In this document: positions 1-64,000 of the stretch, in pieces
Position numbering within the stretch: the stretch's first letter is position 1
Layout of the letters: every line of letters begins with the position of its first letter
Assembly (NCBI GenBank): GCA_027622665.1
Contig: JAQBYT010000001.1
Coordinates: 384,001-448,000, forward strand
Source: Verrucomicrobiota bacterium
Lineage (GTDB): Bacteria > Verrucomicrobiota > Verrucomicrobiia > Opitutales > Seribacteraceae
DNA length: 64,000 nucleotides
Direction: 5' to 3'
Made by a program: the position numbers and the translations under genes
The notes under the pieces: model-generated
The model's database searches: none
What the model was told of the DNA's origin: nothing
Seen by the model: the letters and a program-made list of their open reading frames with translations, nothing else

Positions 1-372
1 AAAATAATTGACTCATATTCCAAAAATGAACCTACAAAGATCACCGATATTATCGTAAAAAAAGTAAGAAATTTTGGAAAACCGGGTTATCTTGACGAAG
101 ATGGCAAACCCGTACCGGTCGAAAACTTTTTTATCTTCGAACTTGAAGATGGTTTTTCAATTGCCGTTAGAGCCAGTGGTACCGAACCCAAGATAAAGTA
201 CTACCTGTTTGGTCAATCTAAGGTCGTTGGAGGGAATGGTCTTTCTGCGGCTAAGTCAGAAGTCGGAGAAAAACTAAAGTCTTTGGCAGACTGGGCAAAT
301 AGGGATGCCCATGAACGCGGCGAAGTGGAGTCCGGAAGTAAAGACAACGGCGAAGAACAAAGCCAATCGTGA
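1..372 (+). CDS. Phosphoglucomutase/phosphomannomutase family, C-terminal fragment (5' truncated by window)
   Basis: Manual translation of frame +1 gives ...FIFELEDGFSIAVRASGTEPKIKYYLF..., the domain-4 RxSGTEPKIK motif; stop TGA at 370-372. Confidence 0.9.
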   Translation, partial: KIIDSYSKNEPTKITDIIVKKVRNFGKPGYLDEDGKPVPVENFFIFELEDGFSIAVRASGTEPKIKYYLFGQSKVVGGNGLSAAKSEVGEKLKSLADWANRDAHERGEVESGSKDNGEEQSQS

Positions 373-427
373 TCGGAATGAAAAATAACTGCCTCTTGCC
401 AGAGAAAGCAATTCAAGCAAAGATTAC

Positions 428-1708
428 CTAAACTAGCATCAATGTGGGACTTTCCAATATTTCAGCGAGAGCTTTGAGATAAGATGCTCCGATTGCACCG
501 TCAACCACTCGATGGTCGCAACTAAGCCCAAGCATCATCCGGCGACCCGGAACAATTCTTCCGAGGTCGTCTACTATGGGTTTTGTTTTAGTCGCTCCAA
601 CTGAAAGAACGGCTGCATTTGGCGGATTAATGATACCGCTGAAGAAATCGACACCATACATTCCGAGGTTGGTTACGGTAAAGGTCGAGCCACTCATTTC
701 CTCGGGCGACAACTTTTGGGTGCGTGCTTTTGAAATGAGTTGCTTGGTCTCGACGGACAGGGAACGCAGAAGTTTAGTTTCGGCGTTGTGAATAACCGGA
801 GTTATGAGTCCATCCTCAACGGCTACACTGAAGGCAAGATGTACCGCACCATGCTGTTTGATGTGATCGCCTTCCCAGGAAGCATTGATCTCCGGCACCC
901 AACTAATGGCTTCGGCACTGGCTTTAAGAACGAGATCGTTTATCGTAACCTTAAAACCCCCGAGGTCGGGCGGCAGTTTGGAAAATTTCTTGTTTATTGC
1001 GATACGTGCATCGAGCAATGGACCGACATTGATTTCACATTGGAGATAAAAATGTGGAATCTGCGTCTTTGACTCGATCAGGCTAACTGCAATATTCTCT
1101 CGTCTCTGAGAAATGGGAATGACCTTTTCTTGAAGTTGAGGCTTATCATCATTCCCCGATTTCTCAGAACATAAGGTTTCTTCATCGTTGGAAACCGTCG
1201 AATCTGCATTATCTTTAGCAAAGGACTTGATTAATGTATCGGTATGAGGATCTTTATCGCTAAAGGGCATAGGCGACGCCGATTCGTTTATCTCTTTCGA
1301 GTCATCACAAAACGATGACTCGCCCTCCTCCCCATTGTCCGTTTTCTCGGTAAGCTGAGTTGGTTCTTCGCAGGAGGCGGTCGACGCCGAGCCATCTTCT
1401 GCAAGAGCTGACCCTGCAGAGGCGTTATCCCAAGACGAGACTAAAGCCTCGTCCTCCACTTCTCGCTCCTCGTCGGTTTTTTCTGGGATCGACTCTGTGT
1501 CCTCGCCGGAAACCGTATGATCTGAATTGCCTTCCTCCGGCGGTGATTCGCCCGTCTTCGGAGCATCATCTAATGATTTGTCGACTGTATCGCATTCTTG
1601 TTTTTCTTGATCCTCCCCATCCTTTTTATCTGGAGCTGGGCTTGGGCTCTCTTCCCCAAAGACTGAGGGAGGTGCTTCGATAACGGTGTCGTGGTGTAGG
1701 CCTTCCAT
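428..1708 (-). CDS. 2-oxoacid dehydrogenase E2 acyltransferase catalytic domain with ~190-aa acidic low-complexity N-terminus; no lipoyl domain
   Basis: C-terminal half has IPHFYL, GLITPVI, TFTVTNLGMYG and LSCDHRVVDGA (catalytic His motif); N-terminal half is D/E/S-rich. Confidence 0.88.
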   Translation of the reverse strand: MEGLHHDTVIEAPPSVFGEESPSPAPDKKDGEDQEKQECDTVDKSLDDAPKTGESPPEEGNSDHTVSGEDTESIPEKTDEEREVEDEALVSSWDNASAGSALAEDGSASTASCEEPTQLTEKTDNGEEGESSFCDDSKEINESASPMPFSDKDPHTDTLIKSFAKDNADSTVSNDEETLCSEKSGNDDKPQLQEKVIPISQRRENIAVSLIESKTQIPHFYLQCEINVGPLLDARIAINKKFSKLPPDLGGFKVTINDLVLKASAEAISWVPEINASWEGDHIKQHGAVHLAFSVAVEDGLITPVIHNAETKLLRSLSVETKQLISKARTQKLSPEEMSGSTFTVTNLGMYGVDFFSGIINPPNAAVLSVGATKTKPIVDDLGRIVPGRRMMLGLSCDHRVVDGAIGASYLKALAEILESPTLMLV

Positions 1709-1759
1709 GTCTTTTTTTTAGGCGTAAATCGCAAGTGTGCGGTCAAAGGTTATAAGTTA

Positions 1760-2296
1760 CTAATGTGGAGGGGCAAGGGGGGGGGATTCAACTAAAATTT
1801 TCGGGTAGTCCGGCTCGGAAAAATCGGCTCGCAATGCGGCGAATTCGCCGTGTCTCTTGTCATAAATTGGCCACACAAGAAGGTGGTCGGTTTCTGGAAT
1901 CGTCAAATTATCAACATCTTCACGATCGAACCACGCGAATGTGCCTTCGGGCCCATCGGGCGGCAAATCGTTTAGCGAAGCAAGGCAATCGAAGAGAAAC
2001 ATCAACCAGTGACCAGAGCCTTCGTAATTCTTTTCGGAGATGTATGCGAATAGCCTTAGATCTTTTTCGTCAATTTTCATGCCCGTCTCCTCTAAGGTTT
2101 CGCGAATGGCGCATTCGAAAGGAGATTCACCTATGAAGAAATCTAGTTTACCGCCGATCGGGCTCCACCTGCCGAGGTTTGGAGCCCTAGACCGTTTTAG
2201 AAGAAGTAACTCCCCCTTGCCATTTCTAATAAATACTAGCGTAGAGATGCGAAATGGAACTTTTTGCATGGATGCTAACTGTAGAGGAAAATACAA
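1760..2296 (-). CDS. NUDIX hydrolase (MutT/8-oxo-dGTPase-like)
   Basis: Nudix box GGKL...GESPFECAIRETLEETG. Confidence 0.88.
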   Translation of the reverse strand: MYFPLQLASMQKVPFRISTLVFIRNGKGELLLLKRSRAPNLGRWSPIGGKLDFFIGESPFECAIRETLEETGMKIDEKDLRLFAYISEKNYEGSGHWLMFLFDCLASLNDLPPDGPEGTFAWFDREDVDNLTIPETDHLLVWPIYDKRHGEFAALRADFSEPDYPKILVESPPLAPPH

Positions 2297-2384
2297 ATTG
2301 AATGAGTAAGTATTGCTCTCACGAGATTTATATTGAATTAAAAATCAAGTTGAATTTTGAAAATCTCCGATCTACAACTGTTTA

Positions 2385-3068
2385 ATGAAATCCCAACATT
2401 ACATACTATCCCTTGTCCTAGGAATCATTTTCTTCTGTTCCCGCCTTGTTGCCGCCCCGGGCTTCGGTAAACTCCCAAAGCCTGACGAGCTTGTTTCCCT
2501 AGACGCCGTTACTCTGCAGACGAGCACCGGCAAATGGTTCACCGTGACAGTCAGTTTTACTCCGAGAAAACATCCCAACCCCGAAAAGGCTTTCAATGAG
2601 GATTTCATAGATGACGTGAAGTTGGATCTTTATATTTGCTTGCGCAATAATTCTCGTGAAAAAAAATTCAAGAGGGAACGGAAAAGGGACTTCATTGAGG
2701 CCGACCTGTATGACTATTACCATTCCAGCGTCGAAATTATCACTCTCAAGGTAGACAACATTCGAAAGGAATTACATTTCCTTATCTCGAACGAATTAGC
2801 AGAACGAGATGGCTTTAATCGAACAGTTAAGCCGGTCGGTCATATCGTGGAGATGACCCTAGGTGGGGTGCCCATCGCATTTAAGGAAGGAATAGTTTTT
2901 GAAAAGCATCGCCAAGAAAGCATCCTCGAAAAATTCAAAGAATTTGCCCAATCGAAGTCCAAGGCGAACGAGGGTTTATTGCTGCCCGCTCATTTGGTGA
3001 GCGCAAACTACTTGTCAAACGCACCGGCAGTAAAGATTGGTCCAAGCTCTTCTGCTTCGGGGCTCTGA
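2385..3068 (+). CDS. Exported protein, first gene of the pilus-like cluster (positional equivalent of Akkermansia Amuc_1102)
   Basis: Signal peptide MKSQHYILSLVLGIIFFCSRLVA; position upstream of PilM-like gene. Confidence 0.55.
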   Translation: MKSQHYILSLVLGIIFFCSRLVAAPGFGKLPKPDELVSLDAVTLQTSTGKWFTVTVSFTPRKHPNPEKAFNEDFIDDVKLDLYICLRNNSREKKFKRERKRDFIEADLYDYYHSSVEIITLKVDNIRKELHFLISNELAERDGFNRTVKPVGHIVEMTLGGVPIAFKEGIVFEKHRQESILEKFKEFAQSKSKANEGLLLPAHLVSANYLSNAPAVKIGPSSSASGL

Positions 3069-3120
3069 TCAGAACCTCTTTCGACAAGCACCCGAACAAA
3101 GTTTTTTCAGCCAGCCTAGA

Positions 3121-4881
3121 GTGAAACCAATCCGCAAAACAATTGTAAATTGCGGAGTGAGCCATGTCTCGGCGTGTGTTTTTGCGAAGGAGGACGACGG
3201 CACCTTGGTTTTAGAACAGACGGAGACGGAGAATCTGCAGTATGACTATTCCAACGATAGTCTATGGCTTGATGCACTTGCCGGTGGCCTTGAAAAACTC
3301 GTTGCCCGCGGAATTGGCAAGGGAGAGGCCCATTTTATTTTGCCTGGCAGTCTTTTGCTGACGAAAACGATTCGAGCTCCACGCGTAGAAGAGAGCAAAC
3401 AGCGACAAATAGTTGCCTTCGAGTTGCAGCAAAAGATGCCATATCCCCTGGCCGAATTAATTTGGGACTATCAGGTCGTTGAGGATGATGGAGTGGAGCA
3501 GGAGGTTTTGGCCATAGCCGTTCGCCCTGCGATCGCGGAATCCTTTTGCGAAAAAGTCGATGCATTGGGTCTCAATCCCGTCGAATTGAGCGCAGCCTCC
3601 ATACTCGACTACAATGCACTAAGGCATTCTCTGCTGGAAATGAGGGGCGAGGAGACACTTGTAATTAATATCGGGGCCAAGTCCACAAATCTTCTTTTCA
3701 TAAATCCAGAGGGCTTTCTCATTCGCAACATTGCCCTTGGCGGTAACTCACTAACCCAGCATGTCGCCGATAGCATAGGAGTGCCCTTCACCAAGGCGGA
3801 ACAAGTAAAGAAATCTTTTTTTTCCGGCGAGGTGGCTTTCTCTTCCGATGATCCCGCAGTACAGGTTCTAGAGAAAAATGCCGAACAATTCAAAGCTCGC
3901 TTGAGTCAAGAAGTAACTCGTTCCGTTGTTACTTACAAACGCTTAAAGAAAGGCAAATCACCGACCAGAGTTTTTCTCTGCGGAAAGGGTTCCTTGCTCC
4001 CGGGCCTTCCTGAATATTTAAGCCAAAAACAGGCTTTGGCGGTAGATTATTTCGATCCTTTGCGCGCCGTTAAAATAGGATCCCAAATAGACCCTGAAAT
4101 ATTACCACAACTGCCATTTATGTTGAGTGAAGTGGTGGGAGAGGCTTGTCGAGTTTTTGCGGTAGGTGAGACAACATCTTATCGTGGCATAAATTTGCTA
4201 CCCAAAGACAAGCTGGCTCATATGACCATCCGCAAAAAGCGCTGGTGGTTGGCCGCCGCCGCCGTGATTCTATCGCTTGTTCCCCTTCCGTCTGTCATTG
4301 GGACGATGACGGAGTTGTCTCAAGCCGAACAAATGCTTGCCGAAAAAAAAGGTCAGTTGCGCCAAAAACAACTGGAAGTTTCAGAACAGGTAGAAAAGCA
4401 ACAGGGGTTGCTTGCCCTTGACCATTTTGCGAGAGCGATAGACAAAGAAATTTCGCCGTTACAAACCGTAAGTTCAGGGGCTGACAATTGGCGTCTATTG
4501 CTGTCTGACCTGCAGACGCTAATTATAAATGAAGCTCGCGAGGTCTGGCTTGATGAACTTTATGTCCAACGGGAAGCAAGCGGCAGCAAAAAGCCCGTTC
4601 GAGGGCGTGCGAGTAAAGATCAAAACTTAAAACCGAATCGGGTGCTTGTCCTGAACGGTCGCTTTCTTGTCCGCGATCTGGAAAACGAATCGAGTCGTGA
4701 AAACTTGATTCAGATTAACAGTGCTCGCCAAAAGGCGCTTACGGAAAGCCTCGAACGGTGCGAATTCGCCAAAAAGATTTTAAACAAGCAATTCGAAACC
4801 GAAGGGAGAGGAGACCTCTTCAATCGTTTCTATACTTACTTTCACTTCGAAATCGAATTGAAAGGGGAACGCTCCTTATAG
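3121..4881 (+). CDS. PilM (actin/FtsA-like)-PilN fusion, Amuc_1101-like pilus assembly protein
   Basis: PYPLAELIWDYQ, LVINIGAKSTN, IALGGNSLT, VFLCGKGSLLPGL (PilM); INLLP + TM + coiled coil + VWLDEL (PilN). GTG at 3121 preferred because the ORF-track start 3037 overlaps the upstream gene. Confidence 0.85.
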   Translation: MKPIRKTIVNCGVSHVSACVFAKEDDGTLVLEQTETENLQYDYSNDSLWLDALAGGLEKLVARGIGKGEAHFILPGSLLLTKTIRAPRVEESKQRQIVAFELQQKMPYPLAELIWDYQVVEDDGVEQEVLAIAVRPAIAESFCEKVDALGLNPVELSAASILDYNALRHSLLEMRGEETLVINIGAKSTNLLFINPEGFLIRNIALGGNSLTQHVADSIGVPFTKAEQVKKSFFSGEVAFSSDDPAVQVLEKNAEQFKARLSQEVTRSVVTYKRLKKGKSPTRVFLCGKGSLLPGLPEYLSQKQALAVDYFDPLRAVKIGSQIDPEILPQLPFMLSEVVGEACRVFAVGETTSYRGINLLPKDKLAHMTIRKKRWWLAAAAVILSLVPLPSVIGTMTELSQAEQMLAEKKGQLRQKQLEVSEQVEKQQGLLALDHFARAIDKEISPLQTVSSGADNWRLLLSDLQTLIINEAREVWLDELYVQREASGSKKPVRGRASKDQNLKPNRVLVLNGRFLVRDLENESSRENLIQINSARQKALTESLERCEFAKKILNKQFETEGRGDLFNRFYTYFHFEIELKGERSL

Positions 4882-4909
4882 TTTTAAACTTTCCGCATCT
4901 CGCATCTTG

Positions 4910-6145
4910 ATGAAAAGCCTCCTAAGGGGAAACCTTTACCTTATAACCTTTGCCATTTTGGCAGGAGGAGTTTTTGCGTCTTTGTCGATGTTGTCATGCA
5001 ACCAGACGGAGGGTTTGGATGAGGTTATTGGGGAAATAGAGTCACTCGACCGAGATTTGGCTAAGGAAATAGATGACGGAGCGGGATTTGGATGGATCGA
5101 AGCCAACTTGGACTTGGCTCGAGAAGACAATAAAAACCTTTTGGACAAGCGAGCTCGTGAACTCAAGAAGTGGAGGGAGATTTTGGGGAGAGATGATGTG
5201 TTTGCAGGTGTCGAAAAGAAGGCATCCGACGATGTGAATGCTGAAATTTCTCGTTTTTTGGATCTCTACCGTAAAGAAGCTGGCGAATATAGCGTAAAGA
5301 TTAAGGGAGCCCTAAAAACGAGCACAGACGAACCCAAAGGACTGTTCCCGAGCGAAGACATTTTCTTAGGAGAGAATCGAGAGGGCTTTGGGTTCGCCGG
5401 ATACGATGGTTCTTGGCCAAGCATTTCCGATAAAGAAGCTCGTGAGCTTCTGAAGCAAAAACTGATTGCGGAAAAGCTTTTGCTAACTCTTTTCAAGGCC
5501 AAAGAGAATGGGGAGCCCATGGAGTTACTGGGCATTCGCCGTGAGCCCGTCGGAGATGTCGATCGAGAGCGAATAGCCGACGAGGCCTTGAGTGTGGATT
5601 CGCTAGCCAATGTTCTCGCCAAGCGAGAAGGGAGCATCGAGACTTATGCATTTGAGGTGAATTTTCTGGCGCGAACGAGCACCCTCCGCACTTTCTTAAA
5701 TAGTCTCCAATATCCTTTTCTTGTTCGGGATATCTCAGTAAGACGATTGGAAAATAGTTCTTCCGGTTTTACGGCAACCAACAATACGGGCTTTAACAGC
5801 CCTTTTGGGCCCAGCTCCGATAATATTGCATTAAATTCCAAAACTCTTCCGATCATCAAGGACGTGGGCTCCCGGTTTTCTATTTTAGTAGAGTATGTTT
5901 TGGCAGTTCACGCAGACTTGGATTTGCTGAAGCCTCTTTGCTCTAGTAATCTGCTTGCAGAATGCACTTTAGCCATAGATGACATTGAGGAGGTCTCGGA
6001 AGCCGACGAGAAGCTAAAGGCCTTTCTTCGACGTCATTATCCATGGAGCCCCCCACCTTCCGGCTCCATTTCCGACTTGTTAACGGTATTGGGTTCGGAG
6101 AAAGAGGCAAAATATTTCCTTAAACAGATTTCCGGCAACAAATAA
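4910..6145 (+). CDS. PilO-like / Amuc_1100-family pilus-associated protein
   Basis: N-terminal TM, coiled coil, FGFAGY, and FEVNFLARTSTLRTFLNSL...FLVRDISV (PilO-type ferredoxin fold); operon position. Confidence 0.7.
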   Translation: MKSLLRGNLYLITFAILAGGVFASLSMLSCNQTEGLDEVIGEIESLDRDLAKEIDDGAGFGWIEANLDLAREDNKNLLDKRARELKKWREILGRDDVFAGVEKKASDDVNAEISRFLDLYRKEAGEYSVKIKGALKTSTDEPKGLFPSEDIFLGENREGFGFAGYDGSWPSISDKEARELLKQKLIAEKLLLTLFKAKENGEPMELLGIRREPVGDVDRERIADEALSVDSLANVLAKREGSIETYAFEVNFLARTSTLRTFLNSLQYPFLVRDISVRRLENSSSGFTATNNTGFNSPFGPSSDNIALNSKTLPIIKDVGSRFSILVEYVLAVHADLDLLKPLCSSNLLAECTLAIDDIEEVSEADEKLKAFLRRHYPWSPPPSGSISDLLTVLGSEKEAKYFLKQISGNK

Positions 6146-6150
6146 TCCTC

Positions 6151-7503
6151 GTGAAAAAGTTCCTTGAAGCAAACTATGAAAAGATAGCGGTAGGCATGTC
6201 TTTGCTGGTTCTAGGTATATTTGCCTTACTTTCGTTGTTGGGAGATGACCGCCGCGAGTCCGAATCATTTCGTGGGGAGAACGGGGCAACTCTTGTAAAA
6301 AAAGAACGCCACCAGAAAGAGTCTGAGGAAACTCCTGGCGTTATTATTCTAGAAACGAAAACTCCACATGGTTTGATGCCCGAAGAACTCGTAATTATAG
6401 ACGGAGCCGAACCGGAATTTTTTAACGGGAACTTTACTGTAGAAACCATCCTTTTTCCAAAAAAAGATACCAAGGTCACGCTTCTTCTTTCTGACGGAAA
6501 CATCATTTCGGGAATACTTAAGCAGTCCGGTGCAAAACCACTGGAATTAACGAAGGAATGGCGTACGGAATCCGGTTTTCTTAAATTAAGAACGGAGGAT
6601 GGAAAGGATCAAGATTTTCGGATCGCGGCGCTTGAGCAGGTTTGGGGCTCCACAGTGCTTAAGATTGCGACGCACAATGACGAAGGAGAGGAGTCCGAGG
6701 GCGATTTTGCTATACAGACTTATCAACAACGAGGAGCAGTTGCCGAAAAAAGCGAGTCGACCAGTAGTGCCAAATGGGTCGAGTCGTCTTCGCCAAAGGA
6801 TGGAGAGCCAAGCTACGATCTCTTTACTCCCCCTGTTCTTTACGTAGTGAACGGTCGCCTCGAAACCAGTTTGCCCGAAGATGCAAAACCAGAAAAACCT
6901 CCGGAGGCATTCGGGCTTCGCCTTACAGCATTTGAGAAAGTTCCCTACAGGTTTCGAATTCGCAGTTGGATTGGGAAAAGTCCTTATCTTGAAGACCTCC
7001 GGCACGAATTTCCGCCCAGTTCAGGTCGTTTTGTCCGCAACAAGTTGGAATTGCGAGTACCCTACAAGGAAAATCCAAATTACAAGCCTGGATACGGGGA
7101 ATCTTTGATTCCGACGAATGTCGAAGATACGAACAAAATGGTCATGGTGGATGCTTTTGTCGTGCAACAAGTGCGAGATCCCAAAACGGGTGGAGTTCGG
7201 TCCGTTGGAAGAGTATTGATTAAGGATTTTCGACTCTTGGGGAAGCCATTTGAAATAAATAGCTTCATGGACGAAACCCACGCGGGACAGTATCGCATTT
7301 CCGTCGAATCCACCTCGAAGGAAAGCGGTGCCGAAAAATTCACCTTTGATCAAAATTCGACGAATACTTCGTTTCGTCTCGCGATGCGTGAGTACAAGAT
7401 TTTGAAAATAGATCTTGTTAAATCTCGAGTTAATCTTGAAAAAAAAGCTCTCGACCCTCCCGAACTTCAGAGCGAATGGCTTAGCCTGCTTGTCGACAAA
7501 TGA
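6151..7503 (+). CDS. Membrane-anchored pilus-cluster protein (Amuc_1099-like position)
   Basis: MKKFLEANYEKIAV + TM; YDLFTPP motif; lies between the PilO-like gene and the secretin. Confidence 0.6.
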   Translation: MKKFLEANYEKIAVGMSLLVLGIFALLSLLGDDRRESESFRGENGATLVKKERHQKESEETPGVIILETKTPHGLMPEELVIIDGAEPEFFNGNFTVETILFPKKDTKVTLLLSDGNIISGILKQSGAKPLELTKEWRTESGFLKLRTEDGKDQDFRIAALEQVWGSTVLKIATHNDEGEESEGDFAIQTYQQRGAVAEKSESTSSAKWVESSSPKDGEPSYDLFTPPVLYVVNGRLETSLPEDAKPEKPPEAFGLRLTAFEKVPYRFRIRSWIGKSPYLEDLRHEFPPSSGRFVRNKLELRVPYKENPNYKPGYGESLIPTNVEDTNKMVMVDAFVVQQVRDPKTGGVRSVGRVLIKDFRLLGKPFEINSFMDETHAGQYRISVESTSKESGAEKFTFDQNSTNTSFRLAMREYKILKIDLVKSRVNLEKKALDPPELQSEWLSLLVDK

Positions 7504-7670
7504 TTGTTTCGGAAAATGATCAGTGGATACGAAACAACCATTTTTACAGAGAAAAGGTTTCTATTTTGGAAGTTGACCCCGCAGATCTAAAACTGTTCCT
7601 TAATTGACAGGAATTATCAAGCTTTTTGAGCGTATCTCTTCTTTTTAACTCCATACACCTATGCCCGTAG

Positions 7671-10600
7671 ATGAAAAGTTTGATCGCTGATTTGGCCCGA
7701 AGGAAAAGAGCCGTTGTGCGAACGGTCTTTTTGCTGGTAGGCATTTGTGCCGTTTCCTCGGGCTACGCCCAATCGCCACCTCCCCTTCCTCCATTACCTC
7801 TGGTGGGCGAACCGGTTCCCGGTCCGGATGGATTTCCCCCGTTGCCCGGATTGGGTGGCGGAGAGCCCGCTCCTGTCGAAAGCCCTCCCTTATTGCCGCC
7901 TTTGCCGGGAGTGCTCGAGCCCGTGGATATATCTCCAGAGGCAGTAGACCCCCTGCCCTTGATTGACGCTGGAGGGCCTGGGGTCTTCCCCCTTGGACTT
8001 ATTCCATCAGAGCCTTCGACTTTGCCCGAAACGGAACTCCCTCCACCCTTGGCGGATGGATCGAACTTATCTGAGCCAGGTAAACCCGATCCAGTCGAAG
8101 TATCTGGCTTTAGCCTTCCGCCGGTGACTGATAACGCTGGCCTTTTGCGACTCCTCGACGAAGTGAGAATTCGCTTAAGAAGGGAGGACTACCAAGGAGC
8201 TCAGGCCTTAACCGAACAAACTCTTCGCACATTTGCCGAGACGGCCGAAAACGCCTTCTACCTAAGGCAGTTTCGCAGGGAGCAAACAAATCTCTACTAT
8301 CGTATGGCTCATAAAGCCCTTAAGGAAAAAAGATATTCTCTAGCGAGTCAATACCTCGGGCACTATCAAGAAAATGTGGCTCGTGACGCCGAGGATCGTA
8401 AACGAGCCAGAGAGGTGCGTGTCGGCACCCAAGGCAAAAGCGATGTTTCACTCGTAGGAAAACTGGTCGAAGAACTCGATGAAGCAAAAAAAGAACTTGC
8501 GGAAATTCGTGCGAAATCAGGCCTTCCCGAAAGTGATGCCAAAGTAGATTACGAGCGCATTATGGCTCAGGAGCAACAAGAACTTGTGAAGGCGAAAAGC
8601 AGAGCGGAGCGATTGCTGAAAAAAGCTCGAATAGATTCTGCAGACGGTCAGTATGAATTAGCTAAAGATCAAGTGGATGAAGCCTTGTCTTTCCTGCCGA
8701 AAAACGTGGCGACCATAGCGTTGATTAGTGATCTCTACAAAGCCAAGCAGCAAATTCTTTGGTATCGGATTGGGGAAGCCATGCAAAAGGGACGCGTGGG
8801 TAATGTTCAGATTCTCGTGCTTGAGTATCAAGATGTGGAAAAGGAGCGACGAAGTGAAGAGGTTGCCACCCTCGGCATCGAAGAAGGACCTGACTTCGAG
8901 GGGGAAATGAAAAAGGCGAGGGAGAAGGCAGAGCAACAAGCGAAACTTGCCGAAAGGATGCTTGCCGGAGCCAAAGGCAATATCCGAGACAAGGAATATG
9001 GAAAAGCACAGCAGGATCTAGTGAAAATCACTAATTATCTTGAACCAAGCACTCGCACTTGGCCAATCATCTTGGATGCCGCCATTACTCGCAATCAAAT
9101 CAATTTGGAAAAAGCGGAGGATGCAAGAAAGGCAAAAGATTGGGAATTGGCCAATCAGTATACCGATGAATACAGGACGGGTCTTCTACAGGATCGAAAT
9201 GTCATGGGTGCGGGAGACATGGATCTTGGGAGACCAGGCCTAGAGTCCACGAAGGGTAAAGGCGCTGTAGACAATCTCATGAAAAGATCCGACCGAATGC
9301 GGGGCAGAATCGAGGATGATATGAAAAACCCATACCGACGACATATATCGGAATTTTCACCCGAGCGGGAAGATCAGTTGGAAGATTTGGGCAAATTGCT
9401 CATGCGAGCGAAAGTGCAGTTCATCAATAACGATTTAACGGGAGCTCAAGAGACCTACCGCCTTATCGAAGCCCGCTATTCAGAGAATTATGAAGCTAAG
9501 CAGATGCTTCGTCGCATTGCCCAAGTCCGCCAAGAAGAAAGCTATCTCGGCTATCTTCAAACACGAGAGTCGATGCTTGAGGAAATTAATCGCGAATGGG
9601 AGAGACCAAAGGTTTTCGAGCGACAAATCGACGATGTTAAGCCTGTCCAGGAAACAGGAAACAATTTATTGGAAAAATTAAAGACGATTAATATCCCAGC
9701 GGTTCAGTTTTTCGAATCTCCCTTACCGGAAGTGGTGGCGGAACTGCAAAGACTTGCCAAACAATTTGACTTTGCTGAACAAGACCCCACGAAAAAAGGC
9801 GTTAATATCGTTGTTTTACAGGAAGCAGGGGAGCCCCCCCCCAACGTGACCATTACTTTAAACGGGATGGCCTTGGATCGAATGATCAGTTTTATTTCGG
9901 AAATGGTCGGTTGGAGTTTCGATGTAAGAAACGATGCGGTTGTTCTCTCAAAAACAGGTGCTGGCGGTGGACGACCTATTGGTTTGGAAACCGAATTCTA
10001 CGAAGTCTCTCAAGGCATGAAAAAAAGAATGATCGGAGAACCGGCAGCGGGAGCCGGCGGCGCCGATCCCTTTGCGCCACCTGGCGGTGGGGGCGGCGGT
10101 GGGGCTGCCGAAGACGGGGCCAAAATTCGCGACTTTCTCGAACAGGCGGGTATACCATTCGAAGACGCCAGAGGCCATAAGTTCGTATTTGACGATTTCC
10201 AAATGATCGTCACGCACCAGCGGCGATTTTTGGATTTGATCGAGCGCATTCTCGAGCGATTGGACCAAGACTCTAGCCGACAAGTCGAAATTGAGACAAA
10301 GTTTCTTGAGGTGCAAGAAGGTGTTTTGGATGAAATAAGTTTTGATTGGAACATGCGCTGGGGTGCTCGACAACCTGTATTCGACTCAGCCACGGGGATG
10401 CCAACAATTGATTCAGGAGGTGTTGAGCAGTTTAAATACAACAAAAATTTCCGGGGCAACTCCAGAACCTTGGCCTTGGCCCATGCTCCCAGCGGAGTGG
10501 AAAGGAATATTCAAATAACTTATGACCAAAACCCGGAAGCTAATCAGCAATTTGGTCAACCAATTCCAATGATGCCGGGAAACATAGGAATTGGTGCAGG

Positions 10601-11435
10601 GGTAGATTCATTGATTGACTGGACGGGTTCAATTTTAGGCATAAGGGAAGCAACTCTTTTGGTTAACGCCCTAAAAAGAAAACAAGGTACGGATTTGCTA
10701 AGTGCCCCACGGGTCACGGTCATGGATGGTCAGCCGGCAAGTATTACTATCGCTCAGGAATTCATTTACCCCACCGACTGGCAACTCCAGCAACAAGGAG
10801 GGGCAGGAGGGGGAGCAGGGGGAGCAGGTGGAGGCATACAGTTCCCTCAACCTGCACTTCCGCAATTTGATACTGTAGCACCCGATGATGAGCAACCTGG
10901 TTTTCGTGAAGTCGGTGTTGTCCTTGACGTCACTCCAAGGATCGAAAAATACAATTCAATCGCATTGGAGATAAATCCTAAAGTAACAGAGTTTGATGGT
11001 TTTATAGAATACGGGGGGCAGCAGATTGCGGCAGTCCAATCCTTTTCCGGCAGCGGCATAGTAACTTCGCCTTCAGGTATTCTCATGCCAATATTCTCGG
11101 TTCGAAAAGTGAGCACAACTGTAACCATCTTTGATGGTGCAACCGTTATTATTGGAGGGCTTACTCGCGAAGAAGTAAAGACAGTAAATGACAAAATTCC
11201 GGTTCTAGGGAATATTCCCCTCATCGGAAGACTATTTCAGTCGCAGGCGGAAAGTTATCAGAAGCGAAATTTGCTTATTTTCGTCTCGGCAAGTATTGTG
11301 AGCAGAGGTGGTTCCCCAGTGCGAGAAGTTATTCAAAACATCTCCCCGCAATCGATATTCAAAGATCCCGTGATCATGACGCCAACAGGCACGATAAGAA
11401 GACAGTTTAAGGGTGAGCTCGGAGGAGCCCCGTGA
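7671..11435 (+). CDS. Secretin (PilQ/GspD family, Amuc_1098-like) with Pro-rich N-terminus and TPR-like helical region
   Basis: QVEIETKFLEV, DLLSAPRVTVMDGQPASI, FREVGVVLDVTP, GATVIIGGL, KIPVLGNIPLIGRLFQS...KRNLLIFV. Confidence 0.93.
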   Translation: MKSLIADLARRKRAVVRTVFLLVGICAVSSGYAQSPPPLPPLPLVGEPVPGPDGFPPLPGLGGGEPAPVESPPLLPPLPGVLEPVDISPEAVDPLPLIDAGGPGVFPLGLIPSEPSTLPETELPPPLADGSNLSEPGKPDPVEVSGFSLPPVTDNAGLLRLLDEVRIRLRREDYQGAQALTEQTLRTFAETAENAFYLRQFRREQTNLYYRMAHKALKEKRYSLASQYLGHYQENVARDAEDRKRAREVRVGTQGKSDVSLVGKLVEELDEAKKELAEIRAKSGLPESDAKVDYERIMAQEQQELVKAKSRAERLLKKARIDSADGQYELAKDQVDEALSFLPKNVATIALISDLYKAKQQILWYRIGEAMQKGRVGNVQILVLEYQDVEKERRSEEVATLGIEEGPDFEGEMKKAREKAEQQAKLAERMLAGAKGNIRDKEYGKAQQDLVKITNYLEPSTRTWPIILDAAITRNQINLEKAEDARKAKDWELANQYTDEYRTGLLQDRNVMGAGDMDLGRPGLESTKGKGAVDNLMKRSDRMRGRIEDDMKNPYRRHISEFSPEREDQLEDLGKLLMRAKVQFINNDLTGAQETYRLIEARYSENYEAKQMLRRIAQVRQEESYLGYLQTRESMLEEINREWERPKVFERQIDDVKPVQETGNNLLEKLKTINIPAVQFFESPLPEVVAELQRLAKQFDFAEQDPTKKGVNIVVLQEAGEPPPNVTITLNGMALDRMISFISEMVGWSFDVRNDAVVLSKTGAGGGRPIGLETEFYEVSQGMKKRMIGEPAAGAGGADPFAPPGGGGGGGAAEDGAKIRDFLEQAGIPFEDARGHKFVFDDFQMIVTHQRRFLDLIERILERLDQDSSRQVEIETKFLEVQEGVLDEISFDWNMRWGARQPVFDSATGMPTIDSGGVEQFKYNKNFRGNSRTLALAHAPSGVERNIQITYDQNPEANQQFGQPIPMMPGNIGIGAGVDSLIDWTGSILGIREATLLVNALKRKQGTDLLSAPRVTVMDGQPASITIAQEFIYPTDWQLQQQGGAGGGAGGAGGGIQFPQPALPQFDTVAPDDEQPGFREVGVVLDVTPRIEKYNSIALEINPKVTEFDGFIEYGGQQIAAVQSFSGSGIVTSPSGILMPIFSVRKVSTTVTIFDGATVIIGGLTREEVKTVNDKIPVLGNIPLIGRLFQSQAESYQKRNLLIFVSASIVSRGGSPVREVIQNISPQSIFKDPVIMTPTGTIRRQFKGELGGAP

Positions 11436-11826
11436 GCCTGATTACGCTGAATGATTGTGCGGAATCTGAGCAAAATCGACGAAACAAAACAGAGGTTTCC
11501 TTTGGCTTGACGAAGCTTTTTGCAAAGATGGAGGCCATGTGCTTCTGTAAAAATTCCGAAAAAATGCATCATTTTCTATACTTTGGCTAATATGGGTCAC
11601 AGCAGACACATTTTGACCTCATCGGAAGTAAAGACGAACCCTTAATACATTTAATAATTAGCAAAATTAATCTTTCTCAGTTTTTACTGAAATTCTTATA
11701 TCCAGTATCCCTCGAAACTTTCATTTATTATACTTTTCCAAAAACATTTTTTTTTGCTTTACGAATCTCTTCGACATCAGTTCTTGGATTCATAAACCTT
11801 TAATAACCAAGCGCTTCAACTATTAA

Positions 11827-14800
11827 ATGTCTTCCTTGCTGAAAAAGACGGCTAAAGTGAAATTATTGTTTCGCGGTGCAGTATGGATGATTTCGTTAGC
11901 TGGTATTATCGGAACAGTGGTTTTTTTGCTCTCGCGCCTGCCCGAGAATACTATTTCCACTAAAAAACAAGACGACCCCGTTCTCGCCCCTAATGGTACT
12001 CCCCGGGCTCTGGGAAAAGTGACTTTACCTAATGTCCCTTCGTCTGAATCTCTCGAATGGTGCTCTCCATCTCGAATAATCGCGACTAAAGCCGATCCGG
12101 TCTTCAAGCTTTTTGGCCAGTGGGTTGCTGCTCGTAAGGAGGGCAGGGCGGAAGTCGAGAAAGGCGTTGTTTTGGCGAAGGAGCGCCGGGAGGTTCTCGT
12201 TCACTTGATCCGTACCGACCCGGAGGCCGCCTTGTCCTTGGCAGTTCCGGAGATCGACAGGCACGATCTACCCAAGGCCATTCTCCCCTTCTTGGGCCGG
12301 TGGGTGAATACTTATGCGGATGTCGAAGCGGTTCATTTTTGTTTGGATCCAAACCACTTGGGCGGCTTCATCAGGCACACCGTCATTCTTCCTGATGGTC
12401 GTCGCCTGAAGGCATCTCTTTACGGAAAGCGCGAAAAACTTCCCACGATGAAGGGCCTCGCCATTCGGGGCATCGCTGTGGGCGATAAGTTGGCGGTGGA
12501 CGAAAATCCTGTCCGCCGCCTAGGAGAAACCGAACTTCGAGATCGCCAACTAGAAGGCTTGGCCGCAGTGGAAATTGCCGATGCAATATATGAATTTCCA
12601 CGCCGGGAAGGTGTTCTTGCCTTTGAGCGTCGAGTGCGTGAAGCCGAGCGCCGGGCCGGGCGTCATCGAGTGCGTTATCCGGTAATTGCCAGCAGTTTGG
12701 GCTCGAGTACGATTATTGACCTCAAGTACAAGGTGGTTACCGTGTCTTCCGATTGGGAGACGGCCAAGGAAGATGCGGAGAACAGCGGTGGACGGTTGGT
12801 TTGCATCGGTTCCGCTCAGGAAAATGAGGATGTTCGCAAGCTTTTGGCTGATGCCAACGTCATGGGCTTGTTTCCCGAATACAACGGCACGGTGCCATAT
12901 GCCTGGATCGGGGGGACGGATGACGAGAATACTAGTGGAAGTTCTTTCAACAAAGTTACGGACTCCACCGAATATTTTGACTTGAATGCTACGGAAGGAA
13001 ACTGGACTTGGCTCGACGGGACCACTTTTGCCGCCTATTCCAACTGGGCAGACGGCGAAAACGATAACGCAACGAACCCCGTGCTTGCGGAAGCGGAAGA
13101 CTTTGCCGTTATGGACTGGAATGCCGGCGGTCTCTGGCGGGACCTAAAGCGAGATTTTCATTTGCCATACGTTATAGAGATGGATCTTGGTGATCAGCCC
13201 GATGCGAGTGACGTTCCTATTTCCGACAACCGTAAAGTGTTGGTTATACGAGCTCGTTTTCAGGATGAGGGCGTGGAATACGCCGGATCGTCCAAGCCTG
13301 TTGTTGACCAGGATGGCAACATAATAAATCCCGACAAACAGCAAGATGTTTTCGAGCCCGTTACCGGACTTCAAGTGCGTCAAGAAATGGAAAAAGTACG
13401 AGAATTTTATCAACGGAATTCGGATGGCAAACTGAACCTGGACTATGTAATCACAGGAACCGTGACGATACCCTACAAAAGGTGGGAACAGCATGAAATG
13501 TTTGGTGACATCGCGACTGTGACCACTCCGGATTTTATGGATGCAGCGATAGTCATAGGAGCTCCAATGGCGCGAGCTGCGCAGGTGAGCCCCGAGGATT
13601 GGGATTTCAGTGGACCAGCCTTCAACGGAGTGATCGGCATAGAGGTGAATGCCAGTGGAGGCGGCTACCTTTATCCACCCCTTGTTCGAATCGAGGGTGG
13701 CGGAGGCGCAGGAGCGAAAGCCGAGACCTTTCTTGATAACAATGGTAGCATTGCATCGGTTTTGGTTACGGATACGGGAAGGGACTACACCTCCGTTCCC
13801 GCGATTACGGTCGAAGGGGCCCATCAAGACCCCAATGGTGACGCTAATGCCACGCTGAGTGCTAAGGTCGGAAGGACTGCGGTTTCATGGATATCCATCA
13901 CCACGGGGGGTAACCCCGGAGGGGTGGGCATGGTTGGCGCCCCGGGCTCACACGTCAATGCAGCGACATGGGATGCTGGTGTTGCGGTCCATGAGCTTGG
14001 GCATAACTTCGGGTTCCAGCATGCCAATCGGTACGAGTCCGTTGGCGAGAAAGCAATTAGCGACGAAGGCGGAACGATCGATTACGGCAATCCATATTCC
14101 GTCATGGGCACGGGAGGCATTGGAGCCGACCTTACGGTGGCAGCCAAATCCGTTGCCCAGTTTGGCTACACGACCAGTTCTGCCACGGGAGCTGACGTGA
14201 CCGTCCTTGCCACGGGAGCTGACATTGTGGCAAGCAGATGGCGTGAATTGAACGCCACCCGGCAAAACGTTTTTCGAGTCTACCGACACGACCACGGTTC
14301 AGCCCCATATCCATTGCGGTTAGGGTCCTACCATGTGATCATACCGACCGATGTCGACTTGCCTACTGATTTCAACGGGAGCATAACCGTGGCTATTGGC
14401 GGTCCGGGCACGGAGGCGACTGCCTCCGCCTCCGTTACCGGGTCTGACCGTAGTTACATTTTGGAGATTGAGAATCCCGGCATCGGTTTTTCGGAAGAGC
14501 CGAGAATCGAGTTGATTAACGAACAAAACGCCACTCTATTGCTTGATCCTGCTTGGATTCAGGTTTTGGCGGGCCAAAAATCGATAAAAGCCGAATTGCG
14601 AGATCGCTCACCGTCTTCCGCCAAGGGATTGCGAGCCATTCGTTTGTCCGCCTCCTCGAAAGCCCCTTACTCCTCCTACCTTGTCTCTTACAGGCAAGCC
14701 GCAACAAAAAATGGCCTGAACTTATTAAATGCCGATGGCTCCGACAACATTTTGCTGGATCTCACCCGCAACACGCCTGACGATTTTAACGACGGTTCCC

Positions 14801-17800
14801 TAATGATAGGGCAGACCTATTCGGACTACGACAGCGACATACACGTCACGCCCGTATCGCGAGGTGGAAATTCACCGATGGAATATTTGGAAGTCGCCGT
14901 GAACGTGGGGACAGTTGCGGCCGAAAACGCATCCGCCCCATTATTCTCCCTGCAGACAAGTAATCTTCGCCCGGAGGTAAATCAAGGAGTCGAATTTACC
15001 GTCATGTTGACCGGGGATGCCAACCTTTCGCGATATGCCTTCTCTTGGTATTACGACGAGAGACCTCTTATTGGTAACGCCTACCTAAACCAGCCAACAA
15101 TAATAAAGACTTTCGACTCCGTGGGGAACCATAACCTCCGTGCAGTGGTTTCCGACATGAAGGGTGGCGTATCCTCGCAAACCGTAGTCCTTGCCGTGGG
15201 CGAGCCCGAGCAAGCCGGCATATCGCGCATCGAGGGCGTGGTCGAATCCACCACCGGACCCGTGCAGGGGGCAAGGGTAGTCCTGCAAAAGGCTCCCGTC
15301 ATTCAGCATGTGGTCACCGTCTCGGGCGACCTTATTTCTTCTCGGATACCAGGGGGACAGGCGTACGCCACGAAATTCCTCATTGATGGTCAAAGGGCGC
15401 CTCGTCTCGAATTTCGACGAGGAGAGATTCACCGTTTTGAGTACGAGCCGTCCGCGGAAGGTTATCCAATCACTTTTTATTCCGCCCCGGACAGCGAGCC
15501 GGCCAAGGTGGAATTGAAGCTCATTTACTCTCCCAGAGTGGAAGAGCCGGGTTCGGGTTACAGGCAAAATCCGGCAGTCGTGCTGGATGGCGGAATTTTC
15601 GACTCCTACGAAAGCAACCTCATTCGTTCCTACGTCGAATATCTTGAGGAGAATGGTTCGAGCACGACCCTAGCCAGGATTGTTTACAAGCCATATGCAA
15701 AATCACTCCTGATGGATACCGGGGTAGAAGCTATACATACTCGCAAAGTGGCGGATACTCAAGGCGGCGATGGGCATCACCCGGCTTCCCCGCCTTCGGT
15801 CACTATTAGTCGGCAAAGTCTCTGGGAAGATTACAGCGATTTAAATGCCACGGCCAAAGCTTACGTAGATGGAGTGGGTACCATCTTCGTTCTAGAGGCC
15901 GGTGCGGGCTATCCGGATTCTCCATCCATCGCCGTTGTGGGGCGCGGCGTGGAAGCATCCGCATCGACCCAAACAATGGGGGTCACAAACGAAAAAGGCC
16001 AAACGCAACAGGACATGATCAAGAAAGTTTCCGTTGTCGACCAAGGTCAAGGTTATGACCTCAACACTACCTTGGCGACCGCCTTGTACCCCCCCAACCC
16101 TTTTGCCTACTGGTCCTTCGATCGCGAGGAATCCTTATTCCGCCAGAATTACTATCCCCGCAAGGACAAGCTTATGCTGGAACCCTCCCCCGGCTGGCTC
16201 CGACCCATTACCCGGAGCTTGAAAGCCCATTGGTCGATGGACGAGGAGAATTCCACCATGGAACTGAACGCTACCATCGCCGATCATCACATCGGGGCCA
16301 CTCCCGTTCTCGGGCAAAAAACCGATTACAACGCCACCATGGAACTGAACGCTACCATCGCCGATCGCTCCGAGTGGGGCATTCGAGGTCGAGCCATACG
16401 GCTTCAAGGTAATTCTACCGTCGAGGAATATCTCGCTCCTGATTCACCTAACAAATTTCTTGGCGATTCCTTTACGGTTTCCCTTTGGGTGAAGCCCGAT
16501 GGTAGCGGCAGTTTTCACGGACTGGCCTCCCAGGCCGGGACTGGGGATGCCTTTTCGCTCTACTGGAATACCGTTGATTTCATTGGAATTCTTTATCAAG
16601 CGGAGGAAAATGGCGGTTTGGTAAGCGACGTTGTTTTGGAGGGAGGTGATTTAAATGCCGGTGAATGGACACATGTCGCCTATGCCTTCGACGAAGACTC
16701 CGCGACCGCGAGCATGTATGTGATGGGTGAACTGGTGGCCAGCAAGACCTTTACTCTCGCTGGCAACTTCAACAAAATTTCTGGGCGTGCCTCGGACTTT
16801 ATTCTAGGTAAGGCCTTTACGGAAACCTCAAGCACCGAATACCTCAACGGTTTTCTAGACGAAGTCAGCGTCTTCGACCGTGCCTTGGAGCCACGTGAGA
16901 TTCGCCAACTGTCTGGCGATTTGTTTCTCGATCTTTCCGGACAAAACCGTCACGGCGTCGCCATGGATATGCCGATGAACGATCCCGACGAGTTGAACGC
17001 AGGGGTGGTGGCGGGCAACCAAAACGACGGCCTCGACCTTAGCGGCGCCCGATACGTCGACCTTTCGCAGACCGCCCAAGACTTTGCCGCGCTCAGCACG
17101 GGCAGCGTCAGCTTCTGGTTCAAGACGACTTCCTTGGAGGACGGAACGCCCGCTGACGGTACTATTCTGGCCGCCTCGGACAAAGATGCCCCCGATTCCT
17201 TCTTTCGACTTATGGTTCGCGATACGGGTCAGCTCCAGTTTCATGTGTCCAACGACGGGGTGGAGGTTACGCGCTTTTATACCGAGAACATCTTCAACGA
17301 CTTCAAGTGGCACCACGGGGTGCTTGTTGTAAACGAGGCGGACTCACTGTTTTACGTCGATGGCATAGCCGTGGGGTTGCGTATTGCAGGACAAGGGCAA
17401 AGCGCTCCCCGTGGCTTTTTCGCCGACATTGAGAACATCGATTACATGGGCATCGGTCGCCACCAAACGAGCGAGGCAAACCAAACCAATTATTTCAGCG
17501 GCGAACTCGATGAAGTCTGGATTTTCGATCGTGTTCTCGAGGCTCCGGAAATATCTTTTTTACACGATTTGCGCCCCGAAGTTAAAGATGTCTTTCGAGC
17601 CTCGCTGGAGGCTCGCGTGGATTCAGTGGGAACGGTGAAAGTGACTGCCCCCGGAGCAGGCTACAAGGAGACCCCGGCGGTAACCTTTTCTCCGGGCGAT
17701 ACAGTCGGTTATACGTGGATAGGCTCCGCCGAGGACGGGAACGTGTCTCGGTGGTTGCCCTTGAACTTGGCACCCGGGTCCAGTCAACCGGATGAGTGGG

Positions 17801-20800
17801 ATGCCTCCGCCACCTACGTAAAGGGTGATTTGGTTCGTTACCGAAACAACGCTCTAGCCAATTGGTATACCTATTCCGCCTTTCGCGAGAACAACGACAA
17901 GAAACCCCTGGAGGCGAACCTCATGGAGAACAATTCTCGTCACATTTATCCCGATGCCGTGTGGCAAAGGCATGAACGCAGCGAGGGCAGTATGACCTAC
18001 GGAGTTCTCTATCTCCAGCCGACAGGCCTGGAAAGCATTCTGCTAACCAAGGACATGGGTCCGGCGGCGGTTTCAAATAATTTCAACCACTTTCTCCTGC
18101 CTGACGGCAACCCAGTCGAGCGGAGATACGTCGAATACGTCGGCGAAAACGGAACTGCATACGAGCTAAGCGGAGGTCATGTGTGGGCTCATTCATTTGC
18201 GTCTTCCCAATATTATTCACTACCGAAGCCTGGGCCCGCGTCTGGCGTTTTTGGATTTCGGGCTCCGCCCTCGATTGTCATCGAGGGCTCCGAAACCGAT
18301 GACAACGCCACCGGTAGTCATCTGTTCTATATTGATCCGGTGGAATCTGTTCTCATTACAGATCCCGGAAACGGATATTTGGATCCCGAAGGGATTGCTG
18401 TCGGGGATGTGCGCTTTCGCGGAAAGGGCTCTACCCCCCCTCGGTTCGAGGCCATAATGAGGGAACAAGCCATCCATGGATTCATTTTAAGAAGGCCGGG
18501 CACCGGGCCCTATGACTTCGACGTCGAAGGCAACTCCACCCTCGACGGCATTTTTGATACGCTTACGGAGAGAGGATTGGGCGGTCTCAGCGATGGTGAA
18601 AGATCTCTGAGTATGCTAAAGCCAGCCGCATTAGCGGGAACTCCGGAAATAACGACGAAAGATAACGGCGACATTGTTTATTATCCGGCATCGGAGGGGT
18701 TTTGGGGCACTCGCGACGTTTTCTATGACGCCAAAGACGGTCAATTGAAGTTGCGCAATCCCGAGCGACTGTTGAGTTTCATTGGAGACGGCACAGGAGA
18801 GAAGCCGCCCGTGGTCGAGGTATTTCTCTCCGACAAATTGGACGTGGAACGGGGCGTGGCCCCCCGAAAGTACGAAGTCAAGGCTATGCGGATAATGCCC
18901 GCGGAAGACCTGGGATCGGCGAAACCCGACTACGGTTCCGGCTGGGTGAAGCCGCCCACGATTTATTTCGATTTGAATGCGACCGCTGACCGCCAAGTTA
19001 ATGCGAGCAGCTTGACTTTTACGAACATGTTGTCCCACGTACAGATACTGGACAGTGGGCTCGGCTACTCCGTGCCGGTGGAAGTTAATTTCCACGGCGG
19101 GTATGACATCCCATGGAATTACAAGGACTTGAATCATTCCCGAGCCCGCATTCTGCCCGACGAGGTCGATGAGAACGGAACCCTTTCGGCGGATGCCATC
19201 GAGTTGCTGGATCCCGGTACCGGCTATAGTCGACCTCCCTTCGTTTCCATAACCGGCGGCGGAGGAGTCGGTGCTCGCGCTCGTGCTTTTCTTAATGACA
19301 GCGGGGAGGTCGCCGCTATCCTCGTTACGAACGGTGGTCGCGGCTATTTCAATCTGGACGCAAACAACACCCCCAAGGCGGTCTTGGTTTATCCCGCGGG
19401 ACAAGCGACAAAGGATGCCAACGTTACTATGCGCTTGGGTGGCTCTCTCGACGAAATTCCCGTGCAAGGCTTGGAATCGACCCGTTTACACCATATTGCC
19501 CCATGGGTACTGATTACGGACAACGCCGGAACGGGCAAAGGCGCCACTGCATTTGCCAAGGTGGTGAACGGTCGTATTGAGAAAGTGATCGTGGAAAACG
19601 CAGGTAACAGTTATCTCGACCCACGCATTGAAATCCTTACCGCGTCTCCAAATAATGCAGATGCATTATTTTTATCCAACCCCAATTACAGGGACGAGAT
19701 CGACGGCTGGATACCATTTAATGCCAGATGTTCAGCGATTTTCAGCAATGGCCAGATCGTCGAAATCATCGTAGATAATCCCGGGTCGGGTTATGCTAGC
19801 CCTGAGATTGTGGTGGCGGGGACGGGCTCGGGCGTGGAGGCAATACCCGTGTTCGGCGATACAGGCAAGATCGTCCGCATAGTTTATGACGATCCTGCTC
19901 TCAAGAACGAGGAACTGAGCCCAGTGTCCTCGCCCTCCGGGGCGGGCCAGGGATTTTCCGAACGTCCATGGGCATTGGGCGAGGTGGTGCGCGTAACAGT
20001 GGTGGACGAGTATTCCTACTCTCGAGCCAATCATTTTCACGAAGCTGCTTTTCCATTGAAAACGGCGGACCTCTTCATTGGCTTGCCTGCCACGCGTGAC
20101 TCCGCGGGTGATCAAGTTTCCGAATTCACGATCCATGACCATGGCATTGGTTACGGTGCCGATGCCCCTTCCATCCGCATCGATTTCAATTCCAGCCATG
20201 CCAAAAGTTTCAGAGACGCTTGTGCCACAGCTTTCCTTACCAGGGGGTTGAGCGAGATGGTTCTCGAAGGCAACGGAACCTATGAAGATTCCAACGGCAA
20301 GTGGCGGTCCGTTTTCGAAGAAATTCCGGTAGTAGAAATTCATCGCGCAAACCTTGAAGAAGAAGATGCCTACAAGCTGACAAGTGTTGGGCGCAACGGG
20401 GATATCGATTACGATCCATTGGCCCACCGGCGTTTCATAGACGTAGTGGTCGACGATGCGTTTCCTTCTTACTCCAGTTATTCTCTTTCGGATTGGGACC
20501 GCGAGGGTTTGGGTGGCGAAATTCACACTCTCGATTCGGCCCCCTCCCTTGATTGGCGTGTGGTGACCAAGTGGGAGCCCGGCAAATACCGGAAGGGAGA
20601 CGTCGTATGGTGGGAGACCGATGCCTACGAAGCTCTCGCCACCTTTGTCTCGGGGAGTTTGAAAACGGAATCCGCCGGAGAAGACGGGGACCAGTTTTGG
20701 CGCAAGCTTAACGGGCAAAGCGGCGCCATGTCGGCCTTAGGTGTAGTAACAGCCTTCAACCATGAATTTGGATCTAGTAGCATATCTGTTTCTCGGGTAC

Positions 20801-23800
20801 GGAGGGAGAATGGTTCCGCAGCGTTCTTTCACATAGGTGACAGATCTCAAGAGACTGAAATTCTTGGTGAAAACGTATATACTTGGGCGTACCTGCCCGA
20901 CGCTTGGATTTCCTATACCGACAGCAACGGTTATTATTCGTTTCCGAACCTCGAGCCGGGATTGTACAATGCGGCCGTGCTTGCGGAGGATTCCAACTTG
21001 GAAGAAATTACTTTTCGCGAGGATGGTAATTCGACCGTTACCCATGTGGTGTACGTGCCGGGCATTCCATCGCTTAGGCTGGAAACCGACGAAAATGGCG
21101 TAGGCTCGAGCAGTCTCATTTGGCCGGAAGACGTATTGCGTCTGGGAGAGTCGGCTTCCACCAAGAAAATCCTCAAGGGGATCGGAGCCGGGTTTCGCCC
21201 CGGGACTCTCCCTGTGTTTTCGATCACTGCGGATTCCAAAAACACCGGCAGAGGGATACCCAATCTTTCGGTAACCGTAAATCCTGACGGTTCCCTCGAC
21301 ATAGAGACCGTGGACGAGAATTCATCCAATCATAATTCGGCTGACAGTTTCACGGTGTTTTACGGCTCCACAATTTCAGGGCTGAACTTCAAGGAAGATT
21401 ACTTTTTCGATCGGCTTGACGATGCCTATTGGATGGGAAGAAAGGCTGCAGTGGATGCCAATGCGTCCCGACTCATCATCTCTCCGTCGGCAGGTGTGAA
21501 TTCGGTGGAAATGCCAATTTCATCTTCTGAGGCGGGCGACTTGAATATGACCTTTTCGGCAAAGGGCTACGACTGGAACGGTACGCTTCTGGATACCGAT
21601 GACATACAGTGGAAACTGGAGTTCGACTTCAATTCGACCGAGGGGAACCTAACGAAGTTGGCATCTCTCAGCACTGTTGACGGCAATTCCACAACTTTGA
21701 CTTTGCGCTCGACTCTGCGATCGGGCAAAATCGCCTTGGTTCGGGTGGATGCCGGAGGCACAGGTTATTCGGACGACAATTCCACCCTTGTTGAAATCTT
21801 TGGCGATGGGTCGGGCGCCTTCGCTCGCATTTCCGAAGTCAACTCCACCGATGGTGCAGTCAAGGCAATCGAAGTGGTTGAGGGCGGAAGGGGTTATTCG
21901 GTGATTTCCGGCATTCGTTTGACCCGCCCGGAAGGCCAGATCGGAACCGATGCCAATTTGACCGCCTTAGTTGGCGGAGGGCTTTGGCTGAAAGCGACCT
22001 TGGGATCCCTTGAGCAAAAGGTGCGACTGGAGGCATCCCATAGGGCTCAACTGTCGGAAAAGGAGCAGTGGTCGGATCTCCACTTCGATACGGTTCGGGA
22101 GGATTTTATCGATTGGAATGACGATAACGACAGCGACGGACTCAACAACTCCTTGGAGTTTAGCTATCGAACCAACCCTTGGAACGCCGATTCCGATGGC
22201 GATGGTCTTAGCGACGGAAACGAAACGACCTTGATGACCGACCCCAATAATGCCGATACCGATTCCGATGGCTTGCTCGATGGCGTCGAAACCAATACGA
22301 ATACATATGTTGATGTAAACAATACCGGAACTAACCCGAAAAATCCTGATACCGATGGGGATGGCTGGCCCGATGGGCTTGAAGTGAGTTTTGGTCTGGA
22401 TCCTCACAAGACGGAAAAGGGCGGAGCGGGCATCTCCGGAATGATTTACTTTAAAGGAGAGATGAACGGCACCCTCTATGTTTTTGCCATTCCCGAGGGC
22501 GAGCCTCCTTTCGCTGAGGAGACGGCCGTCAGTGAGTTTTTGGGAGGCGACAAACCTCTCACTCCCTCTTCCGCAACCTTTTATTTTTTCAAGAACCTGC
22601 CGGCTGGAAAAAAATACGAAATACATGCTTTTATTGATCGGGGCGAAAGTGGTGACCCAAGTAACAAGGTTTACGATTACGGTGAGCCGGTCGGCAGCTA
22701 TTCCGGCTCGTGGGACGGGAATCTTTCCGAGGACCGCTCACAGGTGAATTTTGTCGTTAAAGATCCGCCGCCTCACCTCACGTTGTTACCAATGGTTGGG
22801 TCTGTTATGGGGGGAGTCGATGGCAAAGAAGAAATCGCAGTTTATCTTAATCCCGGGGTTAAAGTTTTTCATCTGAAGCCTGTGGCCAATGATGATTATG
22901 ATGGGATAATTGATCCTAAAACCGTTAGTCCCAGCAGCACCTATCCCTTGGATGGAAACGCTACAGGGATAATTACCATCACTGAGTTGGACGCAACCGA
23001 AGGGAGCGGAACCCTAGAGGTTTCATCTACCGCTCTGCCGGGAGTGTACCACTTGATCTATGCGGCTGCCGATTCTGCGGGTAGCGCTAGTGCCATTACT
23101 CGGATAATCGTAATTCGCGACAGCATTCCGCCGGAGATTTCATTGTTTCCCGATGAATCAGTAGTAGTGGCCTATGAATATGAAGCGGGCACGAAATGGA
23201 AAGATCCGGGCTATTCGGCAATTGACGTCGTTGACGGCAACTTGACTCACAAAGTGGGCGTCGCGCTACCTTCGGGTTGGGATTCTGGTGACGTGGGAAT
23301 CGTTTTGGGGTTTTACAATTTAAATTATACTGTTCAAGACATCGCAGGAAACCAAGCGCTGGCCACTAGAATAGTGGAAATTGTAGATACCAGTGCTCCA
23401 GATCTGTTACTCTTTGGCAGTCCGTCCATGAACCTGAACAAAGGTGAAACCTTCCTTGAGCCCGGTTATTCGGCTCTCGATACTGTGGACGGCGATCTTA
23501 GCAACAGGGTGACGGTTTCAGGATCTGAAACTTTAGAAGAAAACGTTACCGGAACTTACGAACTTAACTATTCGGTAATCGATGATTCCGGCAACGAGAT
23601 TAATAGCACACGAACCATCTACGTAGCAGACTGGAACTACACCATTGCGGGCAAGGCGATGGATGGATATCTCGTTGGGGCAAGCGTTGTTTTCGATATT
23701 GACGGAAATGGTACTCACGATCTGTCGAGCCCAGTTCTTACCGATGAAAGCGGCGCTTTTTCCTTTGCCTTTACGACGGAAGAATTTCTGATGACCGATA

Positions 23801-25200
23801 CCAATACAAACGGAGCCATAGATCCCGGAGAGGGTAGGATACTCGTTTTCGGGGGGACCGATTCCTCTACGCTTGAGCCTTTTACTGGACTTTACGTAGC
23901 GGATGCCAACTCAACGGTCGTAAATCCCCTGACCACTCTTTCCTCGGCTTTTGTCGAGCAAGGGCTTTCTCGGGAAGACGCCAAGTTAAAGGTGGCGGAC
24001 GCACTGGGGTTGTCAGCTACCTTGGACTTGTACAATTATGATCCGATTGCTGCAGCCGCGGAGGGAGATGCCAATGCCAGTCAAGCTCTTGCCGCAAGCG
24101 CTCGGATCGCCAACGCAATTCGGCAGGGGACGGCCTTCGTGAAATACGCCTCGGACGGGAATGCTTCGGGAAAAACGATCTCCACTCAATTGATTACGGA
24201 AGTTGCCGCCAAAATTGCCGACGGGACGGTTTCTCTCTTTGGCGATGCGAGCGAAATGCAGAAAGTTCTTACAAGCGTGGTAACGACTTTGGGCATTGCC
24301 GGAGTCACCGACGAAGATTTGGCCGGAGCGGCCCAAATGTCGGTGGTTGCTGATGGAATGATCGTCGAGTCTCTCATCGCCAAAGGGACTAACCCCGATA
24401 AACTTGCGGTCGAATTGGCAAAGATTCAAGCGGTCGTCGAGGATAGCATAGTACAGGGGTACGACAAGTTGCGGCTCGAAGGCGGAACACCCGCCACCCT
24501 GGCCATCGCCAAAAGCAAGGAATTGCTTTCCGGGCAAACGTCCGACTACAAAGGGAGCGTTAACATCTTCCCGCCCACGGCGTCCAACGCGGTGGCGGCC
24601 CTGCCTTTCGACCAGTGGATTCAGGGAGCAATCATTCTTAATCTTCATGCTAACGATGCGGATGGAGATACCGTAGGCTTTTCGATTAGTTCGGGCAATC
24701 CCGATGCCGACAAGGATGGGGTCGCCGCTTTTTCCTTGAGCGAGCAAGGACAACTCTTGGTGGCGGATGCGGACGAAGCTGGCTACCTGTCTGTCGGTGA
24801 AGCCATGGTCGTCGCGTTGCGTTTGACCGACGGAAAAGGCCTTTATGGGACAGCAACCGTTACCGTGAAACGCGGCAATGCTCTTGCATTGAACACCGCA
24901 GAAGTGGAGCAGGCCCAAAACTGGCATCAATCCAGTTGGTTGGGAGACTTTTTTACCAATGGCTCGTCTTGGGTGTTTCACGAGAGCCTAGGCTGGCTCT
25001 ATGTGGTTTCGGACAGAACAGGAGGGTTTTGGTTTTGGGATGTCGGGCTAGAGGCATGGTGGTGGACGAATTCAACCTTCTTTCCCCACTTTTATCTTGT
25101 TCGGCAAACAGGCTCAGGTTGGGGATATTGGGATCTAAAAGCGGTTCCGCCGATATACTTCGATTTTAACGAGAATAGTTGGAAGGAGAAAACTAAATGA
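11827..25200 (+). CDS. Giant (4457 aa) multidomain surface zinc-metalloprotease/adhesin: N-terminal TM and putative prodomain, C-type lectin, metzincin (M11-like), PKD, GxGY repeats, 2x LamG, CBM5/12-like, TSP3-like Ca-binding repeats, DUF5011-like Ig, cadherin-like, Trp-rich C-terminal module
   Basis: CTLD (WETAKEDA..GGRLV..AWIGGTD..EGNWTW, ~12727-13180); HELGHNFGFQH at 13990-14022 with YGNPYSVMG Met-turn; LamG FTVSLWVK/WTHVA/LDEVSVFDRAL; DSDGDGLSDG repeats ~22117-22410; PGYSAIDVVDGNLT. Confidence 0.85.
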   Translation: MSSLLKKTAKVKLLFRGAVWMISLAGIIGTVVFLLSRLPENTISTKKQDDPVLAPNGTPRALGKVTLPNVPSSESLEWCSPSRIIATKADPVFKLFGQWVAARKEGRAEVEKGVVLAKERREVLVHLIRTDPEAALSLAVPEIDRHDLPKAILPFLGRWVNTYADVEAVHFCLDPNHLGGFIRHTVILPDGRRLKASLYGKREKLPTMKGLAIRGIAVGDKLAVDENPVRRLGETELRDRQLEGLAAVEIADAIYEFPRREGVLAFERRVREAERRAGRHRVRYPVIASSLGSSTIIDLKYKVVTVSSDWETAKEDAENSGGRLVCIGSAQENEDVRKLLADANVMGLFPEYNGTVPYAWIGGTDDENTSGSSFNKVTDSTEYFDLNATEGNWTWLDGTTFAAYSNWADGENDNATNPVLAEAEDFAVMDWNAGGLWRDLKRDFHLPYVIEMDLGDQPDASDVPISDNRKVLVIRARFQDEGVEYAGSSKPVVDQDGNIINPDKQQDVFEPVTGLQVRQEMEKVREFYQRNSDGKLNLDYVITGTVTIPYKRWEQHEMFGDIATVTTPDFMDAAIVIGAPMARAAQVSPEDWDFSGPAFNGVIGIEVNASGGGYLYPPLVRIEGGGGAGAKAETFLDNNGSIASVLVTDTGRDYTSVPAITVEGAHQDPNGDANATLSAKVGRTAVSWISITTGGNPGGVGMVGAPGSHVNAATWDAGVAVHELGHNFGFQHANRYESVGEKAISDEGGTIDYGNPYSVMGTGGIGADLTVAAKSVAQFGYTTSSATGADVTVLATGADIVASRWRELNATRQNVFRVYRHDHGSAPYPLRLGSYHVIIPTDVDLPTDFNGSITVAIGGPGTEATASASVTGSDRSYILEIENPGIGFSEEPRIELINEQNATLLLDPAWIQVLAGQKSIKAELRDRSPSSAKGLRAIRLSASSKAPYSSYLVSYRQAATKNGLNLLNADGSDNILLDLTRNTPDDFNDGSLMIGQTYSDYDSDIHVTPVSRGGNSPMEYLEVAVNVGTVAAENASAPLFSLQTSNLRPEVNQGVEFTVMLTGDANLSRYAFSWYYDERPLIGNAYLNQPTIIKTFDSVGNHNLRAVVSDMKGGVSSQTVVLAVGEPEQAGISRIEGVVESTTGPVQGARVVLQKAPVIQHVVTVSGDLISSRIPGGQAYATKFLIDGQRAPRLEFRRGEIHRFEYEPSAEGYPITFYSAPDSEPAKVELKLIYSPRVEEPGSGYRQNPAVVLDGGIFDSYESNLIRSYVEYLEENGSSTTLARIVYKPYAKSLLMDTGVEAIHTRKVADTQGGDGHHPASPPSVTISRQSLWEDYSDLNATAKAYVDGVGTIFVLEAGAGYPDSPSIAVVGRGVEASASTQTMGVTNEKGQTQQDMIKKVSVVDQGQGYDLNTTLATALYPPNPFAYWSFDREESLFRQNYYPRKDKLMLEPSPGWLRPITRSLKAHWSMDEENSTMELNATIADHHIGATPVLGQKTDYNATMELNATIADRSEWGIRGRAIRLQGNSTVEEYLAPDSPNKFLGDSFTVSLWVKPDGSGSFHGLASQAGTGDAFSLYWNTVDFIGILYQAEENGGLVSDVVLEGGDLNAGEWTHVAYAFDEDSATASMYVMGELVASKTFTLAGNFNKISGRASDFILGKAFTETSSTEYLNGFLDEVSVFDRALEPREIRQLSGDLFLDLSGQNRHGVAMDMPMNDPDELNAGVVAGNQNDGLDLSGARYVDLSQTAQDFAALSTGSVSFWFKTTSLEDGTPADGTILAASDKDAPDSFFRLMVRDTGQLQFHVSNDGVEVTRFYTENIFNDFKWHHGVLVVNEADSLFYVDGIAVGLRIAGQGQSAPRGFFADIENIDYMGIGRHQTSEANQTNYFSGELDEVWIFDRVLEAPEISFLHDLRPEVKDVFRASLEARVDSVGTVKVTAPGAGYKETPAVTFSPGDTVGYTWIGSAEDGNVSRWLPLNLAPGSSQPDEWDASATYVKGDLVRYRNNALANWYTYSAFRENNDKKPLEANLMENNSRHIYPDAVWQRHERSEGSMTYGVLYLQPTGLESILLTKDMGPAAVSNNFNHFLLPDGNPVERRYVEYVGENGTAYELSGGHVWAHSFASSQYYSLPKPGPASGVFGFRAPPSIVIEGSETDDNATGSHLFYIDPVESVLITDPGNGYLDPEGIAVGDVRFRGKGSTPPRFEAIMREQAIHGFILRRPGTGPYDFDVEGNSTLDGIFDTLTERGLGGLSDGERSLSMLKPAALAGTPEITTKDNGDIVYYPASEGFWGTRDVFYDAKDGQLKLRNPERLLSFIGDGTGEKPPVVEVFLSDKLDVERGVAPRKYEVKAMRIMPAEDLGSAKPDYGSGWVKPPTIYFDLNATADRQVNASSLTFTNMLSHVQILDSGLGYSVPVEVNFHGGYDIPWNYKDLNHSRARILPDEVDENGTLSADAIELLDPGTGYSRPPFVSITGGGGVGARARAFLNDSGEVAAILVTNGGRGYFNLDANNTPKAVLVYPAGQATKDANVTMRLGGSLDEIPVQGLESTRLHHIAPWVLITDNAGTGKGATAFAKVVNGRIEKVIVENAGNSYLDPRIEILTASPNNADALFLSNPNYRDEIDGWIPFNARCSAIFSNGQIVEIIVDNPGSGYASPEIVVAGTGSGVEAIPVFGDTGKIVRIVYDDPALKNEELSPVSSPSGAGQGFSERPWALGEVVRVTVVDEYSYSRANHFHEAAFPLKTADLFIGLPATRDSAGDQVSEFTIHDHGIGYGADAPSIRIDFNSSHAKSFRDACATAFLTRGLSEMVLEGNGTYEDSNGKWRSVFEEIPVVEIHRANLEEEDAYKLTSVGRNGDIDYDPLAHRRFIDVVVDDAFPSYSSYSLSDWDREGLGGEIHTLDSAPSLDWRVVTKWEPGKYRKGDVVWWETDAYEALATFVSGSLKTESAGEDGDQFWRKLNGQSGAMSALGVVTAFNHEFGSSSISVSRVRRENGSAAFFHIGDRSQETEILGENVYTWAYLPDAWISYTDSNGYYSFPNLEPGLYNAAVLAEDSNLEEITFREDGNSTVTHVVYVPGIPSLRLETDENGVGSSSLIWPEDVLRLGESASTKKILKGIGAGFRPGTLPVFSITADSKNTGRGIPNLSVTVNPDGSLDIETVDENSSNHNSADSFTVFYGSTISGLNFKEDYFFDRLDDAYWMGRKAAVDANASRLIISPSAGVNSVEMPISSSEAGDLNMTFSAKGYDWNGTLLDTDDIQWKLEFDFNSTEGNLTKLASLSTVDGNSTTLTLRSTLRSGKIALVRVDAGGTGYSDDNSTLVEIFGDGSGAFARISEVNSTDGAVKAIEVVEGGRGYSVISGIRLTRPEGQIGTDANLTALVGGGLWLKATLGSLEQKVRLEASHRAQLSEKEQWSDLHFDTVREDFIDWNDDNDSDGLNNSLEFSYRTNPWNADSDGDGLSDGNETTLMTDPNNADTDSDGLLDGVETNTNTYVDVNNTGTNPKNPDTDGDGWPDGLEVSFGLDPHKTEKGGAGISGMIYFKGEMNGTLYVFAIPEGEPPFAEETAVSEFLGGDKPLTPSSATFYFFKNLPAGKKYEIHAFIDRGESGDPSNKVYDYGEPVGSYSGSWDGNLSEDRSQVNFVVKDPPPHLTLLPMVGSVMGGVDGKEEIAVYLNPGVKVFHLKPVANDDYDGIIDPKTVSPSSTYPLDGNATGIITITELDATEGSGTLEVSSTALPGVYHLIYAAADSAGSASAITRIIVIRDSIPPEISLFPDESVVVAYEYEAGTKWKDPGYSAIDVVDGNLTHKVGVALPSGWDSGDVGIVLGFYNLNYTVQDIAGNQALATRIVEIVDTSAPDLLLFGSPSMNLNKGETFLEPGYSALDTVDGDLSNRVTVSGSETLEENVTGTYELNYSVIDDSGNEINSTRTIYVADWNYTIAGKAMDGYLVGASVVFDIDGNGTHDLSSPVLTDESGAFSFAFTTEEFLMTDTNTNGAIDPGEGRILVFGGTDSSTLEPFTGLYVADANSTVVNPLTTLSSAFVEQGLSREDAKLKVADALGLSATLDLYNYDPIAAAAEGDANASQALAASARIANAIRQGTAFVKYASDGNASGKTISTQLITEVAAKIADGTVSLFGDASEMQKVLTSVVTTLGIAGVTDEDLAGAAQMSVVADGMIVESLIAKGTNPDKLAVELAKIQAVVEDSIVQGYDKLRLEGGTPATLAIAKSKELLSGQTSDYKGSVNIFPPTASNAVAALPFDQWIQGAIILNLHANDADGDTVGFSISSGNPDADKDGVAAFSLSEQGQLLVADADEAGYLSVGEAMVVALRLTDGKGLYGTATVTVKRGNALALNTAEVEQAQNWHQSSWLGDFFTNGSSWVFHESLGWLYVVSDRTGGFWFWDVGLEAWWWTNSTFFPHFYLVRQTGSGWGYWDLKAVPPIYFDFNENSWKEKTK
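16253..16366 (+). repeat. Perfect 33-nt direct repeat (16253-16285 and 16334-16366), 81 nt apart, encoding TMELNATIAD
   Basis: CCACCATGGAACTGAACGCTACCATCGCCGATC occurs twice. Confidence 0.95.
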
Positions 25201-28200
25201 AAAGAATGAATGGCAAATGCCAAATTGCCTTTATGGCTCGACTAACCTTACTTTGCCTAGCTTTTTTCGTGAGCCACCGGACTCTTAGGGGTCAGGTGTT
25301 GGTTCCGGATCTCAGAATCGACTCGGATGATTTCATCGAGGTTTTCGTAGGAGGTACTTTTGACGTAACTTTTCGCATTTTTAATGACGGAACGGAAGAG
25401 ATCTTCGCCGGGGAAAGCATTACTTGGGCTGTCGAGGTCAATGGCCCGGACGGGCAAGCCGTACCTTCATTAAGTAGAACCGGGCAAATCCTAACCGGAC
25501 TGCCCATGAATCAAAGTACGCCCGATGAAACAGTAAGCCTTCGCATGCCATGGGCGCAAGCCGCCCAGTGGAGCAACAACGCCAGATGGACCATCGCAAC
25601 ATCCGTGGTTACTCCAAGAGATGTAAATGGGACCAATAATCGCGATACCTCCACTTTTTCCTTGGTTATACCGGATGTCACTTTGAATAATTTAGTGGGG
25701 CCCGTAGCCGCTCGACCCGGGCGAAACGTCAGCGTTTCAGGTACTGTAGCCAATGTCGGGCGAGTCCAAACGCAACCGAATGTCTACTTCCGGGTAGAGG
25801 CAAGGTTGCTGCAGAATGGAACGGAGGTGGACAAGCAATCGATAGTCTTACCTAATCAAAGCGCACTCTCTCCTTTTCCTTTTGATAGCGGGGATACGAT
25901 CGACTTCACGATCAATGAATTATTCATTCCCATAGACGGCAACGGCACCTACGACGTGATTGTGAACCTGGATGCCGGATCACCTGATATTTTAATCGAG
26001 CATACGGAAAACAACAATCAAGCAACTGTTCAGTTTGACGTAAGTTCAAGTGCAAGCATACAGGTCGTCGACGGTAGTTTCTTTAGTGATACCGGCACCT
26101 TTCAGGGGATGGCCCCGGCTCACTTTCGTTTTGCCGTTCGCAATGTTGGAACGGGCCCCGTTGGGGTCGGGGATGCCTTTCAGGCAACCATTGCTCTCTC
26201 TCGAGACCAAAGTGGGATTGATGCCGACGATTTCATTTTACGTGAATTCGATCTTGGAGGAAGTGGGCTGGGTTTAGGCCTTAGGCCCAATGAGACCGTA
26301 ACGCTTGACTGGATTCAGAGGTTGCCCGACAGTTTCGAAGGGGATTTTTACATTGTGGCGAATTTGGATGGTCAAACATTTGTCTCGCAACCTACTCCAT
26401 CCATCACCTTGCGATCAAATAATTCCGGGGATACCATATCGGTGAGTGAGGGAAAAAACAGCTGGAGCTCTCGTCCTTCTTATGATCAAACGGGCCGATA
26501 CGTTGCCTTCGAATCTTCCGTTGGCGGAATTGTTAACATATTCCTGCTGGATACAATCTCCAACCAGGAAACTCAGGTAACGAGGAGCTTTAATAATGCT
26601 GCAGCCGATGGATCTAGTTTTGCTCCCAGCTTAAGTGCAGATGGAAAATTCCTAGCCTTTCATTCCAGCGCTTCGAACCTAGTTCCCGGTGATACTAACG
26701 ATCATACGGACGTTTTTCTTTTTGATCGAGAAGCCAATGGAATTTTTCGTCTGTCGACAAGTGTTGATGTCGGCAGTCCTGATGGAGGTAGTTATTACCC
26801 TTCGGTCAACGGTGACGGCTCGGTAGTGGCTTTCGAATCACTTGCGTCAGACCTTAGTGCTACGCCGCAATCTTTTTCGGGAAGCAATATCTTTGTTTGG
26901 GACTCAAACGGAACCACCTTAAACAAACTATCACCAATTACCGCGGCGGGAGACTTCGCAAGCTTAGACGCCGATATCAGCGAGGACGGGAATCGCGTCG
27001 TGTTCACCTCTTATGCCACCAATTTCAACCTATCGAACTTAAGTTCATCGGACAACAACGAGTATTCAGATATTTTTCTTTGGGAGCGAAATACCTCGAA
27101 AATGTATTTGGCGAGCGTGACTTCAGGCCAAGCAAGGACAACCGGTGGCGCGTCTTCGGAGTCCGTAATCAGTGGCGACGGGAAGGTCATCGCCTATCGT
27201 TCTTCCGCAAAAAACCTTGTTACCGAGAAGGGTATTTCAACGATCGAGATTAAGGATGCAGGAGTGGGCTATACGCGGACTCCTTCCATTGCCATAACCG
27301 ATGCGAGCGGTTTAGGTTCAGGGGCAACTGCGGAAGCCCATATCAACACTTATGGAGAGATCATCAGGGTCTCGGTGTTATTGCCGGGCAAATTATATAA
27401 AGAGCCCAGAGTAACAGTGGTGCCCGACCCTGCTGATGTCGGGCCTAGCCGCCTTGCCATTCTTGAGGCTCGTCTTACACACCCCGAAGGCGATGTTTAT
27501 AGAGTGCCCGCGCAATCCTTGATTGACGGTCAGCCCGAAATCAGTCGAGCGAGTGAAAGTGTACTTTCGGTTGGAGGCGACAAGGGAAGTCGTGAGCCGA
27601 CCCTCAATTACGATGGTAGTTTGTTGGCCTATTCCACACAGGCGAGTAATCTCTTGGTTGACAAACTCGAGCGAGAAGATCGTAGGGTTTTTCCGAATGC
27701 AACCTTTAGGATGGCAAGAGCAAGAGCTGTAATCGGTGGCCCAATTGGCGAAATCGAGGTTCAGAATTCCGGCGAAGGGTATCAAGACGGACAGCTTCGA
27801 ATAGAGGATCTTTCCGGTAGCGGATCCGGGGCTCTTGCCCTATATCACGTTGATAATTACGGACGTATTGCCGACATATCCATCTTTAATTCGGGGAACA
27901 ACTACGACTATTCCCAAACCATGATATCCATAGACAACCCGAGGGCGGGAACGGGCTTTCAGTTGAAGGACATCCGCCATCAGGTCACCAGTGGCATTGG
28001 AAATAATCGATCCGGCGGCGGGACCATTCTTCGCCTGGAAATGGATGACAATGGTTTGGGTTACACCAAAGAACAGATTCTCATGCAGGGTGCGGGCATA
28101 ATTATCGACGGAGATGGCGCTGATTTGGACAATGATGGAAAGCCCGATGCAAAGGTAAATCCCGATCGTATCCATTTGGGTGACAATGGTGAGGTTTTCC

Positions 28201-31200
28201 TAGAGCAACAAATAAGGCTTGTGGTTCAGAGTACGGTGGGTCTGCATGGCGCCACCTTGACGGTTACTGACCACTTGAAGACGGAAAAATTAACTTTCGA
28301 TGCGTTTTCGGCCATTGTTGTAGGCAATGAGATCGGCATATCGGGGCAGTCGGTAGTTGGTATTCGCGATGCGATTGCGGATGCACTCGAAGGCCTTTGG
28401 CCAACCGATTCCAATGCCTCTCTATACGAGGGTCTTCAGATAGACGAGCCAACTCTTGGCGCAGACTTTTTGGTTGTTAAAGCCCTCGGAGGACGAGCGA
28501 TCTCGGGGAACCCTTCGTCTCTTACCGCGACAATGCTAAGCAATATGCTTGTTGGGGGAACGGGTTTCACTCGAGCCACGCCTATTATTGCTCCCGATCC
28601 CGTAGTCTTCGGTTTTTCTGAAATCAACACGAACATAAGTTCGGGCATCATGTCCAATGGACGACCGGCTCTCTTGGTCAACAAAGATCAATTTACCGAC
28701 GACATCTATCTTTATGACCACTCAAATAGCCTAAACGAAAGAATCACCACCAGTAAATTTGGTTTGCCGGTAAATTATAGAACGAATGCAACGACCACTA
28801 TGCCCTCCAATCGGTTTCCCTCGATAACGGGGAATGGCCGTTTCATTTCCTACAGCTCGGATGTTCAAGGAGCAGGTGGACTTTTGTTTGGCGCAACTAA
28901 CCAAACCCCCTCTGACAATAATGGTTTTCGGGATGTCTATGTGCATGACCGCAAGACAGAGGCGATGAAGACGCCCTCTAATGAGAAATCATCTTCCGGA
29001 TCCCTTTCCATGTTATACCCCAATCCGAGCATAGATCATTCATTTCCCTCCAACGCATTCGTACCGGTGATTGTCGAAACCGAGATCGATCGAGGCTTTG
29101 TTTCTCGGGTCGACCTAATAGTCAATGGATCCATGGTCAAGAGCATGGACGAGCATTTGAGCAACCTGCACTCGGGGCGCTTTTTTACGCGATGGGATGC
29201 CAATGTTTCCGGCATTCATAGCATAGCCGTGGCAGCATACGATAATAATGGTATTCTAATAGCAGAGACTCAACCTGTCGAAGTCTCCGTAGGGAACTTT
29301 TCAGGTTCCTTGCCGCCCAGCGTTAGCCTTAGCGCCATTCCTTACGATTCCATTACTTCGACATCAACGATTCCCCTGCAGGCAAGTGGAGCCGATTCGG
29401 ATGGCGATTTCAAGGGGATTCAGTTTTACGTAGAAGGCCAGCCCTATGGGAACGAAATCTTGCGTTTTCCTACACAAAACCCCGAAGCCTATATATATTC
29501 AACAACTTGGAAGCCCGCGACTCATGGAGTGTACAGTATTTTTGCGATTGGCCGGGACAATAGCGGAAATTACGTGGCAAGTGACATCTTGAATATTGCC
29601 TCAACAACCGGCTCCACTCCACCCTTGGTCAACTTCACGAAACCTTATGAGCCTATCGACTACAAGGGGAGCACTCTCTCCATTGCCAGCGGGTCCATTA
29701 CGGACATCACCCTTGGCCATGCTGCGGTCGGTGGCGGTTACTTTAATACTCCTCGAATAAGTCTCTTTGGCAGTGGTTCCGGCGCACGGGCAGAAGCAAT
29801 CTTGGACCTGAATCAAAGCTCTGATAATTACGGCCGAATTACCGGGATCACGGTTTTGGATGGCGGTTCCGGTTATGAAACCGCTTCCTCATCTTTTTCG
29901 GTCACTCCAGTAGTTAAAACAATTCGTGTTGGCAGGACGGCTAGAATCAATAATCGAACTATTATAACTAGAAACGACTTAGGGATCATCACTAACATAC
30001 AAACAGAGCTTACCCTTGGGGACGGCGGCGATGGTTATGTTGTGCCTCCAAATTTGTTTTTGTCTAATGGTGAGGTGCGCAGATTGCCTATTGTTCCGGT
30101 TGTAGTTGGGGCATCAACTGGCGGCGTTGATCCGGCCGAGGCTGGTTTGCCTCAGATCTTGCCGGGTATAGTTACTGGTTCAGTAGTCGGCGGATTTGCG
30201 TATTCTCCCCTTAATCTGGAAGTAAACGCATCGGACCCGGATGGCTTTGTTCGTCAAGTGGATTTCGTCGTAGACGGAGTGGTTGTAGCTTCGGACCGGG
30301 TAGCCCCCTTTAATCTCGAGTGGACTCCTGGGGATGCGAAGGAATACCAAATATCGGCCTTGGCTAAGGACGACAATGGAAACATCGGGTCTTCTGAAAC
30401 CGTGGTGGTTTCCATAGAGGAAGGAATTGGCTTCATGCCCATCCTTTCTTTTGACGACAATCGAACCAACTCTATTCCCTTGGGTTCCGAGCACATTCTT
30501 ACCGTCAGGGCATTGGATGATGAAAGTATAACGAATGTTGAATTTTTTAAAAATGGCAGATCGATAGGCTTTGCCGACAAGCAAGGGGCATCCGATTATT
30601 ATTCTCAAGTGGTCTCTTTTGCAAACGACGAAGAGGGCGACGCGGTTTTTTCCGCAGTCACCAGAGATACGGGTGGAAACCAAGTTGGAACTTTTTCCCG
30701 GGCAATAGCTTTCCGGTTGCATAAAACGTACAGGCTTTTACCCGCCAAAGGGGCAACGCCCCCAACCGCCCAGATTCTTGGACCTTTATCACCCGTCAAA
30801 TGGCTGACTGATGGCGAAAGGCGTTCAAAGCGACAAAGGCGAGCGGCAACGGTATTCCCCACGAACCCCACCTTTTCTCTTGGTGCAGCTATTCCAATAG
30901 TAGTTCAAGCCACAGCTGCAACTGGAGCATCCATCGCAGAGATTCAATTTTTTGGAAATGGCGTTCCCTTGCCAAGCGCGGGTGGCACTAGCTCGGTTAT
31001 CAACCAAGGAACAACGCTTCATAACGAAGGACGTTATGTTTTCGATTGGGTTCCAAACCGAACAGGCACCTACATCATAGAGATCATAGCAATAGACAAT
31101 TTTGGCAACCAACGGGTTTCCTCGTTGTTGAATCCCATTACGATTATCGACACCTTTGGCTCGCAGTCACCCGGTGTGACTCTCATGTCCCCGCAAGCCC

Positions 31201-34200
31201 TTCCCGTAGAAAGTTACACGAGCACTTCCTCCCTGCGCTTTATGGCGAATGCAGCCGATACCGATGGAGATCTCGTCGGCCTGCAATTTTTTGTGGACGG
31301 AATGCCGTACGGCGATCCCATTTTGCGAGGCGATACCCTGAATCCGTCAAAATATCCATACAGCATCGACTGGAGCCCCGGTTCGGCCGGTGTTTTCACC
31401 GTTTCTGCGGTTTGTTGGGACAATAGCGGCAATTACATTTCCTCCGGATCTGCATCGATTACCACTACCACCGGCTCCACTCCTCCAACCATTTCCGTCA
31501 CCAAGCCATCTAAAAATCTTGAACTCGATACTGTGGACATAAACGCCACCGGCTCCATAACGGGCCTGTCCATCAAGACCAATGATTCTGTCTTCACAAA
31601 TAATCCTGTAGTCAGTTTTGCAGGTTCCGGGACCGGTGCCGCCGCGGAAGTGGTACTCAATCAAGACGGAACGATTTCTCACGTTTCCATGACGAGCTCG
31701 GGCACCGATTATGCCGCCCCCCAGATAAGAATTCGCCCATCTCTAAAGTCGGTGACTCAAGGAATTCCTGCTATTGCCGAGACCAACTTGTTGAATGTTT
31801 TATTTTTAGCTGGAACTGGAGGCGTTCATCCACAAACGGGAGAGGCTTTGACAGGAGGCCAGGTTTGGTCTGCTCCAGTTACATATAAGGGAAAGGGGTA
31901 CCGGAGTCCTCCGCGAATTGTATTCCTTGGGCCTGCCACGCGACCAGCAGAGGCTATTACTACGCTTGCCGGTATTGATGCAACCGGCGGGTTAGCTGGA
32001 GATGCGATTATCATGAGAACGGTAGGAAGTGGCTACACTGCGCCTCCGGTTGTGGATATTCGCGGAGGTTTCGGCGTGAACAGCGTACTTCTTGAGGCGC
32101 ACGCCTCGTCGGGAGGATCCAATCTTTTGACTGAAGTACAGTTTTTTGCCGATGGCTTGAGCCAAGGAGGTCCCGTGGCCATACCTCCCTATATCGGGGA
32201 ATGGTCTCCCGGCGAAGCCGGAATCCACCAAATTTGGGCCGTCGCCAGGGATGACAAGGGAAATGAAACGGTGTCCCCTGTATTGGAGGTAGACGTAACC
32301 TACGTTGACCCCCCCGAGATTAAGTTTCTCTCTCATTGGAACTCTCTTGAAAACTCTCATGAGTACGCTCGAGATAACACCATCCACCTCACTGCCTTTG
32401 CGGACGTACCGGAAGGCTTTATTCGTGATGTTGTCTTTCGCATAGACAACGGGAACGAAATTCAGGCCAATATGACCGGCAACCGACTATGGTCAGCCGA
32501 GTACGTGGCCGACAGTGTCGGCATGCACAAAGTGGAAGCCTTGGCCACGGACGTTAATATGATCGAGACTCTGGTCGATTCGCCATCCTACCTCAAGGTT
32601 ACGGCTGCTAACGGTTCTTTGTCCCCTGAGGTTTCAATTACTTATCCCGAGGCGAATGAAAGCATTACTTCCACTTCGCAAATCTTGCTTTCCGCTCAAG
32701 CATCTGATCCCGACGGCAGGGTCGAAGGCGTCCAATTTTACGTAAATGGAGCGAATGGCTGGATAATTTCTAATGCCAACCCCTCCGCCGGTGATGCCAT
32801 AAATGTTGTATACGACGACTTCAATGGTACTTGGACTTTCGGTGAGAATATTTCCATCGGCAGCACTTCTGAGGAAAGTCTAAGTAATTTGCATGCAGCC
32901 ATTTCAGTCGCACCAGATACGCAGTTTGATCTAAGATTGGAAACTGACAATTTGGCATTCTGCTTCAAGGATACTTCCAAGGCTTCCATAACCGTTACCG
33001 CCGGGACTTCCTTGTTGGCAAAAGAGTTAAAGGAAAGCCTAAGGCCTACGGCGATCGTATCGCCCGTCGATTTCTCTTACAGTTCTTTTTGGCAACCTAA
33101 TAAACCTGGCTTCTTTGTAATACATAGTGTTGTACGAGACAATAGTGGTAATCGTGTTATGAGTGAACCCATTACGATTACTGCTACAACCGGCGGAGGT
33201 GTTCCACCGCAGGTTGATTTGCTTATACCTGCCCCAACTTGGTCGACCAATTCGACAATGGATGAAAATGGATCATTAATTGTCCACCCGGGTCAGCAAC
33301 TGTCAGTCTTGGCCGCGGTCAATTCTTCGGTGGGTATTCAGCAAGTAGATTTTTACCAAGACGGTGTCCTTATAGGAACCGATGCCAATAGGACTGATGG
33401 TCTTTATACTGCTGGCTTTCAATTACCTGCGACTTTTTCCGGCACTGCATTGTCTGGCTTATATGCAACGGCTAGGGATTTTAACGGAAATATTGGGACT
33501 AGCAAAATCAAGACTTTGAGTCTTCGGAATGAAGGCAGTTCTCTTCCCCCATTAATTTCTATTGTCCCTCTCGCTGATCCAAACGCGACCTTGACCTCCA
33601 CCTCGACCCTCCGCCTTTATGCAAATGCCTCGGATCCCGACGGTAGCGTTGAGGGCGTTCAATTTTACGTAAATGGAGCCAACGCGTGGATTCAGTTTCT
33701 ATCGAATCCCTTGCGGGAAGATGAGGTTGTTCTCAACGACGGCAAAGCTCCTGCCGATGTGACATTAACTTTTGGAGAAAATGTAACTATCGGAACAACC
33801 CTCAAGGATTCACGAAACAACTTGCATCTAGTATTATCCGAGAAGATAACGACGCTTAATCTCGGGCTTGAAGTTACGCGCTTTGATGATCACAGTTTGT
33901 TGCTTAACTTCGCAGATACGAATTCTGGTTCCCTTACGGTCAATGAAAGCGTTTCCTTGCGCGCTCAAATGCTCAAGGAGGTTCTGCGACCCTCGGCTGT
34001 ATATCACAATACTTTTCCTTACGTCGTGGATTGGACTCCCGGGCTCTCCGGTACTTACGTGATCAATGGCATAGTTCGCGACAACAGCGGCAATCGTACC
34101 ATGAGTGCTTCCTCAATCGTTAGATCGACCACCGGAAAAGGAAGTTTGCCCATAGTGGTCTTGGCTACTTTAAACGACGCTCATCTTATAAACGACTCCA

Positions 34201-37151
34201 TTTTCTTACAGGCGACGGTTACGGACGCCGAGAGTCCCAACACCAGTTTGGGTATTCAACAAGTTCTCTTTCTTGTGAATGGAGTTGAACAAAATGCCTC
34301 AGATTTACTTCCACCTTATTTTACCTTCTGGACTCCAACTCAACCGGGAATTTATGAAGTGGCGGCTTTTGCTAAAGATGACGATGGGAATGTCGCTTTT
34401 TCTAATATAGAGGAGGTTGTCGTATTCGCGGAAACCAGCGAGGTTTTAGCCTTCACTTCTTTAGGGCGCGTTCTTTCCGGAGGAGCAAAGAAGATTGTGA
34501 TCATCCCGAGTGGTGGTGGTGGTGGTAGTGGTGGTGGTGGTGGCAGTGGTGGCAGACGATCAGCCAACGGCGAAACGAAGATAGTGGGATTGAGCTCGAA
34601 GTTTCTTTCCGAACTTGTGCCGGGTCAGAAAATACGTTTTGTCAGCGGTTTGAAGGCCAGCGACATCTACACTGTGGCTCAGGTCGTTAATGATGCTGAA
34701 TTGGACATTCTGGAAACATTGAGCGATGCCGATTTCATTCTGCTGTCCAATCAATCCGATGTTCATGTAGTCGAAATTTATCGCGCCGGATCTTGGGTGT
34801 TTCTTGCCGTTGATCAAGACATGAACACAGCAAATATTGCCAATGTTAGATTTTACGTTGATGGAACTCTTGTGGCAACTGATACGACTTGGCCTTTTAG
34901 CTCTGGCTTTATTCCCGCGGATGATGGGAATTATTCAATTCGCGCGCTTTCTACAGATCGAAACGGAATTGAAAAGTTGGTAGAAAAACGAATTGAGGTG
35001 TTGCCTCAAGTCGGTGAATTGCCCGATGGAGCAAGGGCACTCTATCCGCAACTGGCTAGAAGGGGAGCGACTACTCGTGGTTCTAAACTTATTGCGGTTC
35101 CCGAAATAGTGGATTTGGACGACGGCTTAAACCGAGTGGAATTTTATCTTAACGGGAAATTTTATCACTTAGATGATAAAGAACCTTACTACTGCATTTT
35201 TTCTCCCGACTCCAGTACCTCTCTTTTCGAGACGGATCGTTTTTGGGAACTCACGATGGTGGCTGTCGACAACAGCGACAATAGAATATCGTTGACCGAA
35301 AGCGGTACTGTTCAAGGATCTGTGACACTGCCCCAGGCAGTCATGATCAGTCCTCTTCCGGAAACCGAATACACTGTTGGTCAACTCATGAACATTACGG
35401 TGCAGGTCCAAGGCGTAAACCTGCCTCGCGTAGTGGGGCCGAGCGCCGCCGCCGGAAACAATCCAAACGCAGCGCAACAAAAGCGACTGATGGCAATTTT
35501 TGCCAATGGTCAAGAAATCGGTTTGGCTAACGAAACTTCATTTGGTACGGGTCGCTTTACCTTTGACTGGAGCACGAAACAAGAAGTCGCGGGCAGCGAT
35601 GGCAAGGTAGATCTTTTTGGAGCTGTAGTCATGCAAAATGAAACTGTCGATGGTTTGATCTACACGCCTTCGATTGTTTCTGCTCCGGTAACGATTACAC
35701 TTAACAAAAGAAATCCTTTTGGAGACATGAAGTCAGCCGTAAGCCAGTTTTACAAAGATTTACTGTTATACGAACCTTCCGAACAAGAGGTGAAACAATC
35801 TTTAGATTATATTGGTAGTGGAGCTGATGGGGAATATGTTTTTGACGACACAGTGTTTTTGGAGTGGGCCTCAACTCTTTCCCAAAAACAAGCCTTCCAG
35901 GACCTTACGAATGCCGTGGGAGGTCACTACATCACTATGGGTTATTGGCCATCCAAAAACTCCATGGACGATGCCCTGCAAACTTATTCTGCCATTCCGA
36001 ATTACGGAAGAGATGGTAGTGGCGATGCAGATGGAGATGGCTATTCAGCGAATCAAGAAGCGATCTGGAGTACAAGCGATACGAACGTTACCAGTTTTCC
36101 CGAAAAGGGCTTTCGTTTTGGGTCCTATCTGGACACGACCTTTTACTCTCTTCCTTTTCTCCGTGCCCATGATCCGATAGGACCCTTTGACGGCTATGAT
36201 GAAGCAGAGAACGAGTTGAATCGCCGTGAGTTCGTTACGTTTTTATACGAAAAGAAGCACGATATCCCGCCAACGCTTCAACAGAAAATTCAAGGATCAT
36301 TCAGAATTCAAAGCCTTGACCCTATGACGGCGTGGAAAGTTAGGGAAGAGGAGAGGCAACGACAAGAACAGATTCAACAAATGCTGCAGCAACAATACTT
36401 GAATCAACAAGGGGGAGGAAATAATAACAACAACAGAAACAACAACAACAACACACCACAAGCCCCCATCACGCAACCGGAGCCCCCACCCGCCATACTG
36501 TACGGGAATAACGATGGTGCGATAAATTTTACCATGCACATGGTTTATGAGGAACCGATTACCAGTGGGAAGGCGAAGTTCGATTTGCTCTGGAATGCTC
36601 CGAAAAAACGATATGAATTTCAAACTGCCGCAGCAATGTTGGCACTTTGGCAGGACAATTTAGTGGACTTGGATCAGGCGGAAATCAATAAATATTCCAG
36701 CATGCCGATGGCTTCCCAAATACAAGCCATGATGAAGGACTATCGATATCGGTCCCGATTTGCCGGTATGTCGATTTCTAAAGAAGCCGAGGAGGTAGCT
36801 TCAAATGCACCTGATTGGAAATATCTGCCATGGCTTGGTTATTATACCGATCGTAGTTTCCCTTGGATCTATCACATCGGCGACGAAAAGAGCACGAATG
36901 GATTGGGCTGGGTTTACGTTCAGGCACCCACCTCGAAAGAGGCATGGTTTTATATTTCAGGTATTGGTTGGATGTGGTCGTCAGAATCCATATGGAAGAG
37001 CTTGTCCACGTACAAGCCAACGGCAAATGAGACATGGTCACTGTTGCCTCTTTACGATTCCAGTGCCGGAAATTGGGTGGCGTATGTTCTTGGCTCTTCC
37101 TCCGGTCGCCTGTTTTACGATTACGCGCAGCAGAAGTTCATCGAAAGATGA
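25197..37151 (+). CDS. Giant (3984 aa) secreted surface protein: CARDB-like, TolB/PD40 beta-propeller, GxGY repeats, many bacterial Ig-like (Big) domains, helical region, Q/N-rich linker, Trp-rich C-terminal module
   Basis: Signal peptide; PSLSADGKFLAFHSSASNLVPGDTNDHTDVF (PD40); repeated ASDPDGxVxxVQFYVNG...RDNSGN (Big); ATGA overlap with upstream stop. Confidence 0.85.
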   Translation: MKRMNGKCQIAFMARLTLLCLAFFVSHRTLRGQVLVPDLRIDSDDFIEVFVGGTFDVTFRIFNDGTEEIFAGESITWAVEVNGPDGQAVPSLSRTGQILTGLPMNQSTPDETVSLRMPWAQAAQWSNNARWTIATSVVTPRDVNGTNNRDTSTFSLVIPDVTLNNLVGPVAARPGRNVSVSGTVANVGRVQTQPNVYFRVEARLLQNGTEVDKQSIVLPNQSALSPFPFDSGDTIDFTINELFIPIDGNGTYDVIVNLDAGSPDILIEHTENNNQATVQFDVSSSASIQVVDGSFFSDTGTFQGMAPAHFRFAVRNVGTGPVGVGDAFQATIALSRDQSGIDADDFILREFDLGGSGLGLGLRPNETVTLDWIQRLPDSFEGDFYIVANLDGQTFVSQPTPSITLRSNNSGDTISVSEGKNSWSSRPSYDQTGRYVAFESSVGGIVNIFLLDTISNQETQVTRSFNNAAADGSSFAPSLSADGKFLAFHSSASNLVPGDTNDHTDVFLFDREANGIFRLSTSVDVGSPDGGSYYPSVNGDGSVVAFESLASDLSATPQSFSGSNIFVWDSNGTTLNKLSPITAAGDFASLDADISEDGNRVVFTSYATNFNLSNLSSSDNNEYSDIFLWERNTSKMYLASVTSGQARTTGGASSESVISGDGKVIAYRSSAKNLVTEKGISTIEIKDAGVGYTRTPSIAITDASGLGSGATAEAHINTYGEIIRVSVLLPGKLYKEPRVTVVPDPADVGPSRLAILEARLTHPEGDVYRVPAQSLIDGQPEISRASESVLSVGGDKGSREPTLNYDGSLLAYSTQASNLLVDKLEREDRRVFPNATFRMARARAVIGGPIGEIEVQNSGEGYQDGQLRIEDLSGSGSGALALYHVDNYGRIADISIFNSGNNYDYSQTMISIDNPRAGTGFQLKDIRHQVTSGIGNNRSGGGTILRLEMDDNGLGYTKEQILMQGAGIIIDGDGADLDNDGKPDAKVNPDRIHLGDNGEVFLEQQIRLVVQSTVGLHGATLTVTDHLKTEKLTFDAFSAIVVGNEIGISGQSVVGIRDAIADALEGLWPTDSNASLYEGLQIDEPTLGADFLVVKALGGRAISGNPSSLTATMLSNMLVGGTGFTRATPIIAPDPVVFGFSEINTNISSGIMSNGRPALLVNKDQFTDDIYLYDHSNSLNERITTSKFGLPVNYRTNATTTMPSNRFPSITGNGRFISYSSDVQGAGGLLFGATNQTPSDNNGFRDVYVHDRKTEAMKTPSNEKSSSGSLSMLYPNPSIDHSFPSNAFVPVIVETEIDRGFVSRVDLIVNGSMVKSMDEHLSNLHSGRFFTRWDANVSGIHSIAVAAYDNNGILIAETQPVEVSVGNFSGSLPPSVSLSAIPYDSITSTSTIPLQASGADSDGDFKGIQFYVEGQPYGNEILRFPTQNPEAYIYSTTWKPATHGVYSIFAIGRDNSGNYVASDILNIASTTGSTPPLVNFTKPYEPIDYKGSTLSIASGSITDITLGHAAVGGGYFNTPRISLFGSGSGARAEAILDLNQSSDNYGRITGITVLDGGSGYETASSSFSVTPVVKTIRVGRTARINNRTIITRNDLGIITNIQTELTLGDGGDGYVVPPNLFLSNGEVRRLPIVPVVVGASTGGVDPAEAGLPQILPGIVTGSVVGGFAYSPLNLEVNASDPDGFVRQVDFVVDGVVVASDRVAPFNLEWTPGDAKEYQISALAKDDNGNIGSSETVVVSIEEGIGFMPILSFDDNRTNSIPLGSEHILTVRALDDESITNVEFFKNGRSIGFADKQGASDYYSQVVSFANDEEGDAVFSAVTRDTGGNQVGTFSRAIAFRLHKTYRLLPAKGATPPTAQILGPLSPVKWLTDGERRSKRQRRAATVFPTNPTFSLGAAIPIVVQATAATGASIAEIQFFGNGVPLPSAGGTSSVINQGTTLHNEGRYVFDWVPNRTGTYIIEIIAIDNFGNQRVSSLLNPITIIDTFGSQSPGVTLMSPQALPVESYTSTSSLRFMANAADTDGDLVGLQFFVDGMPYGDPILRGDTLNPSKYPYSIDWSPGSAGVFTVSAVCWDNSGNYISSGSASITTTTGSTPPTISVTKPSKNLELDTVDINATGSITGLSIKTNDSVFTNNPVVSFAGSGTGAAAEVVLNQDGTISHVSMTSSGTDYAAPQIRIRPSLKSVTQGIPAIAETNLLNVLFLAGTGGVHPQTGEALTGGQVWSAPVTYKGKGYRSPPRIVFLGPATRPAEAITTLAGIDATGGLAGDAIIMRTVGSGYTAPPVVDIRGGFGVNSVLLEAHASSGGSNLLTEVQFFADGLSQGGPVAIPPYIGEWSPGEAGIHQIWAVARDDKGNETVSPVLEVDVTYVDPPEIKFLSHWNSLENSHEYARDNTIHLTAFADVPEGFIRDVVFRIDNGNEIQANMTGNRLWSAEYVADSVGMHKVEALATDVNMIETLVDSPSYLKVTAANGSLSPEVSITYPEANESITSTSQILLSAQASDPDGRVEGVQFYVNGANGWIISNANPSAGDAINVVYDDFNGTWTFGENISIGSTSEESLSNLHAAISVAPDTQFDLRLETDNLAFCFKDTSKASITVTAGTSLLAKELKESLRPTAIVSPVDFSYSSFWQPNKPGFFVIHSVVRDNSGNRVMSEPITITATTGGGVPPQVDLLIPAPTWSTNSTMDENGSLIVHPGQQLSVLAAVNSSVGIQQVDFYQDGVLIGTDANRTDGLYTAGFQLPATFSGTALSGLYATARDFNGNIGTSKIKTLSLRNEGSSLPPLISIVPLADPNATLTSTSTLRLYANASDPDGSVEGVQFYVNGANAWIQFLSNPLREDEVVLNDGKAPADVTLTFGENVTIGTTLKDSRNNLHLVLSEKITTLNLGLEVTRFDDHSLLLNFADTNSGSLTVNESVSLRAQMLKEVLRPSAVYHNTFPYVVDWTPGLSGTYVINGIVRDNSGNRTMSASSIVRSTTGKGSLPIVVLATLNDAHLINDSIFLQATVTDAESPNTSLGIQQVLFLVNGVEQNASDLLPPYFTFWTPTQPGIYEVAAFAKDDDGNVAFSNIEEVVVFAETSEVLAFTSLGRVLSGGAKKIVIIPSGGGGGSGGGGGSGGRRSANGETKIVGLSSKFLSELVPGQKIRFVSGLKASDIYTVAQVVNDAELDILETLSDADFILLSNQSDVHVVEIYRAGSWVFLAVDQDMNTANIANVRFYVDGTLVATDTTWPFSSGFIPADDGNYSIRALSTDRNGIEKLVEKRIEVLPQVGELPDGARALYPQLARRGATTRGSKLIAVPEIVDLDDGLNRVEFYLNGKFYHLDDKEPYYCIFSPDSSTSLFETDRFWELTMVAVDNSDNRISLTESGTVQGSVTLPQAVMISPLPETEYTVGQLMNITVQVQGVNLPRVVGPSAAAGNNPNAAQQKRLMAIFANGQEIGLANETSFGTGRFTFDWSTKQEVAGSDGKVDLFGAVVMQNETVDGLIYTPSIVSAPVTITLNKRNPFGDMKSAVSQFYKDLLLYEPSEQEVKQSLDYIGSGADGEYVFDDTVFLEWASTLSQKQAFQDLTNAVGGHYITMGYWPSKNSMDDALQTYSAIPNYGRDGSGDADGDGYSANQEAIWSTSDTNVTSFPEKGFRFGSYLDTTFYSLPFLRAHDPIGPFDGYDEAENELNRREFVTFLYEKKHDIPPTLQQKIQGSFRIQSLDPMTAWKVREEERQRQEQIQQMLQQQYLNQQGGGNNNNNRNNNNNTPQAPITQPEPPPAILYGNNDGAINFTMHMVYEEPITSGKAKFDLLWNAPKKRYEFQTAAAMLALWQDNLVDLDQAEINKYSSMPMASQIQAMMKDYRYRSRFAGMSISKEAEEVASNAPDWKYLPWLGYYTDRSFPWIYHIGDEKSTNGLGWVYVQAPTSKEAWFYISGIGWMWSSESIWKSLSTYKPTANETWSLLPLYDSSAGNWVAYVLGSSSGRLFYDYAQQKFIER
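34509..34553 (+). repeat. (GGT)n coding microsatellite encoding SGGGGGSGGGGGSGG linker
   Basis: agt ggt x5 agt ggt x4 ggc agt ggt ggc. Confidence 0.9.
36420..36452 (+). repeat. (AAC/AAT)n coding microsatellite, poly-Asn, next to a Gln-rich segment
   Basis: aataataacaacaacagaaacaacaacaacaac = NNNNNRNNNNN. Confidence 0.9.
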
Positions 37152-37173
37152 TCTGCAAGCTTTACGCAACAGC

Positions 37174-38307
37174 GTGAGGCTGCTCCATGTCGTTCATTCC
37201 TGCAATCCTTTGGCCGGAGGGGTAGCTGAAGCAGTTAACCGATTGGCGGAGGCCGCCATAGAGGCTGATCATGAAGCTGAAATTGCTAGCTGCGATCAGC
37301 CCTCTGCTTCTTTTCTCGAAGAACTAGACGTTCAAGCGAGAGGATTTGGTCCTGCATCGGATTCCAGTTACCACTCTTGTCCCGCCCTTGGCGGTTGGCT
37401 TATGGAAAACGCCGCCAGTTTTGATGCACTTGTATCCCATGGCTTGTGGCAGTACCCAAGTGTAACTGTTCGAAAGGCTGCTCGCAGTGCAGGCAAGCCG
37501 TACTTCGTCTATCCGCATGGAATGCTAGACCCTTGGTTCAAGCGCCAATATCCATGGAAACATATAAAAAAAAGTTTTTTTTGGTGGTACCGACAAGCCC
37601 GCATTTTGCGTGACGCCAAGGCAGTATGCTTTACCACCGATGAGGAGCGTCGATTGGCTCGTGGAACATTTCGCCCGTATAAGTGCAACGAGGTCGTAAC
37701 GGGCTTGGGTGTGGCCGAACCGCCTCCGGATGCAGATGCTCAAACACATGCTTTTAATGAGAAATTCCCATGCTTGCGAAACAAGAGAACCTTGCTTTTC
37801 CTTGGCCGTATCCATCGCAAGAAAGGAATCGACCTTCTTCTCCAAGCATTCGAAGAATTGTCGACGGCGGATGATCACCTTGTCGTAGCCGGACCAAAAG
37901 AAGATGGTTCTTTTGCGGAAGCACTTACCCGCGCATCAGGTAAATTCGCCGATCGAATCACTTGGGCGGGTATGATTCGAGGCGATCTAAAGTGGGGTGC
38001 CTTGCGAGTAGCCGATGCCCTGATTCTGCCTTCCCACCAGGAAAACTTCGGTATGGTTGTCGCCGAAGCTCTTGCCGTAGGAACTCCGGTGCTGATAACC
38101 GACAAAGTTAACCTTTGGAGAGAGGTGGAAGATGATCGAGCCGGAAAAATTTCCACAGACGATCTTTCGGGCATTCGATCCTTGATGCGGGAATGGAAGA
38201 ACCCTTCTTTTTATAAGCTTACTCCCAACGCACGACCCTGTTTCGAGAAGCGCTTTAAGATTGAATCTGCTGCAGTGAATTTAGCGAATTTAATCGAGGA
38301 CTTTTAG
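37174..38307 (+). CDS. Glycosyltransferase family 4 (GT-B)
   Basis: MRLLHVV..NPLAGGV, PHGMLDPW, LFLGRIHRKKGIDLL, PSHQENFGMVVAEALAVGTPV; GTG start at 37174. Confidence 0.92.
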   Translation: MRLLHVVHSCNPLAGGVAEAVNRLAEAAIEADHEAEIASCDQPSASFLEELDVQARGFGPASDSSYHSCPALGGWLMENAASFDALVSHGLWQYPSVTVRKAARSAGKPYFVYPHGMLDPWFKRQYPWKHIKKSFFWWYRQARILRDAKAVCFTTDEERRLARGTFRPYKCNEVVTGLGVAEPPPDADAQTHAFNEKFPCLRNKRTLLFLGRIHRKKGIDLLLQAFEELSTADDHLVVAGPKEDGSFAEALTRASGKFADRITWAGMIRGDLKWGALRVADALILPSHQENFGMVVAEALAVGTPVLITDKVNLWREVEDDRAGKISTDDLSGIRSLMREWKNPSFYKLTPNARPCFEKRFKIESAAVNLANLIEDF

Positions 38308-38335
38308 AAAAGGGCTTTCCATGCTCGGCACGGAG

Positions 38336-38896
38336 TCACTCTAGGTCGTCGCTCTCTCTACCTTCACCCATCTTGCCGTCTGGTCCCAGAGAAAAGAGTC
38401 GGAACCCCGCAAGGCCATCCTTCCGAGGAAATTGGTACATATAGTTGTTTCCCCATGGGTCGCAGAATGCAACGTCTTGGCTTAAGGCAAAGGAGATAAG
38501 AGCAATAGAATTTTCACTGTCCGACGGATCTATTCCTTCCAGTTCCGTTGCTTCCATATCCATCGGACCATAATAAAAGTTTGTTGGGTTAACCAACGAT
38601 GGTGAAGGAGGAATCTGTAGCCCATTTTCGTTGTGGTATCCCATAAGAGAAAGAAACAAGCATTCGCCAGTCGAACAAATTTTTGCGGGGCAATTCGGAA
38701 AGTCCCCCCGTTCCGCCTTAAATTCCTCGATAGCCATACGTAGAACTGTCAATTCGGATTTTGCATTTTTCTCGTCAATTGAATCGAGTACATAACTCGT
38801 AATGGGGAATGCTATACTCATGAGAATTCCAATAAGTGCAATGACTGAGAATAACTCCAGCAAGGTGAACCCCTTTTCTTTTTTATCCATCCTCAA
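38336..38896 (-). CDS. Type II secretion pseudopilin / type IV pilin-like protein (GspG-like)
   Basis: Prepilin site KG|FTLLEL plus hydrophobic helix; C-terminal DPWGNNYMY...LFSLGPDGK. Confidence 0.85.
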   Translation of the reverse strand: MRMDKKEKGFTLLELFSVIALIGILMSIAFPITSYVLDSIDEKNAKSELTVLRMAIEEFKAERGDFPNCPAKICSTGECLFLSLMGYHNENGLQIPPSPSLVNPTNFYYGPMDMEATELEGIDPSDSENSIALISFALSQDVAFCDPWGNNYMYQFPRKDGLAGFRLFSLGPDGKMGEGRESDDLE

Positions 38897-38961
38897 GTCG
38901 AAAGAATCATGTTATTTCCATACCACCTTGACTTTGTTTCCGAAAGCTGAAAAATAATTTC

Positions 38962-39219
38962 ATGAAACTAATGTTGCGACTAACCTTTTGCGTACTATCC
39001 CTTTTCTTTTTTAGCTGTATAGAGGAAGGCAGTTCCGAAGATAAGAGTGTTCCTGAAGTGAACCCTAAAGGGAAAAAGTTTTTGGTGAAAGCAAAACAGT
39101 ATTCGCGGGAAGATTTTCTTGCACACAAATCTGCAGATAAAGCGGCTAAAGGAAATGCGAGCGGTGGTTCCTCTACAGTCAGTACCGGGACTAACATGCC
39201 TACGAATCCCCCTGAGTGA
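38962..39219 (+). CDS. Small putative lipoprotein
   Basis: MKLMLRLTFCVLSLFFFSC lipobox-like signal. Confidence 0.5.
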   Translation: MKLMLRLTFCVLSLFFFSCIEEGSSEDKSVPEVNPKGKKFLVKAKQYSREDFLAHKSADKAAKGNASGGSSTVSTGTNMPTNPPE

Positions 39220-39371
39220 TGCTATTAAATCACCCTACTTTAGTGCCAAAAAACTAGATCTCAGGAAAATTTACCTTCTTTTTTGTTTTTGCAATAATTT
39301 CTTAATACCTTTTCACATGCCGGTATTCATTCGGCTAAAAATTATATTTTAGTTGGTCCAATTGAACCAAG

Positions 39372-40499
39372 GTGAAAATAACTCTTCTTCAGGGTGCATT
39401 TTTGCCTATTCCTCCTCTACGAGGCGGAGCTATTGAGAAGGCGTGGTTTAGGCTGGGTAAGTCTTTTGCCCGAGAGGGTCATGAAGTAACTCATGTTTCT
39501 CGCTTGTGTGATGGCTTGCCTATAAATGAGGCTATTGAAGGCGTAAACCATGTGAGGATTCGAGGATTCGAGGCGACGTGCTCGTCCTTTTTGCTCAAAT
39601 GGAGAGATTTCCGTTATGTTTTACGGGCTCGAAGAGCCTTGCCGCCTGCCGACATTCTTGTAACGAATGCATTCTGGGCACCTCTCTTGGTTCGGGATTC
39701 ATCCCTTGGGGCTCAGTACGTCCATGTGGGGCGATACCCAAAAGGGCAAATGAAACTTTATGGGAGGGCGAAGCGCCTGCAGGCACCCTCGGAAGCAATC
39801 GCTGCGGCGATTCAATGCGAGGTTCCTTCGAAGGCGGATATAGTGAAGACAATACCGTATCCGCTTTCATGGGATTTGGTAGAACCTGTCCCGACACGCT
39901 CAAGTCGAGAGCAAACGATTCTCTACCTGGGTCGAATTCATCCCGAGAAGGGTTTGTGCGAATTGGTGAAGGCCTTTGCTGGTTTACCCGAAGAGCTACG
40001 GCGGCAATGGCGACTTGATGTTCGTGGACCCTGGAAAGCGAGTGAGGGTGGGGGAGGGAGAGATTTTTTGGAAAACCTAAAAAATTTGGTTGGGCCGGCA
40101 AAAGAAGCAATTCGCTTTCTGGACCCGGTTTTCGATGACGTTAAATTGCGTGAGGAGTTAGGTCGCGCCAGTTTGTTTATCTACCCTTCGATGGCTGAGC
40201 GAGGAGAGACGTTCGGTTTGGCGGCTCTCGAGGCAATGAGTTGCGGATGCCCCCCCTTGGTCTCCGGATTGGACTGCTTCCGAGACTTTGTTCAGGATGG
40301 CAGCACGGGATTCGTTTTCGATCATCGAGGAGGTGATGCCGTTGCTAACCTGAGCGCCAAAATGATCGAAGTCCTAAGTAAGCCCGAAAGGCTATCCCTC
40401 ATAGGAAACGCTGCCTATGGGCAGGCGCAAAACTTTACATTGGATAGGGTCTCAAAACGGTTTCTGGACGATTTTTCGAGCATTCTTCCTGCTTCTTAA
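39372..40499 (+). CDS. Glycosyltransferase family 4 (GT-B)
   Basis: PIPPLRGGAIE, ILYLGRIHPEKG, YPSMAERGETFGLAALEAMSCGCP. Confidence 0.92.
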   Translation: MKITLLQGAFLPIPPLRGGAIEKAWFRLGKSFAREGHEVTHVSRLCDGLPINEAIEGVNHVRIRGFEATCSSFLLKWRDFRYVLRARRALPPADILVTNAFWAPLLVRDSSLGAQYVHVGRYPKGQMKLYGRAKRLQAPSEAIAAAIQCEVPSKADIVKTIPYPLSWDLVEPVPTRSSREQTILYLGRIHPEKGLCELVKAFAGLPEELRRQWRLDVRGPWKASEGGGGRDFLENLKNLVGPAKEAIRFLDPVFDDVKLREELGRASLFIYPSMAERGETFGLAALEAMSCGCPPLVSGLDCFRDFVQDGSTGFVFDHRGGDAVANLSAKMIEVLSKPERLSLIGNAAYGQAQNFTLDRVSKRFLDDFSSILPAS

Positions 40500-40576
40500 T
40501 ATTGTGTTTGGCCAGTAAACCGCTTGCACTCCACGCAACCTCGCCTTTGTTTTGATTTTTCTATAAACAATATAAA

Positions 40577-41125
40577 ATGCTCATGAACTTAAAATGCCGC
40601 TATCTTTCCATCATTGCCATAACGGTTAGTCTTGCCCTGCTGCCCGGGGTATCTACTGCCAAGTCCAAGGGCGAAAAGGCATCAAAAGTTTTTTTGCCCG
40701 ATGAGTTGTTGGATGCTGCGGGGAAAGCCGTTTCCGGGGACACTCTATCCGGAAAGTACGTGGGACTATATTTTTCCGCCAGTTGGTGCCCGCCTTGCCG
40801 AACCTTTACTCCAAAACTTGTGGAATTCCACAAAGCCAACAAGGAAAAGTTCGAAGTGCTGCTCGTGAGCGCGGATAATTCCGAGAAGGCCCAAGCCAAC
40901 TATATGAAGAAGTATATGATGCCTTGGCTAGCGGTAAAGCATCAGTCAATAGCTGCAAATTTACTAGTTAAGAAGATGGAAGTCAGCGGTATTCCCTTCC
41001 TTGTGATTTTGGGCCCTGACGGCTCTGTTGTGACCAAGGATGGTCGAGACGATGTAAATAGTATGGGCAACAAAGCTTTATTAAAATGGAAGAGCACCCA
41101 AGACGAGAAGCTTGGCCTGAAGTAG
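40577..41125 (+). CDS. Exported nucleoredoxin/tryparedoxin-like thioredoxin
   Basis: Signal peptide; GKYVGLYFSASWCPPCRTFTPKL. Confidence 0.88.
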   Translation: MLMNLKCRYLSIIAITVSLALLPGVSTAKSKGEKASKVFLPDELLDAAGKAVSGDTLSGKYVGLYFSASWCPPCRTFTPKLVEFHKANKEKFEVLLVSADNSEKAQANYMKKYMMPWLAVKHQSIAANLLVKKMEVSGIPFLVILGPDGSVVTKDGRDDVNSMGNKALLKWKSTQDEKLGLK

Positions 41126-41161
41126 CTGGGCGAACAAAGGTTCGCAAGAGTTAGAAAGGCA

Positions 41162-41923
41162 TTAAAGTCTAGCGGGGATACCTGCTTTGGCGAGTGCTTG
41201 CTTGGCTTCCAAAACAGTGTACTCTCCGAAGTGAAAGATACTGGCGGCCAGCACAGCCGATGCCTTACCGTCCCGTATGCCCTCCACGAGGTGACTTAAC
41301 TTTCCCACACCTCCGGAGGCAATGACCGGAACTTCCACTGCATCGCTTACGGCCCGAGTGAGCTTTAGGTCAAAGCCGATCTTGGTGCCGTCCCGGTCCA
41401 TGCTCGTAAGAAGAATTTCGCCGGCTCCCCGAGCGACTACTTCGCGAGCCCATTCCACCGCATCCAAATCTGTCGGTTTCCGTCCGCCGTGTGTGTATAC
41501 GCGCCAACTGGTGCCGTCGGGTTCGGCTTTGGCGTCGATTGCAACGACGATGCACTGGTTGCCAAATTTGGCGGCGGCGGCTTGAACTAGCTTTGGATCT
41601 ACAATTGCAGCGGTATTGAGGCTGACTTTATCCGCACCCGAAAGCAGCATTTGGCGGATATCCTCCACTGACCGTAGGCCGCCTCCCACCGTGAGCGGCA
41701 TGAAACAAGTCGAGGCCGTGCGTTCCACAACATCTCGCATAATGTTTCGCTCATCGCTGGAGGCCGTGATATCCAAGAATACCAATTCGTCGGCTCCTTG
41801 CTCCTCATAGGCTTGTGCTACGGATACGGGATCCCCGGCGTCACGCAGTTCCTTGAAGCGTATGCCTTTAACTACTCTTCCTTCGTCTACGTCGAGGCAT
41901 GGGATGACTCGTGCGGAGAGCAT
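41162..41923 (-). CDS. hisF: Imidazole glycerol phosphate synthase cyclase subunit
   Basis: [42 protein letters not shown]. Confidence 0.97.
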
Positions 41924-41970
41924 GTGTGGCAAATAATTTCCGGAATATGAAAGAGAAGTTGCCGATGAAA

Positions 41971-43731
41971 TTATTCGTCGGCGAAAGCGATGTCCGGTTC
42001 GAACGATATCCGGAACTTGTACAGGATGCCCGGGCGCATCATGAGAGGGTGCTCTCGCCGTAGAAACTGAACATAGTGAACATTGCCTGCGTAGCCTCTG
42101 TATTCCGATTCGTCCGTCACGGTTTCAAAATCGCCCCAAGCGGCCATGAAATCGTCCTTTTCGACAGTGGGTCTCAAGCCTTCTGTGCCTTGGCGCAAGG
42201 TGGTGCCGAGGCGATAGGTAGAGTGGGGAGAGCCGATAACGATAGCGTATCTCATGCTGTCCATCGTTACCGGGTTTTTAACGCGAAAGGTGAATTCGGA
42301 AGTGACCTTCCCCGGAGCAAAGGTCCATTGTACTTGGCAGCTACCTAAACCGTAGGCGAAGGTGCCGTCTGTTTGGACCAAGTCCGGTTGCTCGAAGCGT
42401 AGGTAAAACGAATTTCGTGGGCCAATCCCCGTAACGCAATTTTTTCCGTAGTAGGAGGGTATTACGACTTGATCGCCGAAAGTAAGTTCCGGCAAAAGTA
42501 CGGGTAGGTATTTGTTGACAGGCCAGTCGAAGATTCCTTGGCAATGAGGAAAGGCAAGCGAATCGGAAGTAATCTGATCACCGGGACCGATTAGGGGTAG
42601 TTGAAACTGTATTCCGGCGTTTTCGTCCCGAAAGAGGAACAGGCCGTGTTCTTTCTTGTGAGATTTATCGAATATTACGAATCGGCCACCCGTTTTCGAG
42701 CGATTCGGGGTTGGTACGCGTAGCGAGCCTCCAATCACACGGGCTAGCCGTGACCATTGGCATAGATAGCGAGCGGCATCGAAGTTGGCCATCCGAGTCG
42801 TGTGGTTTTCGACCGTGTTGCGCTCGTTGTCGCGTATCATGAGAAGTCCGTTTTCCTGATCCAAATAGGTAACGAAGAAATATTGGAAAAGGCGGCGCAA
42901 CGTATCTAAATAAAGTGGTATCTTTTCTTCGGGCACCCAGTGATCACGCATGGCTTGAAGAATCAAGCTAATGCAATGGAATTGCCCATAGGCACCAACG
43001 GAACGTCCGTAACTCCAGCCCAAGCCGTCTTGACGGCATATATCCGGAATGATGCGGAGGTATTTTTCGGCAAAAGTGCGTAGCTTCGGCAATTTACGGT
43101 CCTTCAGGTGTACATTTGCGTGTAGCTGTAGGGATTGCCTGATAAAGATAAAGGAGAGGGCGCCGTAGATGTCATAAACACCCCCGAAGCCCTCGGGATT
43201 GTTGTCGCAGAAGCCGGCAGAACTGTGCTCTTGAATGCGGTCCACGAATTGATCGATCAGTTTTCCCGTCTCGTCTTTTTTGGAGAGTCCAAGGCTGAAT
43301 CGGGAAACGGACTTTGCGATGTTGAAGGACTGAAAGTGGTTGTTGTAATCGGAACGGGAAAGAAGGCGTTGGTCGAGTTGCTCGCGGGTGGGGTCGAGAA
43401 GGCGCTCCCAAACTTCATTTCGTTCTTTGGCGGCACCGAATGAAAGCAACCCTAGGGCGGCGTAAGCGAGACCGTTTTCACTTTCTTCGGAGGCAAAGGC
43501 TTGATGGGTGATGCAACGAGCCGCGAGGTCGTTCAGGTCATGACCTTCCAGTTCCGTTTCCCCGCTGGCGCGAAAGTACTCGCCTATCGCTAGTGCGGCG
43601 TGGCCGGATTCGTCAATTCTTGTGTTTTCTCCGGCGGCGGCGGCGATTGATCCCGCGTCACTGATGTATTGAAGATTGTTGCCAAGGATCGATCGAGCCA
43701 AGTCCATGCACTGGTCGGCGAAGTTTTGCAT
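41971..43731 (-). CDS. Hypothetical protein (helical N-terminal half, beta-rich C-terminal half; possibly lyase/DUF2264-like fold)
   Basis: 586-aa ORF in a co-oriented run with rho and hisF; YGRS motif; function not recognisable. Confidence 0.6.
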
Positions 43732-43803
43732 GCGGGTAGTAGGTAGTAAAGCGTAGGGAAAAGGATGGAAAAAATGTCTGCTTACGGGCTTCGAGTCAAT
43801 ATG

Positions 43804-44940
43804 TTAAGCAGTGGTGATTAGTTTAAGAAACTCTTTGTTGTCGGCAGTTTTTTCCATTCGTTCTATTAGGGTCTCGGCAGCATCCGCGATTTTCATGGGA
43901 GCCATGGCTCGCCGGACGAACGAGGATTTTTCCAAGACCTCGGGTGATAACAAGTCCTCCTCTTTACGAGTGCCGGAGGCGGCGAGGTTGATGGCGGGCC
44001 AGAGTCGAAGTTCCGCAACCTTGCGGTCGAGAACTATCTCGCTGTTCCCGGTACCCTTGAATTCTTGAAATATAAGTTCGTCCATCTTGGAGCCGGTTTC
44101 CACTAGAGCAGTGGCCACGATCGTTAGGCTGCCGGCTTCTTCCGAATTTCGTGCGGCGGAAAATATCTGTCTAGGTTTTTCAAGCGCCCTGGCGTCCAAT
44201 CCCCCCGTCATGGTTCGCCCTCCCTTGCCGGTGGCGGCATTGTACGCTCGCGATAGGCGTGTGATCGAATCTAGCAACAGGACCACGTCTTTTCCGGTTT
44301 CCACTAACCGTTTGGCTCGCTCGATGGCCAATTCGGCAACGCGCAGATGGTTCTTTACTTCTTCGTCGTTGGACGAGGCGTATATTTCGGCGGGAACGGA
44401 CCTGCGAAAGTCGGTGACCTCCTCGGGCCTTTCATCCACCAATAAAACCATTAGGTGGCACTCCGGGTGATTTTCTTCCACACCTTTTGCGATATCGTGC
44501 AATATGGTGGTCTTTCCCGTCCTCGGCGGAGCGACAATGAGTGCGCGTTGCCCTTTGCCGATGGGGCAAAACATGTCAATGATTCGGGAGGTCATTCGTC
44601 CGTCACTTACTTCGAGAGTCAATTTTTCTTTTGGCTGGATAGTGGTAAGTTGATCGAAGCGAAACTGAATCTTTCTCTCGTTGATCGACAAACCATCAAC
44701 GGTCTCGATGAAGCGAACCTTTGGGTTGCCATACTTATTGTCGGACGTTGCGTTGGCGGTTAAGTGAGACCCCTTCCGTAGTTTGAAGCGTCGCAACAGC
44801 TCGCGAGGAACAAAGGGATCGTGGGGGGTTGTTTTACCCCCCCTTGAGAGATCAAGCAAGATGCCCGACTTGTTTTCAGTCGGTTCCAAGATGCCCTCGA
44901 CCTGAATAAGGTCTTGAGGCGGACTGTTGTTTTCGCTCAT
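43804..44940 (-). CDS. rho: Transcription termination factor Rho
   Basis: [58 protein letters not shown]. Confidence 0.96.
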
Positions 44941-45196
44941 GGACCAGAAAGGCGTTGTTAATGATGGGTCCGTAATTTGCATGACATTGGGCATGCTTAT
45001 GTAGGGATTTATCAGTGAATCGCCTTTGCTTCATCGGGTGAAGTCTCGCGTCATGTGAATGGCTTGTTGCGAGAAGCGTTCGCTGAATCTTCACCCATCA
45101 TGAAAATAGGTGCGGTGGAGTCAACCATTGAAAACAGAATTTAGCGAAAGGTTTTGTCTTTCCTTTCAGTTAGCCTAATTCATAGGAGCCTAATTC

Positions 45197-46720
45197 ATGA
45201 AAAAGTTTTACCTCACTACGGCTATAGACTACGCAAACGGTTCACCGCATCTTGGCCATGCCTACGAAAAAGTGTTATCGGATGTTATCGTGCGGCATCG
45301 CCGGCTCTTAGGCGTGGACGTCCATTTCTTAACGGGTTTGGACGAACACGGACAAAAGGTGCAACAGGGAGCTCGGGCGGAGGGGATGGAACCCCAGGAA
45401 CGGTGTGACCTTATTGCGGAAGAGTTTATCGTACTGTTGGAAAAACTCCGGATATCCAACGACGATTATCTGCGTACCACTCAGGATCGGCACAAACGAG
45501 TTGTCCGCACTCTCCTGCAGCAACTTTATGATCGAGGAGAAATTTATCAGGCTGAATACTGTGGATACTACTCTTCCCGAGCCGAACAGTTCCTGCAGGA
45601 AAAGGACAAAGTCGATGGGAAGTGGCCCGAAATCTTCGGGGAGGTTGTGGAAGTGACCGAAAGCAATTATTTTTTCAAGCTCGGGCAATACCAAGAATGG
45701 TTAATCGATTTCCTCTCGGAGAATGACGATTTCATACAGCCTGAATTTCGCCGCAATCAAGTGCTGGAGTTCTTGAAGGAACCAATTAACGACCTTTGCA
45801 TCTCCAGACCTCGCGAGAGGCTGGAGTGGGGTATTCCCCTGCCATTTGATGAAAGTTACGTGACCTATGTCTGGTTTGACGCTCTCGTGAACTACGTGTC
45901 CGCTGCCGGATTTGGCGATGAAGGATTCGATTCCCTGTGGCCAGCCGACGTACATGTCATCGGCAAGGACATTTTAGTTCCTCCTCATTCCGTTTACTGG
46001 CCCATAATGCTGAAGGCCTGCGGACTGCCTTTGCCAAAAAGTATTTTGGTGCACGGATGGTGGATGATCTCCGGAGCCAAAATGTCAAAGAGTACGGGTG
46101 AATCGGTAGATCCTTTGGAGTTGGTCGACCTTCGTGGAGCCGATGCCTTTCGTTATTTTGTGATGCGCGAAATGACCGTTGGGCAAGACGCCGACTTTAC
46201 TCTCGAACGCTTCGACTCTCGCTATCATGCCGATCTCGGTAACGATCTGGGCAATCTGCTAAGCCGCATCCTGAACATGACAGCTCGTTATTGCGACGGC
46301 AAGGTGCCCGAAGCCACTATTGCGGAGAAGCCTGAGTCCGACCTCGCCGACTTATGGGACGAGGCCCATGTCGGAGCACGAGAACTTTTCGATGAATACA
46401 AGTTTAACTTGGGCCTCGAAAAAATCTTTGTATTCATTCGAGGGATAAATCGTTATGCCGAGGAGCGCTCGCCGTGGAAACTTGCAAAATCCGAGGCGAT
46501 TGAGGATCGCGCCAAACTAGAGACCTCGCTGGCCTTTATCGTCGAGGCTCTTCGCTTGGCCGTGGCATTGCTTGCACCCGTTATGCCAGGCGTTAACGAT
46601 CAGGTGAACAAACTACTTGGAATTGCCGCAACCACCTTATGGGAGGAAGACTTGGTTTGGGATCATCGTCTTGCGGGGAACGCGCTTGGTCCGAAAACGA
46701 TTTTATTTCCGAGGGATTAG
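45197..46720 (+). CDS. metG: Methionine--tRNA ligase (no C-terminal tRNA-binding appendix)
   Basis: TTAIDYANGSPHLGHAY, TGLDEHGQK, YVWFDAL, KMSKS. Confidence 0.96.
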   Translation: MKKFYLTTAIDYANGSPHLGHAYEKVLSDVIVRHRRLLGVDVHFLTGLDEHGQKVQQGARAEGMEPQERCDLIAEEFIVLLEKLRISNDDYLRTTQDRHKRVVRTLLQQLYDRGEIYQAEYCGYYSSRAEQFLQEKDKVDGKWPEIFGEVVEVTESNYFFKLGQYQEWLIDFLSENDDFIQPEFRRNQVLEFLKEPINDLCISRPRERLEWGIPLPFDESYVTYVWFDALVNYVSAAGFGDEGFDSLWPADVHVIGKDILVPPHSVYWPIMLKACGLPLPKSILVHGWWMISGAKMSKSTGESVDPLELVDLRGADAFRYFVMREMTVGQDADFTLERFDSRYHADLGNDLGNLLSRILNMTARYCDGKVPEATIAEKPESDLADLWDEAHVGARELFDEYKFNLGLEKIFVFIRGINRYAEERSPWKLAKSEAIEDRAKLETSLAFIVEALRLAVALLAPVMPGVNDQVNKLLGIAATTLWEEDLVWDHRLAGNALGPKTILFPRD

Positions 46721-48039
46721 GAACCTTTGGGATCGGTCTTTCCGGAAGGTTCTTTGAGTCTAACCGTCGTTGCAATCACGCGAGTCTCGTCGGCCTGTTC
46801 TATCTCCACCAAGAGATTTCCAAGTTCCACCTTCTCGCCGGCCTCGGGTATTCTTCCTAGTTGACCAGTGAGCGTGCCACCGAAGGTCGCGGCGTCTTCA
46901 TCTTCATCGCCAAGATCAAATGCATCGGGAAGTTCGTGAACGGGAGCCATTCCCGACACTCGCCAAAAGTCAGCATCTTCTTGAATGATAAAATCCTCTT
47001 CCACATCAAATTCGTCTCGAATCTCTCCCACTACTTCTTCCAGAATGTCCTCTAGCGTAAGTGCGCCCACCGTTCCACCGAATTCATCTAGAACCATGGC
47101 CATGTGAGCTCGATGCTGAAGCAATTGCCTCAATGCTACGGGGAGAGGGTCGGAGGGAGAAAAGTTCGGAGCTCGCCTCGCAAGATTTCGCAAGTCCACT
47201 TTCTTTCCTTCTGCCAAAAGGCGAAATATGCCCTTCACGTGAACGATTCCTAGGCATCGATCTAAATCGCCATCGCACAACGGCAGTCGGGTATGCCCGC
47301 AGGAGCTAGCGATCGAGAGATTTTCCTCGATCGAGTCATTCGCATCCAGAAAGCGAACCTGATTCCGGGGCATGAGGGCGTCCTGAACGTCTAGATTCCT
47401 AAGATCGAGGGTATTCCCAACAATTTCGCGAATCTCGGGATGCAGCTCCGACCCTTCTTCTTGTAGAGTCTTAATGTGCTCCGCCACTTCCTCTTCCGAC
47501 TCACCCGTTTCCTTCTCTTTGCCGATTATTACGCAAAGGAAGTTTTCCTTGAGGGCGAGTATGTAGCGCAAGGGTTTGCAAAGCAGTCTTATTGCGTGCA
47601 TGGCGGGAGTTGCAGCTCGCATGTGCCAAGCGGCAAACGGACGGGCCGCTACCATCGGCCCCAGAATCCCGATGATCGTTCTCTCCGCTAACAGAACAAG
47701 AAGAAATGCTGCGGCAGCCAGACAGTATGCAGCCCAGACCGCAGTAGACCCGGAGAGTCCTCTCAATAATCCATAAAAAGCGAAAAATCCAAAGGTTACC
47801 TGAACGGCCGAAAGCGTTGCCGCTTCTACGCTCCACGGGCGAAACTCGTTATCAGAATCCAGAAGCCGGCCAACCAATTTTCCTTTTCGCAATACTTCTT
47901 CCGAGGACGTGGAGGCTCCCGCCCGAATCCTGTCTACGAATGCGCGGTAAACCGCTACTTGATGACCCCACACGGAGGCAAGAACCCACCCCGCAAGTAA
48001 CCATGGAATGCTTTCTTGAAGAAGAAGACCTAGGCTCAT
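46717..48039 (-). CDS. Hemolysin-family CNNM/CBS/CorC transporter-associated protein
   Basis: TM N-terminus; MPRNQV, HTRLPL, VLDEFGGTVGALTLEDILEEVVGEIRDEFD. Confidence 0.9.
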   Translation of the reverse strand: MSLGLLLQESIPWLLAGWVLASVWGHQVAVYRAFVDRIRAGASTSSEEVLRKGKLVGRLLDSDNEFRPWSVEAATLSAVQVTFGFFAFYGLLRGLSGSTAVWAAYCLAAAAFLLVLLAERTIIGILGPMVAARPFAAWHMRAATPAMHAIRLLCKPLRYILALKENFLCVIIGKEKETGESEEEVAEHIKTLQEEGSELHPEIREIVGNTLDLRNLDVQDALMPRNQVRFLDANDSIEENLSIASSCGHTRLPLCDGDLDRCLGIVHVKGIFRLLAEGKKVDLRNLARRAPNFSPSDPLPVALRQLLQHRAHMAMVLDEFGGTVGALTLEDILEEVVGEIRDEFDVEEDFIIQEDADFWRVSGMAPVHELPDAFDLGDEDEDAATFGGTLTGQLGRIPEAGEKVELGNLLVEIEQADETRVIATTVRLKEPSGKTDPKGS

Positions 48040-49145
48040 CCGTGTTTCATAGAGACATTGGCAAGTGATGCGCCCAAGGTGTCGAGTGCTTTATTGTTTT
48101 GTTCCCGAGTGCCAACCGTCAAACGAATGTATTTCGATAGACCTCCCCCGAAGGAACGTACGATGACCCCATGTTTCTGCAACTCGGCAAATATTGCTTC
48201 TCCATCTCCCACTTTTACGAGAATAAAATTTGCTTGGCTCGGGACATATTCCAAACCCAAGGCCGAGAAACCTGCTTCTAGTTGCGAAAGGCCGGCCTTA
48301 TTTGCTTGGCGACATTGAGTCGTCCACTCCTCGTCTCCCAGGGCGGCTTGGGCAGCAGCTTGAGCTATGGAGTTGGCATTGAATGGCTGCCGCGCCCTAT
48401 GAAGAAGAGCCGCCATGGCTTCGCCGGAGTAACCGTATCCGAGGCGAAGTCCCGCCAGTCCATGGATTTTAGAGAATGTTCGCAGACAAATTATGTTCCG
48501 ACCCTCCTCGATGAGGGGTAGCAAATTAGGGGTGACTTCGAGGTATTCCGCATAGGCCTCGTCAAAGCAAAAGACGACGTGTTCGGGCAACCCTTCTGCA
48601 AACCGCACGATCTCATCGGCCTCGTTGGCCGTGCCCGTTGGGTTGTTCGGGCTAGCTAGAAAGACAAGGCGAGTCTTGTCGGAAATCGCCTCTTTCATTG
48701 CCTCTAGGTCGTGACGAAATTCCGGCATCGGAACTTCCACCGCAGTGGCTCCGAACAAATGGGCCACCAGTTTGTAGACGACGAATGAAAACTGCCCGGC
48801 CACAATCTCGTCACCCGGTTGCAAGAACACATGGCCTAGAAGCTCGATAATTTCATTTGAGCCATTTCCCAGAACAATTTGTTCGGCGCGGATGTTTCGA
48901 ACCTGTGCAATTTTTTTTCTTAGCTCGAGGCCCCCTCCCTCGGGATAGAGCCTTATGTCCTTTAACGCCCTTTCGGCAGCAGCAAGTGCTTTGGGCGAGG
49001 GCCCCAAAGGGTTTTCGTTGGAAGCCAACTTGCAAACATCTCTAGGGTCCAGCCCGTACTCGGCCGCCACTTGTTCAATGGGCTTGCCCGGTAGATAGAC
49101 GGGTTGTTCCCGAATATGACTATTCGCGAGGTCGGAGATATTCAT
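48036..49145 (-). CDS. hisC: Histidinol-phosphate aminotransferase
   Basis: KLASNENPLGPSP, GNGSNEII, PNNPTG, DEAY, RTFSKIHGLAGLRLGY. Confidence 0.95.
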   Translation of the reverse strand: MNISDLANSHIREQPVYLPGKPIEQVAAEYGLDPRDVCKLASNENPLGPSPKALAAAERALKDIRLYPEGGGLELRKKIAQVRNIRAEQIVLGNGSNEIIELLGHVFLQPGDEIVAGQFSFVVYKLVAHLFGATAVEVPMPEFRHDLEAMKEAISDKTRLVFLASPNNPTGTANEADEIVRFAEGLPEHVVFCFDEAYAEYLEVTPNLLPLIEEGRNIICLRTFSKIHGLAGLRLGYGYSGEAMAALLHRARQPFNANSIAQAAAQAALGDEEWTTQCRQANKAGLSQLEAGFSALGLEYVPSQANFILVKVGDGEAIFAELQKHGVIVRSFGGGLSKYIRLTVGTREQNNKALDTLGASLANVSMKHG

Positions 49146-49256
49146 CCGTATGCATATAGATTTGTACGCTAGATTTAGCTGCGATTGGAAGCAAGGAAAA
49201 GCCCATCGTTCATGTATCGGCTTGAGGCCGGCTTGGAGCATGATAAGTTTGCAAAT

Positions 49257-50219
49257 GTGAAAATTGCTATTTTAGGAGCTTCCGGACTACTTGGATCCGC
49301 TGTTTGTCGTGCTGCCCGGCGCCGTAAATATAAGGTGCACCCCTTTTCTTTTTCAGGAGCCGATAACTTACCCGAGGTGGGACCGATCGGATCTCTAGAC
49401 CTTCTTGAAGGCGAAGAACTCGCTCGTACCCTGTTTGATCTCTGGCCGGAAGTCATTGTCAACTGTGCAGCCGTTTCTTCTCCCGATACCGTTGATGAGG
49501 ATCCCGTTCATGCTCGAAGGGTGAATGTAGATGCCGCTGAAAAACTTGGTCAAATAGCATCGCACCTAGGCGTTCGCTACCTTCATGTTTCTACCGATCT
49601 GGTGTTTGACGGAACCGCTTCCCCGTACAGGTCCACGGATGTTCCTGCTCCCGTTAACGAGTATGGGCGGCAGAAACTAGATGCAGAAACTCGCGTTCTC
49701 GAAGCTTGTGAAGACAATGTGGTTGTTCTGCGCATTACCCTGTTGAACGGGAACAGCCCAATGGGTCAGCGCAGTCAGCACGAAAAACTTCTGCGCGTGA
49801 TAGTTGCCGGTCAGACCCCAACCTTGTTTGAGGATGAATTTCGTCAGCCAAGTTCAGTTGACAATGTGGCTGATGTGCTTGTGGAATTGTGTGAACGTCC
49901 GCAATTGAACGGTTTGTTTCATTGGGCAGGAAGCGAACGCCTAAGTCGTTATGAATTGGGACTTCGCATTTTCGAACGTTTCGGCCTGTCTCCCGAATTC
50001 TTAGCAAAGGGTAAGCGGGCCGACCTTGCCGACAAGCTGGGCGAACGTCCCGGCGATCTCGCTTTTGTGCTCGAACCGCTTGTGGGAAAACTCAAAACAC
50101 AGCCATCCGACGTTTCCTCTCAGCTTGAGGAGCTTCGTATTCCCGATGACTTGTACGATTGGTACCGAGATCATGCCGAGGATTCTTCACGCTATATCCG
50201 CCGATTCAAGATTTCTTGA
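49257..50219 (+). CDS. RmlD-like extended SDR (dTDP-4-dehydrorhamnose reductase family)
   Basis: ILGASGLLG, VNCAA, HVSTDLVFDG, PVNEYGRQK. Confidence 0.85.
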   Translation: MKIAILGASGLLGSAVCRAARRRKYKVHPFSFSGADNLPEVGPIGSLDLLEGEELARTLFDLWPEVIVNCAAVSSPDTVDEDPVHARRVNVDAAEKLGQIASHLGVRYLHVSTDLVFDGTASPYRSTDVPAPVNEYGRQKLDAETRVLEACEDNVVVLRITLLNGNSPMGQRSQHEKLLRVIVAGQTPTLFEDEFRQPSSVDNVADVLVELCERPQLNGLFHWAGSERLSRYELGLRIFERFGLSPEFLAKGKRADLADKLGERPGDLAFVLEPLVGKLKTQPSDVSSQLEELRIPDDLYDWYRDHAEDSSRYIRRFKIS

Positions 50220-50226
50220 GCGTCCC

Positions 50227-50970
50227 ATGCCCGATTCTTTTCTCATCCTTCCTTTTTTGTGCGAATCCGCAGCCGTCAACATGGCTACTGACCTGTGGCT
50301 TTTTCAGGAGTACCCCGAAGCCTCTCTGCCCCGTTTTCGCCGCTTTGCGTGGAATCGACCTTCTGTTACTTTCGGGTATGGGCAGGACTTTTCTTGGGTG
50401 CTCGAGGAAACCAAATGCGCTGAGATTGACCTCTGTCGTCGCCCCACCGGTGGAGGGATCGTAAAGCATGGCGAGGATTGGACCTATTCGCTTGTCTTCC
50501 CTCCTTCTCATCATGTGTGCGAGGGTTCGGCGAGCGAGGTCTATTTGCATGTACATCGCGCAATTTCGGTCTCCCTCGCGAAATGTGGCGTGGATACGGT
50601 ATTGCTTCCTTGCAAGGAAGGCAGTTGTTCTGTCACGCCTCGCAAAGTTATCCCCGGACGGTGTTTCCTTGAGCCTGTCGCCCGCGACGTTATCTTGTCC
50701 GCGACTGATTCCAAAATTGCCGGTGCTGCGATAAAACGGACTCGAGCCGGTCTGCTCCTGCAGGGAACTATCGATGCGCGGGTACTTCCAAAGGTAAATT
50801 GGAATTTTTTCGAAACATTGTTCCTTGCAGAACTTTCTGCCTATCTTGGCGCCGAACCTGAACTCGCCGAGTGGCCTCAATCCTTCGAGAGTTCTCGCAA
50901 GCCTTATGTGGAGCAGTTCGCCTCTACGGGTTGGCTTCGTGAGAGGAAGGCGACTCTTTCACGAAAGTGA
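50227..50970 (+). CDS. Lipoate-protein ligase A / LipM-like (BPL_LplA_LipB family)
   Basis: NMATDLWL, RRPTGGGIVKH, KIAGAA, LLQGTI. Confidence 0.88.
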   Translation: MPDSFLILPFLCESAAVNMATDLWLFQEYPEASLPRFRRFAWNRPSVTFGYGQDFSWVLEETKCAEIDLCRRPTGGGIVKHGEDWTYSLVFPPSHHVCEGSASEVYLHVHRAISVSLAKCGVDTVLLPCKEGSCSVTPRKVIPGRCFLEPVARDVILSATDSKIAGAAIKRTRAGLLLQGTIDARVLPKVNWNFFETLFLAELSAYLGAEPELAEWPQSFESSRKPYVEQFASTGWLRERKATLSRK

Positions 50971-52165
50971 GCACGTTTTCCACATGCCGCGTTTGCGGAA
51001 AAAGATCAAATGGTTGTGCCTTTACGATGGCATAACCACCTTCTATCAGATATTGAGAGTCCCTTGCCTGAGTGGAGGGGTCGCATGAAACATAGATGAT
51101 GCGAGCTGGCCCGAACGCCAGAGCTTGCCTAAGAAAATCATCGCCGCAACCCTTACGTGGCGGATCCACCACCAGAGAGCACGACTCGCCCGAAATGTTT
51201 ACCTCGGCAAAGATTTCAGAGGCATTACCTAGCAGAAACTCACAATTTTCGATCCGGTTAACAACGGCATTCGCTCGTGCCCAGTCAAAACCGTCTCGAC
51301 TTATCTCCACTCCCATTACTCGGGCGAAGCGTTTGGCTGCCGAGAGTGCGAACAGGCCGCCGCCACAGTAAGCGTCGACCAAGCATTCGAGTCCCTCTCC
51401 TTCGGCCTCCGACACCACGTGACTTACCATTTCGGGAAGCAGGAAAGAATTATTTTGAAAAAATTCGCCTGCTTTGAATTGAAAAACGAGGTCGTTCACA
51501 GTTTCTGAAACAATGGCTTGAGAGTCTGTCGTCACTCCTTCTTGTGTATCTCTAAGAAGCAAGGTGCCTCCCTTTTTCCTTTTCCAAGTTGACCTTAAAT
51601 TTTGGCGGGCTTCCGCGAGAGCTGCATTGATACCTTCTGTGGCGATGGGACATTGAGGCACATCCAAGATAGTACGGCGTGAACCTTGTCGGAGGAAGCC
51701 AATGGCACCGATTTCTCCATCTTTATCTTTTTGAAAATGAGGAGTAAGCTTAGAACGGTAACCGTAGGGTTTGGGGGAGGGAAATACGGGCAACACCTCT
51801 ATGTCCACTCCTCCGATACGGTTCATTGACTCTTTTACATGTCGTTGCTTCCATTCGAGTTGGGCTTTGTAGGAGACATGCTGGTACTGGCAGCCTCCGC
51901 AATCCGAGTATAATGGGCAAACAGGTTCCACTCGCTCCGGAGAAGATTCCAGTACCTCGATGCAGTCTGCGACCGAATAGCTTGTGTGATTTCGGTACAC
52001 GCGAGCCTTTATGGTTTCGCCCGGCAGGACGTGAGCGACCTGCACCACCCAATCGCCGTCTCGAGCTATTCCTCGTCCAAGGTTCGTCAAATCTTCCACA
52101 CGCAGTGTGAGCTCTTCGTGGTATTCGTATGGTTCTGGGCGAAAGTTTTTCGGGGCTTGCATCAT
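50924..52165 (-). CDS. TRAM-domain rRNA (uracil-5)-methyltransferase, RlmD/TrmA family
   Basis: CPLYSDCGGC Fe-S motif, FFQNN, DAYCGGGLF, DPPRKG, IYVSCDP, DLFPQTRHVE. Confidence 0.92.
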   Translation of the reverse strand: MMQAPKNFRPEPYEYHEELTLRVEDLTNLGRGIARDGDWVVQVAHVLPGETIKARVYRNHTSYSVADCIEVLESSPERVEPVCPLYSDCGGCQYQHVSYKAQLEWKQRHVKESMNRIGGVDIEVLPVFPSPKPYGYRSKLTPHFQKDKDGEIGAIGFLRQGSRRTILDVPQCPIATEGINAALAEARQNLRSTWKRKKGGTLLLRDTQEGVTTDSQAIVSETVNDLVFQFKAGEFFQNNSFLLPEMVSHVVSEAEGEGLECLVDAYCGGGLFALSAAKRFARVMGVEISRDGFDWARANAVVNRIENCEFLLGNASEIFAEVNISGESCSLVVDPPRKGCGDDFLRQALAFGPARIIYVSCDPSTQARDSQYLIEGGYAIVKAQPFDLFPQTRHVENVLTFVKESPSSHEANP

Positions 52166-52236
52166 AAGAAAATCTTTATCTTGCTCGACCGTTGTATGCA
52201 AAACCGTTTTTTACAGTAGTCTTGAGTGAAGTCATT

Positions 52237-53028
52237 ATGAGTCTCCAAAACTCACGAGTCAAAGAACTTGTGAAGCTCCGTGAATCTCCTCGACGGCGTA
52301 GGGAGTTGAGCCTTTTTCCCATTGAAGGGTTGCGAGAAATCGAAGTTGGCATTGATGCCGAGCGCATTTTCACGGAGGTTTATTTTTGTCCGTCTTTTTT
52401 TCGTGAGCGAGGAGAGGAGATTCTTTTACACCGCTTCAAGGAGGCTGACGCCGAGCTTGTCGAACTGGGTAAAGATGCCTTTGCAAAGTCGGCTTATCGT
52501 GAAAACCCGGAGGGATTGATCGCCCTTGCCAAGACCTTCGACTTGCAGCCCAGTCGTCTTTCTTTAGGGGCTAAGCCGCTCGTACTTGTTCTCGATGAAG
52601 TGGAGAAACCGGGCAATCTCGGTGCCGTATTGCGTAGCGCCGAAGCTTTTGGCGTCGACGCCGTCCTGTTGTCGGACGCCGTCGTTGACTTTTTCAACCC
52701 TAACGTCATTCGCTCTTCCCAGGGTCTCTCGTTACGAATGCCAGTTGCCGTTGGATCAAAGGAAGAGGTACTCACCTTTATCCGTGCCCACAAACTAAGC
52801 ATATGTGGCTCCAGTTCCAAGAATGCCGTACCTTTGTGGGAGGGTGATTTCACAAGTGGGGTAGCGATTCTTTTTGGTAGTGAGCGCGAAGGACTTGGAC
52901 CTTTTTGGATGGAGAATCAAGATGAGTCTCTTGTTATTCCGATGTCCGACTCCTCCGATTCCCTGAATCTCTCGGTTTCTGCAGCGTGCTTTCTCTCTGA
53001 GGCCGCAAGGCAGAGGCGGAGCCAGTAG
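52237..53028 (+). CDS. TrmH/SpoU family RNA methyltransferase
   Basis: VEKPGNLGAVLRSA, LFGSEREGL, IPM...DSLNLSVS. Confidence 0.92.
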   Translation: MSLQNSRVKELVKLRESPRRRRELSLFPIEGLREIEVGIDAERIFTEVYFCPSFFRERGEEILLHRFKEADAELVELGKDAFAKSAYRENPEGLIALAKTFDLQPSRLSLGAKPLVLVLDEVEKPGNLGAVLRSAEAFGVDAVLLSDAVVDFFNPNVIRSSQGLSLRMPVAVGSKEEVLTFIRAHKLSICGSSSKNAVPLWEGDFTSGVAILFGSEREGLGPFWMENQDESLVIPMSDSSDSLNLSVSAACFLSEAARQRRSQ

Positions 53029-54030
53029 CTACCCAAGTCCTTTGACTGAAGCTTTTAACCAATCGACCGTGTCGCTGAGGCCGTCCTTCATTGATACGAT
53101 CGGCTCGTAGCCAAGATCCCGTCGAGCCGCGTCGATCGAAAACCAGTGATCTTTGGCAAGCTGGACGGCAACGAATCGAGTCATTGGGGGCTCGCCTGTA
53201 AGCCGAAGTACTTTCCAAATTAACTCCAGCACGAAACCCAAGGAGTGTGCGGAGCGAAAGGAAACCTTCTTGGAGAGTGGCGGGAGATCGAGATGGGAAA
53301 AGAGGTGGTTTAGCCATTTCCACAGAGCAACGGGGTCATCCTGCGAAATGAAATAGGCTTGCCCGCCAGAGTGGCGGCCTGATGCGAGGGCGTCCAGAGC
53401 CAATATATGAGCGTGAGCAACATTATCGACATGGGTTAGATCCATATGGTTTTCGCCCGACCCCACAATGCGCAGTTTACCTGCCATGTGTCGTGCTATA
53501 GCTTTTGGCAGTAGGTGAGGGTCGCCCGGCCCCCATACGAGATGCGGCCTGAGTGCGAGGGTTTTAAGACCGCTTTTCCCATTGGCGGCGAGGACTTCAC
53601 GCTCAGCTTCTGCCTTGGTTCGAGCATAATGGCAGAGCCAGTTGCTGCCGTAGGGCAGCGACTCGTCGGCTCCGCGAAAGGATTCGCCGGAAAAAACAAC
53701 GCTGGGAGAACTGGTGTGGATTAGGATGTTAATGCTGTGCGTACGGCAGGCCTCGAGGATTTGACGGGTGGCCGATACATTGGCCGCATGATAGCTTGAC
53801 GCGGAACCCCAGACGCCTGCTTTTGCGGCAATGTGAAAGACGGCGTCCACGCCTTGGCATATCACTTCGGGAATCGTTTCGCGGGCAAGGTCAACTTGGT
53901 GAAAGACCGAACTGGTTTCCTCCTTGGGTGTGGTACGGCCAATTACATGAACCTCGTGTCCATTTTCCAATAGGCGCCGGACGACTCGCCCGCCAATAAA
54001 TCCGGAGCCGCCTGTTACGAGAACCTTCAT
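53029..54030 (-). CDS. oleD: OleD-like 2-alkyl-3-oxoalkanoate reductase (3-beta-HSD-like SDR)
   Basis: VTGGSGFIG, HIAAKAGVWG, TSSPSVVF, HYARTK, LRPHLVWGPGDPHL, EPPMTRF; overlaps the oleC-like gene. Confidence 0.8.
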   Translation of the reverse strand: MKVLVTGGSGFIGGRVVRRLLENGHEVHVIGRTTPKEETSSVFHQVDLARETIPEVICQGVDAVFHIAAKAGVWGSASSYHAANVSATRQILEACRTHSINILIHTSSPSVVFSGESFRGADESLPYGSNWLCHYARTKAEAEREVLAANGKSGLKTLALRPHLVWGPGDPHLLPKAIARHMAGKLRIVGSGENHMDLTHVDNVAHAHILALDALASGRHSGGQAYFISQDDPVALWKWLNHLFSHLDLPPLSKKVSFRSAHSLGFVLELIWKVLRLTGEPPMTRFVAVQLAKDHWFSIDAARRDLGYEPIVSMKDGLSDTVDWLKASVKGLG

Positions 54031-55685
54031 GGCAAATACGCTTGGGCTTGGGCAACTTTCGCCTTTATCGCTCCTTTGCGGGCAAGGCTGAGACGGTGAA
54101 TCTTTGCGTTGTGTCGCGTGTCCACAGGCAAAGATCGCTCGAAGAAGATAAGCCTAATTAAGCGAAGGCGTTCGTGCTCGTGAAGCTTTTCGAGAATTGT
54201 TTTGGCCAAGCGTTTCTTGTCGGCCATCGTTTCCGGGAAATGTTCGGTTTCGGGTTCCACCACGAGGGCAGGTTCCTTTTCCCGATCATCGCCTAAGCCG
54301 ATCAGGGCACTGCGGCGAACCTCGGTCAGCGCATTGACGATGGGTTCGCATCTTTCAGTCTCAAGGGGACCATCGGAGGTGCGGACGCATTCCGCTTTGC
54401 GGCCGAGAAAACGCAAGTAGCCTTTTCGGTCGAAATAACCGAGGTCGCCCATGCGGTGAAGAATTCGTTTATCGTCGCATACCTTAGAATCATAAGTCGC
54501 CCCTGGCATTCGATAGTAGCTTTTGGTTACGACTGGGCCGGCGACCGCGATTTCGCCCACTTCTCCGTCCCGTAGCTCTTCGACTTCACCGAGGTTTGGA
54601 ATCGGCGAATTGCATACGGGGAGAATTCGGATGTCTATATTTGGAAGGGGTTTGCCGAGACAGGAACCTTCACCTTGCTCCGTGCTTTCGCGCGTAGCTA
54701 AAATGTCATCTGCATCGGCAACGGACAAGGGTAGGGCCTCGGTCGCTCCATAAGGCGCGAGAATGCGTGCGTTTGGGAGGATTGGAATTAATTTTTGGAC
54801 AAGGGCCGGAGGTGCTGCGGCCCCAGCAATGAATATGCGACGAATGCCGGGGAGCTCTACTTTGTGGGTCTCGCAATGGTCGGCAATTTTTCGCCAAAGG
54901 ACCGGGGATCCGAACGCACTCGTGATTTTGTGCTTTCGCATAGCGGCGACAAGCTTGCCTGCATCGGCTTGTGCCGGTTTGCGCGGATCCATGTCGGGTA
55001 TTACGCTGGTCATGCCGAGAGCGGGGTTGAATAGGGCGAAAACGGGAAGTGTCACCAAATCTTGCTCGCCGGTCTCGATGCCGAAATTCTTTTTCAGCAT
55101 CTGCACTTGCGCGGCAAATGTGCCGTGGTCGTAACAGACTCCTTTGGGAGGGCCGGTGGAACCTGAGGTAAACAGAATTGCGGCCAGATCATCCGCGTTG
55201 ACTTCTGCGGCATGGAGGGGTTCCAAGGATTGATGATTCCTCAATTCTCGCAGGAAGTGATTTCCTCGCACGACGACTTTTTTATGTACCCCCGAGAATG
55301 AGCCGCGAAAAAAGCGTGACAGAAGCCATGCCAAAGGGATACCGATGAGTCCGTCCGGCTTTGTGCTCTTCACGCATCTCAACAAGTTTTGCAGTCCCAT
55401 CCCGGAGTCAATTACCACCGGGCAAGCTCCTAGCAGAAAAAGCGCGAACACGTTAAGTATGAGTTCGTAGCCCGGATGAACCATGACCAGAATTTTATCC
55501 TGTGGCCGAATGTCGCGTTCGGATAGAAGGCGTGCGCATGCGGCCACGTCTTTTTCCAATTCGGCAAAGGTGCGAGCGGCAAAAGCTCCTTCTCTGGCTG
55601 GAAGAATTGCCGTTTTGTGAGGTTGGTTTTGGGCCGCGAGAGCCAAGTGGGCTGCCACGTTTACCGGTTCGCGGCCTTCATTCAT
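54027..55685 (-). CDS. oleC: OleC-like olefin beta-lactone synthetase (AMP-binding superfamily)
   Basis: NVAAHL, IDSGMG, AAILFTSGSTGPPKGV, PYGATEALP, HRMGDLG, PVDTRHNAKI. Confidence 0.8.
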   Translation of the reverse strand: MNEGREPVNVAAHLALAAQNQPHKTAILPAREGAFAARTFAELEKDVAACARLLSERDIRPQDKILVMVHPGYELILNVFALFLLGACPVVIDSGMGLQNLLRCVKSTKPDGLIGIPLAWLLSRFFRGSFSGVHKKVVVRGNHFLRELRNHQSLEPLHAAEVNADDLAAILFTSGSTGPPKGVCYDHGTFAAQVQMLKKNFGIETGEQDLVTLPVFALFNPALGMTSVIPDMDPRKPAQADAGKLVAAMRKHKITSAFGSPVLWRKIADHCETHKVELPGIRRIFIAGAAAPPALVQKLIPILPNARILAPYGATEALPLSVADADDILATRESTEQGEGSCLGKPLPNIDIRILPVCNSPIPNLGEVEELRDGEVGEIAVAGPVVTKSYYRMPGATYDSKVCDDKRILHRMGDLGYFDRKGYLRFLGRKAECVRTSDGPLETERCEPIVNALTEVRRSALIGLGDDREKEPALVVEPETEHFPETMADKKRLAKTILEKLHEHERLRLIRLIFFERSLPVDTRHNAKIHRLSLARKGAIKAKVAQAQAYLP

Positions 55686-55693
55686 GAGTGCAT

Positions 55694-56623
55694 CTATTCC
55701 TTTTCAGCGAGCCAACGCTCTGCTTCTATCGCCGCCTGGCATCCCATTCCTGCGGCAGTTATGGCCTGACGATAGGCATGATCCGCGCAATCGCCGGCAA
55801 CGTATACGCCCGGCACGGAGGAGCGAACCATGCTGTTCTGCTCGGGGACAAGGTAACCATCTTCGTCGAGTTCGAGGACGCCTTCAAACGGTTTCGTGTT
55901 GGGGATGTGCCCAATGGCAATAAAAACACCCTTGCAGGGAACGTTGCTCGTGTCGTTGGCTTTAAGATTCCGGATTTTAACAGCGTTTGCCTTGCCGTCT
56001 TCGCCGGCTAAAACCTCTTCGACGGCAGAATCCCAAATCACCTCGATTTTTTCGTGAGCAAGTGCCCGTTCGGCCATGATTCTTGACGCTCGGAGCTCAC
56101 CTCTTCGGTGAACAAGAGTTACTTTGGAGCAAAACCTTGTAAGGAAAAGGGATTCTTCGCATGCTGAATCGCCACCGCCAACAACGACAACGTCCATGTC
56201 TCTGTAGAATGCGCCATCGCAAGTGGCGCAAGTGGTGACTCCTTTACCGCCATACATTTCTTTCTCGCCCGGTATGCCCAGAAGGCGAGGGGCGGCTCCG
56301 GTGGCAATGATGACGGTGCGGGCCTCGAAGCTCTTTTCACCGGCATAAAGAATTTTGCGTTCCTCGGAAAAATCGACGCGATCGACTAATGCGCTCTCAA
56401 AACGAGAGCCGAAACGAGCGGCTTGCTTGCGAAGATTGTCCATGAGCATGAAACCGTCGATGCCTTCGGGAAATCCAGGAAAGTTTTCCACTTCCGAGGT
56501 TGTGGTTAATTGCCCGCCAGGCAGGTCGCCCTCGAGTATCAGGGGCTGAAGATTAGCCCTCGCGGTGTAAATGCCCGCAGTGAACCCTGCGCAACCTGTT
56601 CCCAAGATGATGACGTTTTCCAT
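55694..56623 (-). CDS. trxB: Thioredoxin reductase
   Basis: [44 protein letters not shown]. Confidence 0.96.
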
Positions 56624-56730
56624 TTTTTCTGTTATCCGAAGATTGTTATTGTACTTAGTATTTCTAAAAGTGAAAGTCGATTTCGGTTTACGTGGAGGCG
56701 GAGGCAACGTTTTTCCTTCATTAGTTGAAT

Positions 56731-57534
56731 ATGAATTGGATCGACAGCCATTGCCATTTGGAAGGGTTTCTCAAGAAAGGAACTCTTTCCGAAATCCTCG
56801 GACGTACTCGTGAAGCGGGTATTTCACATTTGGTCGCGATTGGAACCGAACCCGAAGATTGGAAGGTCAACCATGATCTGGCCACGCAATTTTTAGACGA
56901 AATCCATTATACCGTTGGTTTGCATCCGAACCATGTCGATAGCTCATGGGAATACCATACTGTGAGCTTACAAGCTTTTTTTGCCTTAGAGCCAAAGCCT
57001 GTTGCTGTAGGAGAAATCGGGCTGGATTACTTTCGCTTGCCGAAAGAGGAGGCAAAGGCAGCGCCCATGAAAGCTAACCAGCGGGCGGCCTTTCGGTACC
57101 AATTGGCCTTGGCCAAGGAATTGGGTATGCCCGTGGTCGTCCATTGTCGGGGCGCTTTTGCTGATTGCGTTGCGGAAATCGATGACTCCGGCGTTGAGTG
57201 GAACAAAGTTGTTTTTCACTGTTTTGCCGATGGGCCGAATGAAATGAGGCAGTTAATGGAACGAGGCGGTCGTGGCTCTTTTACGGGTATAGTTACTTTC
57301 GGAAACGCAGAGAATGTCCGTGAAGCTGCTCTCTTGCAGGGTTTGGAAAAACTTATGCTGGAAACGGATAGCCCTTATCTTGCCCCCGTCCCCTTTCGTG
57401 GAAAATCGAACGAGCCTTCATTCCTTCCTTATATCGGTAAATATTTGTCGAAGGCTTTAGAGGTGGAGGAGGCAGATCTTGCTGCAATTACGACTCGCAA
57501 CACCCTTGACTTTTACTGCTTGTCCTCGTCATGA
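56731..57534 (+). CDS. tatD: TatD family nuclease
   Basis: [32 protein letters not shown]. Confidence 0.93.
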
Positions 57535-57547
57535 CTGATAGACTGTT

Positions 57548-57913
57548 ATGGCATCCGACAAGGCAACGATACAGGAACTCATCCTGACGATACGCTCTTT
57601 TGCTCAAGATCGAGATTGGGAACAATTTCATGCTCCCAAAAATCTTTCGATGGCTCTTGCCGCAGAAGCCGGAGAACTCATGGAGCATTTTCTTTGGTGC
57701 GAGAGCGAAAAATCCCGCCAGTTTTGCGATAATCCGGAGAAGAAAGCTGCCATCGCCGATGAGTTGGCCGATGTATTGATATATGCCCTAAGATTTGCCG
57801 ATGTTGCATGTATCGATCCCGTAGTTGCGATTAACGAAAAGATGCAGAAAAACAAAGATCGTTATCCTGTGGATAAAGCTAAGGGAAAATCCGACAAATA
57901 TAATGAATTATGA
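57548..57913 (+). CDS. MazG-like (dCTP pyrophosphatase-type) nucleotide pyrophosphohydrolase
   Basis: RDWEQFHAPKNLSMALAAEAGELMEHF, DELADVLIY. Confidence 0.92.
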   Translation: MASDKATIQELILTIRSFAQDRDWEQFHAPKNLSMALAAEAGELMEHFLWCESEKSRQFCDNPEKKAAIADELADVLIYALRFADVACIDPVVAINEKMQKNKDRYPVDKAKGKSDKYNEL

Positions 57914-57974
57914 TTTATGATATTGGGGTTGAATCCTAATCGATTTCAATGTTCGATAAACCTTTTTAACCGTA

Positions 57975-58658
57975 ATGGACATTAAGAATAAAAGAGCTCA
58001 AGTAATTGTAAACTTGCACAAATTAAGGCGCAAAGCGAAAGAGCTTGAAGCTACTCAATCAGCAGGTACTGACAGCAAGGCAGATATGGAAGCCTGCCGG
58101 GGGGAGATAAATATTCTTCAAAAGGAATTGGATTCAATTAATGAGGGAGGTCACACCACTTTCTTGAAGGCCAAGAATATGCTCCAGCCCAAAAAGGGCA
58201 TTTCTGGAAAGAATCGTCGTATTAAATGGCGAAAGGCCCAAATCGAGAAACGCATTGCGAGATTAGAGACTAGGCAAGAAGAAGCCGACGTAACCGACGA
58301 AGAGCGGGCCGAGAATGTTGTCAAACTCGCAAAGTTTCGGGACGAGCTTGCTTCTCTTGACGAAGAAAAATCGGCTCTCAAAGATTTCAATCACACAAGG
58401 TTTATGGCCGCGCACAAAGATGATAGTCAGGGAGATAAGCAGAATGACGAAATCGAGCAAGTGAACAAAAAGATTCACGATCTGGAGACCAAGTTGGAGC
58501 GGGCGAGCAAAGAAAGCAACGCCCCCTCGGTCGAGGACTTGAAAGAAGAGCTTCATTTGTTGGAGATGGAAAAGGAATCCATCGAAAACTTTACTCACGA
58601 CCTTTTTCTTAAAAACCTCGCAAACCTAAAAGCCAAAAGGCGTAGCGAGCTTAAGTAA
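57975..58658 (+). CDS. Hypothetical coiled-coil protein with three internal repeats
   Basis: Charged helical composition; repeats end in H-x-x-F. Confidence 0.7.
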   Translation: MDIKNKRAQVIVNLHKLRRKAKELEATQSAGTDSKADMEACRGEINILQKELDSINEGGHTTFLKAKNMLQPKKGISGKNRRIKWRKAQIEKRIARLETRQEEADVTDEERAENVVKLAKFRDELASLDEEKSALKDFNHTRFMAAHKDDSQGDKQNDEIEQVNKKIHDLETKLERASKESNAPSVEDLKEELHLLEMEKESIENFTHDLFLKNLANLKAKRRSELK

Positions 58659-58732
58659 TTCGATTCCGCGTTTTATTTTAAGGAGTGGCGACCTCGGATG
58701 GGCTTTCTTTTAAGTACCCTTAAACCATTGCT

Positions 58733-60580
58733 TTAACTTTCCTTTTCGGATCGCCCTGATTGCTTTATTTGCTCGGCGTAGATGGTTACCTGAGCCTTTT
58801 CTCCCTTAACCAACTCCTTGGCTCTTCGAATGGCCTTGGCGACTGAAAGAGTTGGATTGCTTGGGCTGTCTATGAAGAGGTTTTTGCGATTGAGGCGTGG
58901 AAGCAGTCCCGAGTTTCGAAAAATGCGCAAAATATCTTTTCGTATCTCGCACAAAAGTACATGGCAATTCTTCTCTTTGAGATAGTCCAATAACTCTTCC
59001 AGTGCCAGCACTGAAGTGGCATCAAGATGGTGGGCATTACGTAACTTTAGCACAAGTACACGCAGGTTCCGGTCTTCGCCCACCCTCCGTATTTGTTCGT
59101 AAAACAATTCGGCGGCTGCAAAAAACAATTCGCCTTCCACATGGACGATCGAAACTTCAGGTTCCGGTCGTTTTGCGTTATCGGAGATGGCCGCGAGATG
59201 ACCTTCCTTAGTATAGCCGTACTCCACTAACTCGGGTTCGGACACCTTCCTTAAAAATAAAAGTATCGACGTGGTCACTCCTGCAAAAATCGCGATTTGT
59301 AAAGAAAGCAACAGGCCGAAAACGAGAGTTACCGTGAACGCGATACCGTCCGAGCGCGTGGCTCGAGCCACGGCTCGAATCTGCTTTGATCTGATCAGGG
59401 ATGCACCAATGAACACCACCAAGGTGGCTAAGGCCGGCAAAGGGACGTAGCTTACGAGATGTCCGAGAAAAAAGGCAGCCGCCAACACTATCAGCCCGGC
59501 AAAAAGCATGGAAACCTGGGATCGGGCTCCACTTTGAGTATTGACCGTAGACCGAGTCAAAGATCCAGACGCCGGCATGCCGGAGAAAAAGGCACATGCC
59601 AAGTTGCTCGCGCCAATGGCAAAAGTTTCTTGGTTGGCATTTAGGCGTTCTCCCGCTCGAGCGGCTAATGACTTGCCGATGGAAATGCCTTCCAGTGCGC
59701 AAAGCAGGGCCAAGGCTCCAGCGGTCCAACAGATCGTGCCAAAAGAAGAAATGCCTATTGCGTCGAAGTCAGGCAGTGAAAAAATCCCTACTCCTGCTGA
59801 AAAAGCTTCCAAGGTTTGTAGCTCTAAACCGTATGCCTTGAAGCCGAGCGACGCGATTGATGCGAGGGCCAAGGTAATCGCAACATTAGGCAGCTTGCAA
59901 AAACGTCCCCGAAGCAAAAGAAAAAGTACGGCCGTCAAGGCACTCATTGCAATCGCCGGTCCAGAAGCATTGCCTATCGACCGAATCGTTGCCCATGCCA
60001 CCTCGAGAAAGGTCGACGGAGCGTCCCCGCCTTCAAAACGAAAACCGAGGATATGGTGGCACTGGTTGGCGATGATGAGGACGGCGGCAGCCGTCACGTA
60101 CGCCGTGATCACCGTTCGGGAAACGTATTGTACCATGGTGGCTAGGCGTAACCAGGAGGCGACGACAAGAAAGATGCCGGCTAGCAATGGAAAAAGAGGC
60201 AGCAGCGCCAGCGCTTCGCCTGAAGCTACTCCGCCTGCGTCGGTTAATTGCAATCCGGCGAATGTTCCGAAAAGAAGCACCGCAGTAGCATTGGTGGGGC
60301 CAAGGGCGATAAAGCGAGATCCCGTGAAAAGCGAACCCACGATGGCCGCCACCGCCGAACCAAAGATACCGTACTTTATGGGAATTCCCGCAACCAAGGC
60401 ATAAGCCATTCCCTGAGGAAAAGCCAATAGGGCAACGTTCAGCGCTGCCCTAAAGTCTCCCGAAAAGTCTTCTCGCTTGTAGTTTCCGAGTGCTTGGAGG
60501 ATGGGAAACAATCTTATTCCGGGAGAAATGGCTGCAGGCAAATGCCCGAAAGCTCCCGATTTGTTTTTTTTTGGCGCCAT
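58733..60580 (-). CDS. SulP family anion transporter with STAS domain
   Basis: AFPQGMAYALVAG, GPTNA, SGSLTRS, GELFFAAAE, LDATS. Confidence 0.93.
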   Translation of the reverse strand: MAPKKNKSGAFGHLPAAISPGIRLFPILQALGNYKREDFSGDFRAALNVALLAFPQGMAYALVAGIPIKYGIFGSAVAAIVGSLFTGSRFIALGPTNATAVLLFGTFAGLQLTDAGGVASGEALALLPLFPLLAGIFLVVASWLRLATMVQYVSRTVITAYVTAAAVLIIANQCHHILGFRFEGGDAPSTFLEVAWATIRSIGNASGPAIAMSALTAVLFLLLRGRFCKLPNVAITLALASIASLGFKAYGLELQTLEAFSAGVGIFSLPDFDAIGISSFGTICWTAGALALLCALEGISIGKSLAARAGERLNANQETFAIGASNLACAFFSGMPASGSLTRSTVNTQSGARSQVSMLFAGLIVLAAAFFLGHLVSYVPLPALATLVVFIGASLIRSKQIRAVARATRSDGIAFTVTLVFGLLLSLQIAIFAGVTTSILLFLRKVSEPELVEYGYTKEGHLAAISDNAKRPEPEVSIVHVEGELFFAAAELFYEQIRRVGEDRNLRVLVLKLRNAHHLDATSVLALEELLDYLKEKNCHVLLCEIRKDILRIFRNSGLLPRLNRKNLFIDSPSNPTLSVAKAIRRAKELVKGEKAQVTIYAEQIKQSGRSEKES

Positions 60581-60666
60581 TTTCAAGTTCTCGCGTTTGG
60601 CAAAATAGCGATGACTCGAAATTCTCCAAGTTCTTTCGCTCAAATGGAATTTTTTTCGAATTCTCC

Positions 60667-60693
60667 TAAAGTTTTTAGTTTTCCGGCCGATTG
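60667..60693 (+). promoter_or_regulatory. Sigma28 (FliA) promoter
   Basis: TAAAGTTT-N11-GCCGATTG versus consensus TAAAGTTT-N11-GCCGATAA, upstream of flagellin genes. Confidence 0.85.
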
Positions 60694-60701
60694 TTTTAGT
60701 A

Positions 60702-60792
60702 GCTGCATGGATGCGGCCTAATTACTACATAGGTCCCGACCCACAAGGAGGTAGGTCAAGACTGTTCAACCACACTTTTTCCAGGAGGAAGA
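60702..60792 (+). promoter_or_regulatory. Three GGA-loop hairpins (CsrA/RsmA-type sites) immediately after the sigma28 promoter
   Basis: GCTGC-ATGGAT-GCGGC (60702-17); GACCCAC-AAGGAG-GTAGGTC (60738-57); TTTTCC-AGGA-GGAAGA (60777-92). Confidence 0.75.
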
Positions 60793-60795
60793 TTA

Positions 60796-61104
60796 GTGGC
60801 GACCGTTACCTTTACTTACTCATATTCTTTTAGTGGAGGTCGTGGGCAGCATCTACTTCGGCGGATGTCGTACACGGCTCTCCACATAGGCGATTGCCTT
60901 GCGGCTCTGCTGCGTACTCGTAGGCCGGGGTCTCCGTCTTGTGGTCCTCCCGGGCGAGCTTTGCCCGAATCTCTAAGTATTCTTTATAGATGGGTTGCTT
61001 GGGGTCCTGTTGCATTTCCTTTACCTCTAAGGGTGGGAATGGACAATTTGTCGTGTCCTCATGCCGCCCTCGTGTTTTCCCGCAACTTTATGACAACCCA
61101 TTAA
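60796..61104 (+). other. Doubtful 102-aa ORF with strong SD, possible remnant or leader ORF
   Basis: AGGAGG at 60783-88, 7 nt before GTG; product resembles no family I recognise. Confidence 0.3.
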
Positions 61105-61373
61105 CTAATATATGAACTCTTAACAGAGCAAGAGCTCCGCCAGGATGGCGGCGCCTACTCGCATTCACCTGCAAACTATTTCCGAGACAAGGAAGTCTCC
61201 TCATGCAACTTAGCAATTTCGTAACTTTACAGTCGCGAGGGCACCATCCCCGCAAATCTGTTCGGGTCTTCCCGTCCAGACCCTTAACTGGCTGTGTACC
61301 CTGCGGCTTGAAGGGAAGTTCATCTTTGGTATCCGTCTGTCGGAAAACTCACAAATCTCTCTTTTCCAAATAA
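61095..61373 (+). pseudogene. Duplicated flagellin leader plus truncated flagellin start (56-aa ORF, 61203-61373)
   Basis: Block ~61095-61241 resembles 61384-61530 (offset 289 nt); MQLSNFVTLQSRG vs MQLTNYGFIESRG, then unrelated sequence. Confidence 0.7.
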
Positions 61374-61419
61374 ACCAACAATAAACCCATAAACTAATCA
61401 ATGAACCTTACCTGATTTA

Positions 61420-61488
61420 GGGCTCCGCCAGGAGGGCGGCGCCCAATCATTTAATTACTAAATGTAAACCCTGAGACAAGGAGGTCTC
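61420..61488 (+). promoter_or_regulatory. Two CsrA-type GGA hairpins in the flagellin 5' UTR, the second holding the SD in its loop
   Basis: CCGCC-AGGAG-GGCGG (61425-39); GAGAC-AAGGAG-GTCTC (61473-88), ATG at 61492. Confidence 0.8.
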
Positions 61489-61491
61489 GTT

Positions 61492-62970
61492 ATGCAACTA
61501 ACCAACTATGGATTCATCGAGTCCCGAGGTAACTATATCTCGGCTCGAGCCAACTACGAACGTCCCATGGAACGCCTTTCCACGGGACTCAAAATCAATC
61601 ATTCCCGCGATGACGTGGGGGCTTTGGGCAAGTCTGCCCTTCAGCGTATCGAAAACACAAAAGTCGGGACTTTGCGCACCAACCTGCAAAACGCCTTGAG
61701 TTATACCAAGACTCAAGACGGCGCTTTGGAGAAAGTCGGCCGAATTTACGAACGCATGGAGACTTTGGCGCTCAAGGCGATGGACGTTACCTTCGACGAT
61801 CGGTCCAGAAGTGATTTGAACGATGAATATCAAACGCTGGAGGAGCAACTCTCCGGTCTTTTGAAGCAAAAGTTCAACGGCATTTCCCTTTTTACCAAGG
61901 CGACCGGATGTACGGAACCCGAGGTGACGGAATTGGAGGCCAGCTTCGATGCGGGACTTAATGAAACATTACCCCCAACTATTCCTGCCGTTGGGGTTAA
62001 AACGCAGGCAAACCCCGATCGATGGATCGCCACGCAGGATGTCGATACTACCGATGGAACCCTTACCTTGGACGTGAATGGAGGAAGAGCTTCCGAAAGG
62101 TATATCGTCAAGCAAGGGACGACCACGATCTTTGACACGGGTTGGTGGGCGACCAATGGTTCCGCTTATACTCATGACTTAGATCGATTTGTAATCGACT
62201 TCGGCAAGGGCAAGCCAACCACGTTCGAGTTTGTTCCTCGGGATACAGGTAATTCTACTACTGACAATACCCCTGACGGAGCTTTCAACAATGAGAGCTT
62301 TAACCTTAAAGGCGGCGGTGGCCCTTCTGGCTACTTGTTGCAACTGGGAGAAGGCTCGACGGCAGGTCTTCTTGGGAAAAAATATACAACAAGCGGTGGA
62401 CCGGTGACTCAAGGTCAGGTTGCGATAACACCGGCCCCGGGCGACAGTACGGAACTGACGATTGAGGTTCAATCCACGAGCTTGTTTCAAGCGGCTGCAG
62501 ACTTCAAAGGTGTCAAAATAATAGAGCCCGTGGAAGTTCCGGCATTAGAGGTCGTTGTCAACGAAGCTGGAGATATCGCGCGTTTCGAAGCCTTGGGGTT
62601 CAGTCGTCTATCCGGTACCGATATTACTACACGAGATAATGCGCAAGCAGTGCTTGAGCGTCTTCTCGGAGAGAACGGCGAAGCTACCGAGCACGGAGAA
62701 GTTCATTGCTTGGTGAATGGCCAAAGAGGTGAAATCGCCAAGAGTATGCGTCGTATGGAGTTGGAAATCGAAAGACTCGAAAACAAAACGATCAGCGGTG
62801 AAAAAACGCTTGGCCGCATAGAAGATGCCCACATGGCCAAAGAAGCGACCAAGTTTGCCAAGCAGTCTCTCAAGATGGAACTGGCCGCAAACATAATGTC
62901 TCGTGTAACTAGACTAACAGACGTGCTTTTGCCCTTGGTCACCCAACGAGTAGGTGGTCCCGGCTTGTAA
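61492..62970 (+). CDS. Divergent flagellin with beta-rich central domain
   Basis: ERLSTGLKINHSRDD, NLQNALSYTKTQDGAL, KFNGISLF; C-terminal GRIEDAHMAKEATKF. Confidence 0.9.
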   Translation: MQLTNYGFIESRGNYISARANYERPMERLSTGLKINHSRDDVGALGKSALQRIENTKVGTLRTNLQNALSYTKTQDGALEKVGRIYERMETLALKAMDVTFDDRSRSDLNDEYQTLEEQLSGLLKQKFNGISLFTKATGCTEPEVTELEASFDAGLNETLPPTIPAVGVKTQANPDRWIATQDVDTTDGTLTLDVNGGRASERYIVKQGTTTIFDTGWWATNGSAYTHDLDRFVIDFGKGKPTTFEFVPRDTGNSTTDNTPDGAFNNESFNLKGGGGPSGYLLQLGEGSTAGLLGKKYTTSGGPVTQGQVAITPAPGDSTELTIEVQSTSLFQAAADFKGVKIIEPVEVPALEVVVNEAGDIARFEALGFSRLSGTDITTRDNAQAVLERLLGENGEATEHGEVHCLVNGQRGEIAKSMRRMELEIERLENKTISGEKTLGRIEDAHMAKEATKFAKQSLKMELAANIMSRVTRLTDVLLPLVTQRVGGPGL

Positions 62971-63192
62971 ATAATATTCAGGAAATAGGAGCCGAAGCAG
63001 TATTTCCGGCGAAGTCGTGAGTCGGTTTTGAAATTGTCCGCATATGAGATATAGCCAGTCGAACTTAGCTCGCACTGCCCACCAAGCTGCTTGTTAAGCC
63101 ATACATACTAACCAATAATCTTTAACAAAGAAATCAGTTTATTAGAAATAGGTTTAGCGAGGAACGAACCTTCTACCCAAAGGATATGAACG

Positions 63193-64000
63193 ATGATTAG
63201 TGACCAAATCAACATGCATATTGCCAGAGAGTTGGGAACTTTGGATCGTGAGCATCGAGTTCACGTGAAGAAGCTTTCAACTGGCAAGCGCATACTTGCG
63301 CCCGGAGACGATGCGGGTGGCTACTCCTTGGCCGTGAAGCATGGAAGTGCCGCAAGGCGAACCCAAGCGATGCTGACCAATCTGCAAAACGTCCTTTCCT
63401 ACGCCCAAACCCAAGACGGAGTTTTGACTAGCGTTGGAAAGGTTTACAAGCGAATGGACGAACTTACCGCTATGGCGATGGATCCGACTAAAACCGATTC
63501 CGACCGTGCTTTATATAACAAGGAATTCCAAGAGTTGCGCGACATGGCAGTTCGGGCGAACGGTGAGGATTTCAACGGACTTCGCCTTTTCCGAGGGAAG
63601 CTATATGAGCTTGTTGACAAGGGGATGAAAATCAATTGGACCGACTCGAAGGCAGAGGTCGATGCACTGGACGCCGGAGATGCAAACAACACCTATTACT
63701 TGGCAACCATTACCTCTGAAACCGAGCAAGCGGAGGTTGGCCTACAGATCGGAGACGTCGGCATCAATGCTTGGCTCGGAGGAAATGATACTGCTGTTGA
63801 AGGGGAATGGAGGTGGACCGAAGGTCCCGAAGGCTTGGAGGATGGAGGCCAAGGCAGGCAGTTTTGGCAGGGCCAATCCAATGGCTCTGGCGTAAACGGT
63901 TCCTTTGAAAATTGGGGCGGCCGAGAACCAAATGATTCTGGGAACGAGGACTACCTTCAAATTAGCCAAGCTTCTAACCCCGTTGCCTCTTGGAACGATT
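63193..64000 (+). CDS. Flagellin with C-type lectin domain in the variable region (3' truncated by window; absent from ORF track)
   Basis: Manual translation: MISDQINMHIARELG...KKLSTGKRI...DDAGG...NLQNVLSYAQTQDG...FNGLRLF, then YELV..INWTDSK..YLATITSETEQ..AWLGGNDTAVEGEWRW..FENWGGREPNDSGNEDY..WND; AAGGA SD 8 nt upstream. Confidence 0.9.
   Translation, partial: MISDQINMHIARELGTLDREHRVHVKKLSTGKRILAPGDDAGGYSLAVKHGSAARRTQAMLTNLQNVLSYAQTQDGVLTSVGKVYKRMDELTAMAMDPTKTDSDRALYNKEFQELRDMAVRANGEDFNGLRLFRGKLYELVDKGMKINWTDSKAEVDALDAGDANNTYYLATITSETEQAEVGLQIGDVGINAWLGGNDTAVEGEWRWTEGPEGLEDGGQGRQFWQGQSNGSGVNGSFENWGGREPNDSGNEDYLQISQASNPVASWND

Follow-up and report, generated by a model that had tools for sequence, protein, structure and literature searches.

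Extended N-glycosylation sequons in giant surface proteins of a marine Opitutales family that carries a gene for a PglB-type oligosaccharyltransferase

The window, a stretch of 64,000 nucleotides from a Verrucomicrobiota bacterium, contains a gene for a surface protein of 4,457 residues, preceded by a pilus/secretin operon and followed by the gene for a second giant protein and two genes for GT4 glycosyltransferases. The features, in order of their first position, are:

2385..11435, + strand: pilus/secretin operon upstream of the giant with genes for a PilM-like protein, an Amuc_1100-like protein and an Amuc_1098-like secretin (NF042912, E 2e-105, below cut-off)
11827..25200, + strand: giant surface protein of 4457 aa with 69 sites, 55 of them extended sequons; predicted to be the main acceptor of PglB
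12877..24168, + strand: the 55 D/E-x-N-x-S/T motifs, from E351 to S4114, about 1 per 68 aa
13990..14022, + strand: zinc-metalloprotease motif HELGHNFGFQH, aa 722-732 (weak M6 match to TIGR03296, below cut-off)
16444..17523, + strand: two LamG/concanavalin-A-like domains, aa 1540-1692 and 1776-1899 (PF13385, E 4e-41; PF02210, E 1.5e-5)
23410..23625, + strand: Ig-like surface domain, aa 3862-3933 (PF16403, E 6e-26)
24898..25194, + strand: Trp-rich C-terminal domain of about 100 aa without extended sequons, common to 34 ORFs of the genome
25197..37151, + strand: second giant surface protein, 3984 aa, with CARDB, Big_7, a TolB-like propeller and a Trp-rich tail (17 of 56 sites extended)
36805..38307, + strand: GT4 glycosyltransferase, ORF overlapping the end of the second giant, located 3' of both giants in all 5 relatives examined
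39372..40499, + strand: second GT4 glycosyltransferase, conserved in the family and also present in families in which PglB was not found

The giant is composed of an N-terminal hydrophobic segment, the zinc motif, which we take to be metzincin-like, a PKD domain, the two LamG domains, Ig-like domains and the Trp-rich tail. This tail occurred in 70 of 251 genomes of the order, both with and without PglB; it matched none of the NCBIfam families and otherwise only unnamed Verrucomicrobiota clusters, and it may be a candidate sorting or anchoring signal. The upstream operon could possibly provide the export route for the giant, and the sequons of the giant point to a two-step export through the periplasm. 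The proteins encoded by the operon were not themselves enriched in sequons, with none of the three N-x-S/T sites of the secretin being extended. The first GT4 gene probably starts later than the called ORF.

Searching the giant for N-[^P]-[ST] yielded 69 sites, 55 of which also agreed with [DE]-[^P]-N-[^P]-[ST], meaning Asp or Glu at position −2 and no proline at −1 or +1. These are the numbers that the first-pass annotation had obtained by hand, and its statement that the acidic fraction exceeds chance was borne out by 2,000 shuffles of the whole protein, which gave a mean of 4.0 extended sequons (SD 1.9) with a maximum of 11. Shuffling within blocks of 20 or 50 residues (1,000 each) resulted in a mean of 4.8 and a maximum of 12, which ruled out a local composition bias as the source of the excess. 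Asparagine residues of the giant outside of sequons had Asp or Glu at −2 in just 26 of 155 cases. All 55 of the 11-mers flanking the sequons were distinct, so that the excess is not an artefact of tandem repeats. The second giant had been described as more weakly enriched, with roughly 18 of 60 sites, and the recount of 17 of 56 compares with a shuffle mean of 4.2 and a maximum of 11.

The extended sites reach from N353 (nucleotide 12883) to N4112 (nucleotide 24160), 346 residues before the end, and are densest from aa 3000-3250 onward, with 10 sites in the region of the bin aa 3250-3500. This indicates that the sequon-free gaps at both ends of the protein are real, as claimed before for the first and last 340 residues or so; the three N-x-T sites within these end zones, N56, N4378 and N4415, all lack the acidic residue at −2. 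The N-terminal gap is not conserved, with the first site located at aa 102-117 in 3 of 7 orthologs. A predicted structure of aa 3030-3400 was weak (mean pLDDT 56, pTM 0.36), and the position of most sequons outside of strands in this model was not counted as evidence.

The excess was specific for the complete motif. [DE]xNx[ST] occurred at 12.1-fold the expectation, compared to 0.59-fold for [DE]xDx[ST], 0-fold for [DE]xQx[ST], 1.1-fold for [DE]xGx[ST], 0.99-fold for [DE]xNx[^ST], 0.49-fold for [^DE]xNx[ST] and 0.44-fold for the reversed motif. The shifted controls [DE]Nx[ST] and [DE]xN[ST] were raised 3.1-fold and 3.5-fold, respectively, which is read as spill-over from sites such as DENST. 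The preference within the giant was DxNxT (22-fold) over ExNxT (17-fold), DxNxS (9-fold) and ExNxS (2.6-fold), with Thr favored over Ser. In 27 proteins of relatives, proline at +1 abolished the excess (5 sites compared to 4.7 expected, ratio 1.05), and proline at −1 left part of it (20 compared to 4.7 expected), so that the Opitutales enzyme appears to tolerate proline at −1 in part. Plain N-x-S/T sites without the acidic residue were not in excess, with ratios between 0.49 and 0.94. Save for the proline at −1, this pattern is the D/E-X-N-X-S/T rule given for PglB of Campylobacter jejuni in the excerpts seen of PMC12229607.

The source genome (93.5% complete, 0.13% contamination) was searched for the STT3/PglB gene with a WWDYG motif that the first-pass annotation had named as a check, and one intact gene was found elsewhere in the genome. 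This single STT3 match (contig C43:2660-5920) encodes 1,086 residues without internal stops, scores above the cut-off of PF02516 (E 1.6e-20) and carries WWDYG at residues 630-634. The best NCBIfam match was PglB (E 8e-58), with the archaeal STT3 at E 0.002; the score for the equivalog family NF050801, 197 bits, was below the cut-off of 1300. The only relatives in the PDB were entries of the C. lari and C. jejuni type of PglB, with C. lari PglB as the best match (E 8e-41 with the single sequence and 2e-137 with a profile).

A profile alignment to 5OGL placed D123, E451 and R463 of this protein at D56, E319 and R331 of the C. lari enzyme, and R463 follows E451 by 12 residues, in agreement with the spacing from E319 to R331. 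The equivalents of the catalytic and substrate-binding residues D56, R147, D154, D156, E319, R375 and I572 were all present. When homologs of at least 560 residues were compared, D56, R147, D154, D156, E319, R331, R375 and the WWD were invariant in 38 of 38 Opitutales sequences. Nine of the 11 checked positions, and also the remaining Trp of the WWD, were invariant in both the 38 Opitutales and the 38 other homologs; I572 was conserved in 34 sequences of either group, the shortfall in Opitutales being four gaps. R331 of C. lari binds the acidic residue at −2 (excerpts of PMC4894442 and PMC12229607), by a salt bridge to the −2 Asp, and according to the same part of PMC4894442, enzymes with a relaxed specificity keep R331 too. 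This indicates that R331 does not alone fix the −2 rule, and the presence of its equivalent is consistent with this rule but no proof of it.

With this protein as the query, 12 of 13 sampled genomes of the family gave a match and none of 237 genomes of the other families of the order. Over the whole of this marine Opitutales family, 62 of 75 genomes had the gene, with all five genera represented, as did 24 of the 26 high-quality family genomes, the source genome included. The family probably corresponds to MB11C04, judging in part from the flagellar genes reported in PMC8857213. A profile search of the wider phylum gave no PglB in 250 genomes. In the one negative genome among the 13 sampled (G206), the contig ends inside the gene before pglB and the sequon excess remains (57 compared to 31), so that the miss is probably an assembly gap. 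The search with PF02516 returned 10 weak matches outside of the family; six of those in other Opitutales families were fetched and rejected as PglB, since they were divergent STT3-like proteins without WWDYG. Among the best 80 of 226 homologs, the named records came from marine Opitutales (TMED, UBA and single-cell genomes), followed by one MAG each of Pirellulales and Pedosphaera and by numerous Campylobacterota.

In the family, pglB is the third gene after a conserved two-gene operon for a pair of membrane proteins. The other families possess this pair without pglB after it in 9 of 9 genomes, one of them near a contig end, so that pglB may have been inserted a single time, at the base of the family. 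The Opitutales enzymes formed a fully supported clade of their own outside of the Campylobacterota clade in a midpoint-rooted FastTree of 54 rows, with the Opitutales rows thinned and with long-branch warnings, and this tree shows no donor.

Neither an NCBIfam scan of three flanking genes in the source genome, two before and one after pglB, nor the recurring neighbors at the Opitutales loci (L014-L053), judged from the starts of their sequences, revealed a pgl cluster beside pglB. The gene directly 3' of pglB in the source genome ends in a tandem repeat of eight residues, each unit of which is an extended sequon; 43 of its 45 sites are extended, and it runs off the contig.

Across all 2,958 ORFs of at least 150 residues in the source genome, 1,591 extended sites were counted compared to 705 expected, and 51 ORFs were enriched at p<0.001. 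Twenty-six ORFs carried at least 10 extended sequons, with up to 79 in a single ORF. Secreted giants ranked first, although some of these ORFs have a mis-called start or lie at the edge of a contig, and housekeeping proteins that face the periplasm came next. A comparison of secreted and cytoplasmic proteins, proposed earlier as a check, was restricted to ORFs of 150-800 residues away from contig edges, which avoids selecting on the feature itself, and classes were assigned by a crude hydrophobicity rule. The ratio was 1.02-fold for cytoplasmic-like (p 0.38), 1.82-fold for exported-like (p 1e-19) and 1.68-fold for membrane proteins (Fisher p 5e-9), so that the extended sequon is enriched in exported and not in cytoplasmic proteins. 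None of the six sites of the flagellin in the window was extended. The motif was also found in unrelated folds, labeled SecDF-like, FKBP-like and SecG-like from reading the sequences; three of the four sites of the SecDF-like protein are located in the two long soluble loops expected for such a protein.

Surface proteins were then matched between genomes by domain, the Trp-rich tail or the protease region, and not by sequon. In relatives with PglB, 27 such proteins contained 771 extended sites compared to 91 expected, and in genomes in which PglB was not found, 44 proteins contained 37 compared to 56 expected, although this negative set included one genome with a divergent STT3-like gene (G129) and two with sub-threshold matches (G065 and G108). 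The highest protein of the negative set had 11 sites compared to 5.9 expected (p 0.04). Of the 55 sites in orthologs of the gene two positions upstream of pglB from 13 family genomes, 37 were extended; in 17 other genomes, where the orthologs are shorter, the count was 3 of 41. Outside of the family, partial support came from the Pedosphaera MAG with a related PglB, represented by parts of its first 13 contigs, which had 99 sites compared to 61 overall, 37 compared to 16.6 in exported-like proteins and three enriched ORFs (p<0.001) among 305; the Pirellulales MAG, also with a related PglB, spoke against it, with 50 compared to 40 and none of 251 ORFs at p<0.001, even though its regions were partly picked by motif; the flanks of pglB in Campylobacterota, mostly encoding enzymes, had 80 compared to 79. 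Sequon enrichment, as far as these genomes can be read, follows the presence of PglB.

The motif might instead have a structural role, as an Asx-turn, a beta-turn or a calcium-binding loop of beta-rich repeats, with PglB being a coincidence. The giant is beta-rich, with five DxDxDG-type repeats compared to 0.3 expected, and the comparison between genomes with and without PglB amounts to about one evolutionary event, because the PglB-positive Opitutales are one clade; the family-level contrast is that of a single lineage. Nevertheless, the same tail and protease regions show no excess without PglB, and none of the 23 unrelated giants with shared Ig or other repeat domains reached an excess at p<0.01. 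The calcium-binding motif Dx[DN]xDG was enriched alike with PglB (12.8-fold) and without (11.4-fold), whereas the sequon changed from 7.9-fold to 0.72-fold. A structural role would also need conserved positions, which the sequons do not have, and should not extend to folds as unrelated as those named above. The homolog contrast already largely refutes this explanation, and together with the Dx[DN]xDG comparison it rules out calcium-binding or turn motifs as the source of the sequons; a structural role is thus judged extremely improbable.

The motifs very probably serve as acceptors for N-linked glycosylation by a PglB-type system that is fixed in this marine Opitutales family, an assignment derived from sequence comparison. 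A PglB-type system had been proposed for this lineage by the first-pass annotation. The gene is present, and none of the four outcomes named there as refutations, counts at the shuffled expectation, equal enrichment in cytoplasmic proteins, no STT3/PglB-like gene, or an explanation of all sites as calcium-binding or turn motifs, was obtained. Every feature of a PglB system that can be searched for in sequences was found, except a defined donor pathway. Judged by its gene order and by the equivalog score, the system does not belong to the family with a strictly clustered pgl locus.

Concerning the glycan donor, contig C13 of the source genome harbors genes for a PglK-like ABC flippase, a PglC-like transferase of 227 residues, a dehydratase, a LegC-family aminotransferase, a WecA-like protein and GT4 enzymes, and the content of this polysaccharide cluster varies between relatives. 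The flippase (E 3e-92) reached a score of 310 with an NCBIfam cut-off of 1000, and matches to it were found in 16 of 40 family genomes. The flippase gene and three PF02397 genes, candidates for the initiating transferase, are not linked to pglB in the source genome, and a WcaJ-like gene near an exosortase was found in 5 of 5 relatives. A BLAST comparison of the genes flanking pglB in Campylobacterota with the source genome yielded general polysaccharide genes, many of them on C13, and no clear set of orthologs. Among the genes tested, neither a conserved pgl locus nor a family-wide donor pathway was found, and the variable cluster on C13 is the best candidate for the glycan donor.

Another enzyme might glycosylate the sites, either a cytoplasmic N-glycosyltransferase of the HMW1C type or the adjacent GT4 enzymes. 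HMW1C-type enzymes glycosylate adhesins that are encoded beside them, and in all 5 relatives examined, the two GT4 genes keep their place behind the giants. However, HMW1C-type enzymes act in the cytoplasm and are not known to have a rule for an acidic residue at −2, while the excess needs Asp or Glu at this position and is absent from cytoplasmic-like proteins. A search for HMW1C (PF18071) gave no match in the source genome, but the control genomes gave none either. Of the two GT4 genes noted earlier behind the operon, both are present, but the second (39372-40499) is not specific for PglB, since 20 of 116 genomes from other families, in which PglB was not found, harbor close orthologs of mostly 42-50% identity; such orthologs also occur in genomes without a sequon excess. 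It is therefore not a marker of the system, and this search of the second gene did not support the GT4 pair as a specific part of it. Glycosylation by such an enzyme in place of PglB appears very improbable.

If PglB is the enzyme, acceptor proteins would enter the periplasm by Sec, and PglB would move the glycan from undecaprenyl-pyrophosphate onto asparagine, with WWDYG binding the Ser or Thr at +2 and R463 (C. lari R331) the Asp or Glu at −2. The giant, which as an adhesin of the LamG/Ig type also has a zinc-protease domain and ends in the Trp-rich tail, would reach the surface with tens of glycans, which may serve as a shield or a stiffening coat, the density of which should matter more than the positions. 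The numbers of sites suggest a dense sugar coat on the giant surface proteins.

The turnover of the sites bears on this question. Seven orthologs of 33-41% identity, each with 43-60 sites, kept the site at 104 of 318 aligned positions. At these 104 kept positions, Asp and Glu were swapped in 34 cases and Ser and Thr in 43, and the x positions differed in about 60-65%. Positions thus turn over while the density stays high, which indicates selection on motif and density more than on position, as may be expected of a shield.

Alternatively, the system may be real but the occupancy low, with PglB modifying only the most flexible sites and adding few glycans and no dense coat. The low number of kept positions agrees with such a situation. 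Bacterial PglB needs an accessible sequon on a folded protein, as stated in the excerpts of PMC6025236, and the part of PMC9816155 that was available reports for C. hepaticus 46 glycopeptides from 35 proteins, with at least two sites in 9 of 33 proteins. If unused, on the other hand, the sites should have been lost down to about 4-6 per protein, the level of relatives without PglB, but all 17 long homologs of the giant retain 37-65 extended sites, most at 33-45% identity and one 98% identical and hence not independent, which argues for selection on most sites. Low occupancy is considered unlikely, at roughly one chance in five.

The proposed Opitutales system shares with Campylobacter Pgl (PDB 3RCE, 5OGL and 6GXC) a single-subunit oligosaccharyltransferase of the STT3 family, the WWDYG motif, the equivalents of D56, R147, D154, D156, E319, R331, R375 and I572, and, with that of C. 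jejuni and C. lari, the D/E-x-N-x-S/T sequon, which is confined to proteins that are exported or located in the membrane. It differs in that pglB resides in another phylum and outside of any pgl cluster, and in the length of the enzyme, about 1,040-1,140 residues compared to 713 in the Campylobacter type, the additional parts being a C-terminal extension and an insert rich in Cys that follows the R331 equivalent. Acceptors have tens of sites (at most 79 per ORF) compared to one to three in C. hepaticus (PMC9816155, in the part available). The nearest large group among the best 80 of 226 homologs, at 27-32% identity, was PglB of vent and marine Campylobacterota (Nitratiruptor, Sulfurovum and Sulfurimonas), which has the same invariant residues; oligosaccharyltransferase activity of the Nitratiruptor and Sulfurovum enzymes is mentioned second-hand in excerpts of PMC6025236. 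The same excerpts offer a precedent for an unclustered pglB in Helicobacter pullorum, with the same sequon and pgl genes scattered over five loci, but these are recognizable pgl orthologs, unlike the situation in Opitutales with no family-wide donor pathway among the genes tested.

Archaeal AglB and eukaryotic STT3 build dense N-glycan coats on S-layers and surface glycoproteins, an outcome similar to that proposed for the Opitutales giants. Those enzymes use the plain N-x-S/T (PMC12229607, in the excerpts seen), whereas plain sites are without excess in Opitutales and the enzyme scores as PglB and not as an archaeal STT3.

A joint reading of all data, which has about an even chance of being correct as a whole, would be that a planktonic marine Verrucomicrobiota family gained PglB a single time and that its surface proteome was then rebuilt around this enzyme. 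Adhesins or proteases of several thousand residues and "bottle-brush" proteins, in which every unit of eight residues is a sequon, would carry tens of N-glycans each, as a shield selected for density with a fast turnover of sites. A species-variable polysaccharide pathway would feed this shield instead of a pgl locus, and the oligosaccharyltransferase would be a high-throughput enzyme that tolerates proline at −1. If so, bacteria would have an equivalent of the glycan shields known from archaeal S-layers and from viruses.

The strict-sequon system would thereby be extended to a whole marine Verrucomicrobiota family, with site densities more than 10-fold those in the Campylobacter data as far as available. 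If the sites are occupied, the coats should bear on the recognition by phages and grazers, on protease resistance and on marine glycoprotein pools, and an oligosaccharyltransferase that has evolved to load at least 50 sites on one chain would be an obvious candidate for glycoengineering. The analysis also shows that a sequon excess in homologous proteins predicts the presence of an oligosaccharyltransferase on the basis of sequence alone.

Characterized bacterial PglB proteins are placed in Campylobacterota, Desulfobacterota, Aquificae and Deferribacter in the portions of the literature consulted. PglB-type N-glycosylation in Opitutales or Verrucomicrobiota was not found in the open full-text literature, figures and supplements of which could list a Verrucomicrobial homolog; in the excerpts of PMC4973528, the sole mention of Verrucomicrobia is a remark on tree labels in the referee section. 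The gene is already in the databases, and it is the family-wide system with its acceptors that was not found in the open full texts.

In all 4 marine metatranscriptomes searched, contigs matched portions of pglB and of the genes upstream of it; such contigs cannot show transcription, and a carry-over of DNA is possible. Automatic annotations already label some of the Opitutales PglB proteins as oligosaccharyltransferases or STT3-domain proteins.

The gene directly following pglB in the source genome of the window encodes a repeat protein, characterized here from its sequence and its sequon counts.

L098:2660-5920, minus strand, PglB with an insert at aa ~470-477 and a C-terminal extension at aa ~990-1040
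G000 contig C43:1-2435 (= L098:1-2435), minus strand, repeat protein gene directly after pglB

In this protein, beta-propeller-like repeats precede a tandem array of more than 30 units of 8 residues, every unit being an extended sequon, and 43 of the 45 N-x-S/T sites are extended; the reading frame is open at the contig end. The PglB insert, a CxCxxC motif just past the equivalent of R331, the C. lari arginine binding the −2 acid, occurs in five of the six family rows of alignment A1. The C-terminal extension looks LysM-like, and one homolog, P0081, has a precomputed match to PF01476 (LysM).

In orthologs of the 4457-aa giant, EPNAS, EPNAT, DPNST, or EPNST are found at the columns aligned to N1340 and N1413, which suggests that Pro at −1 is tolerated. 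A useful negative control for the sequon excess is the flagellin of the window, in which none of the 6 N-x-S/T sites is extended.

Window 61492-62970, plus strand, flagellin gene

In PglB-negative Opitutales, extended sequons were depleted in the exported-like reading frames of the loci examined (26 observed versus 52 expected), possibly a composition effect.

Other Opitutales possess divergent STT3-like proteins without WWDYG.

L194:282-4379, L196:3270-7361, L197:2936-7066, L198, and L199, family f2
L195:3700-6288, family f23, which looks archaeal AglB-like

Some of these carry an N-terminal fusion that, by sequence reading, is Ser/Thr-kinase-like or DnaJ-like, together with C-terminal repeats that read as TPR-like. 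A related PglB was present in a Pedosphaera MAG (G466, locus L065) with a sequon excess and in a Pirellulales MAG (G465, locus L054) with little excess, suggesting further scattered PglB acquisitions within PVC bacteria.

The surroundings of the two giants contain the following features.

Window 2385-11435, pilus/secretin operon directly upstream of both giants, resembling the Akkermansia Amuc_1098-1101 cassette
Window 38336-38896, minus strand, GspG-like prepilin gene between two GT4 genes, on the opposite strand
Window 24898-25194 and the end of 25197-37151, Trp-rich domain of ~100 aa at both C termini

The prepilin gene separates the GT4 genes in the source genome; these adjoin in the five relatives shown. 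The Trp-rich domain, which has no family name, is common to 34 reading frames of the source genome and present in 70 of 251 genomes of the order, and is a candidate for an Opitutales sorting or anchoring signal.

Follow-up and report, generated by a model that had tools for sequence, protein, structure and literature searches.

The window analysed here, a stretch of 64,000 nucleotides from a metagenome-type assembly of 66 contigs, contains one very long open reading frame (ORF), in which all the sequence motifs quoted by an earlier note on this DNA fall in frame (11827-25200, +; aa 1133-1156, 1183-1219, 1427, 1467-1695, 1702, 2868-2903 and 3027-3051 of 4457). The features of the locus, with the levels of the proposed nesting and, in brackets, the evidence for each, are as follows:

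3037..11435, +, upstream operon, PilM-like to secretin (Amuc_1101, Amuc_1100, Amuc_1098-like; syntenic in relatives)
11827..25200, +, giant protein of 4457 aa, host of the whole architecture (ORF list)
11875..11931, +, sole strongly hydrophobic stretch, aa 17-35 (hydropathy scan)
13990..14022, +, zinc motif HExxHxxGxxH at aa 722-732, in a metzincin-like peptidase domain (sequence)
14974..15189, +, PKD domain immediately N-terminal of the split domain (Pfam PF00801, 23.9 bits)
15223..15294, +, level 0 host, N half of a carboxypeptidase-regulatory-like sandwich, aa 1133-1156 (homologues, splice scan, profile continuity)
15298..15504, +, level 1, N half of a cupredoxin-like domain, aa 1158-1226 (profile finds intact domains; hhalign)
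15502..15876, +, arm 1 predicted outbound halves G1 and G2 of two GxGY beta modules, levels 2 and 3, aa 1226-1350 (complex prediction, PHROG)
15871..16089, +, arm 1 putative tip module G3/G4, level 4 (alignment and model)
16090..16134, +, level 5, N strand of the outer LamG, aa 1422-1436 (relatives L054 and L055; the structural alignment begins here)
16201..16917, +, level 6, complete inner LamG, aa 1459-1697 (Pfam PF13385, E 1.9e-24)
16918..17577, +, body of the outer LamG, aa 1698-1917 (Pfam PF13385, E 5.6e-20)
17602..18342, +, arm 1 predicted return halves (end of G4, G5, G6), aa 1926-2172 (complex-prediction contacts)
18343..20361, +, probable arm 2 with about 12 more GxGY half-repeats, aa 2173-2845 (motifs, alignments, L055 model, PHROG)
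20380..20556, +, level 1, C half of the cupredoxin-like domain, degenerate here, aa 2852-2910 (family profile)
20560..20901, +, second insert, aa 2912-3025, at the loop where the outer domain is split (alignments)
20905..21081, +, level 0 host, C half, aa 3027-3085 (Pfam PF13620, homologues, splice scan, profile)
24892..25197, +, Trp-rich C-terminal domain (phmmer against the own genome)
25197..37151, +, downstream partner giant of 3984 aa (4-base overlap with the 4457-aa gene)

The gene is present in 53 of 76 genomes of the family, adjoining the pilus/secretin operon. One relative (P0002) is 90% identical to the 4457-aa protein, and 22 more orthologues range from 2720 to 5358 aa; a search for shorter homologues returned just five proteins, all of them fragments or family members, and by paralogue BLAST the halves occur only once in the own genome. 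The hydrophobic stretch may serve as a membrane anchor or signal. The zinc motif that defines metzincins occurs in 74 of 87 orthologue entries (a redundant set), and Pfam Reprolysin_4/5 match the peptidase domain below the cut-off. The Trp-rich domain is common to 30 other ORFs of the genome (phmmer) and has no NCBIfam match, and GxGY repeats are also found in the downstream giant.

The outermost of the proposed splits concerns the carboxypeptidase-regulatory-like domain. In 19 distant homologues (P0024-P0042) this domain runs uninterrupted right behind the PKD domain, the orthologous place in PF13620-annotated proteins. In a profile of the N-terminal 808 positions of the homologues, positions 539-746 match aa 951-1160 and positions 747-774 match aa 3028-3055, i.e. 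the match is interrupted by ~1870 aa and is taken up at the very next profile position. Furthermore, when the N half was spliced to each of 3233 windows of the protein, the best partner started at 3024-3025 (29.0 bits, against at most 13.8 elsewhere), and in the reverse scan of 2990 windows the C half found its best N-terminal partner in one ending at 1156 (28.7 bits, against at most 24.0 elsewhere); the custom profile of intact homologues spans both spliced halves, likewise at 29.0 bits. The C half by itself matches positions 33-78 of the 82 of PF13620 (E 4e-4; 21.1 bits, below the cut-off of 32.3), and Pfam gives no match for the N half alone. All 28 loci with both half profiles in one ORF, among 40 loci fetched, have a gap of 1514-2060 aa. 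The second insert is missing from most orthologues; by resemblance it may be CBM5/12-like, for which Pfam gives no support. The earlier note had proposed this split, together with in silico splicing and a search for homologues uninterrupted at the same point as checks; the true partner came out best in both scan directions, and such homologues exist both for the outer domain and, as L054 and L055, for the LamG domains described below. Judged from sequence comparison, the separation of one domain by ~1870 aa is real.

Just inside this domain, the same note placed a second split domain, of the cupredoxin type. From 47 candidate intact domains, 2 were removed by name and 6 for lack of the C-terminal motif, leaving 39. 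Against their 127-column profile, hhalign placed the family profile of the N half at positions 14-72 with a probability of 98, a match that is partly circular in that the intact set had itself been found with the N half, and that of the C half at positions 87-125 with a probability of 87. In 35 of the 39 intact domains, the C-half profile falls in the second half, and the top non-self match of both half profiles in the own genome is one identical intact domain. One intact member exceeds the cut-off of PF25489 (At5g54830-like) with 32.7 bits, and both halves are homologous to intact members of this type, although PF25489 itself matches none of 38 N halves and none of 32 C halves, and Pfam finds no match for either half of the present protein separately. 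The intact relatives have a His-Pro and Cys-x-x-His-x-x-Met pattern; the split domains lack a type 1 (blue) copper site with its His, Cys, His and Met ligands, as no cysteine occurs in any of the 32 C halves or 38 N halves. Over the family, the C half is the best splice partner in 22 of 30 orthologues and fails in 8. The 4457-aa protein's own C half, 24-41% identical to those of orthologues, reaches 41.9 bits and ranks only 204 of 3172 windows. The split is thus supported for the family and weak in this copy, where the splice scan fails and the pairing of the two halves is suggested by the relatives.

Within the cupredoxin-like domain lies the stalk unit, which the earlier note did not name: a half-repeat marked by a GxGY motif and present about 18 times. 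A complex prediction of aa 1226-1350 against aa 1931-2176 gave an ipSAE of 0.78, with 0.00 for the best control; by rough counts with our own alignments, 116 of 157 solved pairs score this high, as do 2 of 215 mismatched ones. The runs share at least 82% of their contacts, the partner pLDDT is at least 73, and the two segments are joined by more than 400 confident contacts, among them a series in nested order (1251-2151/2152, 1290-2074, 1298/1300-2063/2064, 1342-1940/1941). As a sequence search of solved structures gave no relative of the GxGY module below E 0.47, the prediction is unlikely to be a mere echo of a known complex. The arm-1 contacts are absent from the top pairs of a noisy covariation analysis (72 sequences, effective 61). 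The two outer modules of arm 1 are predicted, against controls, to be closed each by an outbound and a return half. The tip module (in a model with pLDDT 82-92 in most blocks) would open its last loop for the LamG pair and complete itself with a last strand at ~aa 1926-1932. A variable loop insert in the return halves shows a weak CBM_5_12 match (Pfam E 0.0044, below cut-off). The PHROG matches of G1 and G2 are virion structural proteins, and an Atlas search with the GxGY module returned only unnamed clusters, mostly viral; fold searches with the L055 model were dominated by its LamG domain and are uninformative on the cupredoxin match or the GxGY fold.

Since aa 1226-1350 close with a segment that ends about 670 aa ahead of the cupredoxin C half, the remainder must form a second branch. 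We infer an insert that is forked, with arm 1 consisting of three GxGY modules tipped by the LamG pair, and arm 2 probably being a second nested branch with side modules. The model of the full cupredoxin insert of L055 reaches a pTM of only 0.49, and two weak covariation pairs join aa 2409/2415 to 2783/2787, in data too noisy to assign pairings. It might be supposed that the outer split, the LamG nest and arm 1 are real, while the cupredoxin halves remain unjoined in this protein or arm 2 is made of locally folded modules. The degenerate C half, with its low rank and identity, would agree with the former, and the many tight hairpin junctions of arm 2 in the L055 model, which permit local closure, with the latter; aa 618-685 of that model are also of low confidence. 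However, both halves occur in the same order in all full-length orthologues, join best with each other in most of those scanned, and are modelled in L055 at a pLDDT of about 70-83; in arm 2, look-alike junction motifs appear by eye to be paired as in arm 1, and the weak covariation pairs also count against local folding. We regard this reading as rather improbable.

The earlier note had the chain run out and return as one hairpin; read literally, this would bring the first outbound modules together with the final return halves around aa 2760-2850. The out-and-back stalk is supported; the single hairpin over the whole insert is not. Its attraction is that the two outermost splits are concentric and that GxGY half-repeats flank both cupredoxin halves, and aa 2760-2850 were not among the partners given to the complex predictor. 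It is nevertheless very unlikely in view of the numerous arm-1 contacts in nested register, and of a model of aa 1226-2176 that forms one unit (pTM 0.76) with the far end of the insert absent.

At the tip of the forked structure, both LamG domains score above the PF13385 cut-off. The relatives L054 and L055 are without exactly the inner LamG, and in them the LamG start is contiguous with the body. The model builds the split outer LamG, which matches 2v73_B (CBM40) with a Z of 20.8 and an rmsd of 2.5 over 177 of 182 residues (model 199-692, i.e. aa 1424 to 1917, a range that denotes the first and last aligned residue only), and the inner LamG has separate structural matches at model 234-472. 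The fold is a LamG/concanavalin A-like, CBM40-like beta-sandwich that includes the N-terminal strand. That the two domains exchange their first strands, or stand merely in tandem, might be thought from the coarse range of this match and from a generic LamG profile to which either N strand fits about equally (90.9 vs 90.2 bits). Yet the second N strand and all that follows through the inner body are lost as one block in L054 and L055, the profile of these two favours the first strand (136.0 vs 132.8 bits), and the model matches over both the long and the short range, which leaves such an arrangement little chance. By homologues and model, the nest of one LamG within another, as first noticed, is real. 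Together with the arm-1 prediction, the fold match also supports the idea of lectin-like heads displayed on a stalk; the heads appear to be of glycan-binding type by fold, which alone shows no function, including sialic acid binding. Toxin structures also match the LamG fold, only via receptor-binding domains with the same common fold, which implies no relationship to toxins. An assembly chimera or chance matches of short motifs, conceivable in an assembly of this type, can hardly be credited when dozens of genomes and metagenome contigs of independent origin share the order and spacing.

Taken as a whole, the gene quite probably encodes a forked, nested surface protein, either anchored in the membrane or secreted, in a marine bacterium of the Opitutales type. 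From its sequence and models it is likely a lectin-displaying, protease-bearing surface adhesin; the hydrophobic N terminus, the peptidase motif and the synteny with the secretin operon favour this overall reading. The ancestor would have been a widespread verrucomicrobial protein with peptidase, PKD and carboxypeptidase-regulatory-like domains, one loop of the last having acquired a cupredoxin-like domain. The latter, its copper cysteine lost, would act as a fork, from one loop of which two branches go out and come back: arm 1 as a rod in which three GxGY beta modules are each closed by an outbound and a returning half, with a LamG/CBM40-like domain at its tip and a second LamG in the first loop of that domain, and arm 2 probably as a similar rod with side modules. 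Any loop could accept a further module with the host left intact because the ends of the inserted module adjoin each other, and relatives differ at these loops by whole units gained or lost. The branches would keep the glycan-binding-type heads off the main chain for adhesion to particles or cells, and the putative peptidase may cleave bound protein. More tentatively, in a generalization to which we give slightly less than even credence, this would be a forked surface structure that a free-living marine bacterial family has put together largely out of phage-virion-type modules, in which a host of ~90 residues carries an insert 20 times its size, with six levels and four fold types; GxGY would be a general self-closing plug-in with junction motifs that set the pairing, and the protein would fold from the innermost head outward after export, possibly in the adjoining pilus/secretin machine.

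The protein offers an extreme test case of domain halves ~1870 residues apart in sequence that would yet fold together, and the natural series with inserts present or absent at the same loops makes the question of distance testable. Linear annotation overlooks real domains, as the earlier note had anticipated: in the whole insert, Pfam recognises just two LamG domains. The GxGY module, a hitherto unnamed repeat of phage virion proteins, now has a predicted pairing rule, which could account for numerous baseplate and neck proteins of phages, and the module itself provides a scaffold from which branched proteins might be designed. In marine ecology, the giant protein would represent a conserved, probably adhesive surface structure in an abundant uncultured lineage.

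In the mostly open-access literature searched, nothing specific on this architecture in Opitutales, nor a comparable heterotypic nest, was found. Along arm 1 the depth amounts to six insertion levels, two given by homologues, two by complex prediction and two inferred. According to the parts of the reports consulted, Si3 of cyanobacterial RNA polymerase beta-prime has a recursive A1-B1-C-B2-A2 insertion of six levels, with bifurcating hosts and an elongated shape, in about 545-690 aa of cytoplasmic protein made mostly of one hybrid-motif family, with a median length of 115 aa for the inserts and of 199 aa for their hosts (PMC13114784, PMC10895346). The present protein shares its recursive nesting of several levels, and differs in its ~1870 aa, extracellular setting, four fold types in one path and an insert ~20x its host; Pfam and NCBIfam scans found no family of sandwich-barrel hybrid motif repeats. 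RTX adhesins such as AhLap are described, in the portions cited, as projecting a carbohydrate-binding head (17-28 kDa) off the fibre axis by a split Ig-like stalk domain, with one to three levels (PMC12077191). Here too a split domain would project a ligand-binding-type domain, but with six levels and two long arms; the neighbours are PilM-like and pilus/secretin genes rather than a type I system, and neither RTX nonapeptide repeats nor type I secretion appeared among 8 Pfam hits (E up to 0.01) or in NCBIfam. Streptococcal antigen I/II (SpaP) likewise lifts a binding head off the surface by interlocked segments of an out-and-back chain, whereas its stalk, as far as described in the part cited, intertwines alanine-rich and proline-rich segments and has no split globular beta domains (PMC7732690). 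The GxGY module matches T4-like phage virion proteins down to E 1.7e-12, and the PHROG families with GxGY or cupredoxin-like (PF25489-type) domains are phrog_701, 460, 708, 438 and 6005, the last having matches among the N halves (4 of 38) and the C halves (2 of 32); unlike the phage versions, the present one is a conserved, single-copy chromosomal gene. The D0-D3 hairpin of flagellin is also a nested out-and-back chain, which is helical and polymerising, and its folds are unrelated to those described here. The principle of nested insertion is thus already known, and the six levels match the deepest nesting found in the printed sources as cited; the present protein, heterotypic and partly composed of phage-like parts, would be an extreme instance of it.

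The nested architecture is contained in a single open reading frame (ORF) at 11827-25200 (+), encoding a giant protein of 4457 amino acids (aa), and every motif quoted in the earlier note lies in frame at its position there. Pfam matches over the whole protein comprise two LamG domains, PKD, a TSP3-like repeat and surface Ig-like domains, with weak hits to peptidases; within aa 1157-3026 the LamG domains alone score above the cut-off. The features are as follows.

aa 17-35 (+): the one hydrophobic stretch in the protein
13618-13890 (+), aa 600-685: unsplit GxGY module inside the peptidase domain
aa 722-732 (+): HExxHxxGxxH motif
aa 1133-1156 and 3027-3085 (+): halves of the outer, carboxypeptidase-regulatory-like domain
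aa 1158-1226 and 2852-2910 (+): putative cupredoxin-like halves
aa 1422-1436 and 1698-1917 (+): N strand and body of the outer LamG
aa 1459-1697 (+): inner LamG
21718-22020 (+), aa 3300-3385: unsplit GxGY module inside an Ig-like domain
24892-25197 (+): Trp-rich C-terminal domain, common to 31 ORFs of the genome (this one and 30 others), many of them large

The Trp-rich domain has no Pfam or NCBIfam match, and is possibly a sorting or anchoring signal.

The proposed split of the outer sandwich by ~1870 aa is borne out by natural homologues. A homologue search returned 42 proteins, 23 of them family members and 19 distant ones with the same peptidase-PKD front end. In the distant proteins, which have no insert at this point, the domain after PKD is unbroken and its two motifs lie 4-18 residues apart, while in full-length family members (P0018 and P0020 being truncated) they are ~1700-2000 aa apart. 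In a profile of the first 808 positions of the distant proteins, positions 539-746 match aa 951-1160 and 747-774 match aa 3028-3055, so that the profile continues past the gap. When every possible partner was slid against the intact-domain profile, the best of 3233 C partners began at 3024-3025 (29.0 bits, versus 13.8 for the best elsewhere; the N half by itself gave 5.6, the C half by itself 17.3 and the native continuation 3.7). Of 2990 candidate N partners, the best ended at 1156 (28.7 versus 24.0 bits). Both halves turned up in one ORF in 28 of 40 loci, and there they are 1514-2060 aa apart. The N-terminal part of the giant protein carries more inserts of 60-110 aa each relative to the distant homologues, and a C-type-lectin-like insert absent from them was also seen at 12700-13200, between the N-terminal region and the peptidase domain.

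The claim that a second LamG sits inside the first also holds. In two loci from one genus, L054 and L055, precisely the stretch running from the second N strand to where the inner LamG ends is absent, and their sequence continues as one ordinary LamG, which in the L055 model matches CBM40 (Z 19.0, rmsd 2.0, 175 aligned). A model of aa 1226-2176 (51 sequences, pLDDT 75.0, pTM 0.76) matches CBM40 from aa 1424 to aa 1917 (Z 20.8, rmsd 2.5, 177/182 aligned), with separate structural matches confined to aa 1459-1697. The generic LamG profile scores either N strand alike (90.9 versus 90.2 bits); the L054/L055 profile favours the first.

The splitting of a cupredoxin-like module is supported at the family level, but less so in the window's own copy. 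Both family half profiles have their top non-self match, side by side, in one and the same intact domain, carried by a different protein of this genome. This domain passes the PF25489 cut-off and gives weak scores for multicopper oxidase and nitrite reductase. A search with the N half through 1.84 billion representatives yielded 59 proteins, many of which carry the domain intact. Aligned to a 127-column profile of 39 such domains, the N-half profile covers columns 14-72 with probability 98 and the C-half profile columns 87-125 with probability 87; the C-half match falls in the second half of the domain in 35 of the 39. When partners of the N half were ranked, the proposed C half came first in 22 of 30 orthologues but 204th of 3172 in the window's own protein, and no cupredoxin-like half matches PF25489 directly. 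Since none of 32 C halves contains a cysteine, the domain is not a copper site. P0085, an unrelated database protein, has a ~75-aa insert at roughly the same loop of its cupredoxin-like domain (aa 844-1014), suggesting that this loop accepts inserts in general. In P0072, also unrelated, a cupredoxin-like domain (aa 1778-2208) seems, weakly, to be split by ~330 aa near the same loop.

The stretch between the cupredoxin halves holds ~18 half-repeats, each a strand followed by GxGY and two more strands. PHROG searches match both unsplit pairs to virion structural protein families, with E-values as low as 1.7e-12; sequence search found no solved structure for the module. By eye, the half-repeat junctions form look-alike pairs, pointing to closure of half 1 with half 6 and of half 2 with half 5. 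Co-folding of aa 1226-1350 with aa 1931-2176 gave an ipSAE of 0.78 in three runs versus 0.00 for the best of three controls; the ipSAE mark is reached by 116 of 157 solved pairs and 2 of 215 mismatched ones, a calibration that is rough here, the alignments being self-made. The runs share at least 82% of contacts, with partner pLDDT of at least 73, and the best contacts are nested (1251 with 2151/2152, 1290 with 2074, 1298-1300 with 2063/2064, 1342 with 1940/1941). These predictions support pairing of the two segments, and hence closure of a first arm at ~aa 2172, which would make aa 2173-2845 a second branch, traversed before the chain returns to the cupredoxin-like domain. The outbound and return pairing proposed earlier is thus retained, but the single hairpin stalk would become a fork. 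Pairings inside the second arm may be read from the L055 model's secondary structure (model pLDDT 74.5, pTM 0.49) and from junction motifs; covariation was too noisy to assign them.

From outside to inside, the path along the first arm would run through the carboxypeptidase-regulatory-like host, cupredoxin-like domain, modules 1/6, 2/5 and 3/4 (numbered by half-repeat pairs), outer LamG and inner LamG, giving six insertion levels on differing grounds: natural unsplit homologues for the host level and LamG pair, family profiles for the cupredoxin pairing, complex prediction for modules 1/6 and 2/5, and inference for module 3/4.

Alignments show relatives gaining or losing entire units at loops of the same kinds. 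P0011 carries a C-type lectin within a GxGY loop; a Cys/His-rich insert at ~aa 2610 in the second arm, possibly a zinc site, is kept in most orthologues (P0008, P0009, P0013, P0017, P0019) and deleted in this copy and in L053-L056; and L054/L055 have an extra nest after the cupredoxin C half and before the outer C half. By eye, this nest in L055 (aa ~2215-2570 of ORF 4912-17292) comprises a CBM-like half, a C-type-lectin-like half, a GxGY module and closing halves. Separately, two loci of different genera each contain a single in-frame stop (L062:5690-5692, L063:10650-10652) in the same variable first-arm loop after half-repeat 5; the frame goes on beyond it, with no obvious new signal peptide, and assembly error, a pseudogene or a true two-chain form joined by split domains are alternative readings. 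Several frameshifts interrupt L059, and L060 contains an N gap.

Matches to the N-side of the insert occur in 53 of the family's 76 genomes, covering all five genera and 21 of 26 near-complete genomes; beyond the family, 24 genomes of the order gave one weak match. Close homologues carry Opitutales protein names in source databases, and several contigs bearing homologues have marine labels. Wherever the contig extends far enough, the 40 fetched loci have a secretin gene before and a second giant protein after; upstream genes resemble the Amuc_1098/1100/1101 pilus-like cluster (NCBIfam, below cut-off). The downstream giant here (25197-37151, 3984 aa, 4-base overlap, synteny kept in relatives) also carries GxGY repeats, together with a propeller-like region and with Big_7 domains seemingly broken by inserts, and is probably nested as well. 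Elsewhere, the genome encodes ORFs of 13430, 8761 and 5008 aa (contigs C2, C34 and C22), the first two with many LamG-like matches.

As to mechanism, the end of every module would meet its start, and therefore a loop could take a module without unfolding its host. Repeated insertion would produce rods whose outbound and return strands lock one another, raising LamG/CBM40-like heads above the main chain, much as split domains lift ligand-binding heads in RTX adhesins (PMC12077191). Our best guess, from the likely membrane anchor, lectin-like domains and intact peptidase motif, is a surface adhesin binding glycans on particles or cells, which may also cleave bound protein; any export route, and any tie to the adjoining pilus/secretin genes, would be inferential.

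We consider the nested split architecture real, and our literature search found no description of it for this protein family. As principles, nested insertion and out-and-back stalks are already known. Flagellin has an out-and-back chain. Antigen I/II has an out-and-back stalk (PMC7732690). A survey of 48,551 insertion events reports mostly single-level ones; one case, in cyanobacterial RNA polymerase, bifurcates and goes six levels deep (PMC13114784, whose supplements may list deeper cases). The Si3 insertion of that polymerase is an elongated structure (PMC10895346). Particular to this case are the size ratio of insert to host, the mixing of folds along a single path, the fork, the presence of phage-like parts in a conserved chromosomal gene, and natural relatives that serve as a control series.

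Follow-up and report, generated by a model that had tools for sequence, protein, structure and literature searches.

The region upstream of an intact flagellin-like gene, in which seven hairpins with GGA loops follow a single sigma28-type promoter, raises the question of what so many apparent CsrA sites are kept for. We addressed this question in the window, by which we mean the whole 64,000-nt stretch of DNA analysed. The initial annotation had regarded the region as one sigma28 leader of about 800 nt whose surplus sites might titrate CsrA or might be relics of deleted flagellin genes. As judged from its sequence, we consider the element to be real and selected, and to be a variant form of flagellin control by CsrA and FliW, put together from relics of genes. 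Our main reading, to which we give a probability of about 0.5, is that three predicted CsrA operators lie on one predicted sigma28 transcript, and that CsrA would silence what lies downstream by way of gene stumps left free of ribosomes. The argument draws on the following features of the window.

58733..60643, minus strand: divergent SulP-family transporter gene (Pfam), the synteny anchor
60667..60693, plus strand: predicted sigma28 (FliA)-type promoter, from its sequence, the conservation of its boxes and fliA in the genome
60702..60717, plus strand: H1, GGA hexaloop hairpin (CANGGANG), its motif kept in 15 of 15 rows, with one both-side base change in g2
60738..60757, plus strand: H2, GGA hexaloop hairpin with no start codon behind it, from the conservation rows
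60777..60798, plus strand: H3, weak hairpin covering the SD (AGGAGG) and GTG of ORF1, from folding; absent in genus g5
60796..61104, plus strand: ORF1, 102-codon putative stump in the slot of a lost first flagellin-like gene, with an open frame and free sequence
60833..60886, plus strand: 20-pair hairpin inside ORF1, z -3.3 to -7.3 in 10 of 10 rows
61095..61130, plus strand: A/C-rich spacer with stops in all three frames, from the sequence; a repeat of 61384-61418
61131..61156, plus strand: H4, duplicate of H6, its stem retained and its GGA gone in 6 of 13 rows
61184..61205, plus strand: H5, ANGGA hairpin covering ORF2's ATG and weak SD, ANGGA in 13 of 13 rows
61203..61373, plus strand: ORF2, 56-codon putative stump whose first 15 or so codons match the downstream flagellin-like gene
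61420..61444, plus strand: H6, CAGGA hairpin, predicted upstream operator site for the intact gene, its GGA kept in 10 of 10 rows
61473..61494, plus strand: H7, hairpin covering the intact gene's SD and ATG, its GGA kept in 10 of 10 rows
61492..62970, plus strand: intact flagellin-like gene, 492 aa, with Flagellin_N and Flagellin_C (Pfam)
63193..64000, plus strand: flagellin-like gene with a C-type-lectin-like middle (Lectin_C, E 0.032 only), 421 aa, extending beyond the window

The promoter is made up of TAAA at 60667-70, a gap of 15 nt and GCCGATTG at 60686-93. Across relatives, which are marine Opitutia/Opitutales, identity is 97% in the -35 box and 89% in the -10 box, compared with 66% in the spacer; the near-consensus sigma28 promoter annotated ahead of the hairpins holds as a prediction, with both boxes kept and the spacer free to vary. 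A sigma28-type promoter is found at the same locus in two further genera, g2 and g5. Elsewhere in the genome, close matches to the sigma28 promoter lie near 103113 on the minus strand of contig C47, ahead of a short AT-rich leader plus gene, and near 55844 and 6044 of contig C30.

Behind the promoter, all seven hairpins were found where they had been annotated, with local folding energies of -6.3 to -19.6 kcal/mol in 36-nt windows and GGA at 60709, 60747, 60784, 61143, 61191, 61431 and 61480. The single leader, by contrast, gave way to three tandem CsrA-type operators: H1-H2-H3 lead to the GTG at 60796 (ORF1), H4-H5 to the ATG at 61203 (ORF2), and H6-H7 to the ATG at 61492. Each of the three SD-covering hairpins that the annotation had pointed out (H3, H5 and H7) is followed by a start codon, and a full-length gene stands behind H7 only, as it had stated; the frames of ORF1 and ORF2 behind H3 and H5 had been overlooked. 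The second unit is a 73% copy of the third over 125 nt, reaching about 15 codons into the gene. The loops are also as described, being strict ANGGA in H1, H2, H5 and H7 and CAGGA, the CsrB-type repeat motif, in H3, H4 and H6. Hairpins within an operator are spaced 38-48 nt apart, and the seven sites in 790 nt are grouped as three, two and two rather than as many closely spaced loops.

We compared the number of sites with that in 1000 dinucleotide shuffles of 60693-61491. A strict scan (stem of at least five pairs) found six sites in this interval, against a shuffle mean of 0.16 and a maximum of 2, and six ties for the highest number in any 800-nt window of the genome. With looser criteria, eight sites were found (shuffle maximum 5), with eight other site-anchored windows scoring higher and 18 equal. 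The other top window of the strict scan, near 5400-6900 of contig C22, resembles coding or antisense sequence and not an sRNA. A main flagellin gene, near 6880-7035 of contig C8, likewise has a leader in which a sigma28-type promoter is joined by several GGA hairpins in a span of about 150 nt, so that leaders with many sites are usual in this organism, whose genome has 14 Flagellin_N matches (Pfam) and, as judged by eye, similar GGA leaders before other flagellins.

The region is present in six of eight congeneric genomes (genus g1), and BLAST found it in 0 of 52 other genomes. A search with the H2 pattern gave 13 metagenome loci, of which five duplicated genome rows and were dropped, so that 15 rows remained, the genome of the window (G000) among them; since H2 served as the search pattern, its conservation in the metagenome rows is biased. 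The promoter lies 821-842 nt from the ATG in 13 loci, a count that takes in duplicates. Two rows, L067 (truncated) and L062 (which diverges after ORF1), were excluded from the simulations described below; L062:1250-2266 matches congener G001 through ORF1 and then continues as unrelated sequence, as either a misassembly or a variant without units 2 and 3. Conservation of the hairpins across relatives, on which the annotation had made its reading depend, is present in the genus rows at the orphan sites too: hairpins are 84-98% identical, compared with 63-75% for the ORF bodies.

Both frames behind the orphan sites are consistently open. ORF1 has 87-105 codons in 14 of 14 full-length rows, one of them a near-duplicate of G001, and ORF2 has 39-72 codons in 12 of 12 rows; in one of these rows the frame reaches the contig end without a stop. 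In neutral simulations on a 13-row tree, with the region's own base composition and with the observed minima as length thresholds, ORF1 was open at all 12 other tips in 0 of 1950 runs, whether or not indels or gamma rates were included; leaving out the two most distant rows gave 1 of 1650 runs. The corresponding numbers for ORF2 were 7-8 of 1800 and 36 of 1500, so that its signal of openness is modest; its SD is also weak. Stop triplets occupy 0 columns in frame, against 22 distinct columns off frame in ORF1 and 13 in ORF2. The encoded peptides, however, appear free to change. Relative to G000, 9 of 12 rows carry a frameshift, with compensating shifts near the 5' end in two lineages, and these shifts swap codons 10-30 in those two lineages and the final third in most rows. 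The dN/dS values of 0.60 (ORF1) and 0.57 (ORF2) were matched or undercut in 20 and 40 of 300 neutral simulations, respectively; sulP and the start of the flagellin gene gave 0.07 and 0.23 for comparison. Because stop codons have been purged, we infer that selection favours translation across the stumps and acts on the peptide only weakly or not at all.

These observations bear on the alternative that ORF1 and ORF2 encode small proteins that are useful in themselves, with CsrA controlling each in the ordinary way. In favour of it, each frame is open and has an SD and a start codon, dN/dS is below 1 for both, and some motifs recur in ORF1. However, frameshifts rewrite their codons, their dN/dS lies in the neutral range and they are absent from g5, making this alternative improbable in our estimation. 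Additionally, Pfam gave no family for ORF1, ORF2 or an antisense frame of 61 aa, and an exact look-up of ORF1 and ORF2 gave no match, a look-up that the GTG start weakens for ORF1. We found neither conserved sensing codons nor a conserved peptide in either frame, given the frameshifts and the neutral-range dN/dS. An internal start behind the GGAG at 60835 was considered and rejected, as none is conserved, and translational coupling was rejected because about 100 nt or more separate the stops from the start that follows.

The origin of the stumps is suggested by genus g2, in which both genomes examined have a promoter divergent from sulP, followed by H1, H2, an SD and a GTG that opens an intact flagellin-like gene of 445 aa, with two more such genes behind it. 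The g1 and g2 leaders are homologous (E 7e-18 and 1e-17), and the first g2 gene is 49% identical to the window gene at 63193. In a trxB tree, which is that of a single gene, g2 falls outside g1, g3 and g5 with support of 95/87, a placement consistent with the intact gene being the older state. When the first 105 nt of ORF1 were anchored and aligned with the g2 genes, z was 6.8 and 4.5 for G001 and up to 5.0 for L069, and below 2.5 against both g2 genes in 7 of 13 rows. No homology was found between the ORF1 protein and flagellins, a profile search of the ORF1 body DNA against flagellin genes gave nothing, and unanchored DNA alignment of the body gave z 4.6 for G001 only and a weak signal for congener G004. 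As homology of the ORF1 body is mostly missing, its derivation from the first gene rests on position and on the 5' end. The start of ORF2 aligned with the downstream flagellin-like gene with z 5.4, reached by 0 of 200 shuffles.

It is likely from these comparisons that ORF1 and ORF2 are stumps of lost flagellin genes. The annotation's suggestion of relics is borne out in this sense by the g2 homologue and by the copied second unit; a deletion in this strain alone, which it had named as a case that would refute its reading, is rejected, as the stumps occur in six of eight congeneric genomes and in metagenome loci, and the loss is old and genus-wide. Among the genes behind the leader, relatives (L020, L060 and L063, and runs X5 and X20) differ in the middle of the intact gene, at 61623-62812, and share both of its terminal parts. 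In G006 and L063 the gene is present twice in tandem, with a near-identical H6-H7 leader before each copy. Recombination between repeats seems to add flagellin-like genes to the locus and to remove them. Flagellin-like proteins with a lectin middle (63193-64000 here; L077:9451-10788) occur in three genera at 42-49% identity and are possibly subunits of an adhesive filament.

A feature of ORF1 that is absent from the initial annotation is the 20-pair hairpin at 60833..60886. In 14 rows its pairs are formed in 95% of cells, and both sides have changed in five pairs (counted on shorter alignments). Four of five measures of this hairpin were reached by 0-1 of 500 shuffles and the fifth by 17 of 500, values that the relatedness of the rows inflates. 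The stretch of the g2 genes matching this hairpin gave z 0.6 and -2.5, and no counterpart was found in the g5 spacers, where mean z was no lower than -1.1.

Could the stumps and their hairpins be neutral leftovers of flagellin deletions whose erosion is incomplete? Their flagellin origin is supported, the locus appears to gain and lose copies through its repeated leader, and H4 is decaying. However, neutral decay does not predict that hairpins should exceed ORF bodies in conservation as they do, that stops should be purged, that the internal hairpin should covary or that sites should survive in a third genus (g5, below), and we regard this explanation as very improbable.

Our main reading draws on three elements of background: CsrA blocks ribosome loading through an upstream hairpin together with a site over the SD, partner switching between FliW and flagellin frees CsrA once flagellin accumulates, and untranslated nascent RNA is exposed to Rho. 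While FliW holds CsrA, ribosomes would cross both stumps, opening the internal hairpin and protecting the 800-nt leader, and transcription would then reach the flagellin-like genes. Free CsrA bound at H1-H3 and H4-H5 would act like a nonsense mutation and lead to early termination (through Rho) or decay, providing two extra checkpoints on top of the ordinary block at H6-H7. CsrA control would thereby extend to the gene at 63193, which has no operator of its own (no GGA hairpin was seen at its start), and the CsrA-bound leader would take up some CsrA as a side effect. The reasoning is that, if stops within the stumps are harmful, blocking the entry of ribosomes should act like a stop; since the entry sites lie inside CsrA-type operators, free CsrA would cut downstream expression. 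That the stumps are kept open points to an effect of translation in cis. However, the open frames could serve to avoid constitutive polarity with no regulatory role, which weakens the attenuation reading.

A search for the three genes named in the annotation found them all, as the genome encodes fliA and adjacent fliW and csrA, and csrA occurs in 60 of 76 genomes of the family. The genome has two rho-like genes, one at about 43816-44934 on the minus strand of the window (G000:C55:427816-428934), which scores below the family cut-off, and one at G000:C47:126879-128039; all five relatives checked also carry two. C-rich, G-poor stretches, on which Rho could load, are limited to the spacers, at 61060-61119 (19:7) and 61330-61419 (18:4, 15:2), and C is about equal to G in most of ORF1, which counts against the attenuation reading. 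No intrinsic terminator was found on the plus strand between 60500 and 63300, and Rfam, including its Csr/Rsm models, gave no relevant match for the region or the internal hairpin. Before 61492, H6-H7 show the hag/flaA-type arrangement, in which one GGA hairpin lies upstream and a second site covers the SD. Parts of the leader are present in RNA-library contigs of six studies, one contig spanning 60718-61171 and another extending from 61070 into the gene; this is weak evidence because the contigs carry no strand, level or ends and because neighbouring genes are also covered. In four RNA runs 60603-60703 is uncovered, and one contig begins at 60718; neither observation shows a transcription start. 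Contigs ending at 60884 were considered as RNA ends and rejected as strain bubbles.

A third state of the locus, found in g5, bears on the alternative that titration comes first. In 11 g5 genomes the leader at this locus is 450-480 nt long and contains H1, H2 and a pair resembling H4-H5. Its four GGA sites are 78-100% identical, compared with 44-49% for the spacers (11 of 11 aligned leaders), while the SD of H3 is lost, no start is conserved and stops occur in all three frames; the first gene lies 112-135 nt or more after H5 in the 10 leaders where this could be measured. An ATG in the H5 loop was rejected as the start, since it shares the gene's reading frame in 1 of 11. By inspection, two further, divergent g5 genomes have the four sites 400 nt upstream. 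The link between the two-hairpin units of g5 and g1 rests on position, motif order and weak covariance-model matches (E 0.02-0.4), which were the only matches obtained; profiles of units 2 and 3 of g1 did not match g5, nor did the reverse search. Nine of nine g5 rows (L110-L118) share an extra stem between H4 and H5 (UUGA/UCAA) with four invariant pairs, and g5 genomes (L079-L083) carry big arrays of flagellin-like genes, with up to 23 matches per genome.

With no start and with stops in every frame, translation of a stump cannot be the mechanism in g5. The alternative is that the orphan hairpins act in trans by titrating CsrA, either within the entire leader or within a 5' fragment of about 190 nt (H1-H3) protected by the internal hairpin, and that the open frames of g1 only avert polarity over a long leader. 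The best evidence for titration is that the four GGA sites of g5 outlive the start codons. Furthermore, H4 covaries in g5, the two divergent genomes retain the sites, and the N of ANGGA is variable in H1, H2 and H5, which would suit a CsrA site and not an SD. There are precedents in the titration of CsrA by the two-site C. jejuni flaA leader (PMC4894983) and by the Salmonella fimAICDHF 5' UTR (PMC13501541). Nevertheless, the region lacks an intrinsic terminator and an Rfam match, its 4-7 sites over 450-800 nt compare with the 13-22 given for CsrB/C (PMC6546359), the GGA of H4 decays in g1, and FliW is already present as an antagonist. The element was also detected at 0 of 10 syntenic loci in which no flagellin gene was found (one stretch being short), with a possible decayed H1 at one of them. 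A pure sponge, moreover, does not account for sites arranged in operator-like pairs before start codons, nor for stumps that are kept open. The titration claim of the annotation is thus supported as far as surplus, conserved CsrA-type sites go and not as a pure sponge, and we consider titration as the primary function, the main rival to our reading, possible but doubtful.

Attenuation and titration can coexist. They would be joined in a two-stage attenuator of CsrA-gated dummy ORFs derived from dead flagellins, in which an aborted RNA of about 190 nt (H1-H3, closed by the internal hairpin), made only when CsrA is free, would act as a CsrA sponge and form a feedback loop. We think this combination unlikely; if it is true, the g2, g1 and g5 loci would mark the steps from an mRNA leader to a gene-less CsrA-binding RNA.

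The locus presents an evolutionary series of three states (intact gene, open stump and bare hairpins), in which regulatory parts outlive their genes and an open frame appears to be selected without detectable selection on its peptide. It may also indicate how duplication of flagellin leaders could give rise to CsrA sponges with many sites, and it suits a cheap test of CsrA-imposed polarity through dummy ORFs. Our search of the literature, which consisted mostly of papers outside subscription, found no CsrA regulation in Verrucomicrobia, no CsrA leaders in this group and no report of CsrA-gated flagellin-gene stumps. Whether RNA antagonists act beside FliW in one species is posed as an open question in PMC7652899.

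Among known systems, B. subtilis hag and C. jejuni flaA are like this locus in having a sigma28-type promoter, an upstream GGA hairpin with a site over the SD, and fliW adjoining csrA, and each of the three units resembles one operator of this kind. They have two sites right before the gene, whereas here three predicted operators stand in series over 800 nt, two of them before stumps, and the sites are 38-48 nt apart compared with 21 nt in flaA. CsrB, CsrC, RsmY, RsmZ and the fimAICDHF 5' UTR likewise present several GGA-loop hairpins, including CAGGA; unlike these, the region has a low density of sites, no terminator, open frames inside it, no Rfam match and a host of the FliW type. In E. coli, according to PMC7652899, CsrA acts via a short ORF (idlP, ORF27) upstream of iraD, and through Rho at pgaA. 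The resemblance to idlP-iraD is that CsrA sites would control a short ORF and not the main gene; however, idlP overlaps iraD and is translationally coupled to it, whereas here the stops vary in position and fall about 100 nt or more short of the following start, and a separate operator precedes the main gene. As at pgaA and in the uORF-Rho attenuators (tnaC, mgtL, corL, speFL and cruR; PMC12360218), a long multi-site leader is combined with ribosome occupancy or CsrA that would decide read-through. Known attenuator uORFs sense ligands through their codons or peptide, whereas ORF1 and ORF2, with no conserved peptide, are probably flagellin-derived and would be gated at initiation.

Follow-up and report, generated by a model that had tools for sequence, protein, structure and literature searches.

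The window analysed here, a stretch of 64,000 nucleotides from a marine Opitutales bacterium, ends inside a gene for a flagellin in which a C-type lectin domain replaces the usual variable middle region. The protein (hereafter the lectin-flagellin) is a flagellin by sequence and by fold, and, judged from the residues conserved among its homologues, the predicted sugar site of its insert looks functional. These comparisons suggest that the flagellum, or a secreted protein, is likely to grip specific sugars. The more specific reading that we favour, and to which we give about an even chance, is that of a minor flagellin that shows a Ca2+-dependent lectin of the mannose/fucose/GlcNAc type on the filament, with foreign glycans as the target. 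The open reading frame begins with an ATG at 63193 on the forward strand and has no stop before the window ends; the genome contig carries it onward (G000:C55:447193-448458, G000 being the host genome) to a stop after 421 aa. The gene and its parts are as follows.

63193..64000, + strand: lectin-flagellin gene, the first 269 of 421 codons
458 bases beyond the window, to G000:C55:448458, + strand: remainder of the gene, coding for the end of the lectin domain, the linker that follows and Flagellin_C (residues 338-411)
63193..63594, + strand: flagellin N-terminal D0/D1 helices, residues 1-134, with the Pfam match starting at residue 22
63595..64000, + strand: cysteine-free C-type lectin domain, residues 135-291, the last 22 codons lying past the window

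The Pfam family Flagellin_N (PF00669) matches residues 22-136 with E 2e-17 (63.8 bits, compared to a cut-off of 26.6), and Flagellin_C (PF00700) matches residues 338-411 with E 1e-12 (48.4 bits, cut-off 23). The first 21 residues are outside the Pfam match; residues 1 to about 20 are divergent, yet helical by prediction. An earlier sequence-only reading had described an N-terminal D0/D1 region ending in FNGLRLF, which is present as residues 127-133, followed by a series of lectin motifs, all of which were found: WTDSK (149-153), LATITSETEQ (170-179), WLGGND (194-199), EGEWRW (203-208), EPN (245-247), EDY (252-254) and WND (267-269). The residues of its motif patterns were thus correct, but the dotted spacings were short by one residue at three places. 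The flagellin C-terminal domain that it expected downstream is encoded in the retrieved sequence. Of the three-part Pfam architecture that it proposed, both flagellin parts were recovered, whereas Lectin_C (PF00059), matching residues 169-271, stayed under its cut-off of 22.6 bits (15.9 bits for the whole protein and 19.4 for the insert alone); in P0164, a member of the same family, Lectin_C passes at 28.8 bits.

The sub-cut-off Lectin_C match is more than chance, given the PDB matches, a lectin-domain profile and structural superposition. At E<=1 the insert matches 41 PDB sequences, every one of which is named as a C-type-lectin-domain protein; the best of them is langerin (E 8e-4), with whose EPN and WND motifs those of the insert align. 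A profile built from nine lectin-domain sequences gave 137 PDB matches at E<=1e-3, and the 60 of these that were listed are all C-type-lectin-domain proteins. An AlphaFold model was obtained from a 39-sequence alignment (mean pLDDT 82; 75-94 in 10-residue blocks of the insert) and compared with 48,161 solved chains. In this model, residues 135-291 superimpose on the scavenger-receptor lectin domain 2ox8 with Z 14.8 and rmsd 1.7 A (114 of 129 residues aligned), so that the C-type lectin fold proposed earlier is borne out by structure prediction. The modelled core aligns to the Caulobacter FljK filament subunit 6xky with Z 18.2 and rmsd 4.1 A (260 residues aligned over 1-419). It should be noted that Foldseek with the full model returned flagellins exclusively, among the matches listed, and the lectin fold match comes from the separate comparison with solved chains. 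A prediction for the insert folded alone without an alignment (pLDDT 40.5) was set aside.

A homologue search gave 214 matches among 7,993 scored candidates, and the best 120 were aligned with the query (121 sequences). In this alignment no sequence has a cysteine in the lectin domain (0/121); therefore, the domain is a cysteine-free bacterial variant and not an animal lectin, and the two bridges of a canonical disulfide-bonded animal C-type lectin are absent. The lack of cysteines would fit export as an unfolded chain. The modelled fold is nonetheless common to the animal EPN-type lectins, named kin being langerin, DC-SIGN, mannose-binding protein and surfactant protein D (Z 12.5-14.8 and rmsd 1.7-2.4 A for 2ox8, 1pw9, 1sl6 and 5g6u). 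The lectin-flagellin differs from them in having no cysteines, extra glycine-rich loops and 22-28% identity, and its multivalency would be supplied by the filament rather than by the trimer neck of animal lectins. The nearest non-flagellin relatives of the insert, 35-69% identical to it, are lectin-like domains of large secreted bacterial proteins, including long ORFs in the host's own bacterial family; their partner domains are cadherin/Ig, PKD, T9SS-tail or PEP-CTERM, and they are not fused to flagellin. Cysteine is present in 98 of 297 such non-flagellin domains, compared to none of the 121 sequences of the alignment.

The residues of the predicted site are located as follows.

63925..63933, + strand: EPN motif (E245, P246, N247), predicted primary Ca2+/sugar site
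63946..63948, + strand: E252, putative Ca2+/sugar ligand, 118/118 in the best-120 alignment
63991..63999, + strand: WND motif (W267 118/118, N268 118/118, D269 117/118 in the best-120 alignment)
63787..63801, + strand: D199 and E203, invariant (121/121 in the best-120 alignment)

Site statistics cover 118 of the 121 aligned sequences, the three left out being fragments. The EPN plus WND signature of Ca2+/sugar binding, to which the sequence-only reading had drawn attention, is intact, is accompanied by the downstream Glu and is near invariant across homologues. D199 and E203 are presumably ligands of an auxiliary Ca2+ site, by analogy with the structure of mannose-binding protein. The motif is EPN in 112 of the 118 sequences and QPD in six, with EPD and QPN in none (best 120 of 214 homologues plus the query). 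According to PMC9630629, EPN is the mannose/glucose/GlcNAc/fucose motif and QPD the galactose/GalNAc motif. In a motif-masked tree of 28 chosen domains, the QPD sequences form two separate clades, and the hypothesis that QPD arose only once is rejected (p-AU 1e-7); by this phylogeny the galactose-type motif arose twice, and such a repeated switch argues that the site is in use.

The mean column identity over the 121 sequences is 0.77 for the lectin insert, 0.72 for D1N, 0.66 for the C-terminal part and 0.61 for D0N, i.e., by this measure the insert is conserved at least as well as the core. Some pairs combine near-identical cores with differing lectins, which points to cassette exchange: P0027 and P0028 share 98% identity in the core but 83% in the lectin domain, and for P0111 and P0059 the values are 91-99% and 66%, respectively. 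One single-cell genome (L052) has QPD and EPN lectin-flagellins in tandem. On the sequences aligned, the family varies by switching the motif and by exchanging cassettes, and its binding site is conserved, not hypervariable.

Among the 78 matches listed, at least 11 loci match most of the lectin-flagellin, and all 11 are titled Opitutales, Opitutia, Puniceicoccaceae or Verrucomicrobia; the remaining 67 match mainly in the lectin region and are largely Bacteroidota, and the flagellin domain was absent from both of the lectin-region loci examined (2 of the 67). Of 24 genomes from the host's family, the insert was detected in 14, compared to none of 16 from the order's other families. Family-wide, 31 of 76 genomes contain it, 27 of them in flagellin-sized ORFs (by count, not individually confirmed), and it was found in 0 of 20 genomes of one genus in which FlhA is mostly present. 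Judged from gene content, the lectin-flagellin gene is dispensable in the host family. In a low-completeness relative (L031, G002:C50), the orthologue is split over two frames within the lectin domain, which is either an assembly error or a pseudogene.

More distant lectin domains occur in a second group of 850-1100-aa flagellins with canonical-looking cores (P0156, P0293, P0295 and P0318); Lectin_C is above the Pfam cut-off in P0156 and P0293, and the other two were found by the lectin-domain profile. Their lectin domains group apart from the Opitutales set in the tree, and the hypothesis that all flagellin-lectin fusions go back to one event (tested on 37 of 329 domains) was rejected with p-AU 0.006, a value to which two non-flagellin rows inside the Opitutales clade, one of them a 172-aa fragment, contribute. 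A second, independent lectin capture by flagellins is therefore likely on this tree. Elsewhere in the host genome, a 191-aa frame (G000:C14:43064-43639, - strand, L016) contains a Lectin_C domain above the cut-off that has cysteines and is without the EPN/WND site.

The host genome is 93.5% complete and encodes a near-complete flagellar set, with rod, ring, hook, export, motor, FlgK, FlgL, FliA and FliW genes in a cluster and FliD, FliS and CsrA also present. It has 14 Flagellin_N matches including the lectin-flagellin, and family genomes have up to 27; the flagellins of the host include short canonical ones, a Peptidase_M9 flagellin and a propeller/LamG flagellin split by a stop. The Peptidase_M9 flagellin is a flagellinolysin-like paralogue with HExxH and a match at the cut-off (G000:C30:4162-5907, - strand, L123), and the giant propeller flagellin combines a beta-propeller, LamG and Ig-like repeats with one interrupting stop codon (G000:C49:57227-62026, + strand, L121). 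A further paralogue (G000:C58:16097-17440, - strand, L011) has an in-frame TGA within the N-terminal domain. No chemoreceptor or CheW domain was found in the host genome. FlhA is present in 68 of the 76 family genomes and chemoreceptors in two; among the 26 best genomes of the family, the counts are 25 and 0.

FlgK (1083 aa), FlgL (1065 aa) and FliD (1151 aa) are unusually long (G000:C3, L019:12809-19279, and C15, L022:6916-10368), suggesting extra surface domains on the junction and cap, and FlgL has a CBM5/12-like match just under the cut-off. The label “hook-associated protein FlgL”, given to homologues of the lectin-flagellin by JGI, was rejected, given that a separate FlgL is encoded beside FlgK and flagellin models outscore FlgL models. 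Two MptE-like/Maf-type genes were found (G000:C8:8416-8931 and C40:6815-7306), the first of which adjoins the flagellin cluster.

The core of the lectin-flagellin is 32-38% identical to the two short canonical flagellins of the genome, compared to 47-53% for canonical flagellins among themselves; the core of the Peptidase_M9 flagellin is as divergent. A comparison of five genomes of the host's genus, which are not independent of one another, gives a dN/dS of 0.21 for D0N, 0.05 for D1N, 0.10 for the lectin, 0.18 for D1C and 0.07 for D0C, i.e., these alignments indicate that every segment is under purifying selection. The sequence-only reading had suggested that the filament itself could act as a multivalent glycan-binding polymer; as one of 14 Flagellin_N matches, the lectin-flagellin is more likely to be a minor subunit. 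The algal or particle polysaccharides that it had named as target found no support: the host genome has a single weak fucosidase match, and, according to PMC8857213, North Sea Verrucomicrobiota, including the flagellated MB11C04, appeared by FISH mostly as single unattached cells. The same source reports that flagellar proteins of MB11C04, which we do not equate with the genome studied here, are abundant late in blooms.

If the favoured reading is correct, the lectin-flagellin would leave the cell unfolded via the flagellar channel, in keeping with its lack of cysteines, and its D0/D1 regions would let it co-assemble with the short major flagellins. Seawater Ca2+ would fill the EPN/E/WND site, which would accept sugars of the mannose, fucose, glucose or GlcNAc type. 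Repeated along the filament, these individually weak sites may add up to an avid hold on foreign glycans, for example on phytoplankton surfaces, in gels or in polysaccharide exudates. As the lineage has no detectable chemoreceptors, a lectin filament may let the cell swim and stick instead of steering. The trees suggest that strains retune the specificity, by the EPN-to-QPD change and by exchange of the lectin cassette between cores. We tentatively consider a wider reading, possible rather than probable, in which the flagellum of this marine Opitutales family is a modular capture organelle of an unsteered swimmer; the genomes, with as many as 27 flagellin-domain genes each, would provide lectins, peptidases and propellers as plug-in parts, and the lectin subunit, having twice evolved the animal-type mannose-to-galactose switch, would trade cassettes to choose the glycans that are snagged.

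Several other explanations have to be weighed against display on the filament. In the main rival, the flagellin ends would serve as an export tag only, for a lectin that is secreted unpolymerised and is free or matrix-bound. The divergence of the core and of the N-terminal D0 is consistent with this view, as is the precedent of Vibrio FlaE/FlaF, which, according to PMC6692518, are co-transcribed with a flagellin, exported, left unassembled and bind exopolysaccharide; in their case, neither co-transcription nor flagellar export entails a place in the filament. Conversely, the strong purifying selection on D1N (0.05) and D0C (0.07) argues against it, although FliS binding might also account for D0C. 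D1N and D0C form filament contacts. The full-length D0/D1 of the model aligns to filament-form flagellins, and a lectin set free as a monomer would no longer bind avidly and would drift away in open water; on this evidence we regard the export-tag explanation as doubtful. The C-type lectin fold could also be kept as a Ca2+-stabilised structure or for a non-sugar ligand (a protein, a mineral, or shielding from phage or grazers). The missing disulfides and the insert's score under the Pfam cut-off can be read in this way, and the PDB matches include an antifreeze protein, lithostathine and CD23, members that are not known to bind sugar. However, the primary site retains all five of its residues, and the sole substitution in the best-120 alignment is the exact two-residue galactose-type switch, reached twice; this combination is difficult to account for unless sugar stereochemistry is under selection, and makes a non-sugar role unlikely.

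A filament lectin could alternatively bind the cell's own glycans, i.e., flagellin O-glycans or surface polysaccharide, and cross-link filaments or cells. The two MptE-like/Maf-type genes suggest that the flagellins are glycosylated, in line with the role of this gene family, and cassette exchange among strains could follow variation of the self-glycans. Against this, Maf enzymes transfer nonulosonic acids (PMC11339370), which are not EPN-type ligands (PMC9630629), and relatives were seen single, not aggregated (PMC8857213); binding to self is, in our estimate, improbable. Display of the lectin on the filament towards foreign glycans remains the reading that we prefer.

The closest parallels to such display are the flagellinolysins (PMC5595980), which likewise have D0/D1 ends and a functional domain with a conserved motif captured in the variable region, and which the accompanying reviewer text describes as a minor subunit beside structural flagellins and a minority component of the filament. 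For flagellinolysins, display on the filament is demonstrated there, whereas for the lectin-flagellin it is a prediction. The cargo is a lectin instead of a peptidase; no Peptidase_M9 match and no HExxH were found in the lectin-flagellin sequence, so that it is not itself a flagellinolysin. By analogy, the lectin-flagellin may work like a flagellinolysin with lectin cargo. The word lectin does not occur in the main text of Eckhard et al. 2017 (PMC5595980). The Vibrio FlaE/FlaF proteins share with our case that they are flagellin paralogues in a multi-flagellin genome with a link to polysaccharide binding. According to PMC6692518, they were shown to be excluded from filaments and are without a recognisable carbohydrate-binding motif, whereas the lectin-flagellin has EPN/WND. 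The DUF1566/Lcl_C (CLec) flagellin that is a retroelement target was also considered and rejected: it differs in fold subfamily, and no Lcl_C match was found at E<=1 in Pfam.

Supplementary Data 1 of Fields et al. 2024 (PMC11532411) contains an outer-domain cluster, number 213, that comprises five flagellins from Opitutae (421-460 aa); its representative, A0A2D8I1U9, is annotated with Flagellin_N, Flagellin_C and Lectin_C. Judged by taxon, length and domains rather than by sequence comparison, cluster 213 is very probably the lectin-flagellin family. The main text of that paper is without the words lectin, carbohydrate or sugar, and the cluster is an uncommented table row with no analysis of site, variants or function. 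Apart from this row, our literature search turned up no description of a flagellin that has a canonical Ca2+-dependent sugar site; the family is thus apparently catalogued yet undescribed. Flagella were already known to aid adhesion. If the lectin is displayed, it would give marine Opitutales a defined, testable route to recognise glycans, and would help explain why flagella are retained in a family nearly without chemoreceptors. The lectin-flagellins also offer EPN and QPD versions that occur naturally on near-identical scaffolds, as well as a lectin domain that is free of disulfides and usable for flagellar display. The conserved site and the repeated specificity switch, in a host poor in chemoreceptors and rich in flagellins, merit experimental follow-up.

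The lectin-flagellin gene is preceded by another flagellin gene, a candidate promoter and a long leader.

61492..62970, + strand: upstream flagellin, 492 aa, with an insert of another type, neighbour of the lectin-flagellin
60667..60691, + strand: sigma-28 (FliA)-like site TAAAG-N14-GCCGAT, 825 nt upstream of the two-flagellin pair
60725..61491, + strand: leader with six predicted hairpins carrying or overlapping GGA (CsrA and FliW genes are in the genome)

The upstream flagellin is likely to be co-transcribed with the lectin-flagellin, and a sigma-28-type promoter would then drive both. For the insert of the upstream flagellin, the ESM Atlas offered no more than a lead of low score (0.75); in RNA contigs from relatives (L001:2623-3814) its ends are kept and the middle, of about 1.1 kb, is different, suggesting that its cassette is swapped between strains. 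The candidate promoter was assigned by the sigma-28 consensus. It is 2.5 kb upstream of the lectin-flagellin, and 12 of 100 shuffles of the window also match. A relaxed form of the pattern shows no enrichment genome-wide (60 matches vs 64 in shuffled sequence), but it recurs ahead of other flagellins: of 13 further starts that were checked, four have it within 200 nt. The 222 nt immediately before the lectin-flagellin gene contain no sigma-28-like site; such a site lies within 1.2 kb upstream in five of eight homologous loci, those with at least 2 kb of upstream DNA.

RNA-library contigs cover parts of the gene in all four runs examined (four seawater studies; 22 runs listed), and two contigs reach from the upstream flagellin well into the lectin-flagellin. 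Neighbouring genes are also covered and DNA is possible; therefore, these contigs indicate presence rather than proven expression or a single transcript. The GGA hairpins of the leader are presumably of the CsrA type. The leader also contains a degenerate duplicate, of about 150 nt, of the 5' segment of the flagellin (61095-61247 vs 61384-61536) and a 102-codon ORF at 60796-61104.
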